Positions 1 to 64,000 of a DNA stretch of 64,000 nucleotides are shown here, in pieces (positions within the stretch are counted from its first letter, which is position 1; each line of letters opens with the position of its first letter). Where the stretch lies: the NCBI GenBank assembly GCA_036004685.1, contig DASYRE010000023.1, forward strand, positions 4,305 through 68,304, read 5' to 3'. The DNA comes from Candidatus Polarisedimenticolia bacterium. Lineage in GTDB: Bacteria > Acidobacteriota > Polarisedimenticolia > Gp22-AA2 > AA152. The translations under genes were made by a program, and so were the position numbers. The notes beneath the pieces are model-generated. The model was not told the origin of the DNA. It saw only the letters and a program-made list of their open reading frames with translations, and searched no databases.

Positions 1-1182
1 CGCATGCTCATCACGGCGGAGATCGCGCTGGCCATGCTGCTGCTCGTCGGGGCGGGGCTGCTGCTCAAGAGCTTCGCCCGCCTGCAGAGCGTCTCCCCGG
101 GGTTCCAGGCGGATCACCTGTTCGTCGCCGACCTGCCGCTGTCGCAGGCGTCGTATGCCGAGCCGGCGCGGCGCGCCGAGTTCTTCGACCGCGTCGTGGA
201 GCGCGCCGCCACGCTGCCAGGGGTGCGCTCCGCGGGGGCCGCGTCGTTCTTGCCGGTGAGCGGCGCCGGCGGCTTGCTGCACTTCAACATCACCGGGCGC
301 CCCCCGAAGGGGCCGCACGACTTCATCGCCGCCGGCTACCGCGTCGTGACGCCCCGTTATTTCGAGACGATGGGGATGCCGGCGGTCAAGGGCCGGCTGC
401 TCACCGCAAGGGACGACGAGCGCGCTCCGTCGGTCGTCGTGATCAACGCGACGATGGCGCGCACCCATTTCCCGGGCCAGGAGGCGCTCGGGCAGCGGCT
501 CCAGCTCGGCGCCACGCCGGACGACAGCATCCCGACGATGGAGGTCGTCGGCGTCGTGGGCGACGTGATTCAGGGGCTCGATCTCGAGCCCAAGGCGGAG
601 ATGTACCTGCCCTACCGCCAGGCGGACCGGATCCTGCCCGCTTTCCAGCTGTCGATCGTGATGCGAACGGCCGGCGAGCCGCTTCTGCAAGCCGCGGCGC
701 TGCGGCGCGCCGTCGCCGAGATCGATCCCAGCCAGCCGCTCGTGCATCCGCGCACCATGGAGGACGACGTGGCCGCCTCGGTGGCGCAGCCGCGGTTTCG
801 CACCTGGCTGATCGGCATCTTCGCCGGCCTGGCGCTGCTGCTCGCCGCGGTCGGGATCTACGGCGTCATGTCGTACAGCGTCACGCAGCGCACCAGCGAG
901 ATCGGCGTGCGCATGGCCCTCGGCGCGCAGCGGCGCGACATCCTGCGCGCCGTGGTGGGTGAGGGGCTGCGCTTCACGCTGCTCGGCGTCGCCCTGGGGC
1001 TCGCGGGCGGGCTTGCCGTCACGCGGCTGCTGCAGGGCTTCCTGTACGGCGTCAGCGCCTCCGATCCCGCCACGTTCGTCGGCGTCGCGGCCCTCCTCGT
1101 CGCGGTCGCCGTGCTGGCCTCGCTCGCCCCCGCGCGGCGCGCCACGCGGGTGGATCCAATCGAGGCCCTGCGCTACGAGTAG
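1..1182 (+). CDS. ABC-type transporter permease, MacB/FtsX family (ADOP-like), C-terminal ~390 aa; 5' end truncated by window edge
   Basis: Open frame runs from nt 1. Large periplasmic domain followed by four TM helices with FtsX-like C-terminus (…GIYGVMSYSVTQRTSEIGVRMALGA…DPIEALRYE*), the same architecture as the complete permease at 3839..6268. High GC3. Confidence 0.75.
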   Translation, partial: RMLITAEIALAMLLLVGAGLLLKSFARLQSVSPGFQADHLFVADLPLSQASYAEPARRAEFFDRVVERAATLPGVRSAGAASFLPVSGAGGLLHFNITGRPPKGPHDFIAAGYRVVTPRYFETMGMPAVKGRLLTARDDERAPSVVVINATMARTHFPGQEALGQRLQLGATPDDSIPTMEVVGVVGDVIQGLDLEPKAEMYLPYRQADRILPAFQLSIVMRTAGEPLLQAAALRRAVAEIDPSQPLVHPRTMEDDVAASVAQPRFRTWLIGIFAGLALLLAAVGIYGVMSYSVTQRTSEIGVRMALGAQRRDILRAVVGEGLRFTLLGVALGLAGGLAVTRLLQGFLYGVSASDPATFVGVAALLVAVAVLASLAPARRATRVDPIEALRYE

Positions 1183-1374
1183 CCCTCACGCCGCCAGCTC
1201 GTGAGCGCTGCCCCCGACCCTCAACCCTAAGCTTGGACGACGAGGGTCGTCGCACCGCCTCAGAGGCCCCAATCACCAGTAGGTCACAATCAGGTCCAGA
1301 CGAAGGAGCCGCGGGCTCCTTATAATGAGCCGTGGAAGTGTTGCAATGAGGACTGCCAGCGAAGACGGATCCCC

Positions 1375-3600
1375 ATGCCCAACATGAAAGCTGCGGCGCT
1401 TTATCGTCCTTTCGTTGTATGGACCGAGTGCATCATTGGGCTCGCCGCGGCGTTGCTTCTCCTCTCGTCGGCCCCGCCAGACCCGTTGCCGCCGCCAGGA
1501 AAGCCCCCCATCGCACCCGTCCGAAAAGTGGTGGATGATTACTTCGGAATCAAGGTCACCGATCCCTACCGCTACCTGGAAAACCTTCAGGATCAGGAAG
1601 TGCAAGCCTGGTTGAAAGCCCAGAACGATTTCACGAAGGCCACGCTCGGGCGCCAACGGGCCCGCGCCAGCCTGTTGGCTCGCGTGAAGGAGCTCGACGA
1701 GTCGGCGCCCGGCCGCGTGGGCGGCATCCGCCGCCTGCCGGCCGGCCCGATTTTCTATCTGAAGGCGTTGTCGAAGGAATCGGTATTCAAGCTCGTCATG
1801 CGGGATCACGGCGCCGGCGAGGAGAGGGTTCTGGTGGACCCGGAGGGAATGGCCGACGGCGGCCCGCCGCACACGATCGATTATTACACGCCGTCGGATG
1901 ACGGAAACTACGTTGCCTACGGAGTGTCGCCGGGCGGCTCGGGAGAGTCCGTCATGCGGATCCTTGACACGCCCACCCGGCAGAACACGGCCGAGATCAT
2001 CGATCGGGCCGAGTTCGGCGATCACATCGGTTGGCGGCCGGATGGCCGGTCATTCTTTTACAATCGGCTTCAGGCGACCCCGACCAATTCGCCGCCCAGT
2101 GAGAAGTATCTCAGGAGCAGAGTCTACCTCCATGTCGTTGGAGCGGATCCCGCGAAGGATGTGCCCGCGTTCGGCTTCGGGGTCTCGCCGCGCGTGAGGC
2201 TGGAACCGGCGGACATCCCCTGGATCATGACCGCACCCGGATCGCGCCATGTGCTGGGTATCGTGCAACACGGAGTGCAAAACGAGGTCACGGTCTACGT
2301 CGCGCCGCTCGATTCGGTCGCCACCCCGGACACCCCCTGGCGCAAGGTCTGCGACGTTGAGGATGACGTCACCAGCGTCGCGCTGCGCGGCGACGATCTC
2401 TACTTGATGACTCACAAGAACGCCTCGCGCTTCAAGGTGATCCACACCCGGGCGTCGAAACCCGATCTGGGTCGCGCTGACGTGATCCTGGCTCCTTCCG
2501 AGGCGGTAGTTACGGATCTCGCCGTGGCGCACGATGCCCTCTACGTCCGGATCCGCGATGGAGCCGGCGGCCGACTCCTGAGGGTCCCCTTCGCAGCCGG
2601 GGCCAAGCCCGAGCCCGTAGAACTGCCCTCGGACACTTCCATCGGGATTGAGCCGAGCGACCCCCGGATCCCGGGCGTCGTCTTTATCGGGATGGGATGG
2701 ACACGAGCCCCCCGGGTCTTCGCCTACGATCCTCGGACGAAACGCGTGGCCAATCTGGGTCTTCTGCCCGCCGGAACGTTCGACTCCCCTCCCTCCCTTG
2801 AAGCGTTGGAAGTGAAGGTGCGCAGCGCCGACGGCACGATGATTCCTCTTTCCATCATCCACACCCGCGGGCTGACGCTCGACGGTTCGCACCCGACGCG
2901 GCTGTACGGCTACGGCGCCTATGGAATATCGATCGACCCCTACTACGACCCGAAGTCTCTCGCCTGGCTCGAGAGAGGCGGCGTTTACGCGGTCGCGCAC
3001 GTGCGCGGTGGCGGCGAATACGGCGAAGACTGGCACCAGGCGGGCCGAAAGCTCACCAAGCCCAACAGCTGGCGCGATTTCATCGCGTGCGCCGAATATC
3101 TGATCGCCCGGAAGTTCACGTCACCGGCGCATCTCGCCGCCGAGGGCAGAAGCTCGGGCGGCGCCCTGGTCGGGCGGGTCATCACCGAGCGGCCGGATCT
3201 CTTCGGGGCCGCGATCCTAGAGGCCGGCGACACCGACTCCTTGCGGACCGAGCTCATGGAGACCGGCCCGGCGAACATCCCCGAATTCGGCACGGTGAAA
3301 GAGCGCGACGGATTCAAGGCTCTCTACGACATGAGCGCCTACGCGCATGTCATCGAGGGCGCGCGCTACCCGGCCGTCATGCTGCTCACGGGGATCAAGG
3401 ACCACAACGTGGCTCCTTGGCAGCCGGCCAAGATGGCTGCCCGCCTGCAGGCGGCGACCACCGGTGGCAGACCCGTCCTGCTGCGCGTCGAATACGAGAG
3501 CGGGCACGGCATCGCGTCCACGAGGAAGCAGTGGCAAGAACAGCTGGCGGACAAGTTGGCGTTCCTCTTCTGGCAACTCGACCCAACCGCGCCGCCCTAG
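1375..3600 (+). CDS. S9A prolyl oligopeptidase family serine peptidase (secreted)
   Basis: 741 aa. N-terminal hydrophobic signal (MPNMKAAALYRPFVVWTECIIGLAAALLLLSSA). N-terminal beta-propeller region then C-terminal alpha/beta hydrolase with GxSxGG nucleophile motif (EGRSSGGALVG) and downstream D/H. Typical POP length. Confidence 0.8.
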   Translation: MPNMKAAALYRPFVVWTECIIGLAAALLLLSSAPPDPLPPPGKPPIAPVRKVVDDYFGIKVTDPYRYLENLQDQEVQAWLKAQNDFTKATLGRQRARASLLARVKELDESAPGRVGGIRRLPAGPIFYLKALSKESVFKLVMRDHGAGEERVLVDPEGMADGGPPHTIDYYTPSDDGNYVAYGVSPGGSGESVMRILDTPTRQNTAEIIDRAEFGDHIGWRPDGRSFFYNRLQATPTNSPPSEKYLRSRVYLHVVGADPAKDVPAFGFGVSPRVRLEPADIPWIMTAPGSRHVLGIVQHGVQNEVTVYVAPLDSVATPDTPWRKVCDVEDDVTSVALRGDDLYLMTHKNASRFKVIHTRASKPDLGRADVILAPSEAVVTDLAVAHDALYVRIRDGAGGRLLRVPFAAGAKPEPVELPSDTSIGIEPSDPRIPGVVFIGMGWTRAPRVFAYDPRTKRVANLGLLPAGTFDSPPSLEALEVKVRSADGTMIPLSIIHTRGLTLDGSHPTRLYGYGAYGISIDPYYDPKSLAWLERGGVYAVAHVRGGGEYGEDWHQAGRKLTKPNSWRDFIACAEYLIARKFTSPAHLAAEGRSSGGALVGRVITERPDLFGAAILEAGDTDSLRTELMETGPANIPEFGTVKERDGFKALYDMSAYAHVIEGARYPAVMLLTGIKDHNVAPWQPAKMAARLQAATTGGRPVLLRVEYESGHGIASTRKQWQEQLADKLAFLFWQLDPTAPP

Positions 3601-3708
3601 GTGGCATCGGGTTCGGGTTCCCCTTCACGGAATCCTTGTAAAGCGGAGTGCATTTCGGTACGCGAAATCCGTCGATACGAGGAGGCACAAATAGTGGAGA
3701 AAGGAGAG

Positions 3709-3736
3709 CTTGCCGAATCGGCGAGTGGTTTAGAAT
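3709..3736 (+). promoter_or_regulatory. Putative sigma70-type promoter for tRNA-Leu (-35 CTTGCC, 16-nt spacer, -10 TAGAAT)
   Basis: CTTGCC at 3709-3714 and TAGAAT at 3731-3736. The -10 ends 7 nt before the predicted mature 5' end of the tRNA (3744). A/T-rich hexamers stand out in 68% GC DNA. Confidence 0.35.
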
Positions 3737-3743
3737 CAACCAT

Positions 3744-3828
3744 GCGAAAGTGGCGGAACTGGCAGACGCGCCGGACTTAGGATCCGGTGGGGAAACCCTT
3801 GGGGGTTCGAATCCCCCCTTTCGCACCA
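3744..3828 (+). tRNA. tRNA-Leu (anticodon TAG), encoded CCA
   Basis: 7-bp acceptor stem GCGAAAG/CTTTCGC. D-arm TGGCGGAACTGGCAGACGCGCC. Anticodon stem-loop CCGGA-CT-TAG-GA-TCCGG. Long variable arm (class II tRNA). T-arm GGGGGTTCGAATCCCCC. Discriminator A followed by CCA. Confidence 0.85.
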
Positions 3829-3838
3829 ACCCTCTTCA

Positions 3839-6268
3839 TCATTCTTCCCGCAAGGCGATCAGAGGATCGACGCGGCTCGTGCGGCGGGCGGGAACGTAGG
3901 CGCTGATCAACCCCACGGATGCCACGACCAGCGCGGCTGCGGCGAGGCTCACCGGATCCCCCGGCTCGACCTCGAAGAGCAGCGCGCGCAGAAATCGCGT
4001 CGTGGCGACCGCGGCGAGCACGCCCGCCACGACGCCGCCCGCGACGAGGAGCGCCGCATCGTGCATCACCAACCCCATCACCTGGCGGGACGAGGCGCCG
4101 AGGGCCACGCGGATCCCGATCTCGCGAGTCCGCTGCCGCACCTGCCACGAGATGATCGTTCCGAGCCCGAGGGCCGCGAGCGCGGTGGCCGTGGTCGCAA
4201 ACAGGCCGAAGACCGCCGCCGTGAAGCGCGGGTGCTCGACCTCCTGCGACACGGCGTCGCTGAGCACCACGACGTCGTCGATCGGCAGGTCCCGATCGAT
4301 GGCGCGGACTTCGGCGCGAATGGCGGCCGCCAGCGTCCCCGGATCGCCGTCGGCGCGCAGCACGAACGTTTGCACCGGGTAGGGGCATTGCGCCGAACTG
4401 ATGTAGAGATCGAGCCGCGGGTCGCGCAAGCCGCGATACTTCGCGTCGCCGACGATGCCGACGACCGTGAACCACTGCTTGTCGTAGGGCGAGCCGGGCA
4501 GCGGAAACTGCAGGCGCCGCCCGAGTACCGGGCCCTCGGGCCAGAACCGTCGGGCGAAGCTCCGGCCCACGACGGCCACCCCGGGCCGGCCGTCGCGATC
4601 GTCGGCATGGATGTCCCGTCCTTCGAGTAAGGGAATACCCAGCGTGGCGAAGTAACCGGGGGAGATGGCTTCGAGATTCGTGAGCGGGTTCCGCCGGGCG
4701 TCCGCGGGGCTCTGGCCTTCGATGATGACCGACCAGTCCATGCCGACTGTCCCCCAGAACGGACGCAGCAGCACGGCCGCCGTCCGGCGCACGCCGGGCA
4801 GAGTCGCAAGCCGCGGGAGCAGCCGGTCGGCGAACCGCAGGCTGTCTTCCGCCTTTGGATAGCGGCTCGGCGGCTGCGGGACGGCGAAGGCCAGCACCCG
4901 GTCGGCGCGGAAGCCCACGTCCACGGCGCGCAACTTGAGGAAAGACCGGCCGACGAGGCCGGCCGCAACGATCAGCACGACGGAGAGCGCAATCTCCCCC
5001 GAGACAAGCACGCGGCGGAGCACCGCACGATCTCCGGAGAGCGCGCCTCCGCCTCGCTTCAGCACGGTCTGCACGTCGGCTGTCGTGGCCTGCAACGCGG
5101 GAATCAGCGCGCAGAGGACGGTCACGATCGACACCAAGCCGAGCGCGAAGGCGAGCACGCGTCCGTCGACGCCGACGTCGGCGAGCCGGGGGATGTCGGC
5201 GGGCCCCCACAGCTTCGCCACTTCGACCAGGCCGATGGCGAGCAGGAGGCCGAGCGTTCCGCTCGCGGCGACCAGTAACGACGATTCGGCGAACGCCTGG
5301 CGCACGAGATGCGATCGCTCGGCGCCGAGCGCCACGCGCATCGCGACGTCGCGGGCGCGGGCGGCGCCGCGCACCAGGAGCAAGCCTCCGACGTTGGTGC
5401 AGGCGACCGCGAGTAGCACGAGCACCGCGGCCAGCAGCGCCCACAGAGCCGGACGCGTGTCACCCAGCAGCTCGCGCGCCAGCGGCATCACCGACAGCTC
5501 CTCCCGCCCGCGCGCAGGATGGAACTTGCGTGCGATCTCGTCGACCGGCGTGGACAGATCCGCGCGGACGCCGTCGGGCGTGACGCCCTTTTTCATCCGT
5601 CCGATCATCTCCATCCATCCGGCGCCGCGCTCCTCAACGTATTCGGGGACGGCGTGCGCGACCGTCACCCACAGATCGGTCCCCGCCGGATAGGCGAACC
5701 ACCGCGGCGCCACACCCGCGAGGAGGAACGCCCGGCCGTCGAGCGTCAGGCTGCGCCCGACGACGGTCGGATCGGCGCCAAAGCGCCTGCGCCAGAACCC
5801 GTCGCTCATCACCACGCTGGGAGGTGACGCTGGATCATCGTCGACGGTCGTGAGGGTCCGCCCGATGGCGGCGGAGACGCCGAGCACGTCGAAGAAATTT
5901 CCCGACACGATTCTCATCGGCACCTGCACGGGATCGTCCTGGCCCGTCAGGGTCATTCCGGTGCCGGTGTTCTGCACCGCGACCACGGCCTCGAGGCTGC
6001 GGCCGATGCCGGCGATGTCGCGGACATCCGGCCAGGAGAACGCCCGCCGCACCGTGTCGCGGCCCGGGGCTACCCCCCAGATTCCGACGAGCCGGTCGGC
6101 GCGCGGGAAGGGCAGCGTCCGCAGGACGACGCCGTTCACGATGGTGAAGACCGCGACGGAAGCGCCGATCGCGGTGGCCAGGCAGGCGATGGAAGCGAAG
6201 GTCACCGACGGCGTCCGGGCCAGGGATCGTGCCGACTGCCGGAGCTCGGTCATGAAATCGTCCAGCAT
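3839..6268 (-). CDS. MacB-like ABC permease with two FtsX domains and no ATPase domain (Acidobacterial duplicated orphan permease, ADOP-type)
   Basis: 809 aa from ATG at 6268 preceded by GGAGG (ggaggcagcATG). [50 protein letters not shown]-terminus, periplasmic domain, FtsX block, second periplasmic domain, second FtsX block ending …DPLIALREE*. The longer ORF start at 6364 is Arg-rich and lacks an RBS. Confidence 0.8.
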
Positions 6269-6580
6269 GCTGCCTCCAACCCCGGATCGCGACCGCCGTA
6301 CGATCGCTCGTTGCCTCCGAGCGCTTGTCACTGGTGCAGACCCGCTGGACGCGCCCAGACCCATCGCTCATCCCCGATGAACGCCGCCGGAGCGCGATGT
6401 CTTCGTGATAGTTGCGTCGCAAGCGTGCGGTTCAAGACCGCACTTCTCGTAGTACGGGAGGATCGGGAGAAGGTTTCCGAGCCGGGAGTCATGGGACGGG
6501 CGCGACCGGTCCGGACGCAGTGATCCTCGCGCCGAGCAGTTCCGGTCGCCGGTGGAAGCGCGGGATCGTGATATCTCGAG

Positions 6581-8254
6581 CTATCGGGGCGACACCTTCG
6601 ACAAGGCCGCGAGGCGAGCCGCCTCGAATTCGTCGCCCGCATTCCACTTCGGCATCTGCGGTGACTGGGCTACGTCCAGGCCGAGATAGAAGTCGAGCTG
6701 GAGATCCTGCACGGCGCCCCGGAGATCCCAGTCGGAGTGAATCTCGTCGCTCGGCTGGTGGTAGTCCGTGGATTCGTATTTGTCGTACTGCTCTTTTCCC
6801 CACCCCGCGGGCTTGCCGATGATCTCGAGACCCGACTCGAAATAGGCCGCCGGCACGCCGATCTTCGCCAGATTGAACTGATCGGAGCGGTAAAAGTACC
6901 CGCGATCGGGGAACTGGTCCGCCTTCACCACCCGGCCCTGCATCCTCGCGATCGCCTCGATCTTGCCGTCCAGGGTCGATTTCCCCTTGCCGATGAAGGT
7001 GAGGTCCCGAGCCGGGCCCCAGATCGAGATCCCGTCGATGTTGATCACGGCGGCCATCCGTCCCGGCTCGATCACAGGATGCTCCGCGAAGTATTTCGAG
7101 CCGAGGAGCCCTTGCTCCTCGGCGGCGACGGCGGCGAAAAGGATCGAGCGCTTCGGCTTCACCGAGAGCGCGTTGTAGGCGCGGACGAGGGTGATGAGGC
7201 TGGCGACGCCGCTGGCGTTGTCGAGCGCCCCGTTGTAGATCGCGTCCTCGCCCGCCTTGGCCCCTTCCTTCTTTCCAAGGTGATCGTGGTGGGCCATGTA
7301 CACCACCGCCTGCTTGGACGACTTGGGATCGGACCCGGGCAGGATTCCGAGGACGTTGGCCGTCTTCACGTGCCGGATCTTATTGGCCATTTCGAGCGAC
7401 AACCTGGTCCCCAGGAGCACGGGCCGAAAGTCCTTCTTCTGCGCCGCGGCTCTCAGCGCGTCCAGGTCCTTCCCCGAAAGCGCCGCCAGCCTCCTGCTGG
7501 CGTCTTCCGTCGCCCATCCGTTGAACGCGGTCGTCGGACCGCCTTCCGCCGGAATCTCGAACTGCTCTCCGGACCAGGAGGTCTGGACCACCTGCCACGG
7601 GTATCCGGCCGATTCGGTCGTGTGGATGATGATCGCCCCGGCCGCCCCCTTGGCGGCCGCCATCTCGAACTTATAGGTCCAGCGACCGTAGTAGAGCCTC
7701 GTCTTGCCCGCGAACAGCGCCGGATCCGCCGAGGGATCGTTGTTCATCATCAGAAGGACCTTCCCGCGCACGTCGACGTCCTTGTAGTCGTCCCAGCCGT
7801 ATTCGGGCGCGACGATCCCGTACCCGACGAAGACGACCTCGGCGTCGTGGACGCTCGAAGTCGCGGACTGGCCGCCCGAAACGCCGATGTATTCGTCGGA
7901 ATACTTGAGCGACAGGTGTTTTCCCGCGTTCTCGAACTGGATCGTCGGGGGCGCCCCGCTGTCGACCCCGACGAGCTCGAACTCCTGGAGCCACGATCCG
8001 CTGGGACCGGCCGGCCGCAGCCCTTCCGCCTCGAACTGGGTCGCGATGTAGGCCTGCGCGAGCCGGTCGCCGGTGGAGGCGGGGCCCCTTCCTTCCAGGA
8101 GATCGCCGGAGAGGAAGCGGATATGCCCGAGCAGCGTGTCGGCCCGGATCGACTGGGCCGCGCGCCGCGCATCGCTCGTGGGCTGATAGGTCGAGACGAC
8201 CGCGAGGGCCGCCGAAACCGGGAACGCGATGGCCGCCAGGATGATCTTCTTCAT
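6581..8254 (-). CDS. M28 family peptidase with PA domain (secreted aminopeptidase/carboxypeptidase)
   Basis: 557 aa. Signal peptide MKKIILAAIAFPVSAALAVV. M28 metal-binding blocks (HHDHLGK…, NGALDNASGVASLI, AAEEQGLLGS, …D…H). Strong GC3 bias. The opposite-strand ORF 6737..8260 rejected. Confidence 0.8.
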   Translation of the reverse strand: MKKIILAAIAFPVSAALAVVSTYQPTSDARRAAQSIRADTLLGHIRFLSGDLLEGRGPASTGDRLAQAYIATQFEAEGLRPAGPSGSWLQEFELVGVDSGAPPTIQFENAGKHLSLKYSDEYIGVSGGQSATSSVHDAEVVFVGYGIVAPEYGWDDYKDVDVRGKVLLMMNNDPSADPALFAGKTRLYYGRWTYKFEMAAAKGAAGAIIIHTTESAGYPWQVVQTSWSGEQFEIPAEGGPTTAFNGWATEDASRRLAALSGKDLDALRAAAQKKDFRPVLLGTRLSLEMANKIRHVKTANVLGILPGSDPKSSKQAVVYMAHHDHLGKKEGAKAGEDAIYNGALDNASGVASLITLVRAYNALSVKPKRSILFAAVAAEEQGLLGSKYFAEHPVIEPGRMAAVINIDGISIWGPARDLTFIGKGKSTLDGKIEAIARMQGRVVKADQFPDRGYFYRSDQFNLAKIGVPAAYFESGLEIIGKPAGWGKEQYDKYESTDYHQPSDEIHSDWDLRGAVQDLQLDFYLGLDVAQSPQMPKWNAGDEFEAARLAALSKVSPR

Positions 8255-8430
8255 GGGTGATCGAACCCTCCAAGGGAGTGGACGCGATCGAGCTTCGTAC
8301 TCTCATCCCGTCCGCGCTGTCAAGGGGCCGAGCGGGCAGCGCGTCGCAGCGGACGGCAGCCCCGCTCGTCGAGACCGGACGGCAAGGCACGCCTCGAGGC
8401 GGATCGGCGGGCGCGAAGCGGCGCACCCGT

Positions 8431-10275
8431 TCAGGGCGTGGGCGCGGGCAGGATGCGCGCGAGATCCACTTCGTACAGATTGCCGAGGCCGTTCTCGATG
8501 CCGTGGATGCGCCCGACCAGCTCGGCGTAGGTCCAGGGCGCCGCGCGGGCCTCGGTGGGTACGCCCCGCTCGCTCGCGAAGAGGAGCCGCCTTCCGTCGG
8601 GCGAGAGGCGGGGACTGTACTCGCGGGCCGCGGTGTTGAGGCGCGGGCCGAGACTCTGCGGCGCCAGCCACCGGCCGTCCTGCCGGTAGCTGACGTAAAG
8701 GTCGCTGTCACCCTGGGAGTCGTCTCTTCCGGCGGCAGTCAGAACGAGAAAGCTCTCGTCGGGAGCGATCGCCACTTCGAGGTTGAATAGATTCGGACCG
8801 TTGATGGCATCTCCCAGGTTCGTGGGCTCCCCGTAACCTTCCCCTTCCGGCTCCGCCGTCCACACGTCCACGAGCCCTTTGCCGCCGGGCCGATCCGAGG
8901 TGAAGTAGAGCGTGCCGTCGCGAGCCTCGGCCGCGAAGTGGTTGCCCCAGTCGCCGTTGATCGGCCGGTCGAGCGGGCGCGGTGCGCCCCAGCCGCCGGC
9001 CGTCCGTTCCATCCGCCACACGTTGTAGCGGTCGTTCGGCACGCCGGCGGAGAGGGGGCGATCCGAGATGAAATAGAGCCGCTTTCCATCGAGGGAGACC
9101 GTGACGTCGAAATCACGCCACGTTCCCGAAAACGACGCGACGCTCGGCTCGCTCCAGCCTTTTCCGTGCCGGCGCGCCATGAGCACGGTGTAGTTCTGCG
9201 ACCGTGGAATGGAACGGTTGAAGAACAGGGTCGCTCCACCGTCGGCGAGCTGGCCGCCGAACTCGTCGGCGGGAGTGGAAATCACGCCCTCTCCCACGAG
9301 ATGGAGCAGCGGACGGCCCTCGGGCCCCAGGCGCTCGACCGGCACGCGATAGATGTTGCCCGCGCCGTTGAGCACGGAGCGCCGGGCGCGCTCGAGCGCG
9401 CCGGCGTTCGGGCGGTGCGGCATGGGGACGTGGAAGGCCCCGCGCTCGCTCGCGAACGTGAACCAATGCCCGTCGGCGGAGAACGCCGGGGTGGTTTCGG
9501 CGGCCGGAGAGTTGAGGGGCGGATCAAGATGGACGGGAGCGCTCCAGCCGCCCGCACCCGACCTCGACAGATAGAGGTCGGCGCGCGGGTAGGGCGCGCC
9601 GCCTTCCCGGAGCTCACCGTCTCGTCCGATGGCCACGAAGACGACCAACGAACCGTCGGGGGAGACGGCAGGCTGCGTTTCGGTCGCTTCGCTATTGAGC
9701 GCCGACAGGTTTTCCGGCTCGCCGAAGCGGCCATCGACCCATCGCGAGCGATACAGATCGAGGCCGCCCTTGCCTCCCGGACGGAACGACGCGAAGTACA
9801 GCGTGCCGTCCTCGGCGACGGAGGGGCTGCCCTCGAACCCCGCCGTGTTGATCGGGGCGCCCAGATTCCTGGGCTCTCCCCACCCACCGCCCGCGGCGCG
9901 CTCGAGAACCCAAAGGTTGTAGTCGGCCGCTTCTCCGCTCGACGAGCCGTCGTGCGGCCGGTCGGAGGTGAAGAACAATCGGCGGCCGTCGGTGGAGACC
10001 GCGGCGCCGAAATCGGAATAGCGGCCGGAGAAGGGAGCCACGCGCGGCTCGGACCAGCGGCCGTCCCGCCACTCCGTCTCGCAGATGACGAGACGAGGCG
10101 GGGAGTTCGTCGTGGGGGTGCGCTTCGTGAAGTAGGCGCTTCGGCCGTCCGGCGTGGCGGCAAAGCCGAACTCGTCGTCCGGCGTCGAAATCACGCCGGG
10201 CGCGACCATCGCGGGATCACCCGGTGGCCCGGCGCAGGACGGCCGGAATCCCACCCCCAGGCTTAGGAACGCCAT
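8431..10275 (-). CDS. PD40/WD40-like beta-propeller repeat protein (TolB-C-terminal-like), probably exported
   Basis: Many repeats of the PD40 signature (…SPDGR.L.F.SDR.G..DLY…), ~10 copies. Start uncertain: ORF extends to 10446, but codon usage upstream of the ATG at 10275 (MAFLSLGVGF…) is GC3-poor. Stop at 8431. Confidence 0.65.
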   Translation of the reverse strand: MAFLSLGVGFRPSCAGPPGDPAMVAPGVISTPDDEFGFAATPDGRSAYFTKRTPTTNSPPRLVICETEWRDGRWSEPRVAPFSGRYSDFGAAVSTDGRRLFFTSDRPHDGSSSGEAADYNLWVLERAAGGGWGEPRNLGAPINTAGFEGSPSVAEDGTLYFASFRPGGKGGLDLYRSRWVDGRFGEPENLSALNSEATETQPAVSPDGSLVVFVAIGRDGELREGGAPYPRADLYLSRSGAGGWSAPVHLDPPLNSPAAETTPAFSADGHWFTFASERGAFHVPMPHRPNAGALERARRSVLNGAGNIYRVPVERLGPEGRPLLHLVGEGVISTPADEFGGQLADGGATLFFNRSIPRSQNYTVLMARRHGKGWSEPSVASFSGTWRDFDVTVSLDGKRLYFISDRPLSAGVPNDRYNVWRMERTAGGWGAPRPLDRPINGDWGNHFAAEARDGTLYFTSDRPGGKGLVDVWTAEPEGEGYGEPTNLGDAINGPNLFNLEVAIAPDESFLVLTAAGRDDSQGDSDLYVSYRQDGRWLAPQSLGPRLNTAAREYSPRLSPDGRRLLFASERGVPTEARAAPWTYAELVGRIHGIENGLGNLYEVDLARILPAPTP

Positions 10276-10475
10276 GGCCAAGCCGGTCCCGCGCGCAACT
10301 CGAATGACTCCGACGCACATGCAGCTCGCCGATGGTAGGTCAGCCTTCCGGAAGGTCCTTGGCGCTTTCATGGTGCGCCTAAGCCAATCCGTTCCGTCGG
10401 CCTGCGGTCGATTCCCGAGGCTCCCCTTCGGGCCACCCCAGGGCATGCATCACGACGTGGCCCGGTTGCGCCGGA

Positions 10476-11897
10476 TCAAGGCTGGGTCGTCCGGGTGGAT
10501 CCGAACTGGGAAAGCTCCGACTGGACCTTGGCCTCGTCACCCACCACCACGATCGTCTGGCTCCTGGAAGCATAGAAGTCCCGCCCAGCCTGCCGGATCT
10601 GCTCGACCGTGACGGCGTTCACTTTCCGCACGAAATCACCCAGCGCTTCCGGCGGCAGGCCATCTACCCAGTTGGTGGCCAGGGTCCCGGCGACGGCGCC
10701 CTGGATCTGGTTGCGCAGGAGGTAGAGGCCCCCCTGGTAGCGTTTCGCCTTGGCCACTTCCTCCGACGTCGGCACCGTGGCGCCCATCCGGTCGAGCTCA
10801 TAGAACATCTCCAACAGCGTGGCGGCGGTCACTTCATTGCGCACGTCGGCCCGCACCTGCAGGAGACCCCCCTCCTCGCGAGTCTGCACGCTGGAGTAGG
10901 CCCCATAGGAATATCCCTTGTCCTCCCGGATGTTGCGGGAGAGACGGCTCCCGAAGGCTCCGCCGAAAACGGTGTCGGCGACGAGCAGTGGGAAATACTC
11001 CGGGTCGGTCGCCGGCACCGTGGGCCGGCCGAGCATGATGAGCGACTGCACCGACCCGGGGCGGCTGACGACGAGGAGCTGCCGGGCCTTCGCCCCCGGT
11101 GAAGGCGGGGTCGGTGCGGGCGCCTCGCCCTGACCCTTCCAGCCGGCGAACACCTTGCCGATCGTCTTGCCGGTGGCGGCGGCGTCCAGGTCGCCCACAA
11201 CCACCAGGAGCGCCCGCTCTGGCCGGAACCGTCGCAAGAACTCGCGCTTCAGGATGCCGGGGGTGATCGCCGCGATCGTCTCGGGAGTGGCCGCGACGGT
11301 GCGGTAGGGGTGGTCATCGTAGACCGCCGCCGCAAAGGCCTTCTGGGCGAGGAACTCGGGAGTGGAGGCCTGGACCTCCAGGCCCTGCAGCGCGTTGGCT
11401 TTGGCAAGCTCGACTTCCTGGACCGGAAAGGAGGCGTTCCGCGCCACGTCCGCGAGAATCGTCAGCAACCGGGTGGAGCCGCTCGCGAGGCCTGCAACCG
11501 TGAGCTGGATCACGTCGGAGGTCGCATTGGTGGAGAGAGTGCCGCCGACCTCCTGCAGATCCTCGGCGATCTGCTTCGAGGTCCGAGCCGCCGTGCCCTC
11601 GTTCAGCGTGTCGGCGAGCGTGTCGGAGATCCCTTCCATCCCGCGCGGGTCGGAGGCCGTGCCGCCGCGCACCGTGAGGATCGCGGTGACCATGGGGAAA
11701 CCGGGGCGCTGGACCAGCCAGACCGTGAGCCCTTCCGGGAGCTTCGACGCCTTGATGGTGGGGACGGGCAGCGGCGAGTCGGGTCCGAAAGGCGGCAGCT
11801 CCTTGGGAAGTGGCTTCTCCTCACCGGCGAGGAGAATGGCCGGAAAAGCGGCCAGTGCGACCAACAGAACGGCAGGGACTAGAGCTGTCTTCTTCAT
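10476..11897 (-). CDS. M16 family peptidase, non-catalytic (inactive) subunit/domain partner
   Basis: 473 aa. Signal peptide MKKTALVPAVLLVALAAFPAILLAG. M16 fold blocks but no HxxEH zinc motif. 12 nt downstream of the active M16 gene on the same strand. Confidence 0.7.
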   Translation of the reverse strand: MKKTALVPAVLLVALAAFPAILLAGEEKPLPKELPPFGPDSPLPVPTIKASKLPEGLTVWLVQRPGFPMVTAILTVRGGTASDPRGMEGISDTLADTLNEGTAARTSKQIAEDLQEVGGTLSTNATSDVIQLTVAGLASGSTRLLTILADVARNASFPVQEVELAKANALQGLEVQASTPEFLAQKAFAAAVYDDHPYRTVAATPETIAAITPGILKREFLRRFRPERALLVVVGDLDAAATGKTIGKVFAGWKGQGEAPAPTPPSPGAKARQLLVVSRPGSVQSLIMLGRPTVPATDPEYFPLLVADTVFGGAFGSRLSRNIREDKGYSYGAYSSVQTREEGGLLQVRADVRNEVTAATLLEMFYELDRMGATVPTSEEVAKAKRYQGGLYLLRNQIQGAVAGTLATNWVDGLPPEALGDFVRKVNAVTVEQIRQAGRDFYASRSQTIVVVGDEAKVQSELSQFGSTRTTQP

Positions 11898-11909
11898 GGA
11901 CGTTGCCTC

Positions 11910-13310
11910 CTATCTCGGGTCGGCGGCAGGATCCGCGGCGGCGGTCTGCGGGGCCGGTTTGCGATCGACCACCGTCCGGTTGGCCGCCGTCAGATAGGTG
12001 GCCGCCACGCGCTGGAGGTCGGCCGAGGTCACCGTCTCGATCCGGCCGGGCAGCTCGTTGATGGACGCTGCGTTCCCGGTGAAGAGCTGGGCCAGGCAAA
12101 GGGCGGTGGAGCGGTTCAGGGGCAGCTCCAGCGTCGAGTAGAGATCGGCCGCCATCTTGGTCTTCGTCCGGGCCAGCTCGCCGGCCGGTACACCTTCCCG
12201 AGCCACCTTTTCGATCTCTCCGTTCATGGCGTCGACGACGGTCCGGGCGTCGGTGGTCGGTTTGTAGATGGCGAAGATGTCCAGCAGCGTCGGCCCGTTG
12301 TAGTCCCACGGCGTCCCGAGCGGCCAGTTGAGGCCTCCCTGGACGCTCAGGAGGATCTCTTTCCCTTTCACCAGCACCTGGTAGAAGCGGGAGGCTTCGC
12401 CGCCCACGAGCAAGTCGGCCAGGACGGCCGCGGGGACGTGGTCCCGGCTCCCGCGCGCCGGCATTTTCCAGGCCACCGCGATCCCCGGAACCCGGGCCAG
12501 GGGATCGGTCTGCTCCAGGGTCCGCTCGCCCTGGTTCATCGCCTCGGAGACGTCCGGAGGCTGCGGAGTCTGGCGCGCCGGAATTCCTCCAAAGTACTTC
12601 TCGACCTTTCCGAAAACCTCCGCCGGCTTGACGTCGCCCACGATGGCCAGAATGGCGTTGTTGGGCCCGTAGTAGCTCTTGAAGAACGCCTCGACGTCTG
12701 CGAGCTTCGCCGCGTCCAGATCCTCGAACGAGCCGTAACCGTCGTGCGAGTTCTCCCACTTGTCGAAGGCCTTGCCGGCCACGTCGGTCCAGAAGAAGAT
12801 GCCGTAGGGCCGGTTCTTGACGTTGACCCGGATTTCCTCCTTGACCACTTCCTGCTGGTTCTTGAGGTTCTTCTCGGAGAAATCCAGGGTCTTCATCCGA
12901 TCCGCCTCCAGCCACAGGATCGGATCCAGCGCCGAAACCGGCGCCGTCTCGATGTAGTTGGTGTAATCGTACCGGGTGGAGCCGTTGTTGACCCCGCCGC
13001 CGCCTTCGATCACCCGGTCGAAGACTCCCTTGGGGGCGTTGGGCGTTCCCTCGAACATCATGTGCTCGAAGAGATGGGCGAACCCCGTTCGCCCTTTCGG
13101 CTCGAGCCGGAACCCGATCCGGAATGCCAGGCAGAGACCGAAGGTCGGGGCGGAATGATCCTGTGAGACGACCACGGTCAGGCCGTTCGGAAACTTCTTG
13201 ACCTCGATGGGGATCTGCCAGCGTGCCGCGTGGGCCGCTGCCGGTCCCGCCGGGGCGAGAAGGACGCCGCCGAGCAGCAGGGGAAGTGCCAGCCAGGCTC
13301 TACGCATCAT
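11910..13310 (-). CDS. M16 family zinc peptidase (pitrilysin/insulinase-like), catalytic subunit
   Basis: Inverted zincin motif HxxEH present (GFAHLFEHMMFEGT) plus downstream E. Signal peptide MMRRAWLALPLLLGGVLLAPAGPAAAHA. ATG at 13310/13307 preceded by GGGAGG. ORF track start 13391 is probably too long. Confidence 0.75.
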   Translation of the reverse strand: MMRRAWLALPLLLGGVLLAPAGPAAAHAARWQIPIEVKKFPNGLTVVVSQDHSAPTFGLCLAFRIGFRLEPKGRTGFAHLFEHMMFEGTPNAPKGVFDRVIEGGGGVNNGSTRYDYTNYIETAPVSALDPILWLEADRMKTLDFSEKNLKNQQEVVKEEIRVNVKNRPYGIFFWTDVAGKAFDKWENSHDGYGSFEDLDAAKLADVEAFFKSYYGPNNAILAIVGDVKPAEVFGKVEKYFGGIPARQTPQPPDVSEAMNQGERTLEQTDPLARVPGIAVAWKMPARGSRDHVPAAVLADLLVGGEASRFYQVLVKGKEILLSVQGGLNWPLGTPWDYNGPTLLDIFAIYKPTTDARTVVDAMNGEIEKVAREGVPAGELARTKTKMAADLYSTLELPLNRSTALCLAQLFTGNAASINELPGRIETVTSADLQRVAATYLTAANRTVVDRKPAPQTAAADPAADPR

Positions 13311-13677
13311 GCCTCCCTGAGAAAAGCTTCGCCGATTCGTCAGCAAGTACGTCCCGAGATTCCGAAAGTTGCATGCATGACGACATCCCAATCGTTCAGA
13401 TCTGGAACATGGCTGGAAAACCCCCGAGGCCCCCTCCCGGGGAAATAGACGCCCGGGGGAGAGAACATCCGACCGTGAGAGCCGTATACGACACCGATCC
13501 GTTCAAGGCGCCGGAGATCCGTTCAAGGCACGCGGCGCGGCGCGCGGTGGGATCCTGCCGATCGCCCGGCCGTCACTCTCTCAAGGAGAGCCATTCCCGA
13601 TGCTCTACCCTCGATGTCCTGGTCGCGCCGTCCTCCTCCCCCGACTCGCCCGTCCCTGCGAAGGGGAGGCCGGGATC

Positions 13678-14871
13678 GTGACCTTCCTTCGCAGGAGCGC
13701 GTTCCCTCTCGGGCTCGGGCTGGTGCTCGCGGCTTCCGGGGCGGCGGTTCCAGCCGTCAGCTCGCCGCCGTCGACGCCGGAACTCCGCGTGACGCTCGTC
13801 AGGCCCCTGCCCGGCAGTCTGTCCGACTCCGGCGTAGCGGCCGTTCCCCTCGACGATGGTCTTCTGATCTCAGGATTCTCGGACGCCGGCGGCGTCGACT
13901 CAGGTCTCCTGCTGCGAGTCAGCGCCACGGGGGACGAGATCTGGCGGCGTGCCCTCCCGAGCGGAGGGGACGGTGCGATCTGGTGTCTCCGGGCGATCGG
14001 AGACGGCACGTTTGCGGGTGCCGGATGGGTGAAATCGTCCGCGGGGGATCTCGATGCGACGTTGATCCGCTTCGACGCGGCCGGGAAAGTGATCTGGCAG
14101 ACGTCCTACCCCGGACCTCATAAGGAGCGCCTCTGGTCGCTGGAGGTCGTGCCCCAGGGACTATTGGCCGCCGGTGAGGCGCTCGAGGCGGACGGGACGT
14201 CGAAAGCCCTCGTGATCCGGGCCGATCTCGACGGAAAGGAGATCGCGCGCGTCTCGACCGGGGGAGCGCCGGTGGAGCGCGTCTTCTCGATCCAGGCGCT
14301 GGCCGATGGCGGCTACGTGCTCGCGGGTCTGAGCGGGGGCGGCCCGCGTGAAGGGCCCGGGTACGACGCGAAGATCGCCCGCTACGATGCGGCCGGCAAG
14401 CCGATCTGGTCCTGCGTGTGGGGAGGGCCGGGGTTCGACGTGGGACACGACGTCCGGCGCCTCGAGGGCGGGGGATTCCTGGCAACGGGATACACGGATG
14501 CCGGCGCCGGGCGAGGCACCGACGTTTTCCTGCTCAAGCTGTCGGCCGAGGGGAACGTCGTCTGGTCGCGCACGTACGGCGGACCTCGTGACGACCGTGC
14601 GGTTCACCTGGCGCTCTTGCCCGGCGGCGGCGCAGCCATTGCCGGCTACGCGCAATCCGCTTCGGGCGATTGGGACATCGTCGCGCGAGGGACGTCCGGT
14701 GACGGCGAGGAGCTCTGGGCGCGGCGGTTCGGAGGAGCCGGGAACGAGCTGGGCCGGACGGTCGCCGCCACCGGCGACGGCGGCCTGATCGTCGTGGGTC
14801 ACTCGCAGAGCTACGGCCCGCTCGAGCGGATCCTCCTCGTCCGGCTGCATCCTGGGCGCGCCTCGCGCTGA
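13678..14871 (+). CDS. SBBP-type beta-propeller repeat protein (secreted)
   Basis: GTG at 13678 preceded by GGGGAGG (7-nt spacing). Signal peptide VTFLRRSAFPLGLGLVLAASGAA. Six-plus repeats of ~50 aa with G.T.s.G..D..l.k....G..vW..tYGG..d.g pattern (e.g. GYTDAGAGRGTDVFLLKLSAEGNVVWSRTYGGPRDD), as in PF06739-like repeats. Confidence 0.55.
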   Translation: MTFLRRSAFPLGLGLVLAASGAAVPAVSSPPSTPELRVTLVRPLPGSLSDSGVAAVPLDDGLLISGFSDAGGVDSGLLLRVSATGDEIWRRALPSGGDGAIWCLRAIGDGTFAGAGWVKSSAGDLDATLIRFDAAGKVIWQTSYPGPHKERLWSLEVVPQGLLAAGEALEADGTSKALVIRADLDGKEIARVSTGGAPVERVFSIQALADGGYVLAGLSGGGPREGPGYDAKIARYDAAGKPIWSCVWGGPGFDVGHDVRRLEGGGFLATGYTDAGAGRGTDVFLLKLSAEGNVVWSRTYGGPRDDRAVHLALLPGGGAAIAGYAQSASGDWDIVARGTSGDGEELWARRFGGAGNELGRTVAATGDGGLIVVGHSQSYGPLERILLVRLHPGRASR

Positions 14872-15009
14872 CGCCCCTCGCTCCGGCCCGAGTCCAGCTC
14901 TCCGGGGAGCAACGCCAGCCCGGCGTCCATCCCATCGCGGAACCCCCGGCCGCGGTGCGCTTGATCGGCAAACCCCGCCTGGAGAGCGATGTCGGCGAGC
15001 GCCGCCGCC

Positions 15010-15630
15010 TCACCAGGGCTTGGCAGCTTCCCGCCGCTTCAGGATCCCGTTGACGAGATCTTCCGCCAGGCCGGTGATGGCGGCCAGGCGCGGGATCGGA
15101 AGGTCGGGATGGGAGAGGACGAACTCCTCCTTCTCCTTGTAGCCGGGGGTTTCCTTGAGATAGAAGAGCCGCTCGAGCAGAGCGGTGATTTCGGAGCGCT
15201 GCGCGTCCGGGTCGTCCTTGCCGGCGCGAACCTCGAGGAGAACGTTCGTGCTCAGGTCGCGGGCGAAATTTCCCAGGGTGGTGTCGCGGTCGGGACCGAC
15301 GGGGAGCGGCGCCGCGGGGACGGAGCCCCGGATCTGCCGCGCGTCGTTCCGGCTGCGGTAGATGGTCAGCCTCACTTCCTTCCCGCCTTCGTTGGAGACA
15401 CGATCGAGGTACACCGTCTCCAGCTGGTAGAAGATGATGGGCAGCTCCCGCCCCCGATAGTGAATCCCTTGCTCGTTGACGACGTTGAAGGCGGCGAAGT
15501 AATCGGTGCCGCGCAGATCCATGCGAAGCTGATAGGTGTGGCCCGCGTACTCCGATTGCAGGTCCCGCACGACGCCCCGCTTGACCGCGAGCGCGGCTTG
15601 CGGAAAGAGGGCCAGCAGGCCGAGAGCCAT
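15010..15630 (-). CDS. Hypothetical secreted protein (downstream of REC-PilZ gene)
   Basis: High GC3. Signal-like MALGLLALFPQAALAVKRG if ATG at 15630 is used. Alternatively a TTG at 15717 overlapping the upstream stop (TTGA). No recognisable domain. Confidence 0.45.
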   Translation of the reverse strand: MALGLLALFPQAALAVKRGVVRDLQSEYAGHTYQLRMDLRGTDYFAAFNVVNEQGIHYRGRELPIIFYQLETVYLDRVSNEGGKEVRLTIYRSRNDARQIRGSVPAAPLPVGPDRDTTLGNFARDLSTNVLLEVRAGKDDPDAQRSEITALLERLFYLKETPGYKEKEEFVLSHPDLPIPRLAAITGLAEDLVNGILKRREAAKPW

Positions 15631-15713
15631 CGTGACGAGTCGAGCGGCGGTGCCCAAGGGCGTCCCCGGATGAGGTGATGAAGACCCGCCGATTATAGCC
15701 TGGGATTCGGGGC

Positions 15714-16433
15714 TCAAGAGCGCGGCGAGGAGCGCTGGATCTGGAGGACCTTCTCGATGCGGTCGACCGACTCCACGGGAAGCGTCAGGAATTGGATCCC
15801 GACGTCGTATTCCCCTTCCTCCGTGGGACTGGTTCGCCGAATCCTTCCCTGCGCCATGATCGAGCGCCGCCCTTTGTCGGGGTTGAACCGGAGGTTCACG
15901 AAGAAGCCGACCCGCAGAGGGGTCGGCGTGCGGACCAGCATCCCGCCGCTGCTGAGATCCATCGAGCGGCCGAGAACCTCGGACTTGACCGTCCCGTAGG
16001 AGATGGAGAGGACGACCGACAGGCGCTCCTCCTGGCGCTGGGCCACACCGAGATACTCGGCGACCCGCGGCAGAAGGCGCGAGAAATCAACGGGGGCCGG
16101 GCTGAAGAGGCTGCAGCCGGACTTCCGGCACGACACCTCGATCCTCGGCGGCTCCGGAGGCCCCACGATGATGACCGGGACCTTGACGAGCCGCTTGTCG
16201 GCCCGAAGCCTCCGGCACACCTGATCGCCCTTCATGACGGGCATCGAGTATTCGAGGAGAAGAAGACCAGGGTCCGAGGTCCCCGCGAGGGTGAGGACCT
16301 CGGACCCGGTGCGCGCCGACAAAAGGCGGATCGAGGTCCGCCTGAGGAAGGTCGGCGCCGGACCAAGGCTCGATAGGATTCCTTCCGTGATGATTAGAGT
16401 CCGACCGTTGGCCGGGCCCTCGCTCTCGGCCAT
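15714..16433 (-). CDS. Degenerate receiver (pseudo-REC) domain fused to a canonical c-di-GMP-binding PilZ domain
   Basis: ATG at 16433. Region 16434-16634 of the longer ORF has poor GC3 and is probably leader. REC fold recognisable, but the acidic pocket reads LIITEG (not DD) and the phospho-acceptor position reads LLLLEYSMPVMKG (Glu for Asp); conserved T/K positions also missing. C-terminal PilZ has RxxxR (RQEER) and DxSxGG (DLSSGGM) motifs. Confidence 0.7.
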   Translation of the reverse strand: MAESEGPANGRTLIITEGILSSLGPAPTFLRRTSIRLLSARTGSEVLTLAGTSDPGLLLLEYSMPVMKGDQVCRRLRADKRLVKVPVIIVGPPEPPRIEVSCRKSGCSLFSPAPVDFSRLLPRVAEYLGVAQRQEERLSVVLSISYGTVKSEVLGRSMDLSSGGMLVRTPTPLRVGFFVNLRFNPDKGRRSIMAQGRIRRTSPTEEGEYDVGIQFLTLPVESVDRIEKVLQIQRSSPRS

Positions 16434-16893
16434 GATGGTTTGCCTCGCGACGATCGCTTTCAGCAAAGGGCAGGCCAGCCACGGCCGATCAAGCGAAACT
16501 GCCTGAACTTCAAGCAGATAGAGAAAATGATCCGAGCTAAGGCAGGAAGGCAGGAGGGTGTCGGAGCCGATTCCGGCGAAGCGTCGCGCCGCGGAGCGCG
16601 GGAGGTCTTCTCGAAGCTTTCCTTTATCAATCACTTAGAGCATCCGTCTCACGCGGCGCGCTGAGACGCTCGTGAGACGCTCCGCACGTAACGTATACTC
16701 CACAAGGATTTGCCGGCATTCGCATGATCGCCTGATGAAGGAATCCGTCTCAGCAGCGGACGCCGGGCCTCGGAATGCGGCTCTACTTATTAATACGCCC
16801 GCCGCAGCGGTCGATCGGGAAGGGCGATGAAGGCGGCGGTCCGGCGGAAGCCGAGGCGCACGAGGGAAAGGTGATGCTTGGGGCGGAGGTCGA

Positions 16894-17415
16894 TCAGCGC
16901 GGAGCGGTGATGACGATGTGCGTGGGCGTTCCGTCGGGCTGGAAGCTGAACTCGATGCCGCTGTCGTAGCGGTACCAGCGATCGGCGTCGGCCCCGATGC
17001 CGCGCGAGCTGGGCTCGCCGAAAGCATGGAGGATTTCGCTCCGCTTGGAAGAGAGAGTGAGGTCGCCGTTCATCCGTCCCGGATACTCGCGATGGTCGTC
17101 CGTTCCCTCGTGATAGAGGAAGATGCTCTTGACCTTCCCTTCTTCCAGAAGGACGTCCAATCCGCGCGCGGGATAGAGAAGGTAGGCGGTCTCCTTCCGC
17201 TTCTCCCCGCTCACGCCGCTCGCGGTTTCCTGCTCGGGCTTCCCGAGCGCCTTTTCCACCGTGCTGCGGCTGTCCCCCAGCTTGATGCCGGCGGCGCCCA
17301 CGCCCGGCCGGATGTCGCCGCCGTACCGGCAGGCGGTCGCGAGACCGGACAGAGTCACGGCCAAGGACAGCGTCCGAAGCAATGTCGTCCGCGAGGGGCG
17401 AGCCCGATGAAGCAT
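16894..17415 (-). CDS. Hypothetical lipoprotein
   Basis: ATG at 17415 preceded by GGAGG. Signal peptide with lipobox-like LATAC (MLHRARPSRTTLLRTLSLAVTLSGLATACRYG). No known domain. Longer ORF start 17544 rejected (no RBS, overlaps tig promoter). Confidence 0.5.
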   Translation of the reverse strand: MLHRARPSRTTLLRTLSLAVTLSGLATACRYGGDIRPGVGAAGIKLGDSRSTVEKALGKPEQETASGVSGEKRKETAYLLYPARGLDVLLEEGKVKSIFLYHEGTDDHREYPGRMNGDLTLSSKRSEILHAFGEPSSRGIGADADRWYRYDSGIEFSFQPDGTPTHIVITAPR

Positions 17416-17525
17416 CCAGACCTCCAACGTCGATTGAATGAGCGTCATCTTATAGCACACCGCGCCCCGCGGGGGCAAAGCCGGAGAGGGACCTCCGCGA
17501 ACCCGGGATGCGCGCCGTCCGGGGT

Positions 17526-17554
17526 TTGCACCCCCGTGGAACATCTGCTAGCAT
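17526..17554 (+). promoter_or_regulatory. Putative sigma70-type promoter of the tig-clpP-clpX-lon operon (-35 TTGCAC, 17-nt spacer, -10 TAGCAT)
   Basis: TTGCAC 17526-17531 and TAGCAT 17549-17554, ~80 nt upstream of tig ATG (17637). Confidence 0.35.
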
Positions 17555-17636
17555 CCGAAGCCTCTCCGGAGTGATGCGTCCGGGACCTCCCCACGAACAA
17601 AAGCCGAGGCCCTCCCAGCACAGTCAGGGGCGCGCG

Positions 17637-18920
17637 ATGAAGGTGACGATCAACGAGCTCAACAGCGTGAAGCGCGGGATGGAGGTGGAGATTCCTCCCG
17701 AGGTCGTCGCCACGGAGATGGAGAAGGCCTACGAGACCTATCGGCGCAGCGCGCGGATTCCCGGGTTCCGGAAGGGGAAGATCCCGTTGTCGATCGTGAA
17801 GCAGCGTTACGGCAAGCAGGTGGAAGGCGAGGTTCTTTCCAACCTCATCGAGGAATTCGCCCACCGGGCGCTGGATGAGAAGAAGATCCAGCCGGTCCAC
17901 CGGCCCGTCCTGGATCAATATGACTACCGGCAGGGCGAGCCGCTGGTCTTCCGGACCACGTTCGAGGTGAAACCCGCGCTCGAGATCCGCGATTACCGGG
18001 GTCTTCCGATCGCCCGCCGCGAGGTCGCCGTCACCGACGCCATGGTCGAGGAAAGCCTCCAGGCCCTGCGCGAGCGCGCCGCCAAGTATTCGACCCTGGC
18101 CGATCGGAAGGCCGAGAACGGCGACGTCGTCGTCGGCGCGCTCTCGGGCCGGTTCGTGGAGGGGAAGGGAAAGGACTTCACGGGCGAAGCGGTGACCATG
18201 CGCGTGGGCTCGGACGACAACCACCCCGATTTCAACGCCGCGCTCCTCGGCCTCGCCGCCGGCGAGACGCGCACCTTCGACGTCAAATACCCGGACGACT
18301 ACCCTTCGGGGGTCCTCGCCGGCCGGCGGGTGGAATACTCCCTGGCCGCCCGGGAGGTGAAGGTCCGGGAGGTCCCCGCTCTGGACGACGAGCTGGCCAA
18401 GGAGCTGGGGGAGTTCCAGACTCTCGAGGAGCTCCGGAGCCACGTCCGGGAGGAGCTCCTGCGGCGGGAGTCGGCGGCGGAGGAGACGGAAGCCAAGGAC
18501 AAAATCCTGACGATCCTCGTCGATAAGCACGATTTTGAGGTTCCGGACGCGCTCGTCGAGGCTCAGCTCGACCGCCAGGTCGAGGATCTGGTCCGGCACC
18601 TTCTCCTCCAGGGGATCGATCCGCAGCATTCCGACGTCAACTGGAAGGAAGAGCGCGAAAAGGGGCGGCCCGCGGCAGTCAAGCGCGTCCGCGCGATGCT
18701 CATTCTGGAAAACATCGCGGCGGCGGAGTCGCTTTCCCCGGCGAGCGACGCGGTGAACGAGCGCTTGCGCCACGAAGCGAAGCGTCAAAACGTCAGCGTC
18801 GCGGATTTGAAAGAGCAACTCGCGCGAAAAGGCCATCTGGAGGGGCTTGAAAGGCAGTTGCAGAGGGAAATGGCGCTTGACTTTTTGTTGGTTCACGCTA
18901 CTATTAGTCGGGAGGGTTAG
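17637..18920 (+). CDS. tig: Trigger factor (ribosome-associated peptidyl-prolyl isomerase/chaperone)
   Basis: 427 aa. N-terminal ribosome-binding domain with GFRKGK signature ([10 protein letters not shown]), central FKBP-like domain, C-terminal arm. Conserved position immediately upstream of clpP-clpX. Confidence 0.9.
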
Positions 18921-18924
18921 CTCA

Positions 18925-19509
18925 ATGCCGCTTGTGCCGATGGTTGTTGAGCAAACCAACCGGGGCGAGAGAGCCTACGACATCTACTCGCGATTGCTCA
19001 AAGACAACATCGTATTCATCGGCAGCGGGATTGACGACAGTCTCTCGAACCTGGTAATTGCTCAGCTCCTGTACCTGGAAGCGGAAGACCCCGAGAAAGA
19101 CATACACCTTTACATCAATAGCCCGGGCGGATCGGTGACGGCCGGTCTGGCCATATACGACACGATGCAGTTCATCAAGCCGGACGTGTCGACGATCTGC
19201 ATCGGCCAGGCGGCGAGCATGGCGGCGGTCCTGCTTGGGGCCGGCACGACGAAGAAGCGCTTCGCGCTCCCGAACTCGAGGATCCTGCTGCACCAGCCGA
19301 TGGGGGACTTCTCGGGCCAGGCCACCGACGTGGACATCCACGCCAAGGAAATATTGCGGATTCGGGAACGGTTGAACGATATCATCCGGATTCACACGGG
19401 CCAGACGAAGGAGAAGATCGAGCGGGACACGGATCGGGACTACATCATGACGGCGGCCCAGGGTCTGGAGTACGGAATCATCGACCAGGTGATCGCGAAG
19501 CGGGACTGA
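18925..19509 (+). CDS. clpP: ATP-dependent Clp protease proteolytic subunit
   Basis: 194 aa. Catalytic triad context GQAASMAA (Ser), …LLHQP…(His), …D…; [17 protein letters not shown] block. RBS GGGAGGG upstream. Starts 5 nt after tig stop. Confidence 0.95.
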
Positions 19510-19539
19510 ACGGGACCCAAGGAGAAGCGGAGAAGGCGG

Positions 19540-20778
<1,239 letters not shown>

Positions 20779-20784
20779 AAACCG

Positions 20785-23208
20785 ATGACCCAGCCCGTCC
20801 TTCCTGGACAACACGAGAAGGTCGAACGTCTTCCGCTCGTCCCGCTCCGGGACGTGGTGGTTTTCCCCTACACGATGATCCCGTTCGTCGTCGGCCGCAA
20901 GACGTCGCTCACCGCGGTCGAGCGCGCTCTGGAGACCGACAAGAAGCTGTTCCTCTCGACCCAGCGCGACGCCCGGACCGACGAGCCGAAGCCCGACGAG
21001 ATCAACTACGTCGGGACGGTCGTCAACGTCGTCCAGAGCCTGAAGCTCCCGAACGGGAACATCAAGCTCCTCGTGGAAGGCGTCAGCCGCGGCAAGGTGC
21101 TCGACATCCAGGAAGCCGACGGCTATTTCGTCACGACGCTCGAGCCGATCGACGTCAAGCCCGAGATGACTCCCGAGATGGAAGTCGAGATGGGGAAGGC
21201 GGTCTCGCTGTTCGAGAAGTACGTCAAGCTCAGCCCGAACCTCCCCTACGAGACGATGATCTCGACGATCCGCGTCTCGGAGCCGGGGCGCCTCACCGAT
21301 ACGATCGCCGCCCACCTGCAGGTGGGCGTCGAAGAGAAACAGAACCTCCTCGAGACCTTCGATCCGAAGGAGCGCCTGACGATCCTGGTGGAGCTCCTGG
21401 AGGGGGAGATCGAGAAGCTGCGGGTCGACCGCCGGATCCACCAGCGCGTGAAGAAGCAGATGGAGCGGGCGCAGAAGGAGTACTACCTCAACGAGAAGAT
21501 CAAGGCGATCCAGCAGGAGCTGGGGCGCAAGGACGAGCGAGGCAACGAGATCGAGGAGCTCAAGGAGAAGATCGAGGCCGCCAAGATGCCGAAGGAGGCC
21601 CACGAGAAGGCGATCCAGGAGCTCAAGCGCCTCGAGGTCATGCCGCCCGTCTCCGCCGAAGCGACCGTCTCGAGGAACTATCTGGAATGGCTCCTCGCGG
21701 TCCCCTGGACCAAGAAGACGAAAGAGAACCGCGACATCGATCGCGCCGAGAAGATTCTCAACGCCGACCATTACGGGCTGGAGAAGATCAAGGAGCGCAT
21801 CCTGGAGTTCCTGGCGGTGCGCCGGCTCGTCCGGAACGTCAAGAAGGGGTCGATCCTCTGCTTCGTCGGCCCGCCCGGCGTCGGGAAGACGTCGCTCGCC
21901 CAGAGCATCGCGCGCGCCACCGGACGGCGGTTCGTGCGCCTGTCGCTCGGCGGCGTCCGGGACGAGGCGGAGATCCGCGGACACCGTCGGACCTACATCG
22001 GCGCCTTCCCGGGACAGATCATCCAGATGATGCGCAAGGCCGGGACGCGGAACCCGGTGTTCCTGCTCGACGAGGTCGACAAAATGAGCATGGACTTCCG
22101 CGGTGACCCCTCGGCGGCCCTGCTGGAGGTCCTCGATCCGGAGCAGAACTCGACGTTCGTGGATCACTATCTCGACACCGAGTTCGACCTGACCCAGGTG
22201 ATGTTCATCGCCACGGCGAACGTGCTGCATCCCGTGCCGGCGGCCTTGAAAGACCGGATGGAAGTCATCCGCCTCGCCGGATACACCCTCAACGAAAAGA
22301 TCCGCATCGCCAAGCAGTTCCTCATCAACAAGCAGCTGGAGGCTCACGGCCTCCAACCGAAGAGCATCACCTTCGAGGACGAGGCGATCCGCGACGTCAT
22401 CGAGAACTACACGCGTGAAGCCGGGGTGAGGAACCTCGAGCGGGAGATCGCGTCGATCGCCCGGAAGCTCGCCCGCCGCGTCGTCAAGGAGGGAAGGAAC
22501 TACGAGCACGTCGTGAAGTCGGGGGAGATAACGGACTTCCTGGGCGTGCCCCGCTACCGGCCGAAGGACCAGGAGAAGGCGAAGAAGAGCGAGATCGGGG
22601 TCGCCACCGGCCTGGCCTGGACGGAGGTCGGAGGCGAGATCCTGATGACCGAGGCGACGCTCATGAAGGGGCGCGGCAAGATCACGATCACCGGGAAGCT
22701 GGGAGACGTCATGCAGGAATCGGCTCAGGCGGCGCTCAGCTACGTCCGCTCCCGCGCCGAGAGCCTGGGGATCGACGACGAGTTCCACAAGCTGTACGAC
22801 ATCCACATCCACGTTCCCGAGGGGGCCATCCCGAAAGACGGGCCTTCCGCGGGGATCACGATCGCGACCGCCCTGGCATCGCTCCTGACGAGGACGCCGG
22901 TCCGCAAGGAAGTGGCGATGACGGGGGAGATCACGCTCCGGGGGCAGGTCCTGCCGATCGGCGGGGTGAAGGAGAAGGTGCTCGCGGCGCACCGCCTCGG
23001 CATCACCACCATCATCCTGCCGCGCGACAACGAGAAAGACCTCTCGGAGATCCCCGAGGACATCCAGAAGGAGCTCGAATTCCGTCTGGTCGAGAGCATG
23101 GACGAAGTCCTCAACATCGCCCTGGAAAAGGAGCCCAAGGGAACTCCCCCCATCGAAAAGATCGAGAAGGGGTTTGACAAGAGCCTTCCCGACAGCTCCG
23201 TTCATTAG
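20785..23208 (+). CDS. lon: Lon protease (LonA)
   Basis: 807 aa. LON N-domain, AAA+ Walker [10 protein letters not shown], Walker B LLDEVDK, C-terminal protease domain with catalytic Ser in [10 protein letters not shown] and Lys downstream. Confidence 0.95.
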
Positions 23209-23268
23209 GTTGTCCTGAAGCCACATTCCCAGACATGTTCTCATGCGTCCCGCCCGATGCGGTGAGCC

Positions 23269-23871
23269 GTGAGGGTAGTCACCTGCGAATTCCTGGTGGG
23301 AGCCGCTGTTCCGCGAGACTTTCCGCCCGCGACGATTCCTGAGGTCGCCTTTCTCGGTCGCTCCAACGTCGGAAAGTCGAGCTTGATCAACGCACTCTTG
23401 GGCCGGCGCGGGCTGGCCCGCACCAGCAGGACGCCGGGCCGGACGAGGCAGGTGAATTTCTTCCGGGTGAACGACGCCTGCTTGTTCGTGGACCTTCCCG
23501 GGTACGGATTCGCCCGCGTTCCGAAGGCGACGCGGGAGGAGTGGAAGGTCCTCGTGGAAGCCTTCTTGGATCGCCGGCCCCCGGAAAGGCTGGCGCTGCT
23601 CATCGTGGACGCCCGGCACTCCCCGTCGCCGCTCGACCGGGAGATGCGGAACTGGCTCGAGGACCGGAGAATGCCCTATCGGATCGCGGCCACGAAATGC
23701 GATAAGCTTAGCGCGAACGAACGGAACAGGAGTCTCAAAACCCACCTCAAGGAAATCCACCGACCGGATCTGCTGATCCCATGCTCCGCGGAGACGCGGG
23801 AAGGGATTCCCCGGATCTGGGCCGCCATCGACGGGATGCTGAATGAAACGACACCCTCGCCCGGAACGTAA
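23269..23871 (+). CDS. engB: Ribosome biogenesis GTP-binding protein EngB/YsxC/YihA
   Basis: GTG start. G1 [10 protein letters not shown]3 DLPGYG, G4 TKCDK. ~200 aa as typical. Confidence 0.85.
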
Positions 23872-23920
23872 CCCGAACTCCAACCCCTCCGCCCGTCCCG
23901 TCCGTTACGCGGACGACGAA

Positions 23921-25276
<1,356 letters not shown>

Positions 25277-25360
25277 GGATCGCCTCTAACCCAGTCCCGC
25301 CCCTCGGACACGATCCGAGGAGGATCCCTCCAGGGCAGACTGCGCAAGCGGTGGAATATC

Positions 25361-25390
25361 TTGCTGAGTGAGGCGGTTGGAGCGTAGAAT
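25361..25390 (+). promoter_or_regulatory. Putative sigma70-type promoter for rpmE operon (-35 TTGCTG, 18-nt spacer, -10 TAGAAT)
   Basis: TTGCTG 25361-25366 and TAGAAT 25385-25390. GGAGAG RBS 25401-25406 before ATG 25412. Confidence 0.4.
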
Positions 25391-25411
25391 AACGCACTTT
25401 GGAGAGTAGCG

Positions 25412-25633
25412 ATGAAAGCCAAGATCCATCCCAACTACAAGGAAGTCACGGTGGTGTGCGCCTGTGGCGAGACCTTCGTGACCCGCAGCACCATGAAGGA
25501 GGTGCGCCTGGAAATCTGCTCCAAGTGCCATCCCTTCTTCACGGGCAAGCAGAAGCTGATCGACTCCGCCGGGCGCGTCGAGCGGTTCAACCGCCGCTAC
25601 CGCGGCGGCAGCCCCGCGGGCTCCGCGAGCTGA
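25412..25633 (+). CDS. rpmE: 50S ribosomal protein L31 (zinc-ribbon type A)
   Basis: 73 aa. [12 protein letters not shown]… with CxC…CxxC (CACGETF…[10 protein letters not shown]) motif. Confidence 0.9.
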
Positions 25634-25646
25634 AGGGCCGCCGGCC

Positions 25647-26573
25647 GTGAGCGAAGAGGTCCTTTTGGGCGGGCAGGCGGTCATCGAGGGCGTGATGATG
25701 CGCGCGCCCGGGGCCTACGCCGTCGCCGTCCGCCGCAAAGGGGGCGATGTCGTCACCCAGCGCAAGGCGGTGACGCGTTACACTGATCGGCATCCCTTCC
25801 TGCGCGCTCCCGTCCTGCGCGGTTGCGTGGCGCTCTTCCAATCGCTCGCCCTCGGAATCCGGGCCCTGAACTTCTCCGCCGAGCAGGCCTTGGACGCGGA
25901 TCAGGAAGAGGGCTCCGACTCGAAGTCCTCGGGCGGATGGGCCGTGGCGGGCTCGCTGTTTTTCGCGCTGCTCTTCGCGCTCGGCCTGTTCTTCTATCTC
26001 CCGCTTTTCCTGACCGACGTCCTGGCGCGATCGCTCCCGGTTCTCGGGCACGGGTTCGCTTACAGCCTGGTGGACGGCGGCATCCGCATCCTCCTCTTCA
26101 TCCTTTACATCCTGGGGATTTCACTTTCCGGGGAGATGCGCCGGGTCTTCCGGTACCATGGTGCCGAGCACAAGGTGGTCCATGCCTATGAGGCGGGTGA
26201 GGAGCTGACGGTGGCGAACGCCCGGCGGCACAGCACCCTGCACCCGCGCTGCGGCACCAGCTTTCTCCTGTTCGTCATGATCCTCTCGGCCCTGGCGTTC
26301 GCGATGATTCCCACTTCCACTCCGTTCGTCGGAAAGCTGGTCGCCCGCCTGGTCCTTCTGCCCCTCATCGCCGGCTGCTCTTTCGAGCTTCTCCGGGCGA
26401 GCGCGCGGCGGGCCGGGACCCCTCTCTTTTCCCTCGTCGTGGCGCCCGGCCTCTGGCTGCAGCGCCTGACGACGCTCGAGCCGGCGGACGAGCACCTCTC
26501 GGTTGCGATCGAGGCGCTCCGCGCCGCCATGGGCGGCGACGTTCCTGTCCGGCGCGAAGCGCTTCCTCTCTAA
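25647..26573 (+). CDS. DUF1385 family membrane protein (YqhQ-like), conserved neighbour of prfA
   Basis: GTG start 14 nt after rpm[15 protein letters not shown]-terminal block, …[15 protein letters not shown]… block, several TM segments. High GC3. Confidence 0.7.
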
Positions 26574-26587
26574 GCGGCGGTCCTCCC

Positions 26588-27684
<1,097 letters not shown>

Positions 27685-27688
<4 letters not shown>

Positions 27689-28563
27689 CGGAGGCCTCCG
27701 CTCCCACCCTCGGCGATCTGGCGAGGGAGGGCGCCGCCTACCTCGAGGAGAGGTCGGTGCCTGCCGCGCGGTTCGACGCCGAAGTCCTTCTGGCCCACAC
27801 AATGGGACTCGATCGCTCGGCGCTGCTCCCCAGACTGCGGGAGAGCGCGGCGGCCGATGCCGTCGCCTCCTTTCGCGGGCTTCTCGAGCGCCGCGGGCGG
27901 CGGATTCCGCTGCAGCACCTCACCGGTCACCAGGAGTTCTGGTCGCTCGATTTCCAGGTCGATGCCAGGGTCCTGATTCCCCGGGCCGAGACGGAGCTGG
28001 TGGTGGAGGCGGCGATCGCGATGGCTTCATCGCCCTCCTTCCGGATCGCCGACGTCGGTACCGGGAGCGGCAACATCGCCATCGCGCTGGCACGAGAGCT
28101 TCCCCAGGCCGAGATCTGGGCCACCGACGTCTCCGCGGCGGCCCTGGAGGTCGCGCGGGGGAACGCCGCGCGTCACGGGGTCGAAAAGAGGATCGTGTTT
28201 CTCGAGGGGGATCTGGGGCGTCCGCTGGAAGGCGAGGTTCGACCCGGCGGCCTCGATCTCCTCGTCTCCAACCCTCCGTACGTCGGCCAGCTCGAGCTGG
28301 CTTCGCTGGCGCCTGAAGTGCGCGAGCACGAGCCGCGCTCGGCGCTCGTTCCCCCGGGGGGCGAGCCGCTGGCGCTTTATCCTGCGTTGCTGGCGGCCGG
28401 GAGGAGGTTCCTCCGCTCGGGAGGCCATCTCATCCTGGAGCTGCCGGCCGGTGGGGCCGAGAAACTGCCTCCGCTGCTTCGCGCGGCAGGAGAGCTGGAC
28501 TTGGTCGAGGTGCGGACCGACTACTCGAGGATCCCCCGCATTCTGGTCGTCCGGCGGAGATGA
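27685..28563 (+). CDS. prmC: Release-factor glutamine N5-methyltransferase PrmC (HemK)
   Basis: GTG at 27685 overlaps prfA TGA (GTGA). SAM-binding [11 protein letters not shown], catalytic NPPY (LLVSNPPYV). The 5' extension of ORF 26503..28563 overlapping prfA is rejected. Confidence 0.85.
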
Positions 28564-28567
28564 GCCG

Positions 28568-29785
28568 ATGAAGGATCCGCGCGCTCCGATGATCCCGGTG
28601 GCGCAGGCGCTGGAGATCGTGCTTCGCGAGGCGGCGCCGCTCCAGCCGGAGAGAATTCCGCTGCGCGAGGCGATGGGCAGGGCGCTTGCCGAAGATGTCC
28701 TCGCGGACGCCGACCAGCCTCCCTTCCCGAAGGCGCTGATGGACGGCTTCGCCGTCCGATCCGGCGACCTGCGCGACGTCCCCGTCGAGCTGCGCCTCGT
28801 CGAGGAGATCACGGCGGGCCACGTGCCGCGGCGGAGGATCGACAGGGGCGAGACCGCCCGAATCATGACGGGCGCGCCGATCCCCGACGGGGCCGACGCC
28901 GTTCAGGTGGTGGAGCGCAGCGAGCCCGCCGGCGAAGGCAAGGTCAGGATTCTGGAGAAGGTGGAGGCCGGGGCGAATATCGCTCCGAAAGGCTGCGAGA
29001 TCCGGGTCGGCCAGAAGGTCCTGGAGGCCGGAGAGCCGCTGACGCCCGCCCGGATCGGCGTCCTCGCGTCGGTGGGGCGCGCGCAAGTCTCCGCTCATCG
29101 CCTGCCGCGCGTGAGTCTCGCGGCCACGGGCGACGAGCTCGTGGAAGCCGAACGGACTCCTCCGGCCGGTAAGATCCGGAACAGCAACGGCCCGGCGCTC
29201 GGCGCCCGGGCCAAGAGCCTCGGCGCGGAAGTCGTCGATCTGGGAATCGTCCGGGACGATCCCGAGACGCTGCGCGATTGCCTGGGCCGCGGCCTGCAGG
29301 GCGATCTTCTGCTGCTCTCCGGAGGCGTCTCGATGGGGGTGCACGATCTCGTCGAAGCGGCGCTCGCCGAGGCGGGAGTCGAAGTCTTCATCCGCAAGAT
29401 CGCGATCCGTCCCGGAAAGCCGGCCGTCTTCGGGCGCAAGGGGTCCTGCCTGGTCTTCGGCCTTCCCGGGAATCCGGTGTCGTCCTTGGTGATCTTCGAA
29501 GTCCTGGCGGCCGTCGCGATCCGCAAGATGTTGGGATGGGCGAAGCCGGAAGGGGAGCTCGTCGAGGCGGTCCTGGAGGAGGAGGTTCGCCAGCGTGCCG
29601 GCCGCACGTCCTATCTCCCGGGACGGCTGCGCTTCGAAGGCGGCTCGATCTTCGTCCAGCCTATCCGCTCCCAGGGCTCGGCCGATCTCCTCGCCCACTC
29701 CCGCGCCGACGCTCTCTTCATCGTCCCCGCCGACCGGGAGAGTATCTCCGCAGGAGAGAGGGTACGTATCCTCCTCCTGACGTAA
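28568..29785 (+). CDS. moeA: Molybdopterin molybdenumtransferase MoeA
   Basis: 405 aa. MoeA N/linker domains and MoCF-biosynthesis domain (…SGGVSMGVHD…), GLPGNP block. ATG 5 nt after prmC stop. Confidence 0.85.
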   Translation: MKDPRAPMIPVAQALEIVLREAAPLQPERIPLREAMGRALAEDVLADADQPPFPKALMDGFAVRSGDLRDVPVELRLVEEITAGHVPRRRIDRGETARIMTGAPIPDGADAVQVVERSEPAGEGKVRILEKVEAGANIAPKGCEIRVGQKVLEAGEPLTPARIGVLASVGRAQVSAHRLPRVSLAATGDELVEAERTPPAGKIRNSNGPALGARAKSLGAEVVDLGIVRDDPETLRDCLGRGLQGDLLLLSGGVSMGVHDLVEAALAEAGVEVFIRKIAIRPGKPAVFGRKGSCLVFGLPGNPVSSLVIFEVLAAVAIRKMLGWAKPEGELVEAVLEEEVRQRAGRTSYLPGRLRFEGGSIFVQPIRSQGSADLLAHSRADALFIVPADRESISAGERVRILLLT

Positions 29786-29845
29786 GATAGGCACGCAATC
29801 GGAAGCGCTCTCGCCTCATCGTGCTGAGCCATCGAGGAGTGTGCC

Positions 29846-30409
29846 ATGCTTGCTCTTCGTAGGATCCGGCCGTTCGTCATCTGCGCAATGCTCTTGTCAC
29901 TGGTCGACGGCCCTCTGGTGAGGAGCATAGCTTCCGAGAAGACAAAGAACGATAGCGCGGAATCACTCCTGAAGGTGCTCATCCGCACGGATCGAGAGAA
30001 GTATTCCGTGAAGGACGTCGTGAAGCTGTGTATATGGTTCGAAGCCGACGGATGGATCTTTATCGATGGAAGGATGCTCCTGGGTGGGCCGGTGTACGGT
30101 CTCACGCTGGAAGTGAATGACGAGTGGGGAAAACCTGTGCGCTTTGGCACCTTCGCCGATGCGCGACTTCCTCCACCGCCGCCGAGAGATGGGGTGCTCG
30201 TTGCACTCGACGAGGATTCATTCTATGGGACGAGGATTAAACTGAACGTCAAGCAAATATTTCAAAAGCCTGGAAAATACTCCATCCGTGTCATCTACAA
30301 GGGCTGGGTTGAAAGAGGGAAGGATCCCCCTCCTCTGGAAGATCTGCTTCCGATTTGGGAAGCGCCATCGGTTCCTTCCGAGCCGGTATGGATCAAGATC
30401 ACTCGTTAG
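29846..30409 (+). CDS. Hypothetical secreted protein, low-GC orphan ORF
   Basis: 187 aa. Signal peptide MLALRRIRPFVICAMLLSLVDGPLVRS. GC ~50% falling to ~43% at 3' end versus ~68% background. RBS GGAG 8 nt upstream. No recognisable domain. Confidence 0.5.
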   Translation: MLALRRIRPFVICAMLLSLVDGPLVRSIASEKTKNDSAESLLKVLIRTDREKYSVKDVVKLCIWFEADGWIFIDGRMLLGGPVYGLTLEVNDEWGKPVRFGTFADARLPPPPPRDGVLVALDEDSFYGTRIKLNVKQIFQKPGKYSIRVIYKGWVERGKDPPPLEDLLPIWEAPSVPSEPVWIKITR

Positions 30410-30535
30410 CGAATGCTGCCTGCCTGGTCCGGCGCAGCCAGTCGGTTCGCTCGTCCGGTGAAGTTCTCAGGACCCATCTGGAGTGAATACTGCGCGCGGC
30501 AATCCGGGATGGCTTCCAGGGCCTTTGATCGAGGC

Positions 30536-33466
30536 CTACCTGCGGCGGAGCAGGTCTTGATAGAGGTTCTGCAGGGGAGGGTTGTCGGGGTGGCGCGCCA
30601 GGCTGTCGCGGGCGAAGGCGAGGGCGTCGTCGGAGCGCTTGAGGCGCAGGTAGCTCAGGACGATCCCCAGATCGGCGCGCGCCGATACCGGGCCCCCGAT
30701 CTCCCGGGCCTTCTGGAAAGCGGCGAGGGCGCGCTCCGTGTCGCCGGTGCGCAGGCGTACGTTCCCCAATCCGAGGTAGAGATCGGCGTTCGGCGACGCG
30801 GCGGCCGCCTTGTCGAGCACGGCCCCGGCCTCATCCCACCGCCCTAGATCCATCAGAGTCAGTCCGAGGTTCAGCGAGAATCGCGCATCGGCCGGGTTCA
30901 GCTCGACGGCCCGCCGGAAGTGCCGGTAGGCCTCCTCCTTCCTGCCCGCCTCCGAGTCGAGCGCGCCGAGAAGGTTGTGATATTCGTCGATGCGCTCGCT
31001 TTTCCGCAGACCGGCCTCCAGGGTCGGGCGGAGCGCTTCGAGCCTTCCTTCCCGACTCAGGTACCCGACCAGCTGCTTCGCAGCGCCCACCAGCGTCGGA
31101 TCGGCGCGCAGCGCCTCCCAATACAGCCGCTGCGCCTCCTCGGCGCGCCCCCCCGCTTCAGCGAGCTGTCCCTCGGCGGCGCTCCGGATCGCCGGCGCTT
31201 CTTTCAGCCCCTTCCGGTGGTCGTCCAGAAACGCCTTCCCTCCCGCCGGGTCGCCCAGCTCGGTGGAAAGCTGGACGTACCAGAGGACCGAATCGGCCCC
31301 CATCCCTTCCGGCACTTCCTTCCATCCCTGTTCCAGCGCCCGCCTCGCTTCCTGCTTGCGCCCCAGCGCGTCGTACGATTCCGCGAGCATGGCGTAAGTC
31401 TTCGGCAGCTTCTCGCGGCGGTTCGCTTCCAGCAGCTCGGCGATCGCCTGCGGATAGTCTCGCTGATTCAAATAATAGGTCGCCATGTTCCGGTGATACG
31501 TCACGGGCGTGTCTTCCGGCGCGGCGGCCGAGGAGGCGGCGGTTCCGGGCGCCGCTTCGACTCGCGGCGAGCTTTTCTCCGAACCAGGCTTCGCTGGCTC
31601 CGATTCGGGATTCCCGTCGTTCCCGCCGACGTACCCGAGGGCGCGAAGCTGGGCCATCATCTCGGCGGAAACCTCTTCCGAGCTTCCCGAGGCTTCCTCC
31701 GTCTCCCGCGGCGCCCCCACTCCTTCGTAGGTCGGAACGTGCTGCGGCGGGAATTTCGCGAGAAAGGCCGGATCAATCGCCTCTGCGAGGACCGCGCCCG
31801 GCATGTCGGAGGGCACCGGCAGCCCGAGCAGGGCCAGGACCGTCGGAGCGACGTCGAACAGTGTCACCGAGTCCTGCCGGGCACGCCGGGCGGCGCCCGG
31901 ACCGCTCAGGACGAAGATTCCCTCCTCGCGGTGCCACTCCACCGGCTGGTCCACGGTGAAGGGAAGAATCCCCTCCATCCGGCGCGCGCCCGCCTTGAAT
32001 CCATGATCCGAGAGGATCATCACCGTCGTCTCGGGCCCCGCCCTGCGAATCAAATCTCCCAACAGCTCGTCCTGATAGACGTAATACTCGGTCACGACGC
32101 GGTGGAACTTCTGAAACTCCTCCGCGCTCACCATCGCCATCTTTGGCGGCAAGTAATGCTGGAAACGATGCCCGACCAGGTCGATCCCCTCGAAGTACAC
32201 GGCGGTCAGATCGAATCGCCGGCCCGCGAGATCCAGCGCAATCGCCTGGTAATTGCGCGCCGCGGTCAGGATCTTGATCAGCAGGCCGACGGGATCCTGC
32301 GGCGGGATATTCTCCTTCTTGGTTTTCGGGGCGGCCGGCGGATGCGCGATCCAGTCCAGCCCCGCCTGGTATTCGGCCGGCGTCACGTCGGCGAAGCGCC
32401 TGACTTCCTCGAGGGACACCTGGCGCGGCAGCGCCAGCTTCGGCAGGATCTCCTTGAGGTAGCCGGGCGGGTAGGTGTGGCCGGGACGGCCAGCGAGGCC
32501 TTCGCGGTTCGGAAGCATGCTCAAGGCCGCCACGCGATCCGATACGAGAATTCCGTCCAGATGATCGGCCGGATACGAGGCCCACCACGCCACGATGCCG
32601 GCTGAGCGCCCCAGGTCGCTCGCGATGTTCCAGAGCGACTTCACCTTCCGATAACGGCTGCCGATCGGAACCTTGTTCCCGGTCGCCTTCTCGATCACGC
32701 TGAAATCCGCCACGCCGTGCAGGTCGGGTCCTTTGCCGGTCGCGACCGTCGTCCAGAGTAGCGGGGAAATCATCGGATTGTAGGAACGCATTCCGGCCCG
32801 GACTCCCGAATCGACCAGCCGCTTCATGGCGGGCATCCGGCCGGCGCCCACCAGAGGATCGATGATCTCCCAGTCCGCCGCGTCGAGCCCGATGACCAGC
32901 AGGCGAACGCCGGTGCGCCGCGAGCGCCCCGCGTAGTCGCTCCGCAGGAGATTGCGGGTGAAATCCGAGGGCAGCCGGACCTCCCATTTCAGGTTCGACA
33001 GCCGTATCCCCGCCGCCTCCAGCGCCTGCGTCATGGAATGGGAGAGGGGAGGTTCGATGGACGCGTGGTCGAGAAACTCGGCCGCCGAGCGACCCGAGAG
33101 GTTCCTCTTCAGGGCCTCGGAAGCGGCTTCTTCCAGCAACGCATGAAACCCTTCGTGCCGTTTCGCGGCGGTTGTGGAAAGAGCCGCCGGATCGACCTCG
33201 AAATGGAAGCTCAGCTGGACGCTGCCTCGGATTCCCTCCTTGCTCGAGACCGGCAAGGGCGGCAAGGCGCCGTCGCCCCTTTCGGAGAGGATCGCCACCG
33301 GGGTGAAAGGCGAGACGAGATGTATTCCCGGACGAAGGACGCGACGACCGGCGACGCCGAAGTGCTCCTGCGGAACCCGTACGATTCCGCGACCGGTGGT
33401 CCAAGCAACGCCGAGCGAGAGAGTGAGAATTCCGATGATCACAAAGGGGAGGAATCGCCGGCTCAT
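30536..33466 (-). CDS. Membrane-anchored alkaline-phosphatase-superfamily (type I phosphodiesterase/nucleotide pyrophosphatase-like) protein fused to C-terminal TPR repeats
   Basis: 976 aa. N-terminal TM (FLPFVIIGILTLSLGVAW). AP-core motifs (LLVIGLDAADWEII…, …SPLLWTTVATGKGPDLHGV…, …MILSDHGF…). Then ≥8 TPR units at C-terminus. Confidence 0.7.
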   Translation of the reverse strand: MSRRFLPFVIIGILTLSLGVAWTTGRGIVRVPQEHFGVAGRRVLRPGIHLVSPFTPVAILSERGDGALPPLPVSSKEGIRGSVQLSFHFEVDPAALSTTAAKRHEGFHALLEEAASEALKRNLSGRSAAEFLDHASIEPPLSHSMTQALEAAGIRLSNLKWEVRLPSDFTRNLLRSDYAGRSRRTGVRLLVIGLDAADWEIIDPLVGAGRMPAMKRLVDSGVRAGMRSYNPMISPLLWTTVATGKGPDLHGVADFSVIEKATGNKVPIGSRYRKVKSLWNIASDLGRSAGIVAWWASYPADHLDGILVSDRVAALSMLPNREGLAGRPGHTYPPGYLKEILPKLALPRQVSLEEVRRFADVTPAEYQAGLDWIAHPPAAPKTKKENIPPQDPVGLLIKILTAARNYQAIALDLAGRRFDLTAVYFEGIDLVGHRFQHYLPPKMAMVSAEEFQKFHRVVTEYYVYQDELLGDLIRRAGPETTVMILSDHGFKAGARRMEGILPFTVDQPVEWHREEGIFVLSGPGAARRARQDSVTLFDVAPTVLALLGLPVPSDMPGAVLAEAIDPAFLAKFPPQHVPTYEGVGAPRETEEASGSSEEVSAEMMAQLRALGYVGGNDGNPESEPAKPGSEKSSPRVEAAPGTAASSAAAPEDTPVTYHRNMATYYLNQRDYPQAIAELLEANRREKLPKTYAMLAESYDALGRKQEARRALEQGWKEVPEGMGADSVLWYVQLSTELGDPAGGKAFLDDHRKGLKEAPAIRSAAEGQLAEAGGRAEEAQRLYWEALRADPTLVGAAKQLVGYLSREGRLEALRPTLEAGLRKSERIDEYHNLLGALDSEAGRKEEAYRHFRRAVELNPADARFSLNLGLTLMDLGRWDEAGAVLDKAAAASPNADLYLGLGNVRLRTGDTERALAAFQKAREIGGPVSARADLGIVLSYLRLKRSDDALAFARDSLARHPDNPPLQNLYQDLLRRR

Positions 33467-33730
33467 CGCCAGCAGTCTACGCCGGGGAATGGGTCCGCCT
33501 CAAGGAGGCGCCGAGGATCGGGCCTTGGGCCCGAGGGGATGGGGACACCGACCTAATCATTGAGGAGCAGCCGACAATTCCGATGGGAGGAGGGAGAACG
33601 CCCGCATCTGCAACGAGGAAGCGAGTCGGCCCTCCGAGTCGGACGCATGAATCTGTTCCGGATGAAGCGCCGCCCCAGGATGTGCGGTACGGGGAGGTCA
33701 GGAGCTCGGTATCCGACGAACGATCTCGCA

Positions 33731-33750
33731 TCACGAAAATGTAATCGTGA
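33731..33750. promoter_or_regulatory. Palindromic candidate operator TCACGAAAATGTAATCGTGA in divergent promoter region
   Basis: 6-bp inverted arms TCACGA/TCGTGA around an 8-nt AT-rich spacer. Lies in the 440-bp region between divergent genes 30536..33466(-) and 33905..36088(+). Confidence 0.3.
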
Positions 33751-33904
33751 TCTCCTCCACGGGACGCGCTCGAAGGTTCCTTGGGGTCCATCATCCCTCA
33801 TCGGACTCGACACATGCACCTCGGAGCCTATATTGCAATTGCGGCCCTCCGTAAGAGGTGAAAAGCCTCGGGGCCCGCCATCACATCTTGTTCTTGAGGT
33901 GCTC

Positions 33905-36088
33905 ATGAAAGAGCCGCGCGTGAACGAATGCATCCTCAATTCGGGACTCCTGGACGCGGACGGATTGGCGCGAGTCCTGGAAATCAAGGCCCGGGACGGA
34001 GGCTCCCTGGCGCGGATCGCGGCGAACCTTGGGCTCGCCGAGGAGGAGTCCGTCAGCCGGGCGATCGCAACCGGCCTTGGTCTCGAATACAAGGACCTGA
34101 CCGAAGCGTCTTCCCAGCCACCCTCCGAAGTCACGCTGCCGGCGGAATTCTGTGTCAAGCGCCTGGTCGTGCCGCTGGGACTGAAGGATGGAACGCTGCA
34201 GGTGGCGATGGCGGATCCTCTCGATCATTCCACCATTCAGGACGTGGAATTCCGGACCAGCAAGTGGGTGGCCGTGGTGATGGCGACCGAAAGCGCGATC
34301 CTCAGGGTGCTCAAGGCCTCGTCGCTCCAGCCGGTCGAGTCCACCGCCATGTCGTACGACATGCTCGCGAGCGTGAATCCCGATGGGGAGGTCGAGGTCT
34401 CGCAGGAGGATCAGTGCGAGGTGATCGATCCAACCCAGCTGGCGAAGGACGTGAAGCTTCCGCCGATCGTCCGGTTGGTGAACGTCGCCCTGACCAACGC
34501 GGCGAAGGCAGGGGCGAGCGACATCCACATCGAGCCGCACGAGCACGGCCTGTTGATCCGACACCGCATCGACGGGATTCTGCAGGACGTGCTGCAGATT
34601 CCCAAGCACCTCCAGCAGCCGGTGATTTCCCGGATCAAGATCATTTCCGGGATGGACATCGCCGAGCGCCGCAAGCCGCAGGACGGCCGAAGCCGCCTGA
34701 GGGTCGACAAGCGACGAATCGATCTCCGCGTCTCCTCCCTCCCCACCAGCCACGGCGAGAAAATCGTCGTCCGCTTTCTCGACAGCGCCAACGCCAGCGT
34801 CAGCATGGATGGAATCGGATTCGCTCCCGATCTACGCCGGCGATTCGAGGAGATGCTGACGCGGCCCCAGGGCATGATCCTGGTCACGGGGCCGACCGGA
34901 AGCGGCAAGACGACGACCCTCTATGCCGCGTTGAACCGGGTGAAATCGCACGCCAAGAACATCATCACCGTCGAGGATCCCATCGAGTACCAGCTTGCGG
35001 GAATCAGCCAGGTGCAGATCAATCCGAAGGCGGGGGTCACCTTCGCGAGCGGACTGCGTTCCATCTTGCGCCAGGACCCGGACATCGTGTTGCTCGGCGA
35101 GATCCGTGATCGCGAAACTGCCCAAATCGCGCTCGAGGCCGCGCAGACGGGGCACCTGCTCCTGAGCACGATGCACACGAACGACGCTCCCTCCTCGATC
35201 ACGCGGCTCCTCGATCTGGGGATCGAGCCGTTCATGATCGCCGCGTCCCTGATCGGCATTCTGGCCCAGCGCCTGGTGCGCAAACCCTGCCCCGATTGCA
35301 TCATCGCGCGCGCGCCCTCGCCCGAGATCCTGGAGAAGTTCACCGTCACGAGGCCGGATCCCTCCTACAAAGCAGGACAGGGTTGCCCGAACTGCGGACA
35401 GACCGGCTTCCGGGGCCGCACCGCGATCCACGAGTTCCTGGTGATCAACGACGAGCTCCGTGATCGCATCGCCCGCGGGGCCGCAGAGCACGAGACGAGG
35501 GCCGCGGCGCGGCGCGCTGGGATGCGGACGCTGATGGAGGACGGGGTGATGAAGGCCGGGGACGGGCTCACGACGCTCGAGGAAGTCCTCCGAGTGATCC
35601 CCCCCGACGAGGTAAAGGCGACGACGACCTCCCAGGCCGCTCCGAGGACGGGACCCGCGATCGACGACTCCTCGACCACTCTGCCCGAGGGCGAGAAAGT
35701 GAGGGTCCTGGTAGTCGAGGACAGCCCCACGGTGGTCACGGTGGTCAAGTATTTCCTGGAGAACGAAGGGTTCGAGGTGCTGGTCGCCGCCAACGGAGTC
35801 GAAGGCTTGCGGATCGCGAGAGACTCGGCTCCACACGTCGTCGTCAGCGACCTCAACATGCCGGAGATGGACGGTATCGCGCTGGTGCAGGAGCTGCGCG
35901 CCGACGCCCGTACCCGGGGCGCGGGAATCATCTTGCTCACTTCCGACGACAGCGTGGAAACCGAAGCTCGTGGGCTGGCGACCGGCGCCGACGATTACCT
36001 GGCCAAACCGGTCGAGCCGAAGCGGCTGGCCGCGCGGATTAAGACAATCTTAGCCCGAAATCGGACCCGCCAAGCGGAGAAGGTGTGA
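33905..36088 (+). CDS. GspE/PilB-type secretion ATPase (T2SS/T4P family) with C-terminal response-regulator receiver domain
   Basis: 727 aa. N-terminal T2SSE_N-like domain. Walker A VTGPTGSGKTTT, Asp box, Walker B LLGEIRD, His box. Tetracysteine CPDC…CPNC. Then canonical REC: VLVVEDSPT…, phospho-acceptor VVVSDLNMPEMDG, LLTS, AKP. Stop overlaps next gene start (ATGA). Confidence 0.85.
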   Translation: MKEPRVNECILNSGLLDADGLARVLEIKARDGGSLARIAANLGLAEEESVSRAIATGLGLEYKDLTEASSQPPSEVTLPAEFCVKRLVVPLGLKDGTLQVAMADPLDHSTIQDVEFRTSKWVAVVMATESAILRVLKASSLQPVESTAMSYDMLASVNPDGEVEVSQEDQCEVIDPTQLAKDVKLPPIVRLVNVALTNAAKAGASDIHIEPHEHGLLIRHRIDGILQDVLQIPKHLQQPVISRIKIISGMDIAERRKPQDGRSRLRVDKRRIDLRVSSLPTSHGEKIVVRFLDSANASVSMDGIGFAPDLRRRFEEMLTRPQGMILVTGPTGSGKTTTLYAALNRVKSHAKNIITVEDPIEYQLAGISQVQINPKAGVTFASGLRSILRQDPDIVLLGEIRDRETAQIALEAAQTGHLLLSTMHTNDAPSSITRLLDLGIEPFMIAASLIGILAQRLVRKPCPDCIIARAPSPEILEKFTVTRPDPSYKAGQGCPNCGQTGFRGRTAIHEFLVINDELRDRIARGAAEHETRAAARRAGMRTLMEDGVMKAGDGLTTLEEVLRVIPPDEVKATTTSQAAPRTGPAIDDSSTTLPEGEKVRVLVVEDSPTVVTVVKYFLENEGFEVLVAANGVEGLRIARDSAPHVVVSDLNMPEMDGIALVQELRADARTRGAGIILLTSDDSVETEARGLATGADDYLAKPVEPKRLAARIKTILARNRTRQAEKV

Positions 36089-36735
36089 GAAGCGAGGTCC
36101 CTTCAACAGAAACGGCCGCTCGTGGCCATCGATGGATTCACCTCCTGGCGATCGCCGTCTGGCTGGGAACCATCGTCTGGGGCATGGGGATCTTGCTGAG
36201 ATTCGCCTCGACGCCCGGCGATCCGGGTCATCCGCCGCTGCAATGGCCGGAAGGGAGCCGGATCCCAGCCGCGCACCGCCCGGCCTTGCTGATGGCCATT
36301 CATCCCCGCTGTCCCTGCACCCGCGCCAGCATCGAAGAGCTCCAGCAGGTGATGGCCAGGTGCCGCGGGCAAATGGAGGTGCACTTGATCGTCGTGGTGC
36401 CTTCGGCCGTCAGCGTGAGTTGGCTTGACACGGAGCTCGAACGGGAGGCGACCGCGATTCCGGGCGTCAACACCTACATCGATCGGGGCGGTATCGAAGC
36501 GCGCCGATTCGGCACCGCCACGTCGGGGCACACGCTCGTGTACAACGCCAGCGGGCACCTGGCGTTCAGCGGCGGGATCACACTGGCGCGCGGGCATGCA
36601 GGCGACAACTCGGGTCAGGACGCCGTCGTGGAGGCCATCCGCGAGGGAGGGCCGGCCCACGCCACCCACTCCGTCTACGGTTGTCCTCTTCACGATCCCC
36701 CGCCCGGCGCTCGGGCTTCGGAGTCCTACCGATGA
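36085..36735 (+). CDS. Membrane-anchored thioredoxin-fold (TlpA/ResA-like) protein with atypical C-P-C motif
   Basis: 216 aa. One N-terminal TM ([22 protein letters not shown]). [22 protein letters not shown] resembles WCxxC region of TlpA-like redoxins but with CxC. Later YGCPLH. ATGA overlaps at both ends couple it to flanking genes. Confidence 0.55.
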
Positions 36736-39700
36736 GCGAGGCGGCGGGCGTCTCCATGACGGAGGCTTCGATGACGAGAGCCTCGGTGTTGTTCCAGGAG
36801 CACCAAGGCCGAATCCTCCGTCGCACCGATCGCATCTTCGCGGGTCTCCTCGCCTTCGAGTGGCTCGCGGGCATCATCGCCGCCCTGTTCATCTCGCCTC
36901 GAACCTGGGCGGGGCAATTCAGTAAGCCCCACATCCATGTCTGGGCAGCGGTGTTCCTGGGCGGAGCCATCGTCGTTTTCCCGATCGTGCTCGCCCTCTG
37001 GCAGTCGGGCCGTCCCTTCACGCGGCACACCATCGGCGTCGGCCAGATGCTTTTCGGGGCCCTCCTAATCCATCTCACCGGCGGCCGTATCGAAACGCAC
37101 TTCTTCGTGTTCGGCTCCCTGGCCTTCCTGGCCTTCTACCGGGATTGGCGGGTCATTCTCTCGGCGACCCTGGTGGTCGTCGTCGACCACTTCGCCCGAG
37201 GACTGCTTTGGCCTCAATCGGTCTATGGTGTGCTCGTCGCCAGCCCCTGGCGGACGATCGAGCACGCGGGCTGGGTGGTTTTCGAGGACATCTTTCTCAT
37301 CGCTTCCTGCGCGCAAGGAGTGGAGGAAATGCGGCAGATCGCCGAGCGCCAGGCGCGCCTCGAGACCGTCAACGACGAAATCGAGCGTCAGGTGGAAGAC
37401 CGAACCGCCGCGCTCCGGACGAGCGAGGAGCGCTTCCGTTTGCTGGCCGAGTGCTCCCCCGTAGGGATCTACCAAACGGACGCCGCCGGACACCGCGTCT
37501 ACGTGAACGCCCGGTGGGCGGAAATCGCCGGGCTGGCCTTGTCGGAGGGACTGGGCGACGGGTGGCTCGGAGCATTGCATCCGGAGGATCGCGGCCGCGT
37601 GCTCTCGGAATGGAAAGCCTGCAGCGCCGCCGGGAGAGACATCAATCACGAATTTCGCCTGCAGCGCAGCTCCGGAGAGATTCGCTGGGTCCACTCCTTC
37701 GCCTCCCCGGTGCGCACCTCCTCCGGAGAGGCCACCGAGTACGTGGGCATCGTCGAGGACATTACGCGCCGCAAGGAAATCGAGGGCGAGCTGGAACGCG
37801 CCAAGGAAGAGGCCGAAGCGGCCGCCCGGATGAAGTCCGAATTCCTCGCCAACATGAGCCACGAGATCCGCACCCCGATGAATGCGGTGATCGGCATGAC
37901 CGGGCTGCTGCTGAGCACCGACCTGACGAAGGAGCAGCTGGAGTACGCCGAGACGGTCCGGCGTTCGGGAGAAGCCCTGCTGACCATCATCAATGACATC
38001 CTCGACTTCTCCAAGATCGAGGCGGGACGGCTCCATCTCGAGGTGATCGACTTCGATCTTCCGGTGCTCGTCGAAGAAGTGGTCTCCCTGCTCGCCGAGC
38101 GCGCCCAGGCGAAGAACCTCGAGCTGGTCTGCGTCGTGCATCACGGGGTTCCCTCGGCGCTGCGCGGAGACCCCGGGCGATTGCGCCAGATTCTCTTGAA
38201 CCTGGTGGGAAACGCCGTCAAGTTCACGGCTCAAGGCGAGGTCGTCCTGAGGGTCAAGTCGCTGGATCCGGATACCGATCCCTGTCCGGTCCGATTCGAG
38301 GTCTCGGACACCGGCATCGGCATGCCCGCCGAAGTGATCGATGGGCTCTTCCGGCCTTTTTCGCAGGCCGACAGCTCGACCGCGCGCAAATTTGGAGGCA
38401 CCGGTTTGGGGCTGGCCATATCCCGGCAGCTCACCGACCTGATGGGAGGCGCAATCGGCGTCGAGAGCCAGCCAGGCAAGGGAAGCACGTTCTGCGTGAC
38501 CTTGCGCCTGGAGAGGCAGCCGGAAGGGGCCGGTATCCTCCCGGCGCCTCGGGACAGCCTGCGCGGGCTACGAATCCTGAATGTCGATGACAACCGGTCG
38601 AATCGCCAGCTTCTTTCCGTCCTGGCTGGTTCGTGGGGCATGAACTCCGACGAGGCCGAGAGTGGCCCCGCGGCGTTGGATCTTGCGCTCGCCGCGGCTC
38701 TCGAAGGCCGCCCGTACGACGTGGTGGTCCTCGACATGCAGATGCCCGGCATGAACGGCCTCGAACTCGCCCGCAAGCTCAAAGCCGATCCGCGCACCGC
38801 CGCGCTTCGTCTCGTGATGCTGACCTCCGTCGGTCTCCGAGGCCAAGGCGAGGCTTCCCGGGCGGCCGGCATCTCCGGTTATCTGACCAAGCCGGTACGG
38901 CAGTCGCAGCTCTACGACTGCCTGGCGACGGTGATGAGCTCGAGCCTGATCAGGGGAGCAGGGGGCAAAGCCTCCATGCCGCTGGTCACGCGTCACAGCC
39001 TGCGAGAGGCGAAGGCGCGCCGGCAAAAACGGATTCTCGTCGCGGACGACAACGAAACGAACCAGCTCGTGGCGGTCCGCATGCTGGGCAAGCTCGGCTT
39101 CCAGGCGGACGTGACGGCCAACGGGCTGGAGGCCGTGGAGGCTCTCACGCGAATTCCGTACGGGCTCGTGCTGATGGACTGCCAGATGCCGGAGATGGAT
39201 GGCTATGCCGCGACGCGCGCCATCCGCCAGGCGGAAGAGTCCAAAGGAATTCACACTCCCATCATTGCCATGACCGCCCACGCGATGCAGGGGGACCGGG
39301 AGAAGTGCCTGGAAGCCGGCATGGACGACTACCTGGCCAAGCCCGTCCGCTCCGAGGAGCTCGCCAAAACGATCGAGCGATGGCTCCGGCCCGAGGCGGG
39401 GGACGAGGACCGCGAGACGGCGGGCACGACCCAGACCACCAACAAGAAAGTCAAGGCTCGCTCGAAGCGGACGAATGTCCAGAGCTCCCTGCCGCAAGAG
39501 GCTCCGCTGGATGTGGCCATATGGGACGAGCTAAGGGAGGCGGGCACCGCCGATGAGGACGGATTCCTGCGCCTGCTGGTCGGGAAGTTCCTGGAGGAGG
39601 CGCCGGCGTGTCTCGCCGCGCTCTCGGAAGCTTCCGCCGGCGGCGATGCCGCCGCTCTCGGTCGAGCGGCACATCGGTTGAAGGGCGCCGCCGCCACCCT

Positions 39701-39872
39701 CGGCGCGACCCGAATGGCCTCGATGTCGATGGAGCTGGAGAAGCTGGGGCGAGCCGGCTCCGTGACCGGGAGCCAGGGGTGGATCACGCTTCTCGAGGCA
39801 GAGCTGGGCCGCGTCCGCAAAGCCTTGTCCAAGGAGCTGGACGGAGCCGGGACGCAGCGGAAGACGGCCTGA
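36732..39872 (+). CDS. Hybrid sensor histidine kinase: multi-TM sensor / PAS / HisKA / HATPase_c / REC / REC / Hpt
   Basis: 1046 aa. ~6 TM helices with conserved His ([13 protein letters not shown]). PAS ([18 protein letters not shown]…). H-box [13 protein letters not shown]1/G2 boxes ([24 protein letters not shown]). Two REC domains ([13 protein letters not shown]; [13 protein letters not shown]). Hpt with [11 protein letters not shown]. Confidence 0.85.
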
Positions 39873-42800
39873 TGCGGAACGCGGCCGATCGAGAGAGGGT
39901 TTCCCGGGGGGAGTGGCTCGTCGGTGGCGGCGAGATGGCTAAGACGATCAAGGCCAAGGATTGGTCCAAGACTCCTCTGGGTCCCATGGATTCCTGGCCG
40001 CAGAGCCTGCGGACCACCGTCAGCCTCGTGCAGGCCTCCAACTCGCCGATCTCCCTCGCCTGGGGCCCCGGCCACGTCCAGATCTACAACGATGGCTACT
40101 GGCCCATCTGCGGGGCCAAGCATCCTGCGTCGATGGGCCAGGACTTCCGCGAGTGCTGGGCTTCCGCCTTTCCCGTCATCGGGGAAGCCTACGCGACCGC
40201 CTGGTCGGGGAAGAGCGCCTACCTGGAAAAAATGCGGATGTTCCTGGACCGCTATGGCTTTCTGGAGGAGACGTGGTTCACGTTCTCGTTCAGCCCTATC
40301 ACGGACGAATCGGGCTCGGTCGGCGGCCTCTTTCATCCGGTTACCGAGATGACCAGCCAGATGCTTACGGAGCGACGCACCAAGACGCTTCGTGAGCTCG
40401 CCAGCCGCGGGGCCCGGGCCCGGACCACGGAAGAGGCGTTCGCGCTGTCGGCTCAGGTGCTTGCCGAATCCGACCTGGATTTGCCGTTCGTCTTGTTCTA
40501 TCTGGTGGAGTGGGACTCACGCCGCGCCCGGCTCATCGGCCAGACAGGACTGGAGCCTGGAACCGACGTGAGCCCGAAGCTCATCGATCTGCGCTCGCCG
40601 GTCAATCGTCCCTGGCCCGTGGAGGAGGTGACGCGCACGGGACTGCCGTGCCGGATCGACTCCACGGGGACGCTGCTCGCTGGCCGGCCAGTCGGTCCTT
40701 ACCCTGAGATTCCGAAATCGGCGTTCGCCCTGCCCATTCGCCAGCCGGGCACCGACCAGCCCGCCGCCGTCATGGTGGCGGGCGTCAGCTCGCGGCTGCC
40801 CATGAACGAGCCCTACCGCGGCTTCTACGACCTGATCGGCGCGGCCGTGGGTACGGCCTTGGCCAATGCGCGGGCCTACGAGGTGGAGCGCAAGAGAGCC
40901 GAGGCGCTGGCCGAAATTGATCGGGCGAAGACGGCGTTCTTTTCCAACGTGAGTCACGAATTCCGTACGCCGATCACGCTGATCCTGGCCCCGCTCGAGG
41001 ACGAGCTCGCCGAACGCCGGGACCCCTTGCCGGCCGGGCGCCGCGAACGGCTGGAGACGGCGCACCGCAACAGTCTCCGGCTCCTGAAGCTGGTGAACAC
41101 CCTGCTGGATTTCTCGCGCATCGAAGCGGGGCGGATTCAGGCCACGTACGAGCCGACGCATCTGGGAGAGGAGACGGCGGAGCTTGCCAGCGCGTTTCGC
41201 TCGGCGGTGGAAAGAGCCGGACTGCAGCTCACGGTCGATTGCCCTCCCTTGCCCGAGCCCGTCTACGTGGACCGGCAGATGTGGGAGAAGATCGTCCTGA
41301 ATCTCGTCTCGAACGCTTTCAAACACACCTTCCAGGGCGGCATCGAGATCAAGCTGCGGTGGCGCGAGAATGGCGCGGAGCTTTCCGTCCACGATACCGG
41401 AGTGGGCATTGCAACGGAGGAGCTGCCGCGGATCTTCGAGCGCTTTCATCGCGTCAAGGGAGCCCAGTCACGGTCGCACGAAGGGACCGGGATCGGCCTG
41501 GCGCTCGTGAAGGAGCTGGTTCTACAGCACGGGGGAGAAGTCCGAGTCGAGAGCCAGGAGGGCAAAGGCAGCGTCTTCACGGTCGCCATCAAGGCGGGGC
41601 GCGCTCACCTTCCGGCGGAGCGCCTGCAGACCGATCCCAGGCCCGCCTCCCCGGGGACCGGGGCGGCCGCCTACGTCGAGGAAGCTCTGCATTGGCTGCC
41701 CGGCGCGCCGGCCGAGATTGCCATGCCATCCGCCGGAGCGAGGCCGGGCGCCGCTCCCGGCCAATCCGCGGCGGCCGCTTCCCAGCACCGATCGAGCGTT
41801 CTCTGGGCCGACGACAACACCGACATGCGTGAATACGTCCGGCGGCTGCTGTCGCAGGATTACGACGTGATCGCGGTCGCCGACGGCGTCTCGGCGCTCG
41901 AGATGGCGAAGAAACAACGACCCGACATCGTTCTGACGGACGTCATGATGCCGCGGCTGGACGGATTCGGCCTTCTCCGGGAGCTGCGAGCCGATCCCTC
42001 GATGCGGACCGTTCCGGTCATCCTTCTCTCGGCGCGCGCCGGGGAGGAGGCGACTCTCGAAGGCCTCCAATCGGGCGCCGACGATTATCTCGTCAAGCCC
42101 TTCTCCGCTCGCGAGCTTCAGGCCCGGGTGCGGACGCACCTCGACATGAGCCGCGCCCGCCTCGAATGGGCCAGGCGCCTGGAGCAGGCGAACCAAGAGC
42201 TGGAGGCCTTCAGCTATTCCATATCGCACGATCTGCGAACGCCGCTACGTCACATCCAGGGATTCGTCGAGCTGCTCCGGGAAGAGGCCGCTTCGGCTCT
42301 CGACGAGAACGGGAGTCGATATCTGGGCAAGATCGACGCTTCCGCGAAGAGCATGGCGAAGATGATCGAGGACCTGCTTGCGTTTTCGCACATGGGCCGC
42401 CGCGAGATGCGCGATACCAGGGTGGATATGGGCCGCCTGGTCTCCGAAGTGAAGAGCGAGCTTCAGGAGGAGGCGAGAGGACGCCGGATCGTGTGGAACA
42501 TCGGACCCATGCCGGAGGTCCGGGGAGATGCGGCGCTGCTCAAGCTGGCCGTGACCAATTTGCTCGCCAACGCGATGAAGTACACGCAGAATTGTGAGGA
42601 AGCCCGCATCGAGATCGCCTCGGAGGCTCCCCGGAACGAAGTCGTGATCTCCGTGCGGGACAACGGCGTCGGCTTCGATCCGCGGTACGCCCATAGGCTG
42701 TTCGGCGTCTTCCAGCGGCTTCACGAAACGAAGGAATTCGAAGGCACCGGGATCGGTCTGGCGAACGTGCGGCGGATCGTCAGCCGGCACGGTGGAAGGA

Positions 42801-42922
42801 CGTGGGCCCACGGAGAGGTCGGCCGGGGCGCCGCGTTCTTCTTTTCACTTCCCAAGGCGTGGGACGAGGAGGAAGGACCCGCGGCCGCGGACCGGCTCTC
42901 CGAAGACCTGGCAGGAGCATGA
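39872..42922 (+). CDS. Cytoplasmic dual-core sensor kinase: PAS-like / GAF / HisKA-HATPase / REC / second HisKA-HATPase
   Basis: ATG overlaps upstream TGA (TGATG). First kinase core SHEFRTPITLI…HDTGVGI…GTGIGLALV. REC with IVLTDVMMPRLDG. Second core ISHDLRTPLRHI…DNGVGF…GTGIGLANV. Start could alternatively be MAKTIK at ~39937. Confidence 0.8.
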   Translation: MRNAADRERVSRGEWLVGGGEMAKTIKAKDWSKTPLGPMDSWPQSLRTTVSLVQASNSPISLAWGPGHVQIYNDGYWPICGAKHPASMGQDFRECWASAFPVIGEAYATAWSGKSAYLEKMRMFLDRYGFLEETWFTFSFSPITDESGSVGGLFHPVTEMTSQMLTERRTKTLRELASRGARARTTEEAFALSAQVLAESDLDLPFVLFYLVEWDSRRARLIGQTGLEPGTDVSPKLIDLRSPVNRPWPVEEVTRTGLPCRIDSTGTLLAGRPVGPYPEIPKSAFALPIRQPGTDQPAAVMVAGVSSRLPMNEPYRGFYDLIGAAVGTALANARAYEVERKRAEALAEIDRAKTAFFSNVSHEFRTPITLILAPLEDELAERRDPLPAGRRERLETAHRNSLRLLKLVNTLLDFSRIEAGRIQATYEPTHLGEETAELASAFRSAVERAGLQLTVDCPPLPEPVYVDRQMWEKIVLNLVSNAFKHTFQGGIEIKLRWRENGAELSVHDTGVGIATEELPRIFERFHRVKGAQSRSHEGTGIGLALVKELVLQHGGEVRVESQEGKGSVFTVAIKAGRAHLPAERLQTDPRPASPGTGAAAYVEEALHWLPGAPAEIAMPSAGARPGAAPGQSAAAASQHRSSVLWADDNTDMREYVRRLLSQDYDVIAVADGVSALEMAKKQRPDIVLTDVMMPRLDGFGLLRELRADPSMRTVPVILLSARAGEEATLEGLQSGADDYLVKPFSARELQARVRTHLDMSRARLEWARRLEQANQELEAFSYSISHDLRTPLRHIQGFVELLREEAASALDENGSRYLGKIDASAKSMAKMIEDLLAFSHMGRREMRDTRVDMGRLVSEVKSELQEEARGRRIVWNIGPMPEVRGDAALLKLAVTNLLANAMKYTQNCEEARIEIASEAPRNEVVISVRDNGVGFDPRYAHRLFGVFQRLHETKEFEGTGIGLANVRRIVSRHGGRTWAHGEVGRGAAFFFSLPKAWDEEEGPAAADRLSEDLAGA

Positions 42923-45588
42923 GTCACCCGGCGGAAGCGAGCCGACCCGAAAGACTGCTGCGGATTCTTCACCTGGAGGACGATCCGAATGACGCGGAGC
43001 TGATCCGGAAGGCTCTGCCGAAAGCGGGGCAGGGCCTCTTGGTCGAGCAGGTGTCGACACGAAGCGAGTTCGCGCGGCTCCTCGGCCGGGGAGCAGTCGA
43101 CCTAATCCTCTCGGATTTCGCGCTGCCCGACTTCGACGGTCTTTCCGCCCTCAAGCTGGCGCGCGAAAGGTTCCCGGACGTTCCCTTCATCCTCGTGTCG
43201 GGAACGATCGGTGAGGAAGCCGCCATCGAAAGTCTGCGTAGTGGCGCGACGGACTACGTTCTGAAGCACCGGCTGTCCCGCCTGGGGCCTGCGGTCTCCC
43301 GCGCCCTCGAAGAAGCTGCGGAGCGCAGAAAGCGCGTCGACGCGGAAGAAGCGCTGCATCGGGAACAGCGATTGTCGCGCTTGGAGGAGGCCCGGCGCCG
43401 CCGGAGCGAGGAGCGGCTTGCGGCGCAGTTCGACATGGCTCTTGCTCTGGCCAAGTCGACCTCCCTGGCCGAAGCGACGCCGCGCATTTTGAAGTCGGTC
43501 TGCGAGGTACTCGAGTGTGAATATGCGGCGCTCTGGGAGGTGGACCGCCAGGCCAAAGTTCTGCGCTGCGTGGAGATCTGGCACCCCGCGCGGATCGGCT
43601 TCCCCCAGTTTGAGGAGCTGAGCCGACGGACGACCTTTGCTCCCGGCGTCGGGCTGCCCGGAAGGGTCTGGGCCAGCGGCAAGCCGGCTTGGATCCAGGA
43701 CGTCGTGGAAGACGCCAACTTCCCGCGGGCCCCGGCGGCGAGGCGCGAAGGGCTGCATGGGGCCTATGGCCTGCCCATCGTGCTGCAGGGGGAAGTCCTG
43801 GGCGTTATGGAGTTTTTCAGCCGGGAGATCCGGGAGCCGAGCAGCGATCTGGTCGCGATGCTCACTACGGTGGGAAGTCAGATCGTCCAGTTCATCGAAG
43901 GGAAGCACCGCGAACAGGAGCTGGTGGAACGGGTGCGTCTGACCGCCCTTGGCGCGGACATCGGCATGTCCCTGACCCAGCCCGGCACCCTGCGCGACCG
44001 GTTGCAGCGCTGCGCCGCGGCCGTCGTGAAACACCTCGACGCGGCCTTCGCGCGCATCTGGACGCTCGACCAAGCCGGCCAAGTCCTGGAGCTCCAAGCC
44101 AGCGCGGGCCTCTACACGCACCTGGATGGCGCCCACAGCCGGGTGCCCGTGGGGAAGTACAAGATCGGCCTCATCGCCGAAGAGCGCCAGGCCCACTTGA
44201 CGAACGACGTCCTCAATGACCCCCGAGTCGGGGATAGAGAATGGGCGGCGCGCGAGGGGATGGCCGCGTTCGCCGGTCATCCTCTCATCGCGCGGGATCA
44301 TCTGGTCGGAGTGATGGCTCTATTCGCGCGGCACCCCTTGAGCGACTACGTCTTGACGGCCCTGGCGACCATCGCCGACAACGTCGCGCTGGGTATCGAA
44401 AGCGAGAAAATCGAGGCGGAACGCGAGAAGCTGGAGATCCAGTTCCGGCAGGCCCAGAAGATGGAAGCCGTGGGGCGTCTCGCCGGCGGAGTCGCCCACG
44501 ACTTCAACAACCTGCTGAGTGTCATTCTCGGCTATGGCAACCTCATGCTGGCGCGATCGGAGCGCAGCGAAGGAGATCGCAAGAGCCTACAGGAAATGTG
44601 CAAGGCCGCCGAGCGCGCCGCAGGCTTGACGCGCCAGCTTCTCGCCTTCAGCCGCCAGCAGGTTCTGATCCCGGAGATCTTCGATGTTCGCGAGACCGTC
44701 AAGGAACTGTCGAAAATGCTGGGCCGGCTGATCGGCGAGGACGTCGAGCTGCAGACGCATTGTTGCGAGGAGCCCTGCCACGTATTGGCCGATCGTGGGC
44801 AGGTGGAGCAAGTCATCATGAACCTCGTGGTGAACTCGCGCGATGCCATGCCTCAGGGAGGAAAGCTGTGCGTCGAAGTCCGGAGCGTCGGAGTGGCTGC
44901 GCCGATTCCGCACGATCACGTGACCATGCCGGCAGGACGCTACGTGATGCTGGAAGTCATCGATACCGGAACCGGCATGGATTCCGCCACCCAAAACCGC
45001 GTTTTCGAGCCGTTCTTCACGACCAAGGAGCAGGGAAAGGGGACCGGCCTGGGACTCGCGACGGTGTACGGAATCGTCAAGCAGAGCAATGGCTACATCT
45101 GGGTGCACAGCGAGCCTGGCAAGGGAACGAAGTTCACAATCTATCTGCCGCTTTCCCAAGGGCAGGCGAAGGAGGCGATTCCCGTGCCGCGCGGCGCGCT
45201 CCTGCGCGGAACCGGCACGATCCTCCTGGTGGAAGATTCCGAAGCTCTGCGCCGTCTGGCCCGGCACGTGCTCGAGGATACCGGCTACACGGTTCTGGCC
45301 GCCTCCAGCGGCGAAGAAGCGGAACGTCTGGCAGCCGGCCATTCCGGCCGGATCGATCTGCTTCTCGTCGATGTCGTCATGCCTGGAATGAACGGCCGAG
45401 AACTGGCGGAGCGCTTGTCATCGTTGCGCTCCGAGATGCAGATCCTCTACATGTCGGGCTACACGAACGACGCGGTCTTGCAGCACGGGATCGCGTCGGA
45501 GGCGGTGAACTTCATCCAGAAACCGTTCACTCCGAGCGTCATGACGCGCAAAGTGCGCGAAATTCTGAAGCAGAATCCCTCCTTCTGA
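42919..45588 (+). CDS. Hybrid sensor kinase: REC / coiled coil / GAF / GAF / HisKA / HATPase_c / REC
   Basis: ATGA overlap with upstream gene. N-terminal REC ([13 protein letters not shown]), two GAF-like regions, H-box [13 protein letters not shown]-boxes ([15 protein letters not shown]), C-terminal REC ([13 protein letters not shown]). Confidence 0.85.
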
Positions 45589-45738
45589 AGTCATTCCCCG
45601 CCTTCTCCGGAGCGAAAAGTGTCGGAGCCCCGCTCTTTGCGCATCTCCGAAGAGACGGGGCATCGTCCTCGGACGAGGCCGTTGGCAAGGATATAATCCC
45701 CCAGGCGTTGGGCATCCGGAGCGCACAGGGGACATCGA

Positions 45739-46788
45739 ATGAACCGCAAGGCCATCATTTTCATCGCATTGGCCGTCATCGCGGGCTCCGCGGTCCTCTA
45801 TTTCTGGTTCGCTTCGCGGCCCCGGACGATGGTCTTGACCGGGTTGGTGACCACGAACGACGTCATCGTCAGCTCGCAGATCGCCGGTCAGATCGACAAG
45901 CTCCTGGTCACCGAAGGCAACGTCGTGAAGCACGGAGACCTGCTCGTGGTGATCAAGCCGGACGAGCTGCAGGCCGACGCCGCCTACTACGCTCACAGCG
46001 CCGAGGGAGTCGCGGAGCAGGTGAAGGAGGGCGAGGCGGCGCTGCGGTATCAGCAGCGGCAGACCACCGATCAGATCAAGCAGGCGGAGGCTGTCGTTTC
46101 CTCCGTGGAGGCCCAGCGCGCCGCCGCCGAGGCGGACGCTGAGAACGCCCGGCTGATCTTCGAGCGCAGCGAAGGCCTGAAGAGCCAGGGTATCCTTTCC
46201 CAGGGTGAGTACGACCAGGCGCGCACAACCTACGCTGCGGCCCAGGCCAAAGTGGACTCGTTCCGGAAGCAGGCGGACGCCCAACGGGCCACCCTGGCGC
46301 TGGCCCGGGCGAACGCCGAACAGAACGCCGTCAGATTGCACCAGCTCGATTCGAGCCGCCAGGAGCAGGCGGCGGCCGCCGCGCAGCGGACGAAGGCCGA
46401 CGTTCGGCTCGCCTACACCGAGCTGCGGGCCCCCATCGGCGGCTTGGTGGACGTGCGCGCCGTCCGCGCCGGCGAAGTGGTCGCCGCGGGCCAGCCGCTC
46501 CTGACTCTCATCAATCCGGACGATCTGTGGGTGCGCGCGGACGTAGAGGAGACTTATGTGGACCACGTGCGGCTCGGGGACCGTCTGACCGTGCGGCTCC
46601 CTTCGGGCAAGGAGCGCCCGGGGGTTGTCTTCTATCGCGCGGCCGACGCCGCGTTCGCCACGCAGCGCGACGTGAGCCGCTCCAAGCGGGACATCAAGAC
46701 CTTCGAGATCCGCCTGCGCGTCGACAACCGGGACCGGGGCCTCGCCGTCGGCATGACGGCCTACGTGATCCTCCCGCCGATTTCCTGA
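45739..46788 (+). CDS. HlyD-family periplasmic adaptor (membrane fusion protein)
   Basis: N-terminal TM (AIIFIALAVIAGSAVLYFWF), biotinyl-lipoyl-like hairpin, long coiled coil (Q/A/E-rich), beta-barrel C-terminus. Stop overlaps ATPase start (TGATG). Confidence 0.8.
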   Translation: MNRKAIIFIALAVIAGSAVLYFWFASRPRTMVLTGLVTTNDVIVSSQIAGQIDKLLVTEGNVVKHGDLLVVIKPDELQADAAYYAHSAEGVAEQVKEGEAALRYQQRQTTDQIKQAEAVVSSVEAQRAAAEADAENARLIFERSEGLKSQGILSQGEYDQARTTYAAAQAKVDSFRKQADAQRATLALARANAEQNAVRLHQLDSSRQEQAAAAAQRTKADVRLAYTELRAPIGGLVDVRAVRAGEVVAAGQPLLTLINPDDLWVRADVEETYVDHVRLGDRLTVRLPSGKERPGVVFYRAADAAFATQRDVSRSKRDIKTFEIRLRVDNRDRGLAVGMTAYVILPPIS

Positions 46789-47777
46789 TGGCCGCCATCG
46801 ACGTCCGTCAGATCGTGAAGAAGTTCGACGACTTCACCGCCGTCAGCGGCGTCAGCTTCACGGTCGAGCGCGGGGAAATCTTCGGCCTCCTGGGCCCCAA
46901 CGGCGCGGGAAAATCGACGCTCATCCGGATGCTCACGACCCTGATCGTGCCGACTTCCGGCACCGCGACCGTCAACGAGTTCGACATCCGGACCCAGCAA
47001 AACGGCGTCCGGCAGTCGATCGGCGTGATCCCCCAGGCGATGACCAGCGATCTCGAGCTGAGCGTCGAGGAGAACCTGATCATCTACGCGAAGCTCTACG
47101 GCGTGACACGCGAGCGCCGTAAGAAGCTGACGCGCGAGCTGCTCGAGTCGGTGGAGCTGACGCAGTGGGCCGACAAGCCGGTCAAGAACCTTTCCGGCGG
47201 GATGCGCCGCCGCGTGGAGATCGCCCGCGGCCTCGTCCACGAGCCCAAGATCTTCTTCCTTGACGAGCCGACGACCGGGCTCGACCCGGTGTCGCGCGTC
47301 GCCGTCTGGGAGATGCTCCAGCGCATCAAGGGGCAGCGCGACCTCACGGTTCTGCTGACGACCCATTACATGGATGAGGCCGACAAGCTGTGCGATCGGA
47401 TCGCCATCGTCGACCACGGCGAACTGAAGGCTCTCGATTCCCCGGCGAAGCTGAAGGCCTCCGTCCCCGGACAGAACTTCGTGGAGGCCAGCTTCTCGAC
47501 GGTGCCGGAGGGCTGGCCCGAAGTCCTGAAGGGGCTTCCAGCCGTCCAGAGCGTGACCGGCAAGGACAGGATCTACCGGATCTCGTCGGGCGACGGTCCC
47601 GAGACCACGATGGCGCTGATGGACGCCGCCCGGAAGTCCGGGGTCGACGTGGAGTCGCTCTCCGTGCAGAGCACGACCCTGGACGACGTGTTCGTCCATT
47701 ACACGGGGCGGGGGCTCCGGGACGCCCTGCAGGAGGCCTCCCCGATGGACAGCCCGTTCATGATGCGGCGCGGGTAG
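46788..47777 (+). CDS. ABC transporter ATP-binding protein
   Basis: Walker A GPNGAGKST, Q-loop, signature LSGGMRRRV, Walker B IFFLDEPTTGLD, H-loop. Start from ATG overlapping HlyD stop. The long ORF 46527.. upstream portion rejected. Confidence 0.9.
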   Translation: MAAIDVRQIVKKFDDFTAVSGVSFTVERGEIFGLLGPNGAGKSTLIRMLTTLIVPTSGTATVNEFDIRTQQNGVRQSIGVIPQAMTSDLELSVEENLIIYAKLYGVTRERRKKLTRELLESVELTQWADKPVKNLSGGMRRRVEIARGLVHEPKIFFLDEPTTGLDPVSRVAVWEMLQRIKGQRDLTVLLTTHYMDEADKLCDRIAIVDHGELKALDSPAKLKASVPGQNFVEASFSTVPEGWPEVLKGLPAVQSVTGKDRIYRISSGDGPETTMALMDAARKSGVDVESLSVQSTTLDDVFVHYTGRGLRDALQEASPMDSPFMMRRG

Positions 47778-47787
47778 GAGCGGGACG

Positions 47788-48903
47788 ATGCAGCGGATGT
47801 GGGCGATCATCGAGCGCGAGCTGCGGCGTTTCCGCAGGAGCCCGGCGCTGATCTTCATCTCCCTCGTCTTCCCGCTCGTCCAGCTCGTCGTGCTGGGATA
47901 TGCGTTCGGCGGCGTCGTAAAGCACCTCAAGATCGGAATCGTCGATCAGGATCACGGCCTCTCCGCGGTGAAGGTCCGCGAGCTCTGCAACGCCGCCGCG
48001 AGCGGCGCGAAGACCTTCGATCCCGTCCTCTACGCCGATCCGGGCGTGGCGCTGCGGGATCTCAAGAACGGAAAGATCAACGGCATCCTGACGATCCCGC
48101 CCGATTTCTCGCGGCGGACGCTGCAGAAGGCGGGATCCCGCCTCGCCTTGATCGAGGACAACACCGACGGGTTCGCCTCCTCCGCGCTGGCCGCGTCGGT
48201 CGGCGGGCTGGTGGGCGCCCTGAACCTGCCGGCTCAGGACGCGCGGCGGGTGCCGACCCAGGTGAGTCTGGATGTCGTTGAGGTGTATCCCTACGTCCCG
48301 TACATCCAGTACCTGCTTCCGGGGACGGTCGTCATGTCGATCTTCATGATGGTGATGATCGGCGGGGGGATCATCTTCATCGACGACAAGGCGCGCGGCC
48401 TGCACGAAGGCTACCTGGTCACCCCGATCTCCAAGCTCGAGCTCATCGGCGGCTTCAATCTCTCCGGGACGATCAAGGCGGTGGCGGCGGGCACGGTCCT
48501 GGCACTGCTCGGCTCGTGGATCGCCGGGATCCCCGATCCGCTCCAACCCTGGCGCCTCGTCAAAGTGTTCCTCGTGATCGTCGTCACCGCGTTCGCCCTC
48601 ATCAGTCTCATGTTCCTGCTGATGGTGCGCGTGACCGATCCCCTCGTTCCCCGCGCTGTCTTCGGAGTCCTGAATACCCTGCTCTTCTTCCCGAGCGGCG
48701 CCGTCTACCCCCAGCAGGCGTTTCCTCCCTGGCTCAAAGGGATCGCCACGATCGATCCCTTCACGTACGCCGTCCACGCGCTCAAGAGCCTGCTCCTGAA
48801 GAACACCGGCTTCGACGCCATCGGCTGGGACCTCGTCTACCTCTCGATCTTCTCCATCATCGCCATGACCGCCGCCACCATGCTCTTCCGAAGGACGCTC
48901 TGA
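47788..48903 (+). CDS. ABC-2 type transporter permease
   Basis: 371 aa. N-terminal TM, large extracytoplasmic loop, 5 further TM helices. ABC-2 family topology. 10 nt after ATPase gene. Confidence 0.8.
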   Translation: MQRMWAIIERELRRFRRSPALIFISLVFPLVQLVVLGYAFGGVVKHLKIGIVDQDHGLSAVKVRELCNAAASGAKTFDPVLYADPGVALRDLKNGKINGILTIPPDFSRRTLQKAGSRLALIEDNTDGFASSALAASVGGLVGALNLPAQDARRVPTQVSLDVVEVYPYVPYIQYLLPGTVVMSIFMMVMIGGGIIFIDDKARGLHEGYLVTPISKLELIGGFNLSGTIKAVAAGTVLALLGSWIAGIPDPLQPWRLVKVFLVIVVTAFALISLMFLLMVRVTDPLVPRAVFGVLNTLLFFPSGAVYPQQAFPPWLKGIATIDPFTYAVHALKSLLLKNTGFDAIGWDLVYLSIFSIIAMTAATMLFRRTL

Positions 48904-48914
48904 GGGCTTACAGT

Positions 48915-48938
48915 AAAAGGGCCCGCACGGGCGGGCCC
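48915..48938 (-). terminator. Rho-independent terminator for the minus-strand TonB-receptor transcript (GGGCCCGC-ccgt-GCGGGCCC + UUUU)
   Basis: Perfect 8-bp GC stem with 4-nt loop at 48919-48938. AAAA at 48915-48918 on plus is the U-tract on minus. No U-tract on plus side. Confidence 0.5.
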
Positions 48939-48968
48939 TCACGAATCAATCTTCCGAAGAGCGAGCGG

Positions 48969-49097
48969 CTAGAAACTCCAGCTCAAGGCCAGGCGCATGG
49001 TGCGGGGCGCGCCGTAGCTGTTCGGCGTCAGAAAGACGGGGTTCCCGATCCCGGCGATCGACTCCACGTTGTCGTCGAAGGTCCGGGCCTCCTGGTT
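48969..49097 (-). pseudogene. Orphan duplicated 3'-end fragment of a TonB-dependent receptor gene (last ~43 codons incl. stop), out of frame with the intact gene
   Basis: Minus-strand translation NQEARTFDDNVESIAGIGNPVFLTPNSYGAPRTMRLALSWSF* versus intact C-terminus …NQEARRFDDNVESTAGVGNPDFLTPSAYGAPRAIRLAANWTF*. ~80% nt identity between 48969-49100 and 49126-49257. Similarity ends abruptly at ~49100. Confidence 0.55.
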
Positions 49098-49125
49098 GCC
49101 CCCCCGATGCTCTCCTCGTGATGGC

Positions 49126-52100
49126 CTAGAAAGTCCAGTTTGCTGCCAGCCGAATGGCCCGGGGCGCGCCGTAGGCGCTGGGCGTCAAGAAGTCGGGGTT
49201 CCCGACTCCCGCGGTGCTTTCCACGTTATCGTCGAATCGCCGAGCTTCCTGATTGTTGAAGACGTTGAACACGTCGAAGGACAGGTTCAGCTGGGATTTT
49301 TCGCCGAACTTCACCGGATAGCCAAAATGGACGTCGATGGTCACGATGTCCGGATTTCGGCCCAATAGTCCGCGGGGAACGTGTTTGTAGTCGACGAGGA
49401 AGAGATTGCTTTTCGTGCAGCCGGGGACCAAGCTGGAGGAACACTTTGGCAGGGCGAAGAACTCAGAGCTTTTGCCTCGATCGAGGGTGTCGGCCGTGTC
49501 ATCGCCATCCGAGTCTAACCACCAGGCATAGACCGGCTCCAGGCCCGGAAGCTCACCGCTGTTCTGGTATAAGGCGTGGGGGTGGGCGAGCTGGGGGGTG
49601 CGGGGAGTGCCCGACTGCCAGTTGAAACCTCCGCCGATCGTGAATCCGCTGGGCCACCGGTAATAGGGATAAACGTTCAGGACGTGCGTGCGGTCCGTAT
49701 TGAGGAAGCCGGATGCGAATTGCCCCGACATGAGGGGGGAATTAGGGAAGTCGAAGAGCGAAGTGATGTTCGGGTCGCTCTGGCCGTTATCGTTCCGGAA
49801 CAGTCCTTCGTAATTCCCTTTGAGCTGCGCGTATCGGTAGTTGGCCGTCACCGCCCAACTATTGGAGAAGGTCTTGTTGATGTTGAACTCGAGCGCTTTG
49901 TAATCCCGCTTCGGGGCGGGGAAGTTCGCGGCTCTTGGAGTATTTACGGCAGGATTGGCCAGGACGTAGTTCCCGAACGGGGCGGCATCGAACGACCCTG
50001 CCGGCACCCCGGGACAGGTCGTCCCGGAGCTGGGGAATGGGTCGCAGGGGTACCCGTAGTTGGTTCCGTAGTAATAGTTTTCGGTGGCTTCGATGGTCGA
50101 GAATTGGGTGTCCTCCAAGACTCGTCCCTGATAGCGGAAGATTCCCCGGATCTCAACGGCCAAGTCGGGGCGGATCTGCTGCTGGTAGCCGAGAATGTAC
50201 TCGTCCTCATAGGGCAGGCGGGTCCCGGGCTGGACGGTGGTAGTCGCTCCCCCGAGCCCGTGAACGGTGTCGGTCTGGGTCGCCGTCCTCGGATCAGGTC
50301 CGTCGTATTCGATCCGCCCCCCGACCTCATTGCTGAACGAGCGGACAGCGAGATCATTCGGGATCTGCTCGTAGTAGCGGGCGTAGTTCCCATAGAGCTT
50401 GCTTTTCCCGTTTCCCAGGACGTCGTAGATCGCCCCGATTCGTGGAGAATACTCCCAGTCGAAGGTGTAGCCGCTGGGCAGGAAGGTCGTGGTTCCCACC
50501 CTTCCAGGATTCGCGAGGTTGTAGGGGAGAGTGAAATTCCCCGAGCCCTTCACCTTTTCGTGGGTCGCGCGGACGCCGGCCTTCACCGTCCAACGGGAAG
50601 TGATCTGCCAGGTGTCCTGGGCAAAGAGGTTCAACACCTTGTTGGTCGTGGGAGGCACTACCGGACGGAACCGGCTTCGGATGACTTCGAACTGATTGGA
50701 GTCTCTCTCTTCGATGAGCGCCCCTGAAAACGACTGGATGGGAGTCTTGTTCCAAACGCTCTTGTCGCAGGTGTCGCCAACGGGGCAATCGGAGTTGCGG
50801 ACGCAGGCTACCGCCGGGTTCGCGGTGCAGCTGGCGGCAACGAAGGCGGTGAAGCTGGGGCCCGAGTAGTGCTGGTTGTCGGTGTATTCGATGTCATCGA
50901 ACCCCGCACCGTACCTCACCTCGTGCTTGCCGATGACGTTCGTCAGCTTGACGGAGTACTGCGTGCTGAGGTCCCGCTGGTCGGACAGGAACCCCGGGCC
51001 TCCCCGGAAGTTTACCGGACCTACCTCGACCTGGCCCGAGTTAGCGAGCAGCTGCGCTCGCAGGTCCGCGATCTGGTAATCGTCCAGGAGAGGGGTTTCG
51101 CTGAACCGGCCGTGGTGCCGGGAGATCTGCGCGTCGATGAAGAACTTCGGAGTGAGGATTCCATTGTACTTGAGGGCTCCATTATTGGCGCCATAGCGGA
51201 TTCCGCTCTGCCCGCCTCCCAGGACATAGTCACTATAAAGCAAGGAGGACGAACCGCTAATCTGCTGGGTATCGGCGTTCTGCGGACCATTGAATCCCCG
51301 GGAAGGGTCGCCGAAGAAAGAGAGGTCGAACCGGTGGTTGGCAGCCACGAACCAGGTCAGCTTCCCGGCATAGTTGTAACTTCGGCGCACCCTCTCCTGG
51401 AGCCCGAGCTGGGATGCCGGAAAGGCCTCCTGTCCGGCGATGTCGGGGTTGGTGGTGATGTCGATGGTACAGTCGGCTGGAGTATTGGAGGGCGGACAGC
51501 CGACAGGAAAACTGATGGACTGCACATCGAACCTCGTCTTCGTCTCCACGGGATTGATGGCCACGAACCAGAACAGCTTGTCCTTGACGAAAGGACCGCC
51601 ATAAGAGAATGCGAAGTCGTAAATGTCCTCCTCGCGGGTATTCACGGAGCCCAGGAGGGTTCTCACTCGCTCCCGCGATCCTTCAAGTTCGTGGAACGTC
51701 GAGTTGAAGGCGACGCCTCCTCGGAACTCATTGGTGCCTGATTTCACGATGGCGTTCAGGACCCCCCCGAGGGCCTGGCCGAACTCGGCCTCGAATCCCC
51801 CCGTCTTGACCTGAACTTCGTCCAGGAAGTCGCCGGTAACACCCGTTCCCAGAGAGCCATAAACGATGTTGTAAGCGCCGATGCCGCCGTAGCCGGTGTT
51901 GGTGATGTTGATGCCGTCGATCAGGTAGGAATTCTCCAGACCCGAAGATCCCCCGATCGAAAAGTTCCCGGCCCCGGTGCCTCCGCCGCTCACAACCCCG
52001 GGCGCGGTCAGGAAGAGATTGCTGTAGTTCCGGGCGATTGGGATGGACGCGGTGAAGTCTGACACCTTGACGTTAGTGCCGATTGACGTGGAGGTCCGAT

Positions 52101-52482
52101 CGAGGAGTGGCGCCTGACCCGTGACGGTGATCGTTTCCACCTTGCCCGGCTGCATGGCGTACTTCACCGTCGTCTTCTCGTTGAGCTTGATGATGATATT
52201 GTCCTGGACGATCGTGGAGAAACCCGCCGCGATGATCTGCAGTGTGTAGTTGCCGGGAGTGAGGAAGGGGATGATGAAGTAGCCATTCTTGTCGGAGATG
52301 GCTCTTCTCGCACCCTGGGGAGACTGGGCCGTGACCACCGCGTCGGCGATGGGTCGTCCGCGATCGTCGGTGACGACGCCCGCGATGGTCCCGGTGGTTA
52401 TTTCCTGAGAGGTGGCGGGGGGCGCAAGGCTGGCGACCGCCATCGCCGTGAGGCAGATGAAGAGCAGGCCGTGCCTTTTCAT
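49126..52482 (-). CDS. TonB-dependent receptor with N-terminal carboxypeptidase-regulatory-like (CarboxypepD_reg) domain
   Basis: 1118 aa. Signal peptide MKRHGLLFICLTAMAVASLA. CarboxypepD_reg block (GVVTDDRGRPIADAVVTA…DKNGYFIIPFLTPGNYTL). Plug, long beta-barrel rich in G/Y/N. C-terminal aromatic F. Confidence 0.85.
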   Translation of the reverse strand: MKRHGLLFICLTAMAVASLAPPATSQEITTGTIAGVVTDDRGRPIADAVVTAQSPQGARRAISDKNGYFIIPFLTPGNYTLQIIAAGFSTIVQDNIIIKLNEKTTVKYAMQPGKVETITVTGQAPLLDRTSTSIGTNVKVSDFTASIPIARNYSNLFLTAPGVVSGGGTGAGNFSIGGSSGLENSYLIDGINITNTGYGGIGAYNIVYGSLGTGVTGDFLDEVQVKTGGFEAEFGQALGGVLNAIVKSGTNEFRGGVAFNSTFHELEGSRERVRTLLGSVNTREEDIYDFAFSYGGPFVKDKLFWFVAINPVETKTRFDVQSISFPVGCPPSNTPADCTIDITTNPDIAGQEAFPASQLGLQERVRRSYNYAGKLTWFVAANHRFDLSFFGDPSRGFNGPQNADTQQISGSSSLLYSDYVLGGGQSGIRYGANNGALKYNGILTPKFFIDAQISRHHGRFSETPLLDDYQIADLRAQLLANSGQVEVGPVNFRGGPGFLSDQRDLSTQYSVKLTNVIGKHEVRYGAGFDDIEYTDNQHYSGPSFTAFVAASCTANPAVACVRNSDCPVGDTCDKSVWNKTPIQSFSGALIEERDSNQFEVIRSRFRPVVPPTTNKVLNLFAQDTWQITSRWTVKAGVRATHEKVKGSGNFTLPYNLANPGRVGTTTFLPSGYTFDWEYSPRIGAIYDVLGNGKSKLYGNYARYYEQIPNDLAVRSFSNEVGGRIEYDGPDPRTATQTDTVHGLGGATTTVQPGTRLPYEDEYILGYQQQIRPDLAVEIRGIFRYQGRVLEDTQFSTIEATENYYYGTNYGYPCDPFPSSGTTCPGVPAGSFDAAPFGNYVLANPAVNTPRAANFPAPKRDYKALEFNINKTFSNSWAVTANYRYAQLKGNYEGLFRNDNGQSDPNITSLFDFPNSPLMSGQFASGFLNTDRTHVLNVYPYYRWPSGFTIGGGFNWQSGTPRTPQLAHPHALYQNSGELPGLEPVYAWWLDSDGDDTADTLDRGKSSEFFALPKCSSSLVPGCTKSNLFLVDYKHVPRGLLGRNPDIVTIDVHFGYPVKFGEKSQLNLSFDVFNVFNNQEARRFDDNVESTAGVGNPDFLTPSAYGAPRAIRLAANWTF

Positions 52483-52788
52483 GGTTCCTCCTCAGAAGAC
52501 CAGGAAAGGAGTGGAGTTTTCGGATGGGACCGTGCAGGTCAACAGCCTGCCGGAGGCGGCGGGAGCCGCCGCAGGGCGGGAAGCAACGTGGCACCGCGAG
52601 AGCTTCACGAGAACCTTCTCCTTCCGGCGAGAGAGACCCGGAACTGACGAAGGACTCGGCACTTGATTGAATCTAGATCACCCTTTGATCCTGTGTCAAG
52701 CGAATGATGGCGAAAAGTTTACGGCCCCGGCGACCTTCGCTGGTGGTAAAATCTTGGTCAAGTTCCTCAAGCCTGCCGGAGGTTCGCC

Positions 52789-53577
52789 ATGAGCCTTCTT
52801 TCAGCATGCAAGACCTTCCCAGTCCCGTTCACGATGATTCTCCTTTTCGCACGCAACGGAGCCGCCGGCGCGGACGATTCCTACGATCCCCATAAAGTCA
52901 TGCTGGCCCGGGCCCACTACGAGAAAGGACTGAAGCTGCTTCAAAAAGACAGTCGTCCCGACGCCGAAGTGGAATTCCAGGAATCGGTCCGCGTTTTTCC
53001 CGAGTTTGCGGACGGCTATATCCAGCTCGGGAACCTCGCCACGTTGCGGAAGGACTACTCAGCGAGTCTCGCGCATTACATGCGGGCGCGCACGGCGTTG
53101 CAAAACCTTCAGGGGATGTCTCGGCGGCAGGAACTGGAGCGCAGGAACCGCCTGCAGGAGAGCATGGACATCCTGAGGGCACGGATCGACCAGATGCGGA
53201 TGAGCCAACGCCCCACGGACCGCGGGGAGATCAGCGAGGCTATGGCACGCCTCGAGAAGCTCCAGCAGGAACAATCTAGAATCCTGGTTCGCGACGAGCA
53301 GCCGATCCCGCCGGAGATCCACTTCCTCATCGGCACGGCCCGGATGAATCTCGAGCAGTTCGATCAGGCGATCGAAGATTTCCGCCAGGCGCTGGCCGTC
53401 CGGCCGGCCTACGGCGAGGTCCACAACAACCTGGCGGTGATCTACCTCTACCGGAAGGACTATCCGCAGGCGTGGGACCACCTGCACGCCGCCGAGAAGG
53501 CGGGCGTGCGGATCAACCCCGAGTTCCGCGATGAGCTCGCGGCGGTCGCCCCCGAATCTCCTGCTCCGGCGCGTTGA
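52789..53577 (+). CDS. TPR-repeat protein
   Basis: ~5 TPR units (e.g. AHYEKGLKLL…, GYIQLGNLATLRKDYSASLAHY…, EVHNNLAVIYLYRKDYPQAWDHL). Start uncertain (ATG 52789 or later MIL…). Confidence 0.55.
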   Translation: MSLLSACKTFPVPFTMILLFARNGAAGADDSYDPHKVMLARAHYEKGLKLLQKDSRPDAEVEFQESVRVFPEFADGYIQLGNLATLRKDYSASLAHYMRARTALQNLQGMSRRQELERRNRLQESMDILRARIDQMRMSQRPTDRGEISEAMARLEKLQQEQSRILVRDEQPIPPEIHFLIGTARMNLEQFDQAIEDFRQALAVRPAYGEVHNNLAVIYLYRKDYPQAWDHLHAAEKAGVRINPEFRDELAAVAPESPAPAR

Positions 53578-53613
53578 CGCGCCGGCTCGGCGGGAGAACG
53601 CCGTCACCGGAGC

Positions 53614-55077
53614 CTATGGAACGCGCCGCGCCGCCTGAATCAGGGCCAGGATCGAAGTGTAAAGGTAGCCCGCCTGGAAGAGCAAAACGAACGGCAGCGA
53701 GGCGTAGATCCGGTGGGTGATCGCGTAGACGAGGACCCCGGTGAAATAGAGGCCCAGGGCCAGCTCGAGCGCGATCAAAGCCGAGAGCCTGCCAGGATAG
53801 GTGAGCGTGTCTCCCCGCAGCGCCTTCCCCTCGGCCCGCAGCTTCGGCGTGCGGACGAAGCCTGTCCGGCGGCCGGCGAGCGCCTCCAGGACCGCCCGCG
53901 TGTTGTTGAGGCACAGCCCCGCCCCCACCGCCATCAGGACCGGCAGATCGCGCAGCGAGCCTCGCCGTTCCGGCCGGACCTGCCGCTGTGAGAACAGATA
54001 GAAGGCGACCACCGAACCCGTGGCCAGGAGGAAGATCGGAAAGTCGAGGCCCAGAAGCGAGTTCCAGCGCATCCCTTGGCGCGCCAGCATGGCCGGAAAG
54101 AAGAGGATCGAGACGATCGTCATCAGGACGTAGGCGAAGTTGGCGGTCAGATGGAACACTGCCTCGCTCTTCACGCGGCCCGGCAGCGGGCTTCGCAGGA
54201 TGCGGGGCAGCACTTTCAGGGCGGTCTGGATCGAGCCCTTCGCCCAGCGGTGCTGCTGGCTCATGAAGGCGCCGATCTGCACGGGAAGCTCCGCGGGAGC
54301 GACCAGGTCCGGAAGGAAGACGAACCTCCATCCGAGGAGCTGCGCGCGGTAGGAAAGGTCGAGATCCTCGGTCAGGGTGTCGTGCTGCCATCCCCCCGCC
54401 GCCTCGATGCAGGAGCGCCTCCAGATCCCCGCCGTTCCGTTGAAGTTGAAGAATCGCCCGGAGCGGTTCCGCGCCGACTGCTCGACCAGGAAGTGCCCGT
54501 CGAGAAGGATCGACTGCACGCGGGTGAGCGTCGAGTAATCGCGGTTCAGGTGTCCCCAACGCGCCTGGACCATCCCCACCGCAGGATCCTCGAAGTGCGC
54601 CACGGCGCGCCGGGCGAAATCGGCCGGCGGCACGAAGTCGGCGTCGAAGATGGCGATCAGATCGCCGGTGGCTTCCCGCAGCCCCGCCGCCAGGGCTCCC
54701 GCCTTGTAGCCGTCACGCGAGGAGCGCCGCAGATGGCGGATTCGCAACCCCCGCGCCGCGTGCTCCTCGACTTTCCGGCGGCACAGATCGGCGGTTCCGT
54801 CGGTGGAGTCGTCCAGGACCTGGATCTCCAGACGGTCCTTCGGGTAGTCGAGCGCGCAGACGGCGTCGAGAAGGCGCTCGGCGACGAAGATCTCGTTGTA
54901 AAGCGGCAGCTGCACCGTGAGCGTGGGAAGCTCGAGAGGGCCGGGCGCCGCCGGAAACGGCCGGCGGCGATGCCGGCGGCAGAGCAGGACGAGGCCAAGA
55001 CGATGGAAACCGTAGACCGCCAGGAGTCCCATGCAGAGGAAGTACAGGACGAGGACTCCGATTGCGGGCAGGTTCAT
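53614..55077 (-). CDS. Processive family-2 glycosyltransferase (CESA/NodC-like, membrane-integrated)
   Basis: N-terminal TMs. DDSTDGT, DADF (DxD), TEDLDLSYR (TED), QQHRWAKG (QxxRW), C-terminal TM bundle. 487 aa. Confidence 0.85.
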   Translation of the reverse strand: MNLPAIGVLVLYFLCMGLLAVYGFHRLGLVLLCRRHRRRPFPAAPGPLELPTLTVQLPLYNEIFVAERLLDAVCALDYPKDRLEIQVLDDSTDGTADLCRRKVEEHAARGLRIRHLRRSSRDGYKAGALAAGLREATGDLIAIFDADFVPPADFARRAVAHFEDPAVGMVQARWGHLNRDYSTLTRVQSILLDGHFLVEQSARNRSGRFFNFNGTAGIWRRSCIEAAGGWQHDTLTEDLDLSYRAQLLGWRFVFLPDLVAPAELPVQIGAFMSQQHRWAKGSIQTALKVLPRILRSPLPGRVKSEAVFHLTANFAYVLMTIVSILFFPAMLARQGMRWNSLLGLDFPIFLLATGSVVAFYLFSQRQVRPERRGSLRDLPVLMAVGAGLCLNNTRAVLEALAGRRTGFVRTPKLRAEGKALRGDTLTYPGRLSALIALELALGLYFTGVLVYAITHRIYASLPFVLLFQAGYLYTSILALIQAARRVP

Positions 55078-55193
55078 GGGAGTGCTATCGTCGGGCCGCC
55101 GCGAGCCGGACGGTGAGCGGCCTCGCGCCGGATCCGCCTCGCCCTCGTGGAGAGCTTCGCCTGTTGCGCCGCCCGCTGGTCGCCGGTTTGCTG

Positions 55194-56597
55194 ATGGAGG
55201 CGGGCTTCGCCGCTCTCGCGGCGCCGGGCTTGTCGGTTCCGGCGCGCGTGGCGCTGCAGCTGGGGCTGTTCGTCGCCTATCTCGCCGCCCTGCGAGGCAT
55301 CGCGTGGCAAAGTATGGACGCCGCGCAATGGCGCGCGGCCCTCGCCCTGGCGGGGCTCTTCCGGCTGACGCTCGTGGTCGCCGCGCCGTTCTACTCCGAC
55401 GATCTGTACCGGTATCTCTGGGATGGAAGGGTGCAGGTCACGGGGCGCCTCAATCCCTACCGCTACGCCCCCGGCGACCCCGCGGTGGCTCCGCTCCGCA
55501 ATGAGATCTCTTCGCGCGTCAACCATCCGGAGATTCCTACCATCTATCCGCCCGTCGCCCAGTTTCTTTTCGCCCTGGTCGCGGCCGTGCGACAGTCAGC
55601 CGTGGCGATCAAATCGGCGCTCGCGCTCTGCGATCTGGCGCTGCTGGCGGTCCTTCTCAAGCTCCTGGCCCGGACGCGAATTCCGCGGGAGCAGTTGCTG
55701 ATTTACGCCTGGAACCCGCTCGTGATCGCCGAAGTCGCCGGCAATGGGCACGTCGACGTGCTGGCGGTCCTGCTGCTCATCGTGGCGATTCACCTGATTA
55801 TAGGAGAACGATCCCTGCTGTCAACCCTCGCGCTCGGGCTCGCCGCGGGCGCCAAGTTCGTGCCGTTCCTGGCATTTCCCGTCCTGCTGCGGCGCGTCCC
55901 GGCGCGCTTCCGCATCGTGCCGTTCGCCCTGTTCGGGACCGTCTATCTTCCTTATGCGGGAGCCGGCGCCGCCTTGTTCGGCGGATTGCGCGCCTACGCG
56001 GAGCGGTGGCGCCACAACGACTCGCTCTTCGCCTTGATTCTGGCCGCCCTGGAGTTCCTCGACCCGACCGAGGTCCTGAAGGCAGGCGTGGGATGGCTGC
56101 ACGAGCTGTTCAGCTACCCGCGGTGGATGCTGCCGATGTACACCTACGCCTACCCGGCCTATTGCGCGCGCCTCGTCGCTCTCGGGCTGGTCGCCGCGCT
56201 GGCGCTCGTCCTGGTCCGCAAGAAGGCCGATCCGATCCGCGGCACGTTCATGATCCTGGGATGGGCCCTGCTCCTGTCCCCGACGGTGCATCCCTGGTAC
56301 CTGCTCTGGATCGCCCCTTTCCTCGTCCTGCGTCCCAACCCGGCGTGGATTCTCCTGACGGGCTTGGTCCCGCTCAGCTACCTCGATCCGGCTCCGGTCG
56401 CGGAGGGGATCCCGCGGCCTCTCTGGATCCGGCTGGTGGAGTACGTCCCCTTCTTCATCCTGCTCGTGACGGGAGCGGCAATCTCCTACCGCCGCCGGGA
56501 TCCGGTCACCCTGTTCGGGCTGCGTCAATTCCCGCCGGGACTCGCGGGACGCTGGCCTGACGAAGCAAAGGGGGAAGGAGTCCCGCCGCCGGCTTGA
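55194..56597 (+). CDS. DUF2029/GT87-like polytopic membrane protein (putative glycosyltransferase)
   Basis: Signature SDDLYRYLWDGRV…GRLNPYRY near N-terminus, ≥10 TM helices. ATG at 55194 chosen because ORF track start 55062 overlaps the divergent GT2 gene. Confidence 0.65.
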   Translation: MEAGFAALAAPGLSVPARVALQLGLFVAYLAALRGIAWQSMDAAQWRAALALAGLFRLTLVVAAPFYSDDLYRYLWDGRVQVTGRLNPYRYAPGDPAVAPLRNEISSRVNHPEIPTIYPPVAQFLFALVAAVRQSAVAIKSALALCDLALLAVLLKLLARTRIPREQLLIYAWNPLVIAEVAGNGHVDVLAVLLLIVAIHLIIGERSLLSTLALGLAAGAKFVPFLAFPVLLRRVPARFRIVPFALFGTVYLPYAGAGAALFGGLRAYAERWRHNDSLFALILAALEFLDPTEVLKAGVGWLHELFSYPRWMLPMYTYAYPAYCARLVALGLVAALALVLVRKKADPIRGTFMILGWALLLSPTVHPWYLLWIAPFLVLRPNPAWILLTGLVPLSYLDPAPVAEGIPRPLWIRLVEYVPFFILLVTGAAISYRRRDPVTLFGLRQFPPGLAGRWPDEAKGEGVPPPA

Positions 56598-56616
56598 GAC
56601 GAGGAACCGCGAGGCC

Positions 56617-57204
56617 TCAGGGAGTCGGCTCCGAGGCGCTCACCTGCTGGGCGGCATGGGCCCTTCCGCAGGCCTTTCCGCACGCGTTATTGGGGAGGCC
56701 GGAGAGGCTCGAGCAGCAGGCGCGGCACTCGGGGACGGTCGGCAGGGCGGCGCAGTCGCTGAAATCCTCGGGTCCGATCGGGTTGCCCAGGTTGATGGAA
56801 GCGAGCGCCATCCGGGGATCGGCGGCGCGCAGCGCGAGGAGGCTCCCGAAAGTCGAGAGGATGGCCGCCGTCTTGCTTGACGAGAGGGGGCTCTCCGGGT
56901 GAGCGGTGAGCAGAGTGATGCCAACCTGGCGAAGGAACGCGGACATCTCCCCCTCGGTCAGCGGATCGGCAGGCTCGCCGTGGAGCTCGAGGCCGGCCCG
57001 GCGCAAGGAAGCGACGGCCGCGGAGGAGGTCATGGCGCCGCGGCGCGCCGGATCGGGCTCCGCGAGGCACGCCACCAGCAGGGCGAGCTCGCCGATCGTC
57101 ATGACCGGATCGGCGGGCGCCGCCGGAGGCGCAGCGCTCAGTGCGGGTGCCGAAAGCAAGAGGAGCGCCAGGAGAGCTGAGAACGCGGGACGGTGACGGT
57201 GCAT
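56617..57204 (-). CDS. Hypothetical secreted protein with Cys-rich C-terminus
   Basis: ATG at 57204 preceded by GGGGAGG. Signal peptide MHRHRPAFSALLALLLLSAPALSA. C-terminal CAALPTVPECRACCSSLSGLPNNACGKACGRA (7 Cys). Confidence 0.45.
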   Translation of the reverse strand: MHRHRPAFSALLALLLLSAPALSAAPPAAPADPVMTIGELALLVACLAEPDPARRGAMTSSAAVASLRRAGLELHGEPADPLTEGEMSAFLRQVGITLLTAHPESPLSSSKTAAILSTFGSLLALRAADPRMALASINLGNPIGPEDFSDCAALPTVPECRACCSSLSGLPNNACGKACGRAHAAQQVSASEPTP

Positions 57205-57513
57205 CGCGACCTCCCCGGAGGGGTGACATTGAGGTTTCGCGGGCCTCTCTGGCATCCAACAGCCGAATTGTCAACGGCCCGGCGAGACATTCGAGCGTCT
57301 ATGGAGCGGCAAGTGTCTCATCGCCGACTGTCAGTGTTACGTTAGCTCGCGGCGGCGGGCCGGACAATGAGGCATTCACTGAATCCGCTGTAGGGAGCGT
57401 CCTGAGTCAAACCCCTGGCGGCCGGGCAGTAGGCAGCCGGGTGAAAGCGCCGCGCGCCTGTGTTACGATGCGCCGCCGGATCCCCTTCCTGGAGAACGAT
57501 CTTGTCCTGGAGC

Positions 57514-58155
57514 ATGCGCCGTCGCGTCACCCGGCGCGCCGTGACCGCCTGGACGGCGGCGGCCTGGCTCGCGAGCGCCGCCCCCGCGGCGCCGGCTACG
57601 TCGCCGGCTCCGGCGGTGGCCCGTTTCCGGTTCGAGCCCTCGAGGAGCACCGTCCGCTTCGATGCCGACGCCACGACGCACGTCGTCCACGGCGTCTCCC
57701 ATGAGATGAGCGGCGAGGTCACTTTCGATCCGGAAGACCTCTCCCGGGCGGCGGCCGTCAAGTTTCGCCTGGCCTCGGCGAGCCTCGAAACCGGGAACAA
57801 GGTGCGGGATCGGAAGATGCGCGAGACCCACCTGGAGGCGGCGCGGTACCCGTTCATCGCCTTTCGATCGTCGAAGATCGCGGCGATCACGCCGACCCTG
57901 CGAGCGGGAGAGACCCAGGAGCTGAGCGTGGAAGGCACGCTCTCGCTCCATGGAGTGGAGCATCCGGTCGCTCTCGTCGTGAAGGCGGCGCGCACGGGGG
58001 GAGTGCTGCGCGTCACCGGGGAGACGACGCTGCGGCTGACCGATTACGCGATTCCAATCCCGAGGTTCCTGTTCTTCAAGATGAAGGACGAGGTCAAAGT
58101 CATGTTCGAGGCGGTGGCGATCGAAGTCTCCCCTCGCGAAGGCCCGCGCTCATGA
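57514..58155 (+). CDS. YceI-family periplasmic protein (polyisoprenoid-binding-like)
   Basis: Signal peptide (MRRRVTRRAVTAWTAAAWLASAAPA). YceI blocks …STVRFDADATTHVVHGVSHEMSGEVTFD…, …RYPFIAF…, …VEGTLSLHGVEHPV… Start could be earlier (57460). Confidence 0.7.
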   Translation: MRRRVTRRAVTAWTAAAWLASAAPAAPATSPAPAVARFRFEPSRSTVRFDADATTHVVHGVSHEMSGEVTFDPEDLSRAAAVKFRLASASLETGNKVRDRKMRETHLEAARYPFIAFRSSKIAAITPTLRAGETQELSVEGTLSLHGVEHPVALVVKAARTGGVLRVTGETTLRLTDYAIPIPRFLFFKMKDEVKVMFEAVAIEVSPREGPRS

Positions 58156-59678
58156 CGCAGGCGCCTGCCGGGCGGCACTGGGCCGACGAGATCGCCGACC
58201 GGCTCGCGGACCGGCCCGGTTCGCAGGAGATCTCCACCGGCATCTCGCCCTCCGGATCGATCCACCTCGGAAACCTGCGCGAGGTCATGACGGCCGACGT
58301 GGTCTACCGCGCCTTGAGGGAGCGCCGGAGCGACGTGGGTTTCCACTACGTCGCCGACAACTTCGACCCGCTGCGGCGCGTGTATCCCTTCCTCGATCCG
58401 GAGGTCTACGCGCCGCACGTCGGCAAGCCTCTCTCGGAGATCCCCTGTCCCTGCGGGGCGCACGCCGACTACGGCGAGCACTTCCTGCTTCCTTTCCTCG
58501 CGACGCTGCAGGAGCTGAAGATTGAGGTGCGGGTCTTCCGCGGCGATCAGCTCTACAAATCGGGGAGGATGAACCCGATGATCGTCGCCGCGCTCAAGGG
58601 ACGCGACGCGATCGCCCGGATCCTGCACGAGATGACCGGCAAGCAGATCGATCCCGGCTGGTCCCCCTTCGATCCCCTGTGTCCCGCGTGCGGCCGGATC
58701 ACCGAGACGGAGGTGACCGGCTACTCGGAGTCCGCCGGGACGATCGACTACCGCTGCGGCTGCGGATCGAAGGGGACGATCCCCATGGCCGGAGGCGGCA
58801 AGCTGACCTGGCGCGTCGATTGGCCGGCGCGATGGAAAATCCTGGGAGTCACGATCGAGCCCTTCGGGAAGGATCACGCTACCGCAGGCGGCTCCTACGA
58901 TACCGGCCGCCGGATCGTCAAGGAGGTCTTAGGCGGGGAGCCTCCCTATCCGATCACCTACGAATGGATCAGCCTGAAGGGGAAGGGCGACATGTCCTCT
59001 TCCAAGGGGAACGTCCTCTCGATCGACCGGATGCTGCGGGTCGTGCCGCCCGAGGTGCTGCGCTACCTGATCGTCCGGACGCCGCCGGCGAGGACGATCG
59101 CGTTCGATCCGGGGCTGCCGCTGCTCGCCCTGGTGGATGAGTACGACGACGTCGAGTCGGCCGGCCGCGATCTCCGGGCGCTGGCGCTGTGCCGCGCGTC
59201 GGACTACAAGCCGGTGGGCGTCCCGTTCAAGCATCTGGTGAGCGTGGTGCAGATGGCCAACTTCGACTTCGGGCAGGTGAAGGAGATCCTGCGCCGCGGC
59301 GGCTACGAGGTCCAGGACGAAGAGGCGCTGCGCGGCCGCGCGGAGTACGCCCGGCGCTGGCTGGAGGAATTCGCGCCCGAGGAGATGAAGTTCACGCTCA
59401 AGCCGGCGCTTCCCGCCGAAGCCGCGCGGCTCACCGAGCCGCAGAGGCGCTTCCTCTCGGCGGCCGCCGATCGGTTGAAGCCCGGGATGAAGGCGGAGGA
59501 GATCCACCAGGCCGTGTACGCCCTCGCGGGAGAGATGTCGCTCAAGCCGGCCGAGGCGTTTCAGGCGATCTACCTCGCCCTGCTCGGAACGCTCCGCGGC
59601 CCGCGGGTCGGCTGGTTCCTCGCCTTCCTCGATCATGACTTCGTGGTGAATCGCTTCCGCGAAGCATCCGGCAACTAA
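58152..59678 (+). CDS. lysK: Lysine--tRNA ligase, class I (archaeal-type LysRS)
   Basis: HIGH-type motif ISPSGSIHLGNLREV, KMSKS-type motif DMSSSKGNV, class-I Rossmann core, Zn-binding Cys cluster (CPCGA…CPACG…CGCG). ATG overlaps yceI stop (ATGA). Confidence 0.85.
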   Translation: MTQAPAGRHWADEIADRLADRPGSQEISTGISPSGSIHLGNLREVMTADVVYRALRERRSDVGFHYVADNFDPLRRVYPFLDPEVYAPHVGKPLSEIPCPCGAHADYGEHFLLPFLATLQELKIEVRVFRGDQLYKSGRMNPMIVAALKGRDAIARILHEMTGKQIDPGWSPFDPLCPACGRITETEVTGYSESAGTIDYRCGCGSKGTIPMAGGGKLTWRVDWPARWKILGVTIEPFGKDHATAGGSYDTGRRIVKEVLGGEPPYPITYEWISLKGKGDMSSSKGNVLSIDRMLRVVPPEVLRYLIVRTPPARTIAFDPGLPLLALVDEYDDVESAGRDLRALALCRASDYKPVGVPFKHLVSVVQMANFDFGQVKEILRRGGYEVQDEEALRGRAEYARRWLEEFAPEEMKFTLKPALPAEAARLTEPQRRFLSAAADRLKPGMKAEEIHQAVYALAGEMSLKPAEAFQAIYLALLGTLRGPRVGWFLAFLDHDFVVNRFREASGN

Positions 59679-59875
59679 ATAGAAGTCAGTGATTCGGGAT
59701 CATCGTAACTTACTGAAACAAGATCACTTGAAATGGCGTCCCTCATGCTGGAGAGGTCCGCGCGACGGAACCGGCGCCGGGACCGCTCTCCGGAGATGGC
59801 CCCTCTTGAATCCAGGTAGCTTCCGGCGAAGCTCAGGGTCGAGAGTGTGGGTCGATGTTCCAGAATCATCGACCG

Positions 59876-60056
59876 CTATTTAGTGTTGCGTTTCAGAAAT
59901 CGCGTTAACAACGAGGACGTCGAGGCGCCCGGATCGCAAGACGCGCCGGAGTGCCGCGTACCCAAAGTGGTACGCAAGCGACGGCGCAACGCAGCCAGCC
60001 GGGATGGATCGACGTCCGTACGTAACGGGATTTCTGGGACGCAACACTATTAATGC
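59876..60056. repeat. Low-GC (~50%) intergenic island bounded by ~21-bp imperfect inverted repeats TAGTGTTGCGTnnCAGAAATC
   Basis: 59879-59902 TTTAGTGTTGCGTTTCAGAAATCG versus reverse complement of 60029-60052 (GATTTCTGGGACGCAACACTATTA). Lies between convergent lysK and yihY. No ORF with coding bias inside. Confidence 0.35.
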
Positions 60057-60895
60057 GTTGCGGGCGGATGGCGGTCCCGGCGCATCGCCAGGACCGAATT
60101 CACTTCCGCCCCGAGAGCGAAGAGCGTCGCCGAGACGTGGAGCCAGAGAAGGACGGCGATGACCGAGCCGATCGACCCGTACAGCATCTTGCCGGTCGAG
60201 AGCGACGTGAGGTAGGACGCGAAGAGATATTTGGTGGCCTCCCAGAACGCGCCCGCGACCAGCGCCCCCACCCAGATGCGCGAAATCCTGCGGCGGACCG
60301 TCGGCCCGAACAGATAAAGCGTCAGGAAGAGCATGAAATTGAAGAGCACCCCCAGTCCGACGGTGCACAGCGTGAGCACCGCCGGCTCCCAGGCGGTCGG
60401 CAGGAAGGTGTGGTGGATCAGGGCGCGGACCAGCACGGGGCGCAGGCTCGTGAATCCCAGCGAAAGCGGGATGAACAGGAGCATGATGATCGCCAGCAGA
60501 ATCCCGAGAAGGCGGCGGCGCCAGAGAGGCCTCATCTTCGGCGCGTGATGAATCCGGTTCAGGATCTGCTGGAGCATGTCGAAGGCGGCGCTGGCGCCCC
60601 AAATCAGGAACAGCGTCCCGAACAGTCCGAGGCTCCGCCGGGCCCGGAGGATCCCGTCGAGCGACCGGCGGAGATACTCCGAGCTGAACGGCAGCAATCC
60701 GAGGATGTCGGCCGAGATCTTGGCGTACTCCCCTCCCATCCCGAACAGGATTCCGAGCGCGGAGACGACGAGCAGGAGGAGCGGAAAGAAGGAGAAGAAG
60801 GTGTAGTAGGCCAGGCTCGAGACCATGATCGAGACGTGGTCCTGGCGATACTTGTGGAACAGCTCCGAGAGGAATTCACGCAGCGTCGAGATCAT
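60050..60895 (-). CDS. YihY/BrkB family inner-membrane protein
   Basis: 281 aa, 6 TM helices. N-terminal …VSIMVSSLAYYTFFSFFPLLLLVVS…, GSIGSVIAVLLWLHVSATLFALGAEVN C-terminal block typical of YihY. Confidence 0.8.
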   Translation of the reverse strand: MISTLREFLSELFHKYRQDHVSIMVSSLAYYTFFSFFPLLLLVVSALGILFGMGGEYAKISADILGLLPFSSEYLRRSLDGILRARRSLGLFGTLFLIWGASAAFDMLQQILNRIHHAPKMRPLWRRRLLGILLAIIMLLFIPLSLGFTSLRPVLVRALIHHTFLPTAWEPAVLTLCTVGLGVLFNFMLFLTLYLFGPTVRRRISRIWVGALVAGAFWEATKYLFASYLTSLSTGKMLYGSIGSVIAVLLWLHVSATLFALGAEVNSVLAMRRDRHPPATH

Positions 60896-60979
60896 CGGGG
60901 TGCGATGCTAGCAGATTGACGCGGCGAAGTGCCATAATAGCGGCCTTCTATCGCTGCGAGTCGAAATCCGGAGGACGGT

Positions 60980-62437
60980 ATGCCCGACGCCATCCAGGGT
61001 CTGAAGCCGGAAGGGGTGTGGAAGTACTTCCGGGAGATTAGCAGGATTCCCCGCGGCTCGAAGAACGAGAAGCAGATCGCCGGCTACGTTATGGCGAAAG
61101 CGAAGGAGCTCGGCCTGGAAGCGAAGCAGGACAAGTTCATGAACGTGGTGGTGCGCAAGCCGGCCGCGTCCGGCCGGGAGCGGGTCGCGAGCGTCTGCCT
61201 GCAGGGGCACCTCGACATGGTCTGCGAGAAGAACAAGAACAAGACGCACGATTTCGAGAAGGACCCGATCGAGATCGTGCGCCAAGGCGACACGCTCATG
61301 GCGAACGGCACGACCCTGGGGGCCGACAACGGGATCGCCGTGGCCACGAACCTGGCGATCATGGCGGACCGGAGCCTCGTGCACGGGCCGCTCGAGTTCC
61401 TCTTCACGGTCGACGAGGAGACCGGGCTCACCGGCGCCAACAACCTCGCGCCGGGCTTTCTGAAGAGCCGGCGGCTGATGAACCTCGACTCCGAAGAGGA
61501 AGGGGCCTTGTACGTGGGGTGCTCCGGCGGCTGCACCACGGCCGGCCGTTGGTCCGTGGCGCTCCAGAACGCCCCGCGGGGCGCTCTTCCCATGATGCTG
61601 CACGTCAGAGGGCTCAAAGGAGGGCACTCCGGCCTCGAGATCGACAAGGGGCGGGGCAATTCGCTGAAGATCCTGAACCGCGTCCTCCTGGCCCTGCTGG
61701 ACGCGGGCGTTCGGATCTCCCGGATCGAAGGGGGCAACAAGAGCAACGCCATCCCGCGCGAGGCCGAAGCGCTGCTCTACGTGCCCGAATCGTCCCTCAG
61801 GAAGGCCAAGGCGATCGTCGAGAGGCTGAGGGAGGCCTGCCGGGCGGAGGTGTTCACCGTCGACCCCGACCTCGAGGTCCGGCTGGAGAAGGCGGAGGCT
61901 CCGAAGAAGGCGCGGGTGCTGAAGGATGCCGACGCGCGCCGGATCTGCCGGACGGTGGCGGCCCTGCCGCACGGAGTCACGAAGATGAGCGCCGACATCC
62001 CGGGGCTGGTCCAGACCTCCACGAACCTGGCCATCGCGCGGACGCGCGGCGCGACGGTCGAGGTGACGACGAGCCAGAGAAGCTCCGTCGCCTCCGAGAT
62101 CGAGGAGATCGTGCAGCGCGTCGGGATCATCTTCGAGCTGGGAGGGGCGAAGCCGGTCTTCACCGAAAGGTATCCGGGGTGGAAGCCGGACCTCGATTCG
62201 TCGATCCTGAAGATCGCGAAGACGACTTACCGGGAGCTGTACGGCAAGGACCCGGAGGTAAAGGCGATCCACGCCGGCCTCGAGTGCGGCATCATCGGAG
62301 AAAAGTACCCCGGGATCGACATGGTCTCCTTCGGGCCGACGCTCGAAGGGGTCCACTCGCCCGATGAGAAGATCTTCATCGGCAGCGTCGGGAGATTCTG
62401 GGAGTTCCTCCTGGCCGTTCTCAAGAACGTCAATTAG
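60980..62437 (+). CDS. pepD: Aminoacyl-histidine (Xaa-His) dipeptidase PepD, M20C family
   Basis: 485 aa. N-terminal VWKYFREISRIPRGSKNEKQI…, metal-binding LQGHLDMV, …DNGIAVA…, DEETGLTGA blocks. Confidence 0.85.
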   Translation: MPDAIQGLKPEGVWKYFREISRIPRGSKNEKQIAGYVMAKAKELGLEAKQDKFMNVVVRKPAASGRERVASVCLQGHLDMVCEKNKNKTHDFEKDPIEIVRQGDTLMANGTTLGADNGIAVATNLAIMADRSLVHGPLEFLFTVDEETGLTGANNLAPGFLKSRRLMNLDSEEEGALYVGCSGGCTTAGRWSVALQNAPRGALPMMLHVRGLKGGHSGLEIDKGRGNSLKILNRVLLALLDAGVRISRIEGGNKSNAIPREAEALLYVPESSLRKAKAIVERLREACRAEVFTVDPDLEVRLEKAEAPKKARVLKDADARRICRTVAALPHGVTKMSADIPGLVQTSTNLAIARTRGATVEVTTSQRSSVASEIEEIVQRVGIIFELGGAKPVFTERYPGWKPDLDSSILKIAKTTYRELYGKDPEVKAIHAGLECGIIGEKYPGIDMVSFGPTLEGVHSPDEKIFIGSVGRFWEFLLAVLKNVN

Positions 62438-62502
62438 CGGCTCTTCAAACGCCCGCTTCGCCCCCTTTGCTCGGCGCGGCGGCCGCCACTTCGGAGGGAA
62501 CG

Positions 62503-63657
62503 ATGAGCCCTTCGCTTCCATCACGCCGCCGCTTCGTCCGCACCGTCGGAGCCGCCCTGGGGGCGTGCGCCGTGCCGATCCGCATCGCCGCCAAGACTCC
62601 CGCGGCCTCGGCCGCGCGGCCGGGCGCCGCGACGCCGGCGAAGGCGGTCCGGATCGACTCCAACGAGAACCCCTATGGGCCGTCGCCGAAGGCCCTCGAG
62701 GCGATGACCCGCTCGCAGCAGGTCTCGGCGAGGTACCCCGACGCCCTGGAGGACGAGGTTTCCGAAGCGCTCGCCCGGCTCCATGGCGTGGGCGCCGAGA
62801 ACGTGGTGCTGGGCTGCGGCTCGGGGGAGCTCTTGAGGATGGCCGACATGGCCTTTCTCGGCGCCGGCCGGAACGTCGTCGTCGCCGAGCCGACCTTCGA
62901 GGCGGTGCTCGCGTTCGCCCGCGTGACCCGCGCCGACGCCGTCAAGATTGCCCTCACCGGGGATCACCGGCACGACCTGCCGAAGATGGCCGCGGCCTGC
63001 AGCGAGGCCACCGGTCTGATCTACCTGTGCAATCCGAACAATCCGACCGGCACCATCGTCACGCGGGACGAGATGGGCGCCTTCTTCGAGCGCGTCCCCC
63101 GGGGCGCCGTGATCCTGGTGGACGAGGCGTATCACCACTTCGTCGAGGACGAGCGCTACGCCTCCGCCTTCGAATGGATGGGGAAGCTGCCGAACCTGCT
63201 CGTCGTCCGGACCTTCTCCAAGATCCACGGCCTGGCGGGAATGCGTCTGGGATACGGCGTCGGCGCCCACGAGGTCGTCGAGGCGCTGCGCGCGCATCGT
63301 CTCTGGAGCAACGCCAACGCCGCCGTGCTGGAGGCGGCGCTCGCCACCTTGCAAGACGCCGGACACGCGTCGAAGTGCCGCCGCGAGATGAACGGGACGC
63401 GCCGCTGGCTGGTCTCCGAGATGGAGAAGGACCGGCGCGCCACGATCCCGTCGGAGGCGAATTTCGTGATGATCGACCTGGGCACCGACGTGGCGCCGGT
63501 GATTGCGGCCCTGAAAGAGCGCGGCGTGTTCGTCGGCCGCCGGTTCGCGGCGCTGCCGAACCACCTGCGCGTCTCGATCGGCACGCCGGAAGAGATGCGG
63601 CGCTTCGTCGCCGCGCTGCGCGCCGTGGCGCCCTCCGGCGCCATCCAGGCGGCTTGA
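62503..63657 (+). CDS. HisC-family class I/II PLP-dependent aminotransferase with twin-arginine (Tat) signal peptide
   Basis: ATG at 62503 with GGAGGG RBS. Tat motif SRRRFVRTVGAALGACAVP…A. Aminotransferase blocks IDSNENPYGPSP, LCNPNNPTG, PLP-Lys context FSKIHGLAGMRLGY. Confidence 0.8.
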   Translation: MSPSLPSRRRFVRTVGAALGACAVPIRIAAKTPAASAARPGAATPAKAVRIDSNENPYGPSPKALEAMTRSQQVSARYPDALEDEVSEALARLHGVGAENVVLGCGSGELLRMADMAFLGAGRNVVVAEPTFEAVLAFARVTRADAVKIALTGDHRHDLPKMAAACSEATGLIYLCNPNNPTGTIVTRDEMGAFFERVPRGAVILVDEAYHHFVEDERYASAFEWMGKLPNLLVVRTFSKIHGLAGMRLGYGVGAHEVVEALRAHRLWSNANAAVLEAALATLQDAGHASKCRREMNGTRRWLVSEMEKDRRATIPSEANFVMIDLGTDVAPVIAALKERGVFVGRRFAALPNHLRVSIGTPEEMRRFVAALRAVAPSGAIQAA

Positions 63658-63670
63658 AGGGCCGGGACGG

Positions 63671-64000
63671 ATGGCGGCGCGGCCCGGCGTGAAGCAACGG
63701 GCGGCAAGCCGCGCGCCGGCGCTGGATCGGAAGGCGGCGCTGCTGCGTCGCGGAGAGCGGCTGGAGGCGATCAGCGTCGCGTACAACGCGGTCGAAGGGA
63801 TGATCGTCGTCGGCGCCGGCCTCGGCGCCGGCTCGGCCGCGCTGCTGGGATTCGGCGGCGATTCCCTGATCGAGGTGACGAGCGCGGCGCTGCTGTGGTG
63901 GCGGCTGAGGTCGGCGCGCCGGGGAAGCACGGCGCGGCAAGAGGAGCAGACGGAGCATCGGGCGTCCCGGTGGGCGGGGGGGCTACTGATGCTGCTGGCC
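63671..64000 (+). CDS. Putative cation-efflux (CDF-like) membrane protein, N-terminal fragment running off window
   Basis: ATG 63671, no stop before window end. …ISVAYNAVEGMIVVGAGLGAGSAALLGFGGDSLIEV… loosely resembles TM1-TM2 of cation diffusion facilitators, but canonical HxxxD is replaced by DSLIE. Confidence 0.3.
   Translation, partial: MAARPGVKQRAASRAPALDRKAALLRRGERLEAISVAYNAVEGMIVVGAGLGAGSAALLGFGGDSLIEVTSAALLWWRLRSARRGSTARQEEQTEHRASRWAGGLLMLLA

What the first reader, a model, noticed from the sequence alone, without database searches (positions are those of the whole stretch)
15714..16433. PilZ c-di-GMP receptor fused to a receiver domain whose phospho-acceptor Asp is replaced by Glu (constitutive-mimic pseudo-receiver)
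Seen: REC fold with LIITEG instead of the acidic DD pair and LLLLEYSMPVMKG where the phosphorylatable Asp normally sits; the conserved Thr/Lys positions are also not recognisable. The C-terminal PilZ domain keeps both c-di-GMP-binding motifs (RQEER; DLSSGGM).

Established: D-to-E substitutions mimic the phosphorylated state in many receivers; PilZ RxxxR/DxSxGG bind c-di-GMP.

Inference: a phosphorylation-independent, c-di-GMP-responsive adaptor. It sits in a three-gene minus-strand module with a lipoprotein (16894..17415) and a secreted hypothetical (15010..15630), a possible small envelope-associated signalling unit of unknown output.
Basis: partly seen in the sequence, partly recalled or inferred. 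Interest (0 to 1): 0.6.

Follow-up and report, generated by a model that had tools for sequence, protein, structure and literature searches.

The report
Phosphorylation-dead receiver fused to PilZ

Summary
Gene 15714..16433(-) encodes a 239-aa protein with a marginal receiver (REC) match and a solid PilZ match. Alignment to PleD puts Glu61 on the phospho-acceptor Asp. The Thr and Lys positions are Gly91 and Ala113, and the acidic pair is Glu17-Gly18. Both c-di-GMP motifs, RQEER and DLSSGG, are intact.

The "constitutive phospho-mimic" reading is not supported. Among 13 orthologues the acceptor column is Asp in 7 and Glu in 6. In more distant members of the same branch it is also Asn or Gly. 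Gly91 and loss of Lys are constant. The protein therefore belongs to a degenerate (pseudo-receiver) branch of a widespread, mostly canonical REC-PilZ family.

Two features are new here. A sigma-54 promoter (TGGC-N7-TTGC, 16463..16477) and upstream GTCTCA/TGAGAC inverted repeats are conserved across the branch. The gene is also divergent from tig-clpP-clpX in every related locus long enough to show the upstream side.

The downstream secreted orphan gene is conserved only in the nearer subclade. The lipoprotein gene lies beyond the promoter and is a separate transcription unit.

Verdict: an ordinary combination of known parts with an unknown output. Low to moderate interest.

The parts
15714..16433 (-). 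REC-like/PilZ gene, 239 aa (ATG at 16433, TGA at 15714-15716)
   Evidence: ORF. The start agrees with 12 orthologues. Pfam PilZ and Response_reg hits.
16050..16403 (-). Pseudo-receiver domain (residues about 11-128). Active-site quintet: Glu17 (16383-16385), Gly18 (16380-16382), Glu61 (GAA, 16251-16253), Gly91 (16161-16163), Ala113 (16095-16097)
   Evidence: Response_reg 31.5 bits against a 30.2 cut-off. PleD alignment. MAFFT with CheY and PleD. The AF2 model has (beta-alpha)5 order but low confidence. This half is as conserved among orthologues as the PilZ half, 0.81 against 0.79.
15750..16040 (-). Canonical PilZ domain (residues 132-228). RxxxR at 16023-16037 and D-h-S-x-x-G at 15942-15959. 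A C-terminal helix covers residues 220-235.
   Evidence: PilZ 55.8 bits. Motifs invariant or nearly so in orthologues. Foldseek matches the PilZ domains of BcsA, Alg44, PA4608, PP4397 and MotI.
16463..16477 (-). Sigma-54-type promoter TGGCCTGCCCTTTGC (-24 GG, -12 GC). Its 3' end lies 30 nt upstream of the ATG.
   Evidence: The TGGC and TTGC columns are invariant in the alignment of 5 loci. The same pattern sits 28-43 nt upstream of the gene in L001-L006 and L019/L020 and in L028. The sister group has GGCAC-N5-TTGC or AGGTAC-N5-TTGC at -31 to -87. Only 3 matches occur in the whole window, with 1.6 expected.
16645..16752 (-). Four copies of CGTCTCA/TGAGACG (16645-16651, 16662-16668, 16673-16679, 16746-16752), including the inverted repeat GTCTCA-N10-TGAGAC. 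Putative binding sites (UAS) for an unidentified enhancer-binding protein, 170-290 nt upstream of the promoter.
   Evidence: Repeats located. There are 3-6 hexamers per 470 nt upstream region in 10 loci, against 0.07 expected. The inverted repeat occurs once in the 64-kb window, and in 13 related loci only upstream of this gene. Stem sequences are conserved without covariation, which favours a DNA site over an RNA hairpin (inference).
15010..15660 (-). Downstream gene for a secreted protein of about 190 aa (signal peptide ...ALA/VKR) with no known family or fold. The start is ATG 15630 or an upstream TTG. Probably co-transcribed.
16894..17415 (-). Upstream gene for a small probable lipoprotein (173 aa) with two BamE/SmpA-like 'G..LG.P' motifs. 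Conserved neighbour, but a separate transcription unit.
   Evidence: Weak BamE, CAP_assoc_N and CdiI_5 hits only. Orthologues are 59-62% identical. It is separated from the REC-PilZ gene by the promoter region. No such gene is called in L001, and it is absent from the sister-group loci.
17637..25276 (+). Divergent housekeeping cluster tig-clpP-clpX-lon-engB-rho. This is the conserved genomic anchor of the REC-PilZ gene.
   Evidence: ORFs. The same order is seen in L001-L005, L019/20, L007, L021, L024 and L026/27. The canonical relative P0047 is not near tig.

Best explanation
The gene encodes a cytoplasmic two-domain c-di-GMP effector. Its C-terminal half is a canonical PilZ domain. Its N-terminal half descends from a response-regulator receiver but has lost the phosphotransfer chemistry, which makes it a pseudo-receiver.

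Proposed mechanism:
1. Shown from sequence: the gene is preceded by a conserved sigma-54 (-24/-12) promoter and conserved GTCTCA/TGAGAC inverted repeats. Transcription is therefore probably switched on by an unidentified enhancer-binding protein. In the nearer subclade the gene for a secreted orphan protein is probably co-transcribed.
2. Inferred from intact motifs: c-di-GMP binds R133xxxR137 and D159-L-S-x-x-G164.
3. Inferred by analogy with YcgR/PlzD/PP4397-type proteins: the RxxxR motif lies directly in the 8-residue linker after helix alpha-5 of the receiver-like domain, so ligand binding re-orients the two domains.
4. Inferred: the receiver-like domain is as conserved as the PilZ domain but cannot be phosphorylated. 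It acts as a docking or dimerisation surface whose availability is set by c-di-GMP, not by a kinase.

Glu61 is one of several tolerated residues at a position that no longer has a catalytic role. The target of the protein is unknown.
For: - Domain assignment and residue mapping.
- PilZ motifs invariant in 13 orthologues.
- Acceptor column D in 7, E in 6. It is N, G, D or E in the sister group, while Gly at the Thr position and loss of Lys are constant.
- On an NJ tree all these proteins form one clade, next to relatives that mostly keep the canonical D-D...D...T/S...K. 29 of 70 relatives have the full quintet.
- The REC half and the PilZ half are equally conserved, 0.81 against 0.79.
- Sigma-54 promoter and repeats conserved in all loci of the clade, and absent upstream of two canonical relatives.
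- Literature: REC-PilZ fusions have been noted since the first description of PilZ (10.1101/814665). Glu is the commonest replacement of the phospho-Asp, 26% of aspartate-less receivers, and alone is often insufficient for activation (PMC4395418). Pseudo-receivers are several percent of about 2 million receivers (PMC12632262).
Against: - No binding, phosphorylation or expression data exist.
- The Response_reg score is barely above the cut-off, and the AF2 model of the receiver-like half is poor (pLDDT 61, residues 1-56 below 50). The fold assignment rests mainly on sequence alignment.
- Seven orthologues keep an Asp, so weak or unorthodox phosphorylation in those cannot be formally excluded.
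- Some PilZ domains with intact motifs bind c-di-GMP weakly. For PixA, binding was not needed for the motility phenotype (PMC8316039).
- The sigma-54 assignment is by consensus and conservation only. rpoN and the activator are not in the window.
Confidence: 0.7

Rival explanations
1. One reading: Glu61 is an adaptive phospho-mimic that locks the receiver in the 'on' conformation, so the protein is a constitutively active response regulator gated only by c-di-GMP.
For: Glu sits exactly on the acceptor position. Asp-to-Glu activates some receivers, such as NtrC and CtrA, as cited in PMC8316039 and PMC4395418.
Against: - Glu is not conserved: D in 7 and E in 6 of the close orthologues, intermixed on the tree, and N, G or D in the sister group.
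- The Thr/Ser and Lys that couple the acceptor site to the alpha4-beta5-alpha5 face are missing in every member, so the usual route for a mimic to act is absent.
- Asp-to-Glu alone is often insufficient even in intact receivers (PMC4395418).
Confidence: 0.1
2. The domain is still a working, if atypical, receiver. Asp-bearing orthologues are phosphorylated by an orphan kinase, and the window's Glu variant is a recent loss or gain of function.
For: Seven of 13 orthologues keep Asp at the acceptor position and an acidic residue at the first position of the acidic pair. Hybrid histidine kinases are plentiful in the window.
Against: - The second acidic residue (Gly18), the Thr (Gly91) and the Lys (Ala/Ser/Val/Cys/Gly/Thr) are lost in all 13 orthologues, whether they carry D or E.
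- Repeated D/E exchange between orthologues 64-97% identical to the window protein argues that the difference is functionally neutral.
- No kinase gene is adjacent in any locus of the nearer subclade.
Confidence: 0.05
3. The receiver-like half is an inert evolutionary remnant, and the protein works like a stand-alone PilZ protein.
For: The REC HMM score is marginal, and Pfam does not detect REC at all in some relatives (P0011, P0013, P0040, P0053, P0061).
Against: - The REC half is as conserved among orthologues as the PilZ half (0.81 against 0.79).
- Invariant loop motifs (Y62, P65, D70, 'VGPPEP', C102, C107) are kept down to 34% overall identity.
- This pattern indicates purifying selection on a function.
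Confidence: 0.08
4. The protein is a c-di-GMP-gated adaptor or regulator of the ClpXP or Lon proteases, or of trigger factor, encoded next door. Known parallels are the receiver-containing ClpXP adaptors RssB, CpdR and the c-di-GMP-binding PopA (from general knowledge).
For: The gene is divergent from tig-clpP-clpX(-lon) in every locus of the clade long enough to show it. REC-PilZ identity falls to about 30-34% and the other neighbours change. A canonical relative is not near tig.
Against: - All these loci may come from one lineage. The only named one is an Acidobacteriota MAG.
- ClpX of L007 and of the window look nearly identical by eye (not computed), so shared ancestry of gene order explains the adjacency.
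- The gene has its own sigma-54 promoter, not one shared with tig.
- One clade member, P0046, lies on a 2.9-kb contig with a different upstream gene.
- No direct evidence of interaction exists.
Confidence: 0.07

Closest known systems
REC-PilZ response regulators (fusion noted in the original PilZ description; 10.1101/814665); about 70 two-domain relatives of 223-275 aa found here
   Same: Same domain order and the same size of about 235 aa. The RxxxR motif sits in the inter-domain linker. The same three cysteines are present in the REC half.
   Different: Most of those relatives keep the D-D...D...T/S...K phosphorylation residues. The window's branch has lost Thr, Lys and one acidic residue, and varies at the acceptor. 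None of these relatives, to my knowledge, has been characterised experimentally.
PixA of Myxococcus xanthus (PMC8316039)
   Same: A small cytoplasmic protein made of one PilZ and one receiver domain. It binds c-di-GMP in vitro and has no neighbouring kinase.
   Different: The domain order is reversed (PilZ at the N-terminus, REC at the C-terminus). Its receiver has all the phosphorylation residues (Asp180), and genetics suggests it is regulated by phosphorylation.
Aspartate-less / pseudo-receiver domains (PMC4395418; PMC12632262), e.g. ChxR (Glu at the acceptor), FrzS, RitR
   Same: A receiver-type HMM match that lacks the phosphotransfer residues. Glu at the acceptor position is the commonest such replacement (26%). 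The first acidic residue is often kept and the second lost, as here.
   Different: Those that have been studied are mostly fused to DNA-binding or coiled-coil outputs. A PilZ partner was not mentioned in either review (the term 'PilZ' is absent).
YcgR / PlzD (VCA0042) / PP4397 / MotI two-domain PilZ proteins
   Same: The C-terminal PilZ has RxxxR at the domain junction. The PilZ half of the model matches these structures. The likely mechanism is ligand-driven re-orientation of the domains.
   Different: Their N-terminal domain is a PilZN/YcgR-N beta-barrel, not a receiver fold.
PleD receiver 1 (closest solved sequence, E = 5e-7)
   Same: 89 residues align without gaps, including the 'LLD..MP.MDG' segment and the Cys in helix alpha-3.
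   Different: PleD has the full phosphorylation quintet and a GGDEF output domain.

Membership tests
Response-regulator receiver domain (PF00072), functional | HMM match above Pfam gathering score / (beta-alpha)5 fold | tested here: met
   31.5 bits against a 30.2 cut-off, so only just met. The AF2 secondary-structure order is b-a-b-(a)-b-a-b-a-b-a, but with low confidence. Foldseek finds DivK, PleD and RR468 for this half with poor rmsd.
Response-regulator receiver domain (PF00072), functional | Phospho-acceptor Asp at the end of beta-3 | tested here: not met
   Glu61 aligns with PleD Asp53 and CheY Asp57.
Response-regulator receiver domain (PF00072), functional | Acidic pair after beta-1 (CheY Asp12, Asp13) for Mg2+ binding | tested here: not met
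   The pair is Glu17-Gly18, so only the first acidic residue is kept.
Response-regulator receiver domain (PF00072), functional | Thr/Ser at the end of beta-4 and Lys at the end of beta-5 | tested here: not met
   Gly91 is invariant in 13 orthologues. The Lys position is Ala113, and A, S, V, C, G or T in the orthologues.
Pseudo-receiver / aspartate-less receiver (ALR) | Recognised as a receiver by HMM but lacking the acceptor Asp and/or other catalytic residues | tested here: met
   Definitions are taken from PMC4395418 and PMC12632262. Strictly, the Asp-bearing orthologues are pseudo-receivers but not ALRs.
Canonical PilZ domain (PF07238) | HMM match above gathering score | tested here: met
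   55.8 bits against a 22.5 cut-off, covering profile positions 2-98 of 102.
Canonical PilZ domain (PF07238) | RxxxR and [D/N]-h-S-x-x-G c-di-GMP motifs | tested here: met
   R133QEER137 and D159LSSGG164. R133, R137, L160 and G164 are invariant and S161 nearly so. Motif definition from 10.1101/814665.
Canonical PilZ domain (PF07238) | Six-stranded beta-barrel followed by a C-terminal alpha-helix | tested here: met
   The AF2 model has strands 137-217 and helix 220-235, with pLDDT about 70-84 in this half. Foldseek hits to the PilZ domains of BcsA, Alg44, PA4608, PP4397 and MotI have E from 7e-5 to 1e-3.
Canonical PilZ domain (PF07238) | Actual binding of c-di-GMP | not testable with these tools
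   Needs DRaCALA, ITC or MST on purified protein.
TIGR02266 (Myxococcus-type paralogous PilZ family) | Score above the NCBIfam cut-off | tested here: not met
   52.9 bits against a 68.7 cut-off.
PixA-type PilZ-REC regulators | N-terminal PilZ, C-terminal receiver with an intact Asp | tested here: not met
   The domain order here is REC-like then PilZ, and the acceptor is Glu. PixA architecture from PMC8316039.
Sigma-54-dependent gene | -24 GG / -12 GC elements with TGGC-N7-TTGC spacing, just upstream of the gene and conserved in orthologous loci | tested here: met
Sigma-54-dependent gene | rpoN and a cognate enhancer-binding protein in the genome; transcription dependent on them | not testable with these tools
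   The window holds no bEBP signature motif (GAFTGA, ELFGH or GESGTGK) in any of the six frames. An NtrC-type activator lies 5 kb away in the related loci L026 and L027.

The most novel reading that the evidence does not exclude
The phosphorylation-dead REC-PilZ protein is a sigma-54-induced, c-di-GMP-gated adaptor for the ClpXP or Lon proteases encoded divergently next to it. Its receiver-like domain would dock onto the protease, as in RssB, CpdR and PopA. Its conserved Cys73/Cys102/Cys107 triad might add a redox or metal input.
Probability: 0.06. Interest if true: 0.7.

Novelty: new member of a known kind. Interest (0 to 1): 0.27.

Why it matters
If the main reading is right, this is one more c-di-GMP effector with an unknown target, in a poorly studied lineage that probably belongs to Acidobacteriota. 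It also gives a clean natural example of a receiver domain moving from phosphorylation control to being a passive partner of another sensor domain: canonical relatives, intermediate forms and fully degenerate forms can be compared side by side.

The practical gain from this work is regulatory. The conserved sigma-54 promoter and the GTCTCA-N-TGAGAC repeats give a concrete, testable handle on when the protein is made and on which enhancer-binding protein controls it. The constant position next to tig-clpP-clpX-lon gives one specific, if weak, hypothesis for the output.

Tried and rejected
- Rfam found no riboswitch or other RNA family in 14800..17700, even at E up to 1. The whole window holds only one tRNA.
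- The structure prediction of the REC-PilZ protein from 13 sequences was poor (pLDDT 61). It was therefore used only for secondary-structure order and for the PilZ half.
- The afdb50 fold library was unavailable.
- The single GTDB genome scan gave only one full-length relative (L007). The other 11 hits were receiver-only matches.
- A first attempt to map HMM columns was off by one register and was discarded, then redone.
- A literature search for the TGAGAC motif with sigma-54 found nothing relevant.
- A cluster look-up gave no source names for the NCBI relatives.
- A scan of all six reading frames of the window for bEBP, GGDEF and HD-GYP signature motifs found nothing.
- I considered that the conserved inverted repeat could be an RNA hairpin in a long leader. 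I rejected this as less likely because the arms are conserved in sequence with no compensatory changes, and because the repeat lies upstream of the conserved promoter.

Full report
**1. What is there**

The minus-strand ORF ending at 15714 can be read from a GTG at 16634 (306 aa) or from the ATG at 16433 (239 aa). Twelve orthologues, 57-97% identical, all begin at the position of the ATG. The extension would also run over a conserved promoter (section 5). The 239-aa reading of the first-stage reader is therefore correct.

Pfam finds a solid PilZ domain: 55.8 bits against a 22.5 cut-off, residues 132-228. It also finds a receiver domain that only just passes: 31.5 bits against 30.2, residues 29-120. 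NCBIfam gives only sub-threshold matches, to TIGR02266 (a PilZ family) and to PleD, PhoB and MtrA receivers.

**2. The active-site residues**

The best solved relative is receiver 1 of PleD, with 89 residues aligned without a gap.

| CheY/PleD position | Aligned segment in the window protein | Residue here |
|---|---|---|
| Acceptor Asp (PleD Asp53) | LLLLEYSMPVMKG on IILLDVMMPGMDG | Glu61 |
| Thr at end of beta-4 | VIIVGPP on VVLITAL | Gly91 |
| Lys at end of beta-5 | LFSPAP on FLTKPI | Ala113 |
| Acidic pair (CheY Asp12-Asp13) | from the MAFFT alignment | Glu17-Gly18 |

A MAFFT alignment with CheY, PleD and 82 relatives gives the same answer. The aromatic switch position (CheY Tyr106) is kept as Phe110 by my reading of the and alignments.

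The PilZ motifs R133QEER137 and D159LSSGG164 fit the published RxxxR / [D/N]hSxxG definition (10.1101/814665). They are conserved in the orthologues.

**3. Is the Glu special?**

No. In the 13 close sequences the acceptor column is Asp in 7 and Glu in 6. On a neighbour-joining tree the Glu-bearing sequences fall in three separate groups among Asp-bearing ones, so the exchange happened repeatedly.

A profile search of 1.84 billion representative proteins returned about 70 two-domain proteins of 223-275 aa with the same REC-PilZ layout. Of 70 relatives outside the close orthologue set, 29 have the complete canonical quintet. Many others differ only by Thr to Ala.

The window protein, its orthologues, P0039/P0040 and a sister group (L007, P0042, P0046, P0053, P0061, P0141, P0154, P0180) form one clade. 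Every member of that clade has a degenerate quintet: Gly at the Thr position in all but two, Lys lost, and the acceptor as D, E, N or G.

The receiver was therefore disabled once, at the base of this branch. The former acceptor has since drifted among small polar and acidic residues. This is the behaviour of a pseudo-receiver, not of a selected phospho-mimic.

The literature agrees that this is ordinary. Glu is the most frequent replacement of the phospho-Asp (26% of aspartate-less receivers) and alone is often not activating (PMC4395418). Pseudo-receivers make up several percent of about 2 million receivers (PMC12632262).

**4. The receiver-like half is still under selection**

Mean column conservation among the orthologues is 0.81 for residues 11-128 and 0.79 for the PilZ half. 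Several features are kept down to 34% overall identity in an Acidobacteriota MAG (L007):
- the loop after beta-4, 'VGPPEP';
- the segment 'Y.MP...GD.VCR';
- the cysteines Cys73, Cys102 and Cys107.

The domain therefore does something, most plausibly docking or dimerisation, as in other pseudo-receivers. This is inference.

RxxxR begins five residues after the predicted end of helix alpha-5. Ligand binding at the domain junction, with re-orientation of the two halves as in YcgR/PlzD/PP4397-type proteins, is the most economical mechanism. This is analogy, not a test. The PilZ half of the model matches those structures. No solved structure covered both domains at once.

**5. Regulation (new)**

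The 460-nt gap upstream of the gene has no Rfam match. Aligning it with four orthologous gaps shows invariant TGGC and TTGC blocks seven bases apart. The sequence is TGGCCTGCCCTTTGC at 16463..16477(-), and its 3' end lies 30 nt before the ATG. This is the sigma-54 -24/-12 arrangement.

- The pattern is found only three times in the window, with 1.6 expected by chance.
- It sits 28-43 nt upstream of the gene in L001-L006 and L019/L020, and also in L028.
- The sister-group loci carry even better matches, GGCAC-N5-TTGC(A/T), at -31 to -87.
- Two canonical relatives have no such element.

Further upstream, the hexamer GTCTCA/TGAGAC occurs 3-6 times per 470 nt in all ten loci that had enough upstream sequence, against 0.07 expected. 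The inverted repeat GTCTCA-N(8-24)-TGAGAC occurs once in the 64-kb window. In 13 related loci it is found only upstream of this gene, once or twice per locus.

The arms are conserved in sequence with no compensatory change, and they lie upstream of the promoter. I therefore read them as binding sites for an enhancer-binding protein, not as an RNA hairpin (inference). No activator gene is in the window. An NtrC-type activator with a GAF-containing kinase lies 3-5 kb away in L026 and L027.

**6. Neighbours**

The gene right behind (15010..about 15650) encodes a protein with a signal peptide (...ALA/VKR). It has only 25 homologues, all at least 56% identical, and no family, PDB or fold match. It follows the REC-PilZ gene in the nearer subclade, including P0039 and P0040. 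In the sister group no related gene follows.

The small probable lipoprotein upstream (16894..17415) is conserved in the same subclade. It lies beyond the promoter and the repeats, so it is a separate transcription unit. In one locus, L001, no such gene is called.

The one association seen in every locus of the clade that extends far enough upstream is the divergent tig-clpP-clpX(-lon-engB-rho) cluster. One short contig has a different upstream gene, and a canonical relative is elsewhere. Because the loci may all belong to one lineage, this may be inherited gene order. I treat a link to proteolysis only as the most novel reading that is not excluded.

**7. Comparison with what is known**

- REC-PilZ fusions were listed in the first description of PilZ (10.1101/814665).
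- The only characterised small PilZ-plus-receiver protein I found, PixA of Myxococcus xanthus, has the opposite domain order and an intact Asp180 (PMC8316039).
- Neither pseudo-receiver review mentions PilZ.
- The protein is thus a member of two known kinds at once (pseudo-receiver and PilZ effector), in a combination that has not been studied but that nobody would find surprising.

**8. Verdict**

Interest is low to moderate, raised slightly by the well-conserved sigma-54 promoter and repeat architecture and by the constant position next to tig-clpPX-lon.

Noticed in passing
window 33560..36088 (+), with 36681..45588 (+): A type II/IV secretion ATPase (T2SSE) has an MshEN domain, which is a known c-di-GMP-binding module, and a canonical C-terminal receiver domain. 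It is followed by three large hybrid histidine kinases (PAS-HisKA-HATPase-REC-REC-Hpt; a double kinase with REC; GAF-GAF-HisKA-HATPase-REC). This would be a second c-di-GMP receptor candidate in the window.
   Followed up: no
window 16215-16217, 16128-16130, 16113-16115 (codons of Cys73, Cys102, Cys107): Three cysteines in helix alpha-3, helix alpha-4 and strand beta-5 of the receiver-like half are invariant in the orthologues. They are kept in about 96%, 93% and 73% of 70 REC-PilZ relatives. In 253 receiver domains of multidomain proteins found by the same profile they occur in only 27%, 13% and 12%. This is a family signature of unknown meaning: possibly redox or metal sensing, or simply buried small residues.
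   Followed up: partly
window 16434..16634 (-): A public gene call for this gene (P0001, 306 aa, 'CheY-like chemotaxis protein') starts at the GTG at 16634 and so runs across the sigma-54 promoter. The 67-residue extension has no counterpart in any orthologue.
   Followed up: yes
[not shown]
   Followed up: partly
window 18922..23883 (-): A 1653-aa ORF lies antisense to clpP, clpX and lon. It is a shadow ORF of the kind common in GC-rich DNA, not a gene.
   Followed up: no
L026 10100..13758 and L027 10410..13789; L007 8499..12035: In sister-group loci a kinase lies 2-5 kb downstream of the REC-PilZ gene. In L026 and L027 it is a GAF-GAF histidine kinase followed by an NtrC-type sigma-54 activator, which is a candidate for the enhancer-binding protein that acts on the GTCTCA/TGAGAC repeats. 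In L007 only a large kinase-like ORF was seen, judged by eye and not scanned against Pfam.
   Followed up: no
window 16618..16634 and 16510..16530 (-): Two copies of a conserved 'TCTCTAA.T..TTGA' element lie between the repeats and the promoter. Read on the other strand, the first fits the IHF consensus WATCAANNNNTTR (TATCAATCACTTA). This would fit a looped sigma-54 promoter architecture. It was judged by eye only.
   Followed up: no
window 10476..13391 (-), 13600..14871 (+), 1375..3600 (+), 6581..8254 (-): The surrounding region appears rich in secreted hydrolases. Pfam identifies an S9 prolyl oligopeptidase and an M28 peptidase. The beta-propeller repeat protein at 13600..14871 has only weak DUF5122 and delta-60 repeat matches. 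The two ORFs at 10476..13391 look like M16-type peptidases by eye but were not scanned.
   Followed up: no

Follow-up and report, generated by a model that had tools for sequence, protein, structure and literature searches.

A PilB-class motor ATPase that carries its own receiver (REC) domain, phosphorylated from an Hpt domain and probably acting on a type IV pilus platform, is our preferred reading of the first gene in an acidobacterial five-gene locus, and we put its probability at roughly 60%. The locus lies in a 64 kb window (the whole stretch of DNA analysed), and the product of its first gene is 100% identical to protein P0001 from a Candidatus Polarisedimenticolia MAG. Because the REC is fused to the motor and an Hpt gene almost always lies beside it, the motor is probably under the direct control of a sensor-kinase relay. 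A dedicated phosphorelay with a secretion- or pilus-class ATPase as its output, as the original prediction had it, remains the best reading given the canonical REC and the nearly invariant Hpt neighbour; we found no description of such an output in the literature searched.

The locus comprises five successive, overlapping ORFs with the coordinates originally proposed (Table 1). Three of the four predicted stop/start overlaps are as described (ATGA at 36732 and 42919, TGATG at 39870-39874), but the first junction is GTGA rather than ATGA, with a GTG start at 36085 and GGAG upstream. Domain totals from Pfam and transmembrane segments reproduced those predicted: 6 REC domains, 4 HisKA/HATPase kinase cores, one Hpt and one membrane sensor. 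Only one intergenic gap of any size precedes the operon, and it contains a candidate promoter, the single such site in the 12.6 kb scanned; since 0.9 sites are expected by chance, this evidence is weak. Rfam identified no RNA family in the operon's 5' region.

Table 1. Features of the five-gene locus (positions in the window).
Feature	Position	Strand	Basis
Candidate sigma-70-like promoter, TCGACA-16-TATATT	33807..33834	+	10/12 matches
PilB/GspE-class ATPase with C-terminal receiver (ATPase-REC), 727 aa	33905..36088	+	Pfam; homologue architecture
MshEN-type N-terminal domain, aa 1-137; c-di-GMP motifs degenerate	33905..34315	+	Pfam, alignment
T2SSE ATPase core, aa 185-563	34457..35593	+	Pfam 2.5e-135
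Linker rich in Pro/Ala/Ser/Thr, aa 564-600, unconserved	35594..35704	+	Family alignment
REC domain, aa 601-713; phospho-acceptor D649	35705..36043	+	Pfam 2.1e-27
Thioredoxin-fold protein (CPC protein), membrane-anchored, 216 aa	36085..36735	+	AlphaFold, Foldseek
HK1, hybrid kinase, 1046 aa	36732..39872	+	Pfam, transmembrane segments
HK1 Hpt domain, aa 949-1030, HRLKG motif	39576..39821	+	Pfam 3.5e-17
HK2, soluble double kinase, 1016 aa, without Hpt	39872..42922	+	Pfam
HK3, hybrid kinase, 889 aa, without Hpt	42919..45588	+	Pfam

The first ORF encodes a complete GspE/PilB-type ATPase followed in frame by a receiver, as predicted: beside the T2SSE and REC matches, Pfam places MshEN at residues 58-137 (1.3e-16). 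The ATPase motifs are intact: of 120 homologues, 119-120 retain each of Walker A (G329-T336, including K335), Walker B (E399), the His box (H417) and the four cysteines C462, C465, C494 and C497 of the tetracysteine. The C-terminal segment scores as a REC domain, and its key residues are retained in 117-120 of the same 120 (E605, D606, D649, T679, Y698, K701), with D606, D649, T679 and K701 invariant. By these residues the receiver appears canonical; its nearest solved counterparts are of the PhoP, PleD and MtrA types.

The MshEN-T2SSE-REC architecture recurs in all 120 of the best homologue clusters (52-77% identity), and among the best 150 clusters at 50% identity, 104 have a C-terminal REC. 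Fused ATPases and unfused PilB and GspE fall in largely separate blocks of a crude neighbour-joining tree. The earlier note had raised the prior possibility that an assembly or frameshift artefact merged pilB with an adjacent response-regulator gene. Nothing was found in favour of this: independent clusters numbering 120, drawn from assemblies of NCBI, JGI, ENA and Logan, all have the same single ORF, as do 58 distinct loci, and the spacing between core and REC varies from 17 to 262 aa across family representatives with the reading frame maintained. We therefore reject the artefact, to which we assign a vanishingly small probability; these comparisons indicate a fusion that is real and under selection. 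The literature searched, including a 2024 review of PilB control, contains no description of the fusion, in line with the original remark that its author knew of no characterised REC-fused GspE, but the fusion is not rare, being present in at least 104 clusters at 50% identity, which their sources already annotate as PilB. The family is large, and no study of it turned up in that literature.

To define the neighbourhood of fused genes, we took 58 distinct loci with flanks totalling 575 kb, 49 of them evaluable for Hpt, and counted an Hpt as adjacent if it lay on the same strand no more than 4 kb downstream, or in an abutting upstream gene. An Hpt adjoins the ATPase-REC gene in 40 of the 49, and in 4 further loci an HK1-type kinase is interrupted by the contig end; no nearby Hpt was found in L016, L105-L107, L108, L122 or L164. 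It takes four forms: the C-terminal end of an HK1 orthologue, a stand-alone protein of 116 aa, a CheA-P1-like Hpt of about 130 aa followed by a single REC, and a REC-Hpt gene with its stop codon overlapping the start of the ATPase gene. The last of these adjoins a cluster encoding MCP, CheW, CheR, CheW, CheA-REC and CheB.

Within the window the Hpt is carried by HK1 (multi-pass membrane N-terminus, PAS, HisKA, HATPase, REC, REC, Hpt), for which BarA, TorS and ArcB are the best-matching NCBIfam models. Full-length HK1 orthologues lie directly 3' of ATPase-REC in four loci (L088, 70% identity; L083, 62%; L082, 59%; L085, 58%); HK1 is its conserved partner. HK2 combines a 340-aa N-terminus without a Pfam match with HisKA, HATPase, REC, HisKA and HATPase; its best NCBIfam match is of the LvrA type (498 bits vs a cut-off of 1200), and the related loci contain no full-length orthologue. 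HK3 reads REC, GAF, GAF, HisKA, HATPase, REC; its C-terminal half is CckA/LvrB-like, and proteins related to this half are encoded close to ATPase-REC in L090, L086 and L088 and behind a RedB-kinase pair in L091. Neither HK2 nor HK3 is a conserved neighbour in relatives; both are additions specific to this lineage. Nor does the five-gene operon hold as a unit, as the nearest relative with context has ATPase-REC and HK1 only; the conserved unit is instead the ATPase-REC gene plus an adjoining Hpt-bearing gene.

The thioredoxin fold predicted for the second gene's product, the CPC protein, was confirmed by an AlphaFold model (pLDDT 89) with a transmembrane helix and thioredoxin-like fold, and by Foldseek (best match 3u5r at 2.6e-8, then DsbE, ResA and TlpA-like proteins); Pfam and NCBIfam gave no match. 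The protein has 2364 homologues, and its HPxCPCTRAS motif and C200 are invariant. In loci without the ATPase, members of the family are encoded immediately 5' of histidine kinases, with overlapping starts, and these kinases carry HK1's N-terminal membrane domain. By this distribution the CPC protein goes with HK1's membrane sensor domain and is not a partner of the ATPase; a redox input, as originally suggested, is plausible for the kinase but does not follow for the motor. The arrangement resembles the Myxococcus xanthus red operon (redA-G, in which RedC-F are two-component proteins and redA and redB mutants have no phenotype; PMC2755868) in being a multi-kinase operon with a RedB protein directly 5' of a membrane histidine kinase, although this likeness rests on NCBI's name for P0122, a homologue 65% identical to the CPC protein, and not on M. 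xanthus RedB itself. The red operon lacks an ATPase, unlike the locus described here.

No secretion machinery had originally been seen nearby, and none was found in the whole window: Pfam detected no GspF/PilC, secretin or other pilus or secretion domain among its long high-GC3 ORFs, and no prepilin N-terminal motif occurs in its six frames. The flanks of the 58 fused loci likewise encode no platform protein (PilC/GspF), secretin, GspK, GspL or GspC, so that the missing machinery characterises the family as a whole and is not peculiar to this window. Type IV pilin genes (N_methyl motif, without a T2SSG domain) adjoin ATPase-REC in just 4 of the 58 loci: L144 has, all on the same strand, the order pilin, pilin, ATPase-REC, Hpt, REC, and L134, L111 and L095 have a divergent pilin gene. 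Complete Che clusters lie beside ATPase-REC in just 2 loci; chemosensory clusters steer motility. Pilin genes and Che clusters beside some members therefore favour pili over the unknown secretion module that was first suspected.

Could the motor instead be a phosphorylation-gated type II secretion ATPase (GspE), with protein secretion as the controlled output? The NCBIfam GspE model does score slightly above the PilB model (579 vs 556 bits), but both fall under the curated equivalog cut-offs (676 bits for PilB, TIGR02538). Close unfused relatives lie in canonical GspC-D-E-F-G-K-L clusters, among them a 45%-identical ATPase in L012; four further unfused loci that share the N-terminal motif (L162, L166, L167, L169) are type II secretion clusters, and the ATPase core is no less similar to the genuine GspE of type II secretion than it is to PilB. 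Against this, residues 2-568 align to the solved structures of Geobacter and Myxococcus PilB and Thermus PilF (E 1e-124 to 1e-149), the NCBIfam PilB model spans residues 8-564, and the protein has about 76 additional N-terminal residues, as in PilB and MshE. The adjoining structural genes are type IV pilin-like, chemosensory clusters accompany two of the loci, and GspF, D, K, L and C are absent near all fused loci. We consider a GspE identity improbable.

Slightly less improbable, though still doubtful, is a free-standing, phospho-controlled hexameric ATPase with some other target, or a REC that serves the kinases mainly by draining phosphate or by feedback. It would fit that a platform protein or a secretin is never co-located in the 58 loci, that most key c-di-GMP residues are gone from the N-terminal domain, that both equivalog cut-offs are missed and that ATPase-REC stands as a large clade of its own. 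Yet all assembly-ATPase motifs, including the zinc-binding tetracysteine, are strictly conserved, full-length similarity to PilB/PilF is kept, and pilin genes adjoin the ATPase, on the same strand in one locus and divergently in three; an intact 560-aa motor would, moreover, be superfluous for a sink.

Direct action of a phosphorylated REC on an extension motor has precedents. The phosphorylated form of Synechocystis PixG (Tax1 system) binds PilB1 (PMC11181946), and Xanthomonas DrdR, a REC-only protein, binds PilB and PilT and increases the ATPase activity of both (PMC13507683). The proposed pilus motor resembles these systems and Pseudomonas PilG/PilH (Pil-Chp), and the CheA-REC chemosensory clusters in L087 and L090 are themselves reminiscent of trans-acting REC systems. 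Whereas PixG and DrdR act on PilB in trans, the REC of ATPase-REC is in cis, a covalent part of the motor; the protein lacks a PATAN domain, the window lacks Che genes, and the putative phosphodonor is a hybrid-kinase Hpt, a stand-alone Hpt or a REC-Hpt protein. Because the adjoining phosphodonor gene is of the Hpt type, the pathway would be a multi-step relay. The Pseudomonas HptB pathway is a multi-kinase Hpt phosphorelay with a non-DNA-binding output. Like it and relays of the BarA/ArcB/TorS type, the present locus would lead from REC-bearing hybrid kinases through Hpt to a last REC that is joined to an enzymatic output, but that output is a secretion/pilus-class ATPase.

We propose that hybrid histidine kinases act as the signal sensors. 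One is HK1, whose membrane sensor domain the thioredoxin-fold protein probably helps; HK2 and HK3, with REC domains but without an Hpt, are possible others and could feed the relay. Phosphoryl groups would pass His to Asp to His up to the C-terminal Hpt of HK1, the presumed phosphodonor, and from there to D649 of the receiver, which is attached to a PilB/GspE-type, assembly-class hexameric motor by a flexible linker. Phosphorylation of D649 would alter motor output, any sign given to this regulation being conjectural, with the receiver most plausibly modifying hexamer activity or the way the motor engages a type IV pilus platform whose gene lies in another part of the genome.

The family shares with PilB/PilF of Geobacter, Myxococcus and Thermus an MshEN-type domain, an N2 domain and the same ATPase core (Walker A/B, Asp and His boxes, tetracysteine), and with MshE and other MshEN ATPases the placement of MshEN N-terminal to the T2SSE core. 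It departs from PilB/PilF in its C-terminal REC behind a flexible linker, in a gene that is not beside pilT, pilC or pilM-Q, and in poorly conserved c-di-GMP motif residues. In Vibrio cholerae MshE, R9 and Q32 are reported to be pivotal (PMC12943098); in motif 1 of ATPase-REC, R5 is kept and K28 replaces Q, and unlike in MshE, R/K and Q are both present in just 7 of 120 family members. Motif 2 begins with S or T, and both pivotal residues are missing there. From these alignments we infer that control of the motor in this family appears to have shifted from c-di-GMP to phosphorylation.

All five open reading frames of the predicted operon are present on the forward strand, and their stop and start codons overlap as ATGA at 36732 and 42919 and as TGATG at 39870-39874, as had been described; only the first junction, at 36085, was misread, being GTGA rather than ATGA (a GTG start with GGAG upstream). 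Pfam bears out the operon totals of six receiver (REC) domains, four kinase cores and one Hpt, and membrane segments occur in HK1 only among the three hybrid kinases, in agreement with a single membrane sensor kinase.

Features of the window and of related loci (L numbers)
Feature	Sequence	Coordinates	Strand	Content
Protein 1 (ATPase-REC), 727 aa	window	33905-36088	+	Pfam: MshEN 58-137, T2SSE 185-563 (2.5e-135), Response_reg 601-713 (2.1e-27)
Protein 2 (CPC protein)	window	36085-36735	+	no Pfam or NCBIfam match; thioredoxin-like fold in AlphaFold model
HK1	window	36732-39872	+	multi-pass membrane N-terminus, then PAS, HisKA, HATPase, REC, REC, Hpt (Pfam)
HK2	window	39872-42922	+	340 residues without Pfam family, then HisKA, HATPase, REC, HisKA, HATPase
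HK3	window	42919-45588	+	REC, GAF, GAF, HisKA, HATPase, REC (Pfam)
CPC protein and HK1 membrane domain	window	36085-37420		
tRNA	window	3744-3825	+	sole Rfam match
ORF	window	13381-14871	+	coding-like GC3, no Pfam match
REC-PilZ protein	window	15714-16634	-	PilZ 1.2e-14; REC 3.4e-07, 30.8 bits versus cut-off 30.2
ORF	window	16894-17547	-	coding-like GC3, no Pfam match
Conserved housekeeping run	window	17442-25276	+	tig, clpP, clpX, lon, engB, rho
SPFH protein, ~980 aa	window	30536-33466	-	SPFH/Band7, type I phosphodiesterase, TPR
SPFH-protein homologue	L083	5838-8915	+	30% identical
DZR variant of ATPase-REC	L011	9863-12157		double zinc ribbon between core and REC
DZR variant of ATPase-REC	L016	9866-12268		double zinc ribbon between core and REC
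Integrase-like ORFs	L106	3467-4367		resemble a split phage-type integrase
CPC protein and histidine kinase	L091	6001-10360		no ATPase
CPC protein and histidine kinase	L092	6001-9206		Chthoniobacterales MAG; no ATPase

The operon had also been said to lack cognate machinery nearby, and this holds: Pfam scans of the long, high-GC3 ORFs over the 64 kb returned no platform protein (PilC/GspF), secretin, pilin or other pilus or secretion gene that would place the ATPase in a type IV pilus (T4P) or type II secretion (T2SS) cluster, and none of the six frames of the window holds a prepilin N-terminal motif. The same scans found no Che genes in the window, so the ATPase is not part of a pilus-type (Pil-Chp/Tax1-like) chemosensory locus there. 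The remaining ORFs with Pfam matches encode housekeeping and envelope functions, with prfA and moeA as well as the conserved run from tig to rho, an HlyD-ABC exporter, a TonB-type outer-membrane protein and an SPFH/phosphodiesterase/TPR protein. The latter is encoded shortly before the operon, on the minus strand, its homologue in L083 lies upstream of ATPase-REC on the same strand, and it may be a recurring neighbour of this ATPase. Apart from the tRNA, Rfam matched nothing in the window or in the 440-nt leader, including any riboswitch or c-di-GMP RNA element. One promoter-like site upstream of the operon was rejected since it scored no better than chance, and downstream of the operon there is no convincing terminator.

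The C-terminal part of protein 1 is a REC domain by Pfam (PF00072; 95.9 bits versus a cut-off of 30.2). An artefact of assembly, in which a frameshift merged two genes, is excluded, as the MshEN, T2SSE, REC architecture is common to all 120 best homologue clusters (52-77% identity), which come from NCBI, JGI, ENA and Logan assemblies under source names including Polarisedimenticolia, Vicinamibacterales, Acidiferrales and other Acidobacteriota. In these homologues the Walker A lysine (K335), Walker B glutamate (E399) and His box histidine (H417) are kept in 119-120 of 120, the tetracysteine (C462, C465, C494, C497) in 120 of 120, and the receiver residues E605, D606, D649 (the phospho-acceptor), T679, Y698 and K701 in 117-120 of 120; the linker between the two halves (residues 564-600) is unconserved in the 120-sequence alignment. 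By this pattern, purifying selection keeps both the ATPase and the REC halves as working domains.

An exhaustive search over 1.84 billion representatives, from which we examined the best 150 clusters at 50% identity, placed a C-terminal REC after the ATPase core in 104 of the 150, with linkers of 17-262 residues among fused representatives. About 13 of the 150 are ~1000-aa proteins with two tandem T2SSE cores that form their own clade (P0241, P0244, P0245, P0247, P0249 and others), and three more carry an N-terminal rather than a C-terminal REC. In a crude neighbour-joining tree of ATPase cores, fused proteins form large blocks separate from unfused PilB/GspE. A whole-protein scan of genome contigs returned mostly unfused PilB/GspE matches, with fused proteins only in L001, L008, L011 and L016; of these, L011 and L016 represent a variant from Terriglobia that carries a double zinc ribbon (DZR). 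Of ten distant fused representatives, the one that has an organism name is from a Mariprofundaceae MAG, and the spread of the family beyond Acidobacteriota is uncertain.

What kind of motor is this? Membership of the T2SSE superfamily (PF00437) is clear (451 bits versus a cut-off of 24.9), and the invariant tetracysteine together with the MshEN domain (1.3e-16) places the protein in the assembly class (PilB/GspE, not PilT). Residues 2-568 align full-length to solved T4aP extension ATPases (Thermus PilF, 8.6e-149; Geobacter PilB, 6e-132; Myxococcus PilB, 1e-124), whereas GspE/EpsE structures match over the core only (about 1e-118) and PilT structures match the core far more poorly (110-130 bits). 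Protein 1 falls below the cut-offs of both the PilB (TIGR02538; 555.9 versus 675.65 bits) and GspE (TIGR02533; 579.3 versus 630.25 bits) equivalog models, and an unfused, 45%-identical relative in L012 sits inside a textbook GspC-D-E-F-G-K-L cluster. Together, these structure matches, model scores and the L012 cluster show protein 1 to be an assembly-class motor of PilB/MshE-type length; judged by sequence, it lies about as far from PilB as from GspE, and it is an equivalog of neither.

MshEN receptors of c-di-GMP are defined by two 24-residue motifs with conserved Arg and Gln, and R9 and Q32 of V. cholerae MshE are reported to be pivotal (PMC12943098). The N-terminal helices of the fused family retain the hydrophobic and Gly pattern of these motifs, but no more than 7 of the 120 members combine both pivotal residues; the window protein keeps the Arg, as R5, and has K28 in place of the Gln. 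Motif 2 opens with S or T and closes with G, A or S. Because the pivotal pair is mostly lost and motif 2 is altered, c-di-GMP binding by ATPase-REC is doubtful. A REC-PilZ protein is encoded ~17 kb upstream of the operon, and in L108, a fused-family locus, a REC-PilZ-SpoIIE protein directly follows ATPase-REC; such proteins may be a c-di-GMP link now located outside the motor.

To examine gene neighbourhoods, we gathered loci by exact protein look-up and by a metagenome scan with family-specific N-terminal motifs (from a six-sequence alignment), and searched their six-frame translations with profiles for Hpt, GspF/PilC, secretin, GspG/K/L/C, Che proteins, the CPC protein and HK1. This yielded 58 distinct REC-fused loci, 49 of them with enough flank to judge. 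We counted an Hpt if the same strand encoded it within 4 kb past the ATPase-REC gene, or if the abutting upstream gene contained it; by this measure one adjoins ATPase-REC in 40 of the 49 evaluable loci, and in four further fused loci an HK1-type kinase runs off the contig end. The Hpt takes four forms: the C-terminal end of a full-length HK1 orthologue encoded immediately downstream (70%, 62%, 59% and 58% identity in L088, L083, L082 and L085, respectively); a stand-alone 116-aa Hpt (L081, L086, L089); a CheA-P1-like Hpt of ~130 aa followed by a single-domain REC, in a large soil subfamily (L103, L112-L158); or part of a REC-Hpt protein whose gene overlaps, at its stop codon, the start of the ATPase gene (L087, L090). 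In the window the Hpt of HK1 scores 62.9 bits in Pfam and carries an HRLKG motif.

Fused loci without an Hpt nearby are L016, L105-L107, L108, L122 and L164. L108 has its REC-PilZ-SpoIIE protein and a kinase instead, and the DZR variant L016 carries a DnaJ-domain protein and, close by, a PAS kinase, a Ser/Thr kinase-TPR protein and a PP2C phosphatase; the other DZR variant, L011, has an HK1-like hybrid kinase downstream. In L105-L107, which are three related contigs from soil, the usual Hpt position holds two integrase-like ORFs, about 150-1050 nt past the ATPase-REC stop, which suggests a mobile-element insertion or rearrangement.

Genes for the driven machine were missing from these neighbourhoods. 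Across the 58 fused loci and 575 kb of flanks, profile searches found no GspF/PilC, secretin, GspK, GspL or GspC, while the same profiles found those machine genes in six of six unfused control loci. Type IV pilin genes (an N_methyl motif without a T2SSG domain) adjoin ATPase-REC in only four loci: L144, where one strand reads pilin, pilin, ATPase-REC, Hpt, REC, and L134, L111 and L095, where the neighbouring pilin gene is divergent. In L087 and L090, a complete MCP, CheW, CheR, CheW, CheA-REC, CheB cluster stands beside the orthologous ATPase-REC.

Co-occurrence of the fusion with all three kinases of the window does not extend to relatives beyond HK1: no related locus encodes a full-length counterpart of HK2, and HK3 is represented only by relatives of its CckA/LvrB-like C-terminal half, which recur near ATPase-REC in L090, L086 and L088. 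The best NCBIfam models for HK2 and HK3 are the Leptospira LvrA/LvrB hybrid kinase pair and CckA, all scoring far under cut-off (498 versus 1200, 271 versus 500 and 435 versus 1000 bits). Both kinases carry REC domains but no Hpt, and could feed the Hpt of HK1.

The original prediction called protein 2 a CPC thioredoxin-fold protein, and its AlphaFold model (pLDDT 89) confirms this, with an N-terminal transmembrane helix ahead of a thioredoxin-like fold that Foldseek matches best to 3u5r (2.6e-8) and also to thioredoxin-like, DsbE, DsbF, ResA and TlpA-type structures. The fold thus fits a TlpA/ResA/DsbE-like oxidoreductase, but the motif is CPC (C76-P-C78) and not CxxC; across the family the HPxCPCTRAS motif is invariant, as is a third cysteine, C200. 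Two of its 2364 homologues, P0122 (65% identity) and one from Armatimonadota, are named 'RedB protein' by NCBI. A redox input from the CPC protein had originally been raised as possible; the reading in which the protein regulates the ATPase was rejected, and the protein recast as an accessory of the kinase: in L091 and L092, which have no ATPase, a CPC protein gene overlaps the start of a histidine kinase whose N-terminal membrane domain matches HK1 residues 1-229, a ~230-aa multi-pass domain without a Pfam family, at 60% and 42% identity, respectively. Several loci with ATPase-REC and HK1 have no CPC protein altogether. The partner of the CPC protein is therefore predicted to be the kinase, and the protein and the HK1-type membrane domain travel jointly as a sensor module before histidine kinases in Acidobacteriota and a Chthoniobacterales MAG. 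The arrangement recalls the red operon of M. xanthus, in which redB lies ahead of redC, the gene for a membrane kinase, and in which mutation of redA or redB gave no phenotype (PMC2755868); the window likewise has a RedB-named gene ahead of a membrane kinase, the RedB identity being by NCBI name only. This pairing of a CPC protein with a specific kinase membrane domain constitutes an uncharacterised sensor module.

We propose, with a probability of about 0.6, that an Hpt relay acts on the motor's own receiver. The sensor kinases would autophosphorylate and pass the phosphoryl group via their own REC domains to the Hpt, which would hand it to D649. Phosphorylation would then alter motor output, most plausibly through hexamer activity or through engagement with a T4P platform encoded elsewhere. 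Among solved structures, the receiver is closest to RECs of the PhoP, PleD and MtrA type, which commonly dimerise upon phosphorylation, and pairing of receivers between neighbouring protomers is one possible model. What the data show directly is the domain architecture, the conserved residues, the neighbouring Hpt and, in relatives, the ties to Che and pilin genes; transfer of the phosphoryl group, the sign of its effect and pili as the target machine are our inferences. There are precedents in trans: in Synechocystis, PixG binds PilB1 only in its phosphorylated form (PMC11181946), and DrdR, a protein made up of a REC alone, binds both PilB and PilT and stimulates their ATPase activity (PMC13507683).

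The relay could instead gate a GspE of type II secretion, with which the sequence is compatible (579 versus 556 bits, and a relative in the L012 Gsp cluster), but the PilB-type N-terminus and the pilin and Che neighbours in relatives disfavour this. The complete lack of machine genes nearby would also suit a motor no longer tied to filament machines, or a REC acting as a phosphate sink; we consider either quite improbable, given that every assembly-ATPase motif is strictly conserved and that some relatives neighbour pilin genes. A bolder version of the Hpt-relay proposal, to which we give little credence, is that REC-fused ATPases are a separate large clade of signal-gated motors never encoded with their own machine, each docking, only when phosphorylated by the relay, on a platform shared with canonical PilB or on an unrecognised partner, the receiver having replaced c-di-GMP as the input. 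If so, the choice of the motor that powers the machine, and perhaps of the pilin to be polymerised, would be made directly by a kinase network or chemosensory array.

Since these proteins appear in the source databases under the names 'PilB' or 'ATPase, T2SS/T4P/T4SS family', and at JGI also with a response-regulator label, the fused architecture is already on record. The original prediction knew of no characterised REC-fused GspE, and the full-text literature we searched, including a 2024 review on PilB control, likewise neither describes nor characterises a REC-fused PilB/GspE; literature found on Polarisedimenticolia and Acidobacteriota makes no mention of pili. Control of the pilus motor by phosphorylation is already known in trans; here it would act in cis, with a dedicated Hpt donor, in a large family from uncultured Acidobacteriota.

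The mode of action of response regulators on the pilus extension motor has yet to be settled, and in Pseudomonas, cyanobacteria and Xanthomonas the REC-motor contact occurs in trans and is hard to pin down. A widespread, strictly conserved covalent joining of REC to a PilB-type ATPase, with an Hpt next door, is independent genomic evidence of direct receiver action on the motor, and offers a compact system for biochemical and structural study. The ATPase-REC family appears to be common among Acidobacteriota of soil and sediment metagenomes, and may therefore govern the surface behaviour of a dominant, little-studied phylum.

What the first reader, a model, noticed from the sequence alone, without database searches (positions are those of the whole stretch)
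39872..42922. Single polypeptide with two complete histidine-kinase cores separated by a receiver (PAS-GAF-HK-REC-HK)
Seen: two independent H-box/G-box sets in one ORF (SHEFRTPITLI…GTGIGLALV and, after a canonical REC, ISHDLRTPLRHI…GTGIGLANV). The second H-box resembles the phytochrome-type/HWE-adjacent HisKA variant. HK-REC-HK arrangements are uncommon. This suggests an internal relay or a kinase/phosphatase pair acting on the embedded REC, and makes the locus a branched rather than linear phosphorelay.
Basis: seen in the sequence. Interest (0 to 1): 0.55.

Follow-up and report, generated by a model that had tools for sequence, protein, structure and literature searches.

The report
Two-kinase sensor protein, LvrA-like architecture
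One 1016-residue bacterial sensor protein really does carry two complete histidine-kinase engines with a receiver domain between them, but this layout has been published (Leptospira LvrA) and is the commonest form of a large, widespread protein family, so it is a sound but ordinary finding.

Summary
Window 39872-42922 (+) is one uninterrupted 1016-aa gene: PAS-like, GAF, DHp1/CA1 (His362), a flexible linker, REC (Asp690), a continuous signalling helix, and DHp2/CA2 (His786). Both kinase cores and the receiver keep every catalytic residue I checked. His362, His786 and the G1/G2 glycines are invariant in 151 distinct full-length relatives, and the other checked residues differ in at most 3.

The claim that this layout is uncommon or novel is not supported. 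Leptospira LvrA has the same PAS-DHp-CA-REC-DHp-CA layout (published 2018). The REC-DHp-CA half matches LvrB, the structurally solved prototype of Rec-controlled kinases. The PAS-GAF sensor module has about 7,000 50%-identity cluster representatives, and half of the best 149 carry CA-REC-CA. Relatives occur in more than ten phyla.

In relatives, the slot after the REC holds other effector modules (GGDEF-EAL, or PAS plus another kinase). The REC-to-His786 linker varies in steps of seven residues. The most likely mechanism is therefore a serial relay: the sensor controls HK1, HK1 phosphorylates the embedded REC, the REC activates HK2, and HK2 phosphorylates a receiver encoded just downstream. 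Here that is the N-terminal REC of the translationally coupled REC-GAF-GAF-HK-REC gene. Branching is possible but not shown.

Verdict: new member of a known kind, low interest.

The parts
39872..42922 (+). Whole gene, 1016 aa: PAS-GAF-DHp1-CA1-REC-DHp2-CA2
   Evidence: Continuous ORF. Identical to public protein P0001 and to the public gene call. Colinear with 151 distinct full-length relatives.
39926..40351 (+). N-terminal PAS-like sensor domain (aa ~19-160). Has invariant C80, H84 and C95. Ligand unknown.
40352..40807 (+). GAF domain (aa ~161-312)
40808..41131 (+). Signalling helix plus DHp1 (aa 313-420). Phospho-accepting His362 lies at nt 40955-40957; the H-box is SHEFRTP.
   Evidence: Pfam HisKA 352-420. 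Continuous helix 313-379 in the AF2 model. The GAF-to-His362 spacing is fixed at 54 aa in 151/151 relatives. His362 is invariant.
41279..41596 (+). CA1 ATP-binding domain (aa 470-575) with N, G1, F and G2 boxes
   Evidence: Pfam HATPase_c, 102 bits. Box positions. Box residues conserved in 149-151 of 151 relatives; the G1/G2 glycines are invariant.
41597..41797 (+). Flexible CA1-REC tether (aa 576-642)
   Evidence: Lowest conservation in the protein, 0.37. Variable length, mostly 58-72 aa. pLDDT below 50 for aa 612-637.
41798..42133 (+). Receiver domain (aa 643-754). Phospho-accepting Asp690 lies at nt 41939-41941.
   Evidence: Pfam Response_reg, 98 bits. D647 (148/151), D648, D690 (150/151), S720 and K742 are invariant or nearly invariant.
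42134..42394 (+). Alpha-S signalling helix plus DHp2 (aa 755-841). Phospho-accepting His786 lies at nt 42227-42229; the H-box SHDLRTPLRHI is phytochrome-type.
   Evidence: Continuous helix 746-805. The K742-to-H786 linker is 44 aa in 128/151 relatives, with variants of 51 and 58 aa. Pfam HisKA 778-841. His786 is invariant.
42524..42856 (+). CA2 ATP-binding domain (aa 885-995) with N, G1, F and G2 boxes
   Evidence: Pfam HATPase_c, 88 bits. Boxes conserved in 150-151 of 151 relatives. Best PDB match is the RpBphP2 kinase domain 8f71.
42919..45588 (+). Downstream gene REC-GAF-GAF-HisKA-HATPase-REC (889 aa). Its ATG overlaps the target's TGA (ATGA). Its N-terminal REC is the inferred substrate of HK2.
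   Evidence: The same kind of REC-first kinase gene follows or flanks relatives.
36732..39872 (+). Upstream gene PAS-HisKA-HATPase-REC-REC-Hpt (1046 aa). Its stop overlaps the target's start.
33905..36088 (+). First gene of the co-directional cluster: MshEN-T2SSE (PilB-like) ATPase with a C-terminal REC. Possible output of the relay.
   Evidence: Of the other RECs in the window, its REC is the most similar to the target's REC (36% identity, 69.6 bits).

Best explanation
The protein is a hybrid histidine kinase fused to a Rec-controlled histidine kinase, and it works as an intramolecular two-tier kinase cascade.

Proposed steps:
1. A cytoplasmic PAS-GAF sensor (ligand unknown) controls autophosphorylation of core 1 on His362 through a rigid helix.
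2. The phosphoryl group passes to Asp690 of the embedded receiver, which hangs on a flexible tether of about 65 residues.
3. Phosphorylated REC domains drive the alpha-5/alpha-S helices of the dimer into a coiled coil. This releases CA2 and switches on autophosphorylation of core 2 on His786, the mechanism solved for LvrB.
4. Core 2 then phosphorylates a receiver encoded immediately downstream. In this window that is the N-terminal REC of the translationally coupled REC-GAF-GAF-HK-REC protein, which adds a third kinase tier.

What is shown: the domain anatomy, the intact catalytic residues, the helix continuity in a model, the heptad-stepped linker, the modular replacement of core 2 in relatives, and the gene neighbourhood. 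What is inferred: every phosphotransfer step, its direction, and the identity of the signal.
For: - Anatomy and motifs.
- Every catalytic residue checked in both cores and the REC is invariant or nearly so in 151 distinct full-length relatives.
- The conserved unit is PAS-GAF-HK1-REC, present in all 80 genome loci examined. The slot after the REC is variable. It is mostly DHp-CA, but in relatives it is GAF-GGDEF-EAL, PAS-GGDEF-EAL, PAS-HisKA_3-HATPase or PAS-HisKA-HATPase-REC. This is the pattern of a receiver controlling an effector module.
- The REC-to-His786 linker is 44 aa in 128/151 relatives, with variants of 51 aa (5) and 58 aa (3). That is +7 and +14, as expected for a coiled-coil signalling helix. 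A heptad preference is reported for Rec-HKs in PMC13269768.
- The AF2 model shows one continuous helix over aa 746-805, from REC alpha-5 into DHp2. The CA1-REC tether is disordered over aa 612-637.
- The C-terminal half aligns colinearly with LvrB (8vc9, E 4e-20 by sequence, about 1e-20 by Foldseek).
- LvrA has the same layout, and it was shown in vitro to phosphorylate LvrB (PMC5863495).
- Downstream partners: 15 of 34 closely linked co-directional downstream genes in relatives encode a REC. Of these, 11 are single-domain phytochrome-type (Rcp-like) regulators, most of them (9 of 11) with a 0-3 nt gap.
- The three closest metagenomic relatives that I looked up are followed or flanked by a single-domain RR and/or a REC-(PAS)-HK-REC gene.
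- In the window the next gene starts with a REC and overlaps the target's stop by ATGA.
Against: - No phosphotransfer was or could be tested here.
- The operon holds six RECs, four kinase cores and an Hpt. Cross-talk into Asp690 from the upstream Hpt or kinase, or out of His362 to other RECs, cannot be excluded.
- The PilB-like ATPase REC is the closest of the other RECs in the window to the embedded REC (36% identity), which would fit a branch.
- The window's wider neighbourhood is not conserved next to relatives, so partner assignment rests on gene class, not on orthology.
- The AF2 model is a monomer, so coiled-coil formation is inferred from linker statistics and from the LvrB analogy.
- I did not align the LvrB alpha-S sequence residue by residue, and its conserved pivot glutamate was not checked.
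Confidence: 0.6

Rival explanations
1. Signal-integrating or branched node. The embedded REC is mainly phosphorylated in trans, by the upstream PAS-HK-REC-REC-Hpt protein or another kinase. Core 1 also, or instead, serves other receivers such as the REC of the PilB-like ATPase. The protein then merges or splits phosphate flows instead of passing one signal down a line.
For: - Five co-directional genes (three with overlapping stop/start codons, the first two separated by a gap) carry four kinase cores, six RECs and one Hpt.
- The ATPase REC is the window REC most similar to the embedded REC (69.6 bits, 36% identity).
- LvrA was proposed to feed both its own REC and LvrB in a branched scheme (PMC5863495).
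- Relatives often sit among extra Hpt and RR genes.
Against: - The PAS-GAF-HK1-REC cassette is inherited as a unit in all 80 loci examined, whereas the window's neighbours are not conserved next to relatives. This argues that the cognate pair is internal.
- A tethered REC has a very high local concentration, which in hybrid kinases generally favours internal transfer (general knowledge, not tested here).
Confidence: 0.27
2. Kinase/phosphatase pair. One core phosphorylates the embedded REC and the other mainly dephosphorylates it (or a shared external regulator), setting a steady-state level instead of relaying phosphate onward.
For: - Core 1 carries the full H-E-x-x-T phosphatase motif, invariant in 151/151 relatives.
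- The window's core 2 also has H-D-x-x-T.
- HisKA kinases are commonly bifunctional (general knowledge).
Against: - In 112 of 151 relatives the +4 residue of H-box 2 is Ala, not T/N, so phosphatase activity of core 2 is not a conserved family trait.
- The REC is fixed to DHp2 through a continuous heptad-stepped helix. This is the regulatory geometry seen in LvrB, not a substrate-docking geometry.
- Relatives replace core 2 with GGDEF-EAL modules, which cannot dephosphorylate a REC.
- The ATP-binding boxes of core 2 are conserved in 150-151 of 151 relatives. A pure phosphatase would not need this.
Confidence: 0.08
3. Artefact or degenerate case. The ORF is really two genes joined by an assembly or frameshift error, or one core is an inactive pseudo-kinase.
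For: Nothing beyond the prior that very long multi-domain ORFs in MAG contigs are sometimes chimeric.
Against: - At least 151 distinct colinear full-length relatives exist, from many independent assemblies and isolate genomes (Nostoc, Calothrix, Ideonella, Allorhodopirellula), all with intact motifs.
- The independent public gene call is identical.
Confidence: 0.01

Closest known systems
LvrA (LIC11709) of pathogenic Leptospira: a hybrid histidine kinase fused to a hybrid response regulator (Adhikarla et al. 2018, PMC5863495)
   Same: - Same domain order after the sensor: DHp-CA-REC-DHp-CA in one cytoplasmic polypeptide, with two H-box histidines (218, 616) and one receiver Asp (524).
- It is the best NCBIfam hit, NF047465, at 498 bits. 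Two stretches matched; the best one covers aa 634-995 against the C-terminal REC-DHp-CA part of the profile.
- It is followed in an operon by a REC-first kinase (LvrB), as the target is here.
   Different: - Not an orthologue: the score of 498 is far below the model's cut-off of 1200.
- LvrA has a single PAS sensor, whereas the target has a distinct, highly conserved PAS-GAF module.
- Asp-to-His2 spacing is 92 aa in LvrA and 96 aa here.
- LvrA is restricted to pathogenic Leptospira, whereas this family spans more than ten phyla.
LvrB and the Rec-controlled histidine kinases (Rec-HK, 'hybrid response regulators'; also PhcR and CheS3). Cryo-EM mechanism in PMC13269768; PDB 8vc9
   Same: - The C-terminal 370 residues are a REC-alphaS-DHp-CA unit colinear with LvrB.
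- A continuous helix runs from REC alpha-5 into DHp alpha-1.
- Linker variants differ by multiples of seven residues.
   Different: - Here the Rec-HK unit is not a separate protein. It is fused behind its presumed activating kinase.
- The core is phytochrome-type by sequence. LvrB is a weaker match (E 4e-20) than RpBphP2 (E 6.5e-41).
- The conserved pivot Glu and the 3-residue heptad stutter described for LvrB were not checked.
Bacteriophytochrome histidine-kinase modules (RpBphP2 8f71, DrBphP 8avv, SaBphP2 8uph) with their single-domain Rcp-type regulators
   Same: - Core 2 has the NxELExF...SHDLRxPLR H-box region, and its best solved matches are bacteriophytochrome kinase domains.
- In 11 relatives the gene is followed by a single-domain regulator of about 150 aa that I judge from memory to be of the type paired with phytochromes.
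   Different: - There is no bilin-binding PAS-GAF-PHY photosensory core in front of core 2. Its input is a receiver domain.
Conventional hybrid histidine kinases (ArcB, BarA, TorS, RcsC, ShkA)
   Same: The first two-thirds of the protein (sensor-DHp-CA-tether-REC) is a standard hybrid kinase with an SHEFRTP H-box. It gives strong partial NCBIfam hits to TorS, BarA and ArcB, and ShkA (6qrj) is a fold match.
   Different: Those proteins continue with Hpt or further REC domains and use His-Asp-His-Asp transfer. Here the REC is followed by a second ATP-dependent kinase core, so the signal is re-generated from ATP instead of being passed on.

Membership tests
HisKA-type histidine kinase, core 1 | DHp domain with a phospho-accepting His in an H-box | tested here: met
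   PF00512 at aa 352-420, 59 bits. His362 in SHEFRTP is invariant in 151/151 relatives.
HisKA-type histidine kinase, core 1 | GHKL ATP-binding domain with N, G1, F and G2 boxes | tested here: met
   PF02518 at aa 470-575, 102 bits. N481 in 150/151, D508/G510/G512 in 151/151, F522 in 149/151, G538/G540/G542 in 151/151.
HisKA-type histidine kinase, core 2 | DHp domain with a phospho-accepting His in an H-box | tested here: met
   PF00512 at aa 778-841, 59 bits. His786 in SHDLRTP is invariant in 151/151 relatives.
HisKA-type histidine kinase, core 2 | GHKL ATP-binding domain with N, G1, F and G2 boxes | tested here: met
   PF02518 at aa 885-995, 88 bits. N900, D930/G932/G934 and G958/G960/G962 in 151/151; F944 in 150/151.
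Either kinase core | ATP-dependent autophosphorylation activity | not testable with these tools
   Needs purified protein and radiolabelled ATP or Phos-tag assays.
Receiver (REC) domain | Acidic pocket DD, phospho-accepting Asp, conserved S/T and Lys | tested here: met
   PF00072 at aa 643-754, 98 bits. D647/D648, D690, S720 and K742 conserved in 148-151 of 151 relatives.
Rec-controlled histidine kinase (LvrB type) | REC directly followed by DHp-CA with no other domain between | tested here: met
   Domain map. Colinear alignment with LvrB 8vc9: query segment 17-364 against chain residues 10-375.
Rec-controlled histidine kinase (LvrB type) | Continuous alpha-5/alpha-S helix into DHp alpha-1, with heptad-constrained length | tested here: met
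   AF2 helix over aa 746-805. Linker lengths of 44, 51 and 58 aa across the family. Caveat: the model is a monomer, and no coiled-coil predictor was run.
Rec-controlled histidine kinase (LvrB type) | Kinase activity switched on by REC phosphorylation | not testable with these tools
   Requires biochemistry (D690 variants, BeF3-).
LvrA (NCBIfam NF047465 hybrid_HK_LvrA) | Score at or above the curated cut-off of the model (1200 bits) | tested here: not met
   497.9 bits. Same architecture, but not the same orthologous group.
LvrA-type architecture (hybrid HK fused to Rec-HK) | Sensor-DHp-CA-REC-DHp-CA in one polypeptide, with two His and one Asp | tested here: met
   compared with the published LvrA domain map.
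   No such hit at E <= 1 in any of the three segment scans. Both DHp domains are PF00512.
Phytochrome-type kinase module | Closest sequence relatives of the core are bacteriophytochrome kinase domains | tested here: met
   8f71 (RpBphP2 kinase domain) at E 6.5e-41, followed by 8avv, 9ys3 and 8uph.
Phytochrome photoreceptor | Bilin-binding PAS-GAF-PHY photosensory core | tested here: not met

The most novel reading that the evidence does not exclude
The conserved PAS-GAF-HK1-REC cassette has an invariant Cys80/His84/Cys95 cluster in its PAS domain. It could be a widespread, uncharacterised cytoplasmic sensor, for example of redox state or a metal. In this reading its signal is re-amplified from ATP at each step of a three-tier histidine-kinase cascade (HK1 to REC to HK2 to REC-GAF-GAF-HK3 to REC/Hpt). 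That would be a bacterial analogue of a MAPK-style kinase cascade, with an extra sensory input at each tier, and here it might end on a receiver-bearing PilB-like secretion or pilus ATPase.
Probability: 0.2. Interest if true: 0.5.

Novelty: new member of a known kind. Interest (0 to 1): 0.25.

Why it matters
The architecture is already published, so on its own this adds little. The protein is a well-supported member of a large family: about 7,000 50%-identity clusters carry the sensor module. As far as my checks went the family is uncharacterised. The sources give only generic names, the best NCBIfam hit is below its cut-off, and I did not search the literature for this sensor module.

Two points are useful:
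- This family is a natural, abundant example of a Rec-controlled kinase fused to its activating kinase, so it could serve as a single-chain system for studying the mechanism solved for LvrB in 2026.
- Relatives swap kinase, GGDEF-EAL and PAS-kinase modules behind the same PAS-GAF-HK-REC cassette. That shows clearly that the second kinase core is used as a response-regulator output domain.

The signal sensed by the PAS-GAF module and the cellular output remain unknown.

Tried and rejected
1. Two genes or a frameshift. Rejected: the ORF is continuous, the public gene call is identical, and 42 of the 80 best genome loci have a colinear single ORF.
2. Degenerate pseudo-kinase. Rejected: the catalytic residues checked are invariant or nearly so in 151 relatives.
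3. Recent internal duplication of one kinase core. Rejected: the two cores are only 30% identical and belong to different HisKA subtypes (hybrid-kinase type and phytochrome type).
4. Conserved operon context. tblastn of nine window neighbours against 80 relatives' loci found no conserved neighbour. Only gene classes recur downstream: a single-domain RR or a REC-first kinase.
6. A profile search of the N-terminus against PDB sequences gave only a marginal GAF hit (3ci6, E 0.04).
7. A literature search for 'HK-REC-HK' returned nothing, and so did a search for PDB code 8F71. The identity of 8f71 came from the Foldseek table.
8. Foldseek of the full-length monomer model gives low TM-scores because the relative domain placement is arbitrary. 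I used it only for domain-level identification.
9. Two Python runs failed on a parsing bug and carry no information.


Full report
**What is there**

The finding's coordinates coincide with one gene. A stop-free frame runs to the TGA at 42920-42922. The likely start is the ATG at 39872, which overlaps the TGA of the preceding gene by one base (TGATG). The 1016-aa product is identical to a public protein, P0001, named 'ATP-binding protein [Candidatus Polarisedimenticolia bacterium]' (phylum Acidobacteriota). The independent gene call on its 103,939-bp metagenome contig has the same boundaries.

Pfam places the domains as follows:
- HisKA at aa 352-420
- HATPase_c at aa 470-575
- Response_reg at aa 643-754
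- a second HisKA at aa 778-841
- a second HATPase_c at aa 885-995

Core 1 has His362, the REC has Asp690, and core 2 has His786. Both cores have N, G1, F and G2 boxes.

**Are both cores real?**

I aligned 151 distinct full-length relatives: 111 from the protein database and 40 from species-representative genomes.
- His362, His786, the G1 and G2 glycines and the G1 aspartates of both cores, and Asn900 are invariant. Asn481 is conserved in 150/151.
- The F-box phenylalanines are conserved in 149/151 and 150/151.
- In the receiver, Asp690 is conserved in 150/151 and Asp647 in 148/151. Asp648, Ser720 and Lys742 are invariant.

The two cores share only 30% identity, so this is not a recent internal duplication. 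Core 1 is the ordinary hybrid-kinase type (SHEFRTP). The closest solved relatives of core 2 are bacteriophytochrome kinase domains: RpBphP2 (8f71, E 6.5e-41), then 8avv, 9ys3 and 8uph. 'HWE-adjacent' is not supported, because both DHp domains are PF00512 and no HWE_HK or HisKA_2 hit appears.

**Is it unusual?**

No. Leptospira LvrA was described in 2018 with exactly this layout: PAS, DHp, CA, REC, DHp, CA, with His218, Asp524 and His616 (PMC5863495). LvrA is also the best NCBIfam hit (NF047465, 498 bits). That score is far below the 1200-bit cut-off, so the target is not an LvrA orthologue.

The family is large and widespread:
- A scan of one genome per species found 391 relatives.
- The 80 best come from Acidobacteriota, Myxococcota, Planctomycetota, Verrucomicrobiota, Bacteroidota, Cyanobacteria, Beta- and Gammaproteobacteria, Armatimonadota and others.
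- Of those 80, 42 are sensor-DHp-CA-REC-DHp-CA in a single ORF and 15 more add a terminal REC.
- A profile of the PAS-GAF module finds 7,002 50%-identity cluster representatives at E <= 1e-30.
- Among the best 149 of these, 75 carry CA-REC-(DHp)-CA.

The double-kinase layout is thus the commonest form of a large family.

**How it most likely works**

Four comparative observations point to a serial internal relay.

1. The unit PAS-GAF-HK1-REC is present in all 80 loci, while the segment after the REC varies. It is mostly DHp-CA, but in relatives it is GAF-GGDEF-EAL, PAS-GGDEF-EAL, PAS-HisKA_3-HATPase or PAS-HisKA-HATPase-REC. A receiver followed by interchangeable effector modules is the signature of a response regulator. 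Core 2 is therefore the output domain of an internal response regulator.

2. The spacing from the receiver Lys742 to His786 is 44 residues in 128 of 151 relatives. The commonest alternatives are 51 aa (5 relatives) and 58 aa (3 relatives), which are one and two heptads longer. The CA1-REC tether is poorly conserved and mostly 58-72 residues long. The GAF-to-His362 spacing is fixed at 54 residues in all 151.

3. The full-length AF2 model (pLDDT 80.7) shows one continuous helix from REC alpha-5 into DHp2 (aa 746-805) and another from the GAF into DHp1 (aa 313-379). The tether is disordered over aa 612-637.

4. The C-terminal half is colinear with LvrB (8vc9). The 2026 cryo-EM study of LvrB showed that REC phosphorylation drives alpha-S coiled-coil formation and releases the CA domain. 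It also reported a heptad preference for the linker in Rec-controlled kinases (PMC13269768).

The inferred mechanism follows. The sensor controls His362 autophosphorylation. The phosphoryl group goes to the tethered Asp690. The phosphorylated REC switches on core 2, which autophosphorylates His786 from a fresh ATP. None of these transfers has been measured.

**What lies downstream**

In the window the next gene (42919-45588) overlaps the target's stop codon (ATGA). It begins with a receiver domain, followed by GAF-GAF-HisKA-HATPase-REC.

In relatives, 15 of 34 tightly linked co-directional downstream genes encode a receiver. Eleven are single-domain regulators of about 150 residues, which I judge from memory to be phytochrome-type (Rcp-like); most (9 of 11) have a 0-3 nt gap. 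The three closest metagenomic relatives that I looked up show these arrangements:
- target, then a single-domain RR, then REC-PAS-HK-REC
- target, then REC-HK-REC, then Hpt, then RR
- REC-PAS-HK-REC, then target, then a single-domain RR

The specific neighbours of the window are not conserved elsewhere. The inference that core 2 phosphorylates the REC encoded just downstream therefore rests on a recurring gene class and on translational coupling.

The window cluster as a whole is five co-directional genes. The last three kinase genes have overlapping stop and start codons, and the first two genes are separated by a gap:
- MshEN-T2SSE ATPase with a C-terminal REC
- a 183-aa protein of unknown function
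- PAS-HK-REC-REC-Hpt
- the target
- REC-GAF-GAF-HK-REC

Together they hold four kinase cores, six receivers and one Hpt. Cross-talk or branching is plausible, but nothing here demonstrates it.

**Rivals**

- **Branched or integrating node (0.27).** It is favoured by the crowded operon and by the ATPase REC being the window's closest relative of the embedded REC (36% identity). It is disfavoured by the inheritance of HK1-REC as a unit.
- **Kinase/phosphatase pair acting on the embedded REC (0.08).** It fits poorly. The T/N of the E/DxxT/N phosphatase motif is Ala in H-box 2 of 112 of 151 relatives. The ATP-binding boxes of core 2 are conserved in 150-151 of 151. The REC is attached to DHp2 in a regulatory geometry, not a substrate geometry. 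Relatives replace core 2 with non-kinase outputs. The role of the E/DxxT/N motif is from my own knowledge of the HisKA literature.
- **Artefact or pseudo-kinase.** These readings are refuted.

**Verdict**

The layout is already known (LvrA, and Rec-controlled kinases generally) and is common in this family. I rate it a new member of a known kind with interest 0.25. The residual novelty lies in the uncharacterised, highly conserved PAS-GAF sensor (invariant Cys80, His84, Cys95) and in the possibility of a three-tier kinase cascade in this operon.

Noticed in passing
window 33905-36088 (+): A type II/IV secretion (PilB-like) ATPase with an N-terminal MshEN domain and a C-terminal receiver domain opens the signalling gene cluster. 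Of the other receivers in the window, its REC is the most similar to the target's REC (36% identity, 69.6 bits). A receiver fused to a secretion or pilus ATPase suggests that the relay may control a pilus- or secretion-type motor directly.
   Followed up: partly
window 36184-36735 (+): A 183-aa gene lies between the ATPase-REC gene and the PAS-HK-REC-REC-Hpt gene, and its end overlaps the start of the latter by 4 nt. It has no Pfam hit and no relative in the 80 related loci.
   Followed up: partly
window 39926-40351 (+), protein residues 80, 84, 95: The N-terminal PAS-like domain is the best-conserved non-catalytic part of the family (motif YNDGYWPICGxKHPxxMGQDFxECW). Cys80, His84 and Cys95 are invariant in 73 aligned relatives. 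This suggests a metal, cofactor or redox-sensing site, but the ligand is unknown.
   Followed up: no
L030 4638-11006 (Archangium sp. MAG); also protein P0121 (2017 aa): The whole PAS-GAF-HK-REC-HK architecture occurs twice in tandem within one 2123-aa ORF in L030, giving four kinase cores in one polypeptide. P0121 carries the PAS-GAF module at its residues 1032-1361 with two matched stretches, which may be the same arrangement.
   Followed up: no
L039 3155-7399, L056 57-4001, L059 7536-11336 (related loci): Close relatives keep the same PAS-GAF-HK-REC cassette but carry GAF-GGDEF-EAL, PAS-GGDEF-EAL or PAS-HisKA_3-HATPase after the receiver. The same sensor therefore feeds c-di-GMP turnover in some lineages and a second kinase in others.
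   Followed up: yes
L002 10976-11428, L006 12436-12888 and nine other related loci: In Acidobacteriaceae and some other relatives, a single-domain response regulator of about 150 aa (phytochrome-type, Rcp-like, judged from memory) follows the gene directly, usually with a 0-3 nt gap. The window lacks it and has a REC-first kinase gene in that position.
   Followed up: yes
window 44241-46142 (+): A 633-aa ORF in another frame overlaps the REC-GAF-GAF-HK-REC gene. It has no Pfam hit and is absent from the public gene calls. It is most likely a spurious long ORF typical of 65% G+C DNA.
   Followed up: partly
window 45739-48903 (+) and 49126-52482 (-): Directly after the signalling cluster come a membrane-fusion protein (HlyD/RND-adaptor type), an ABC ATPase and an ABC-2 permease. 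On the opposite strand there is a CarboxypepD_reg/TonB-dependent-receptor-like outer-membrane barrel. No link to the kinases was tested.
   Followed up: no
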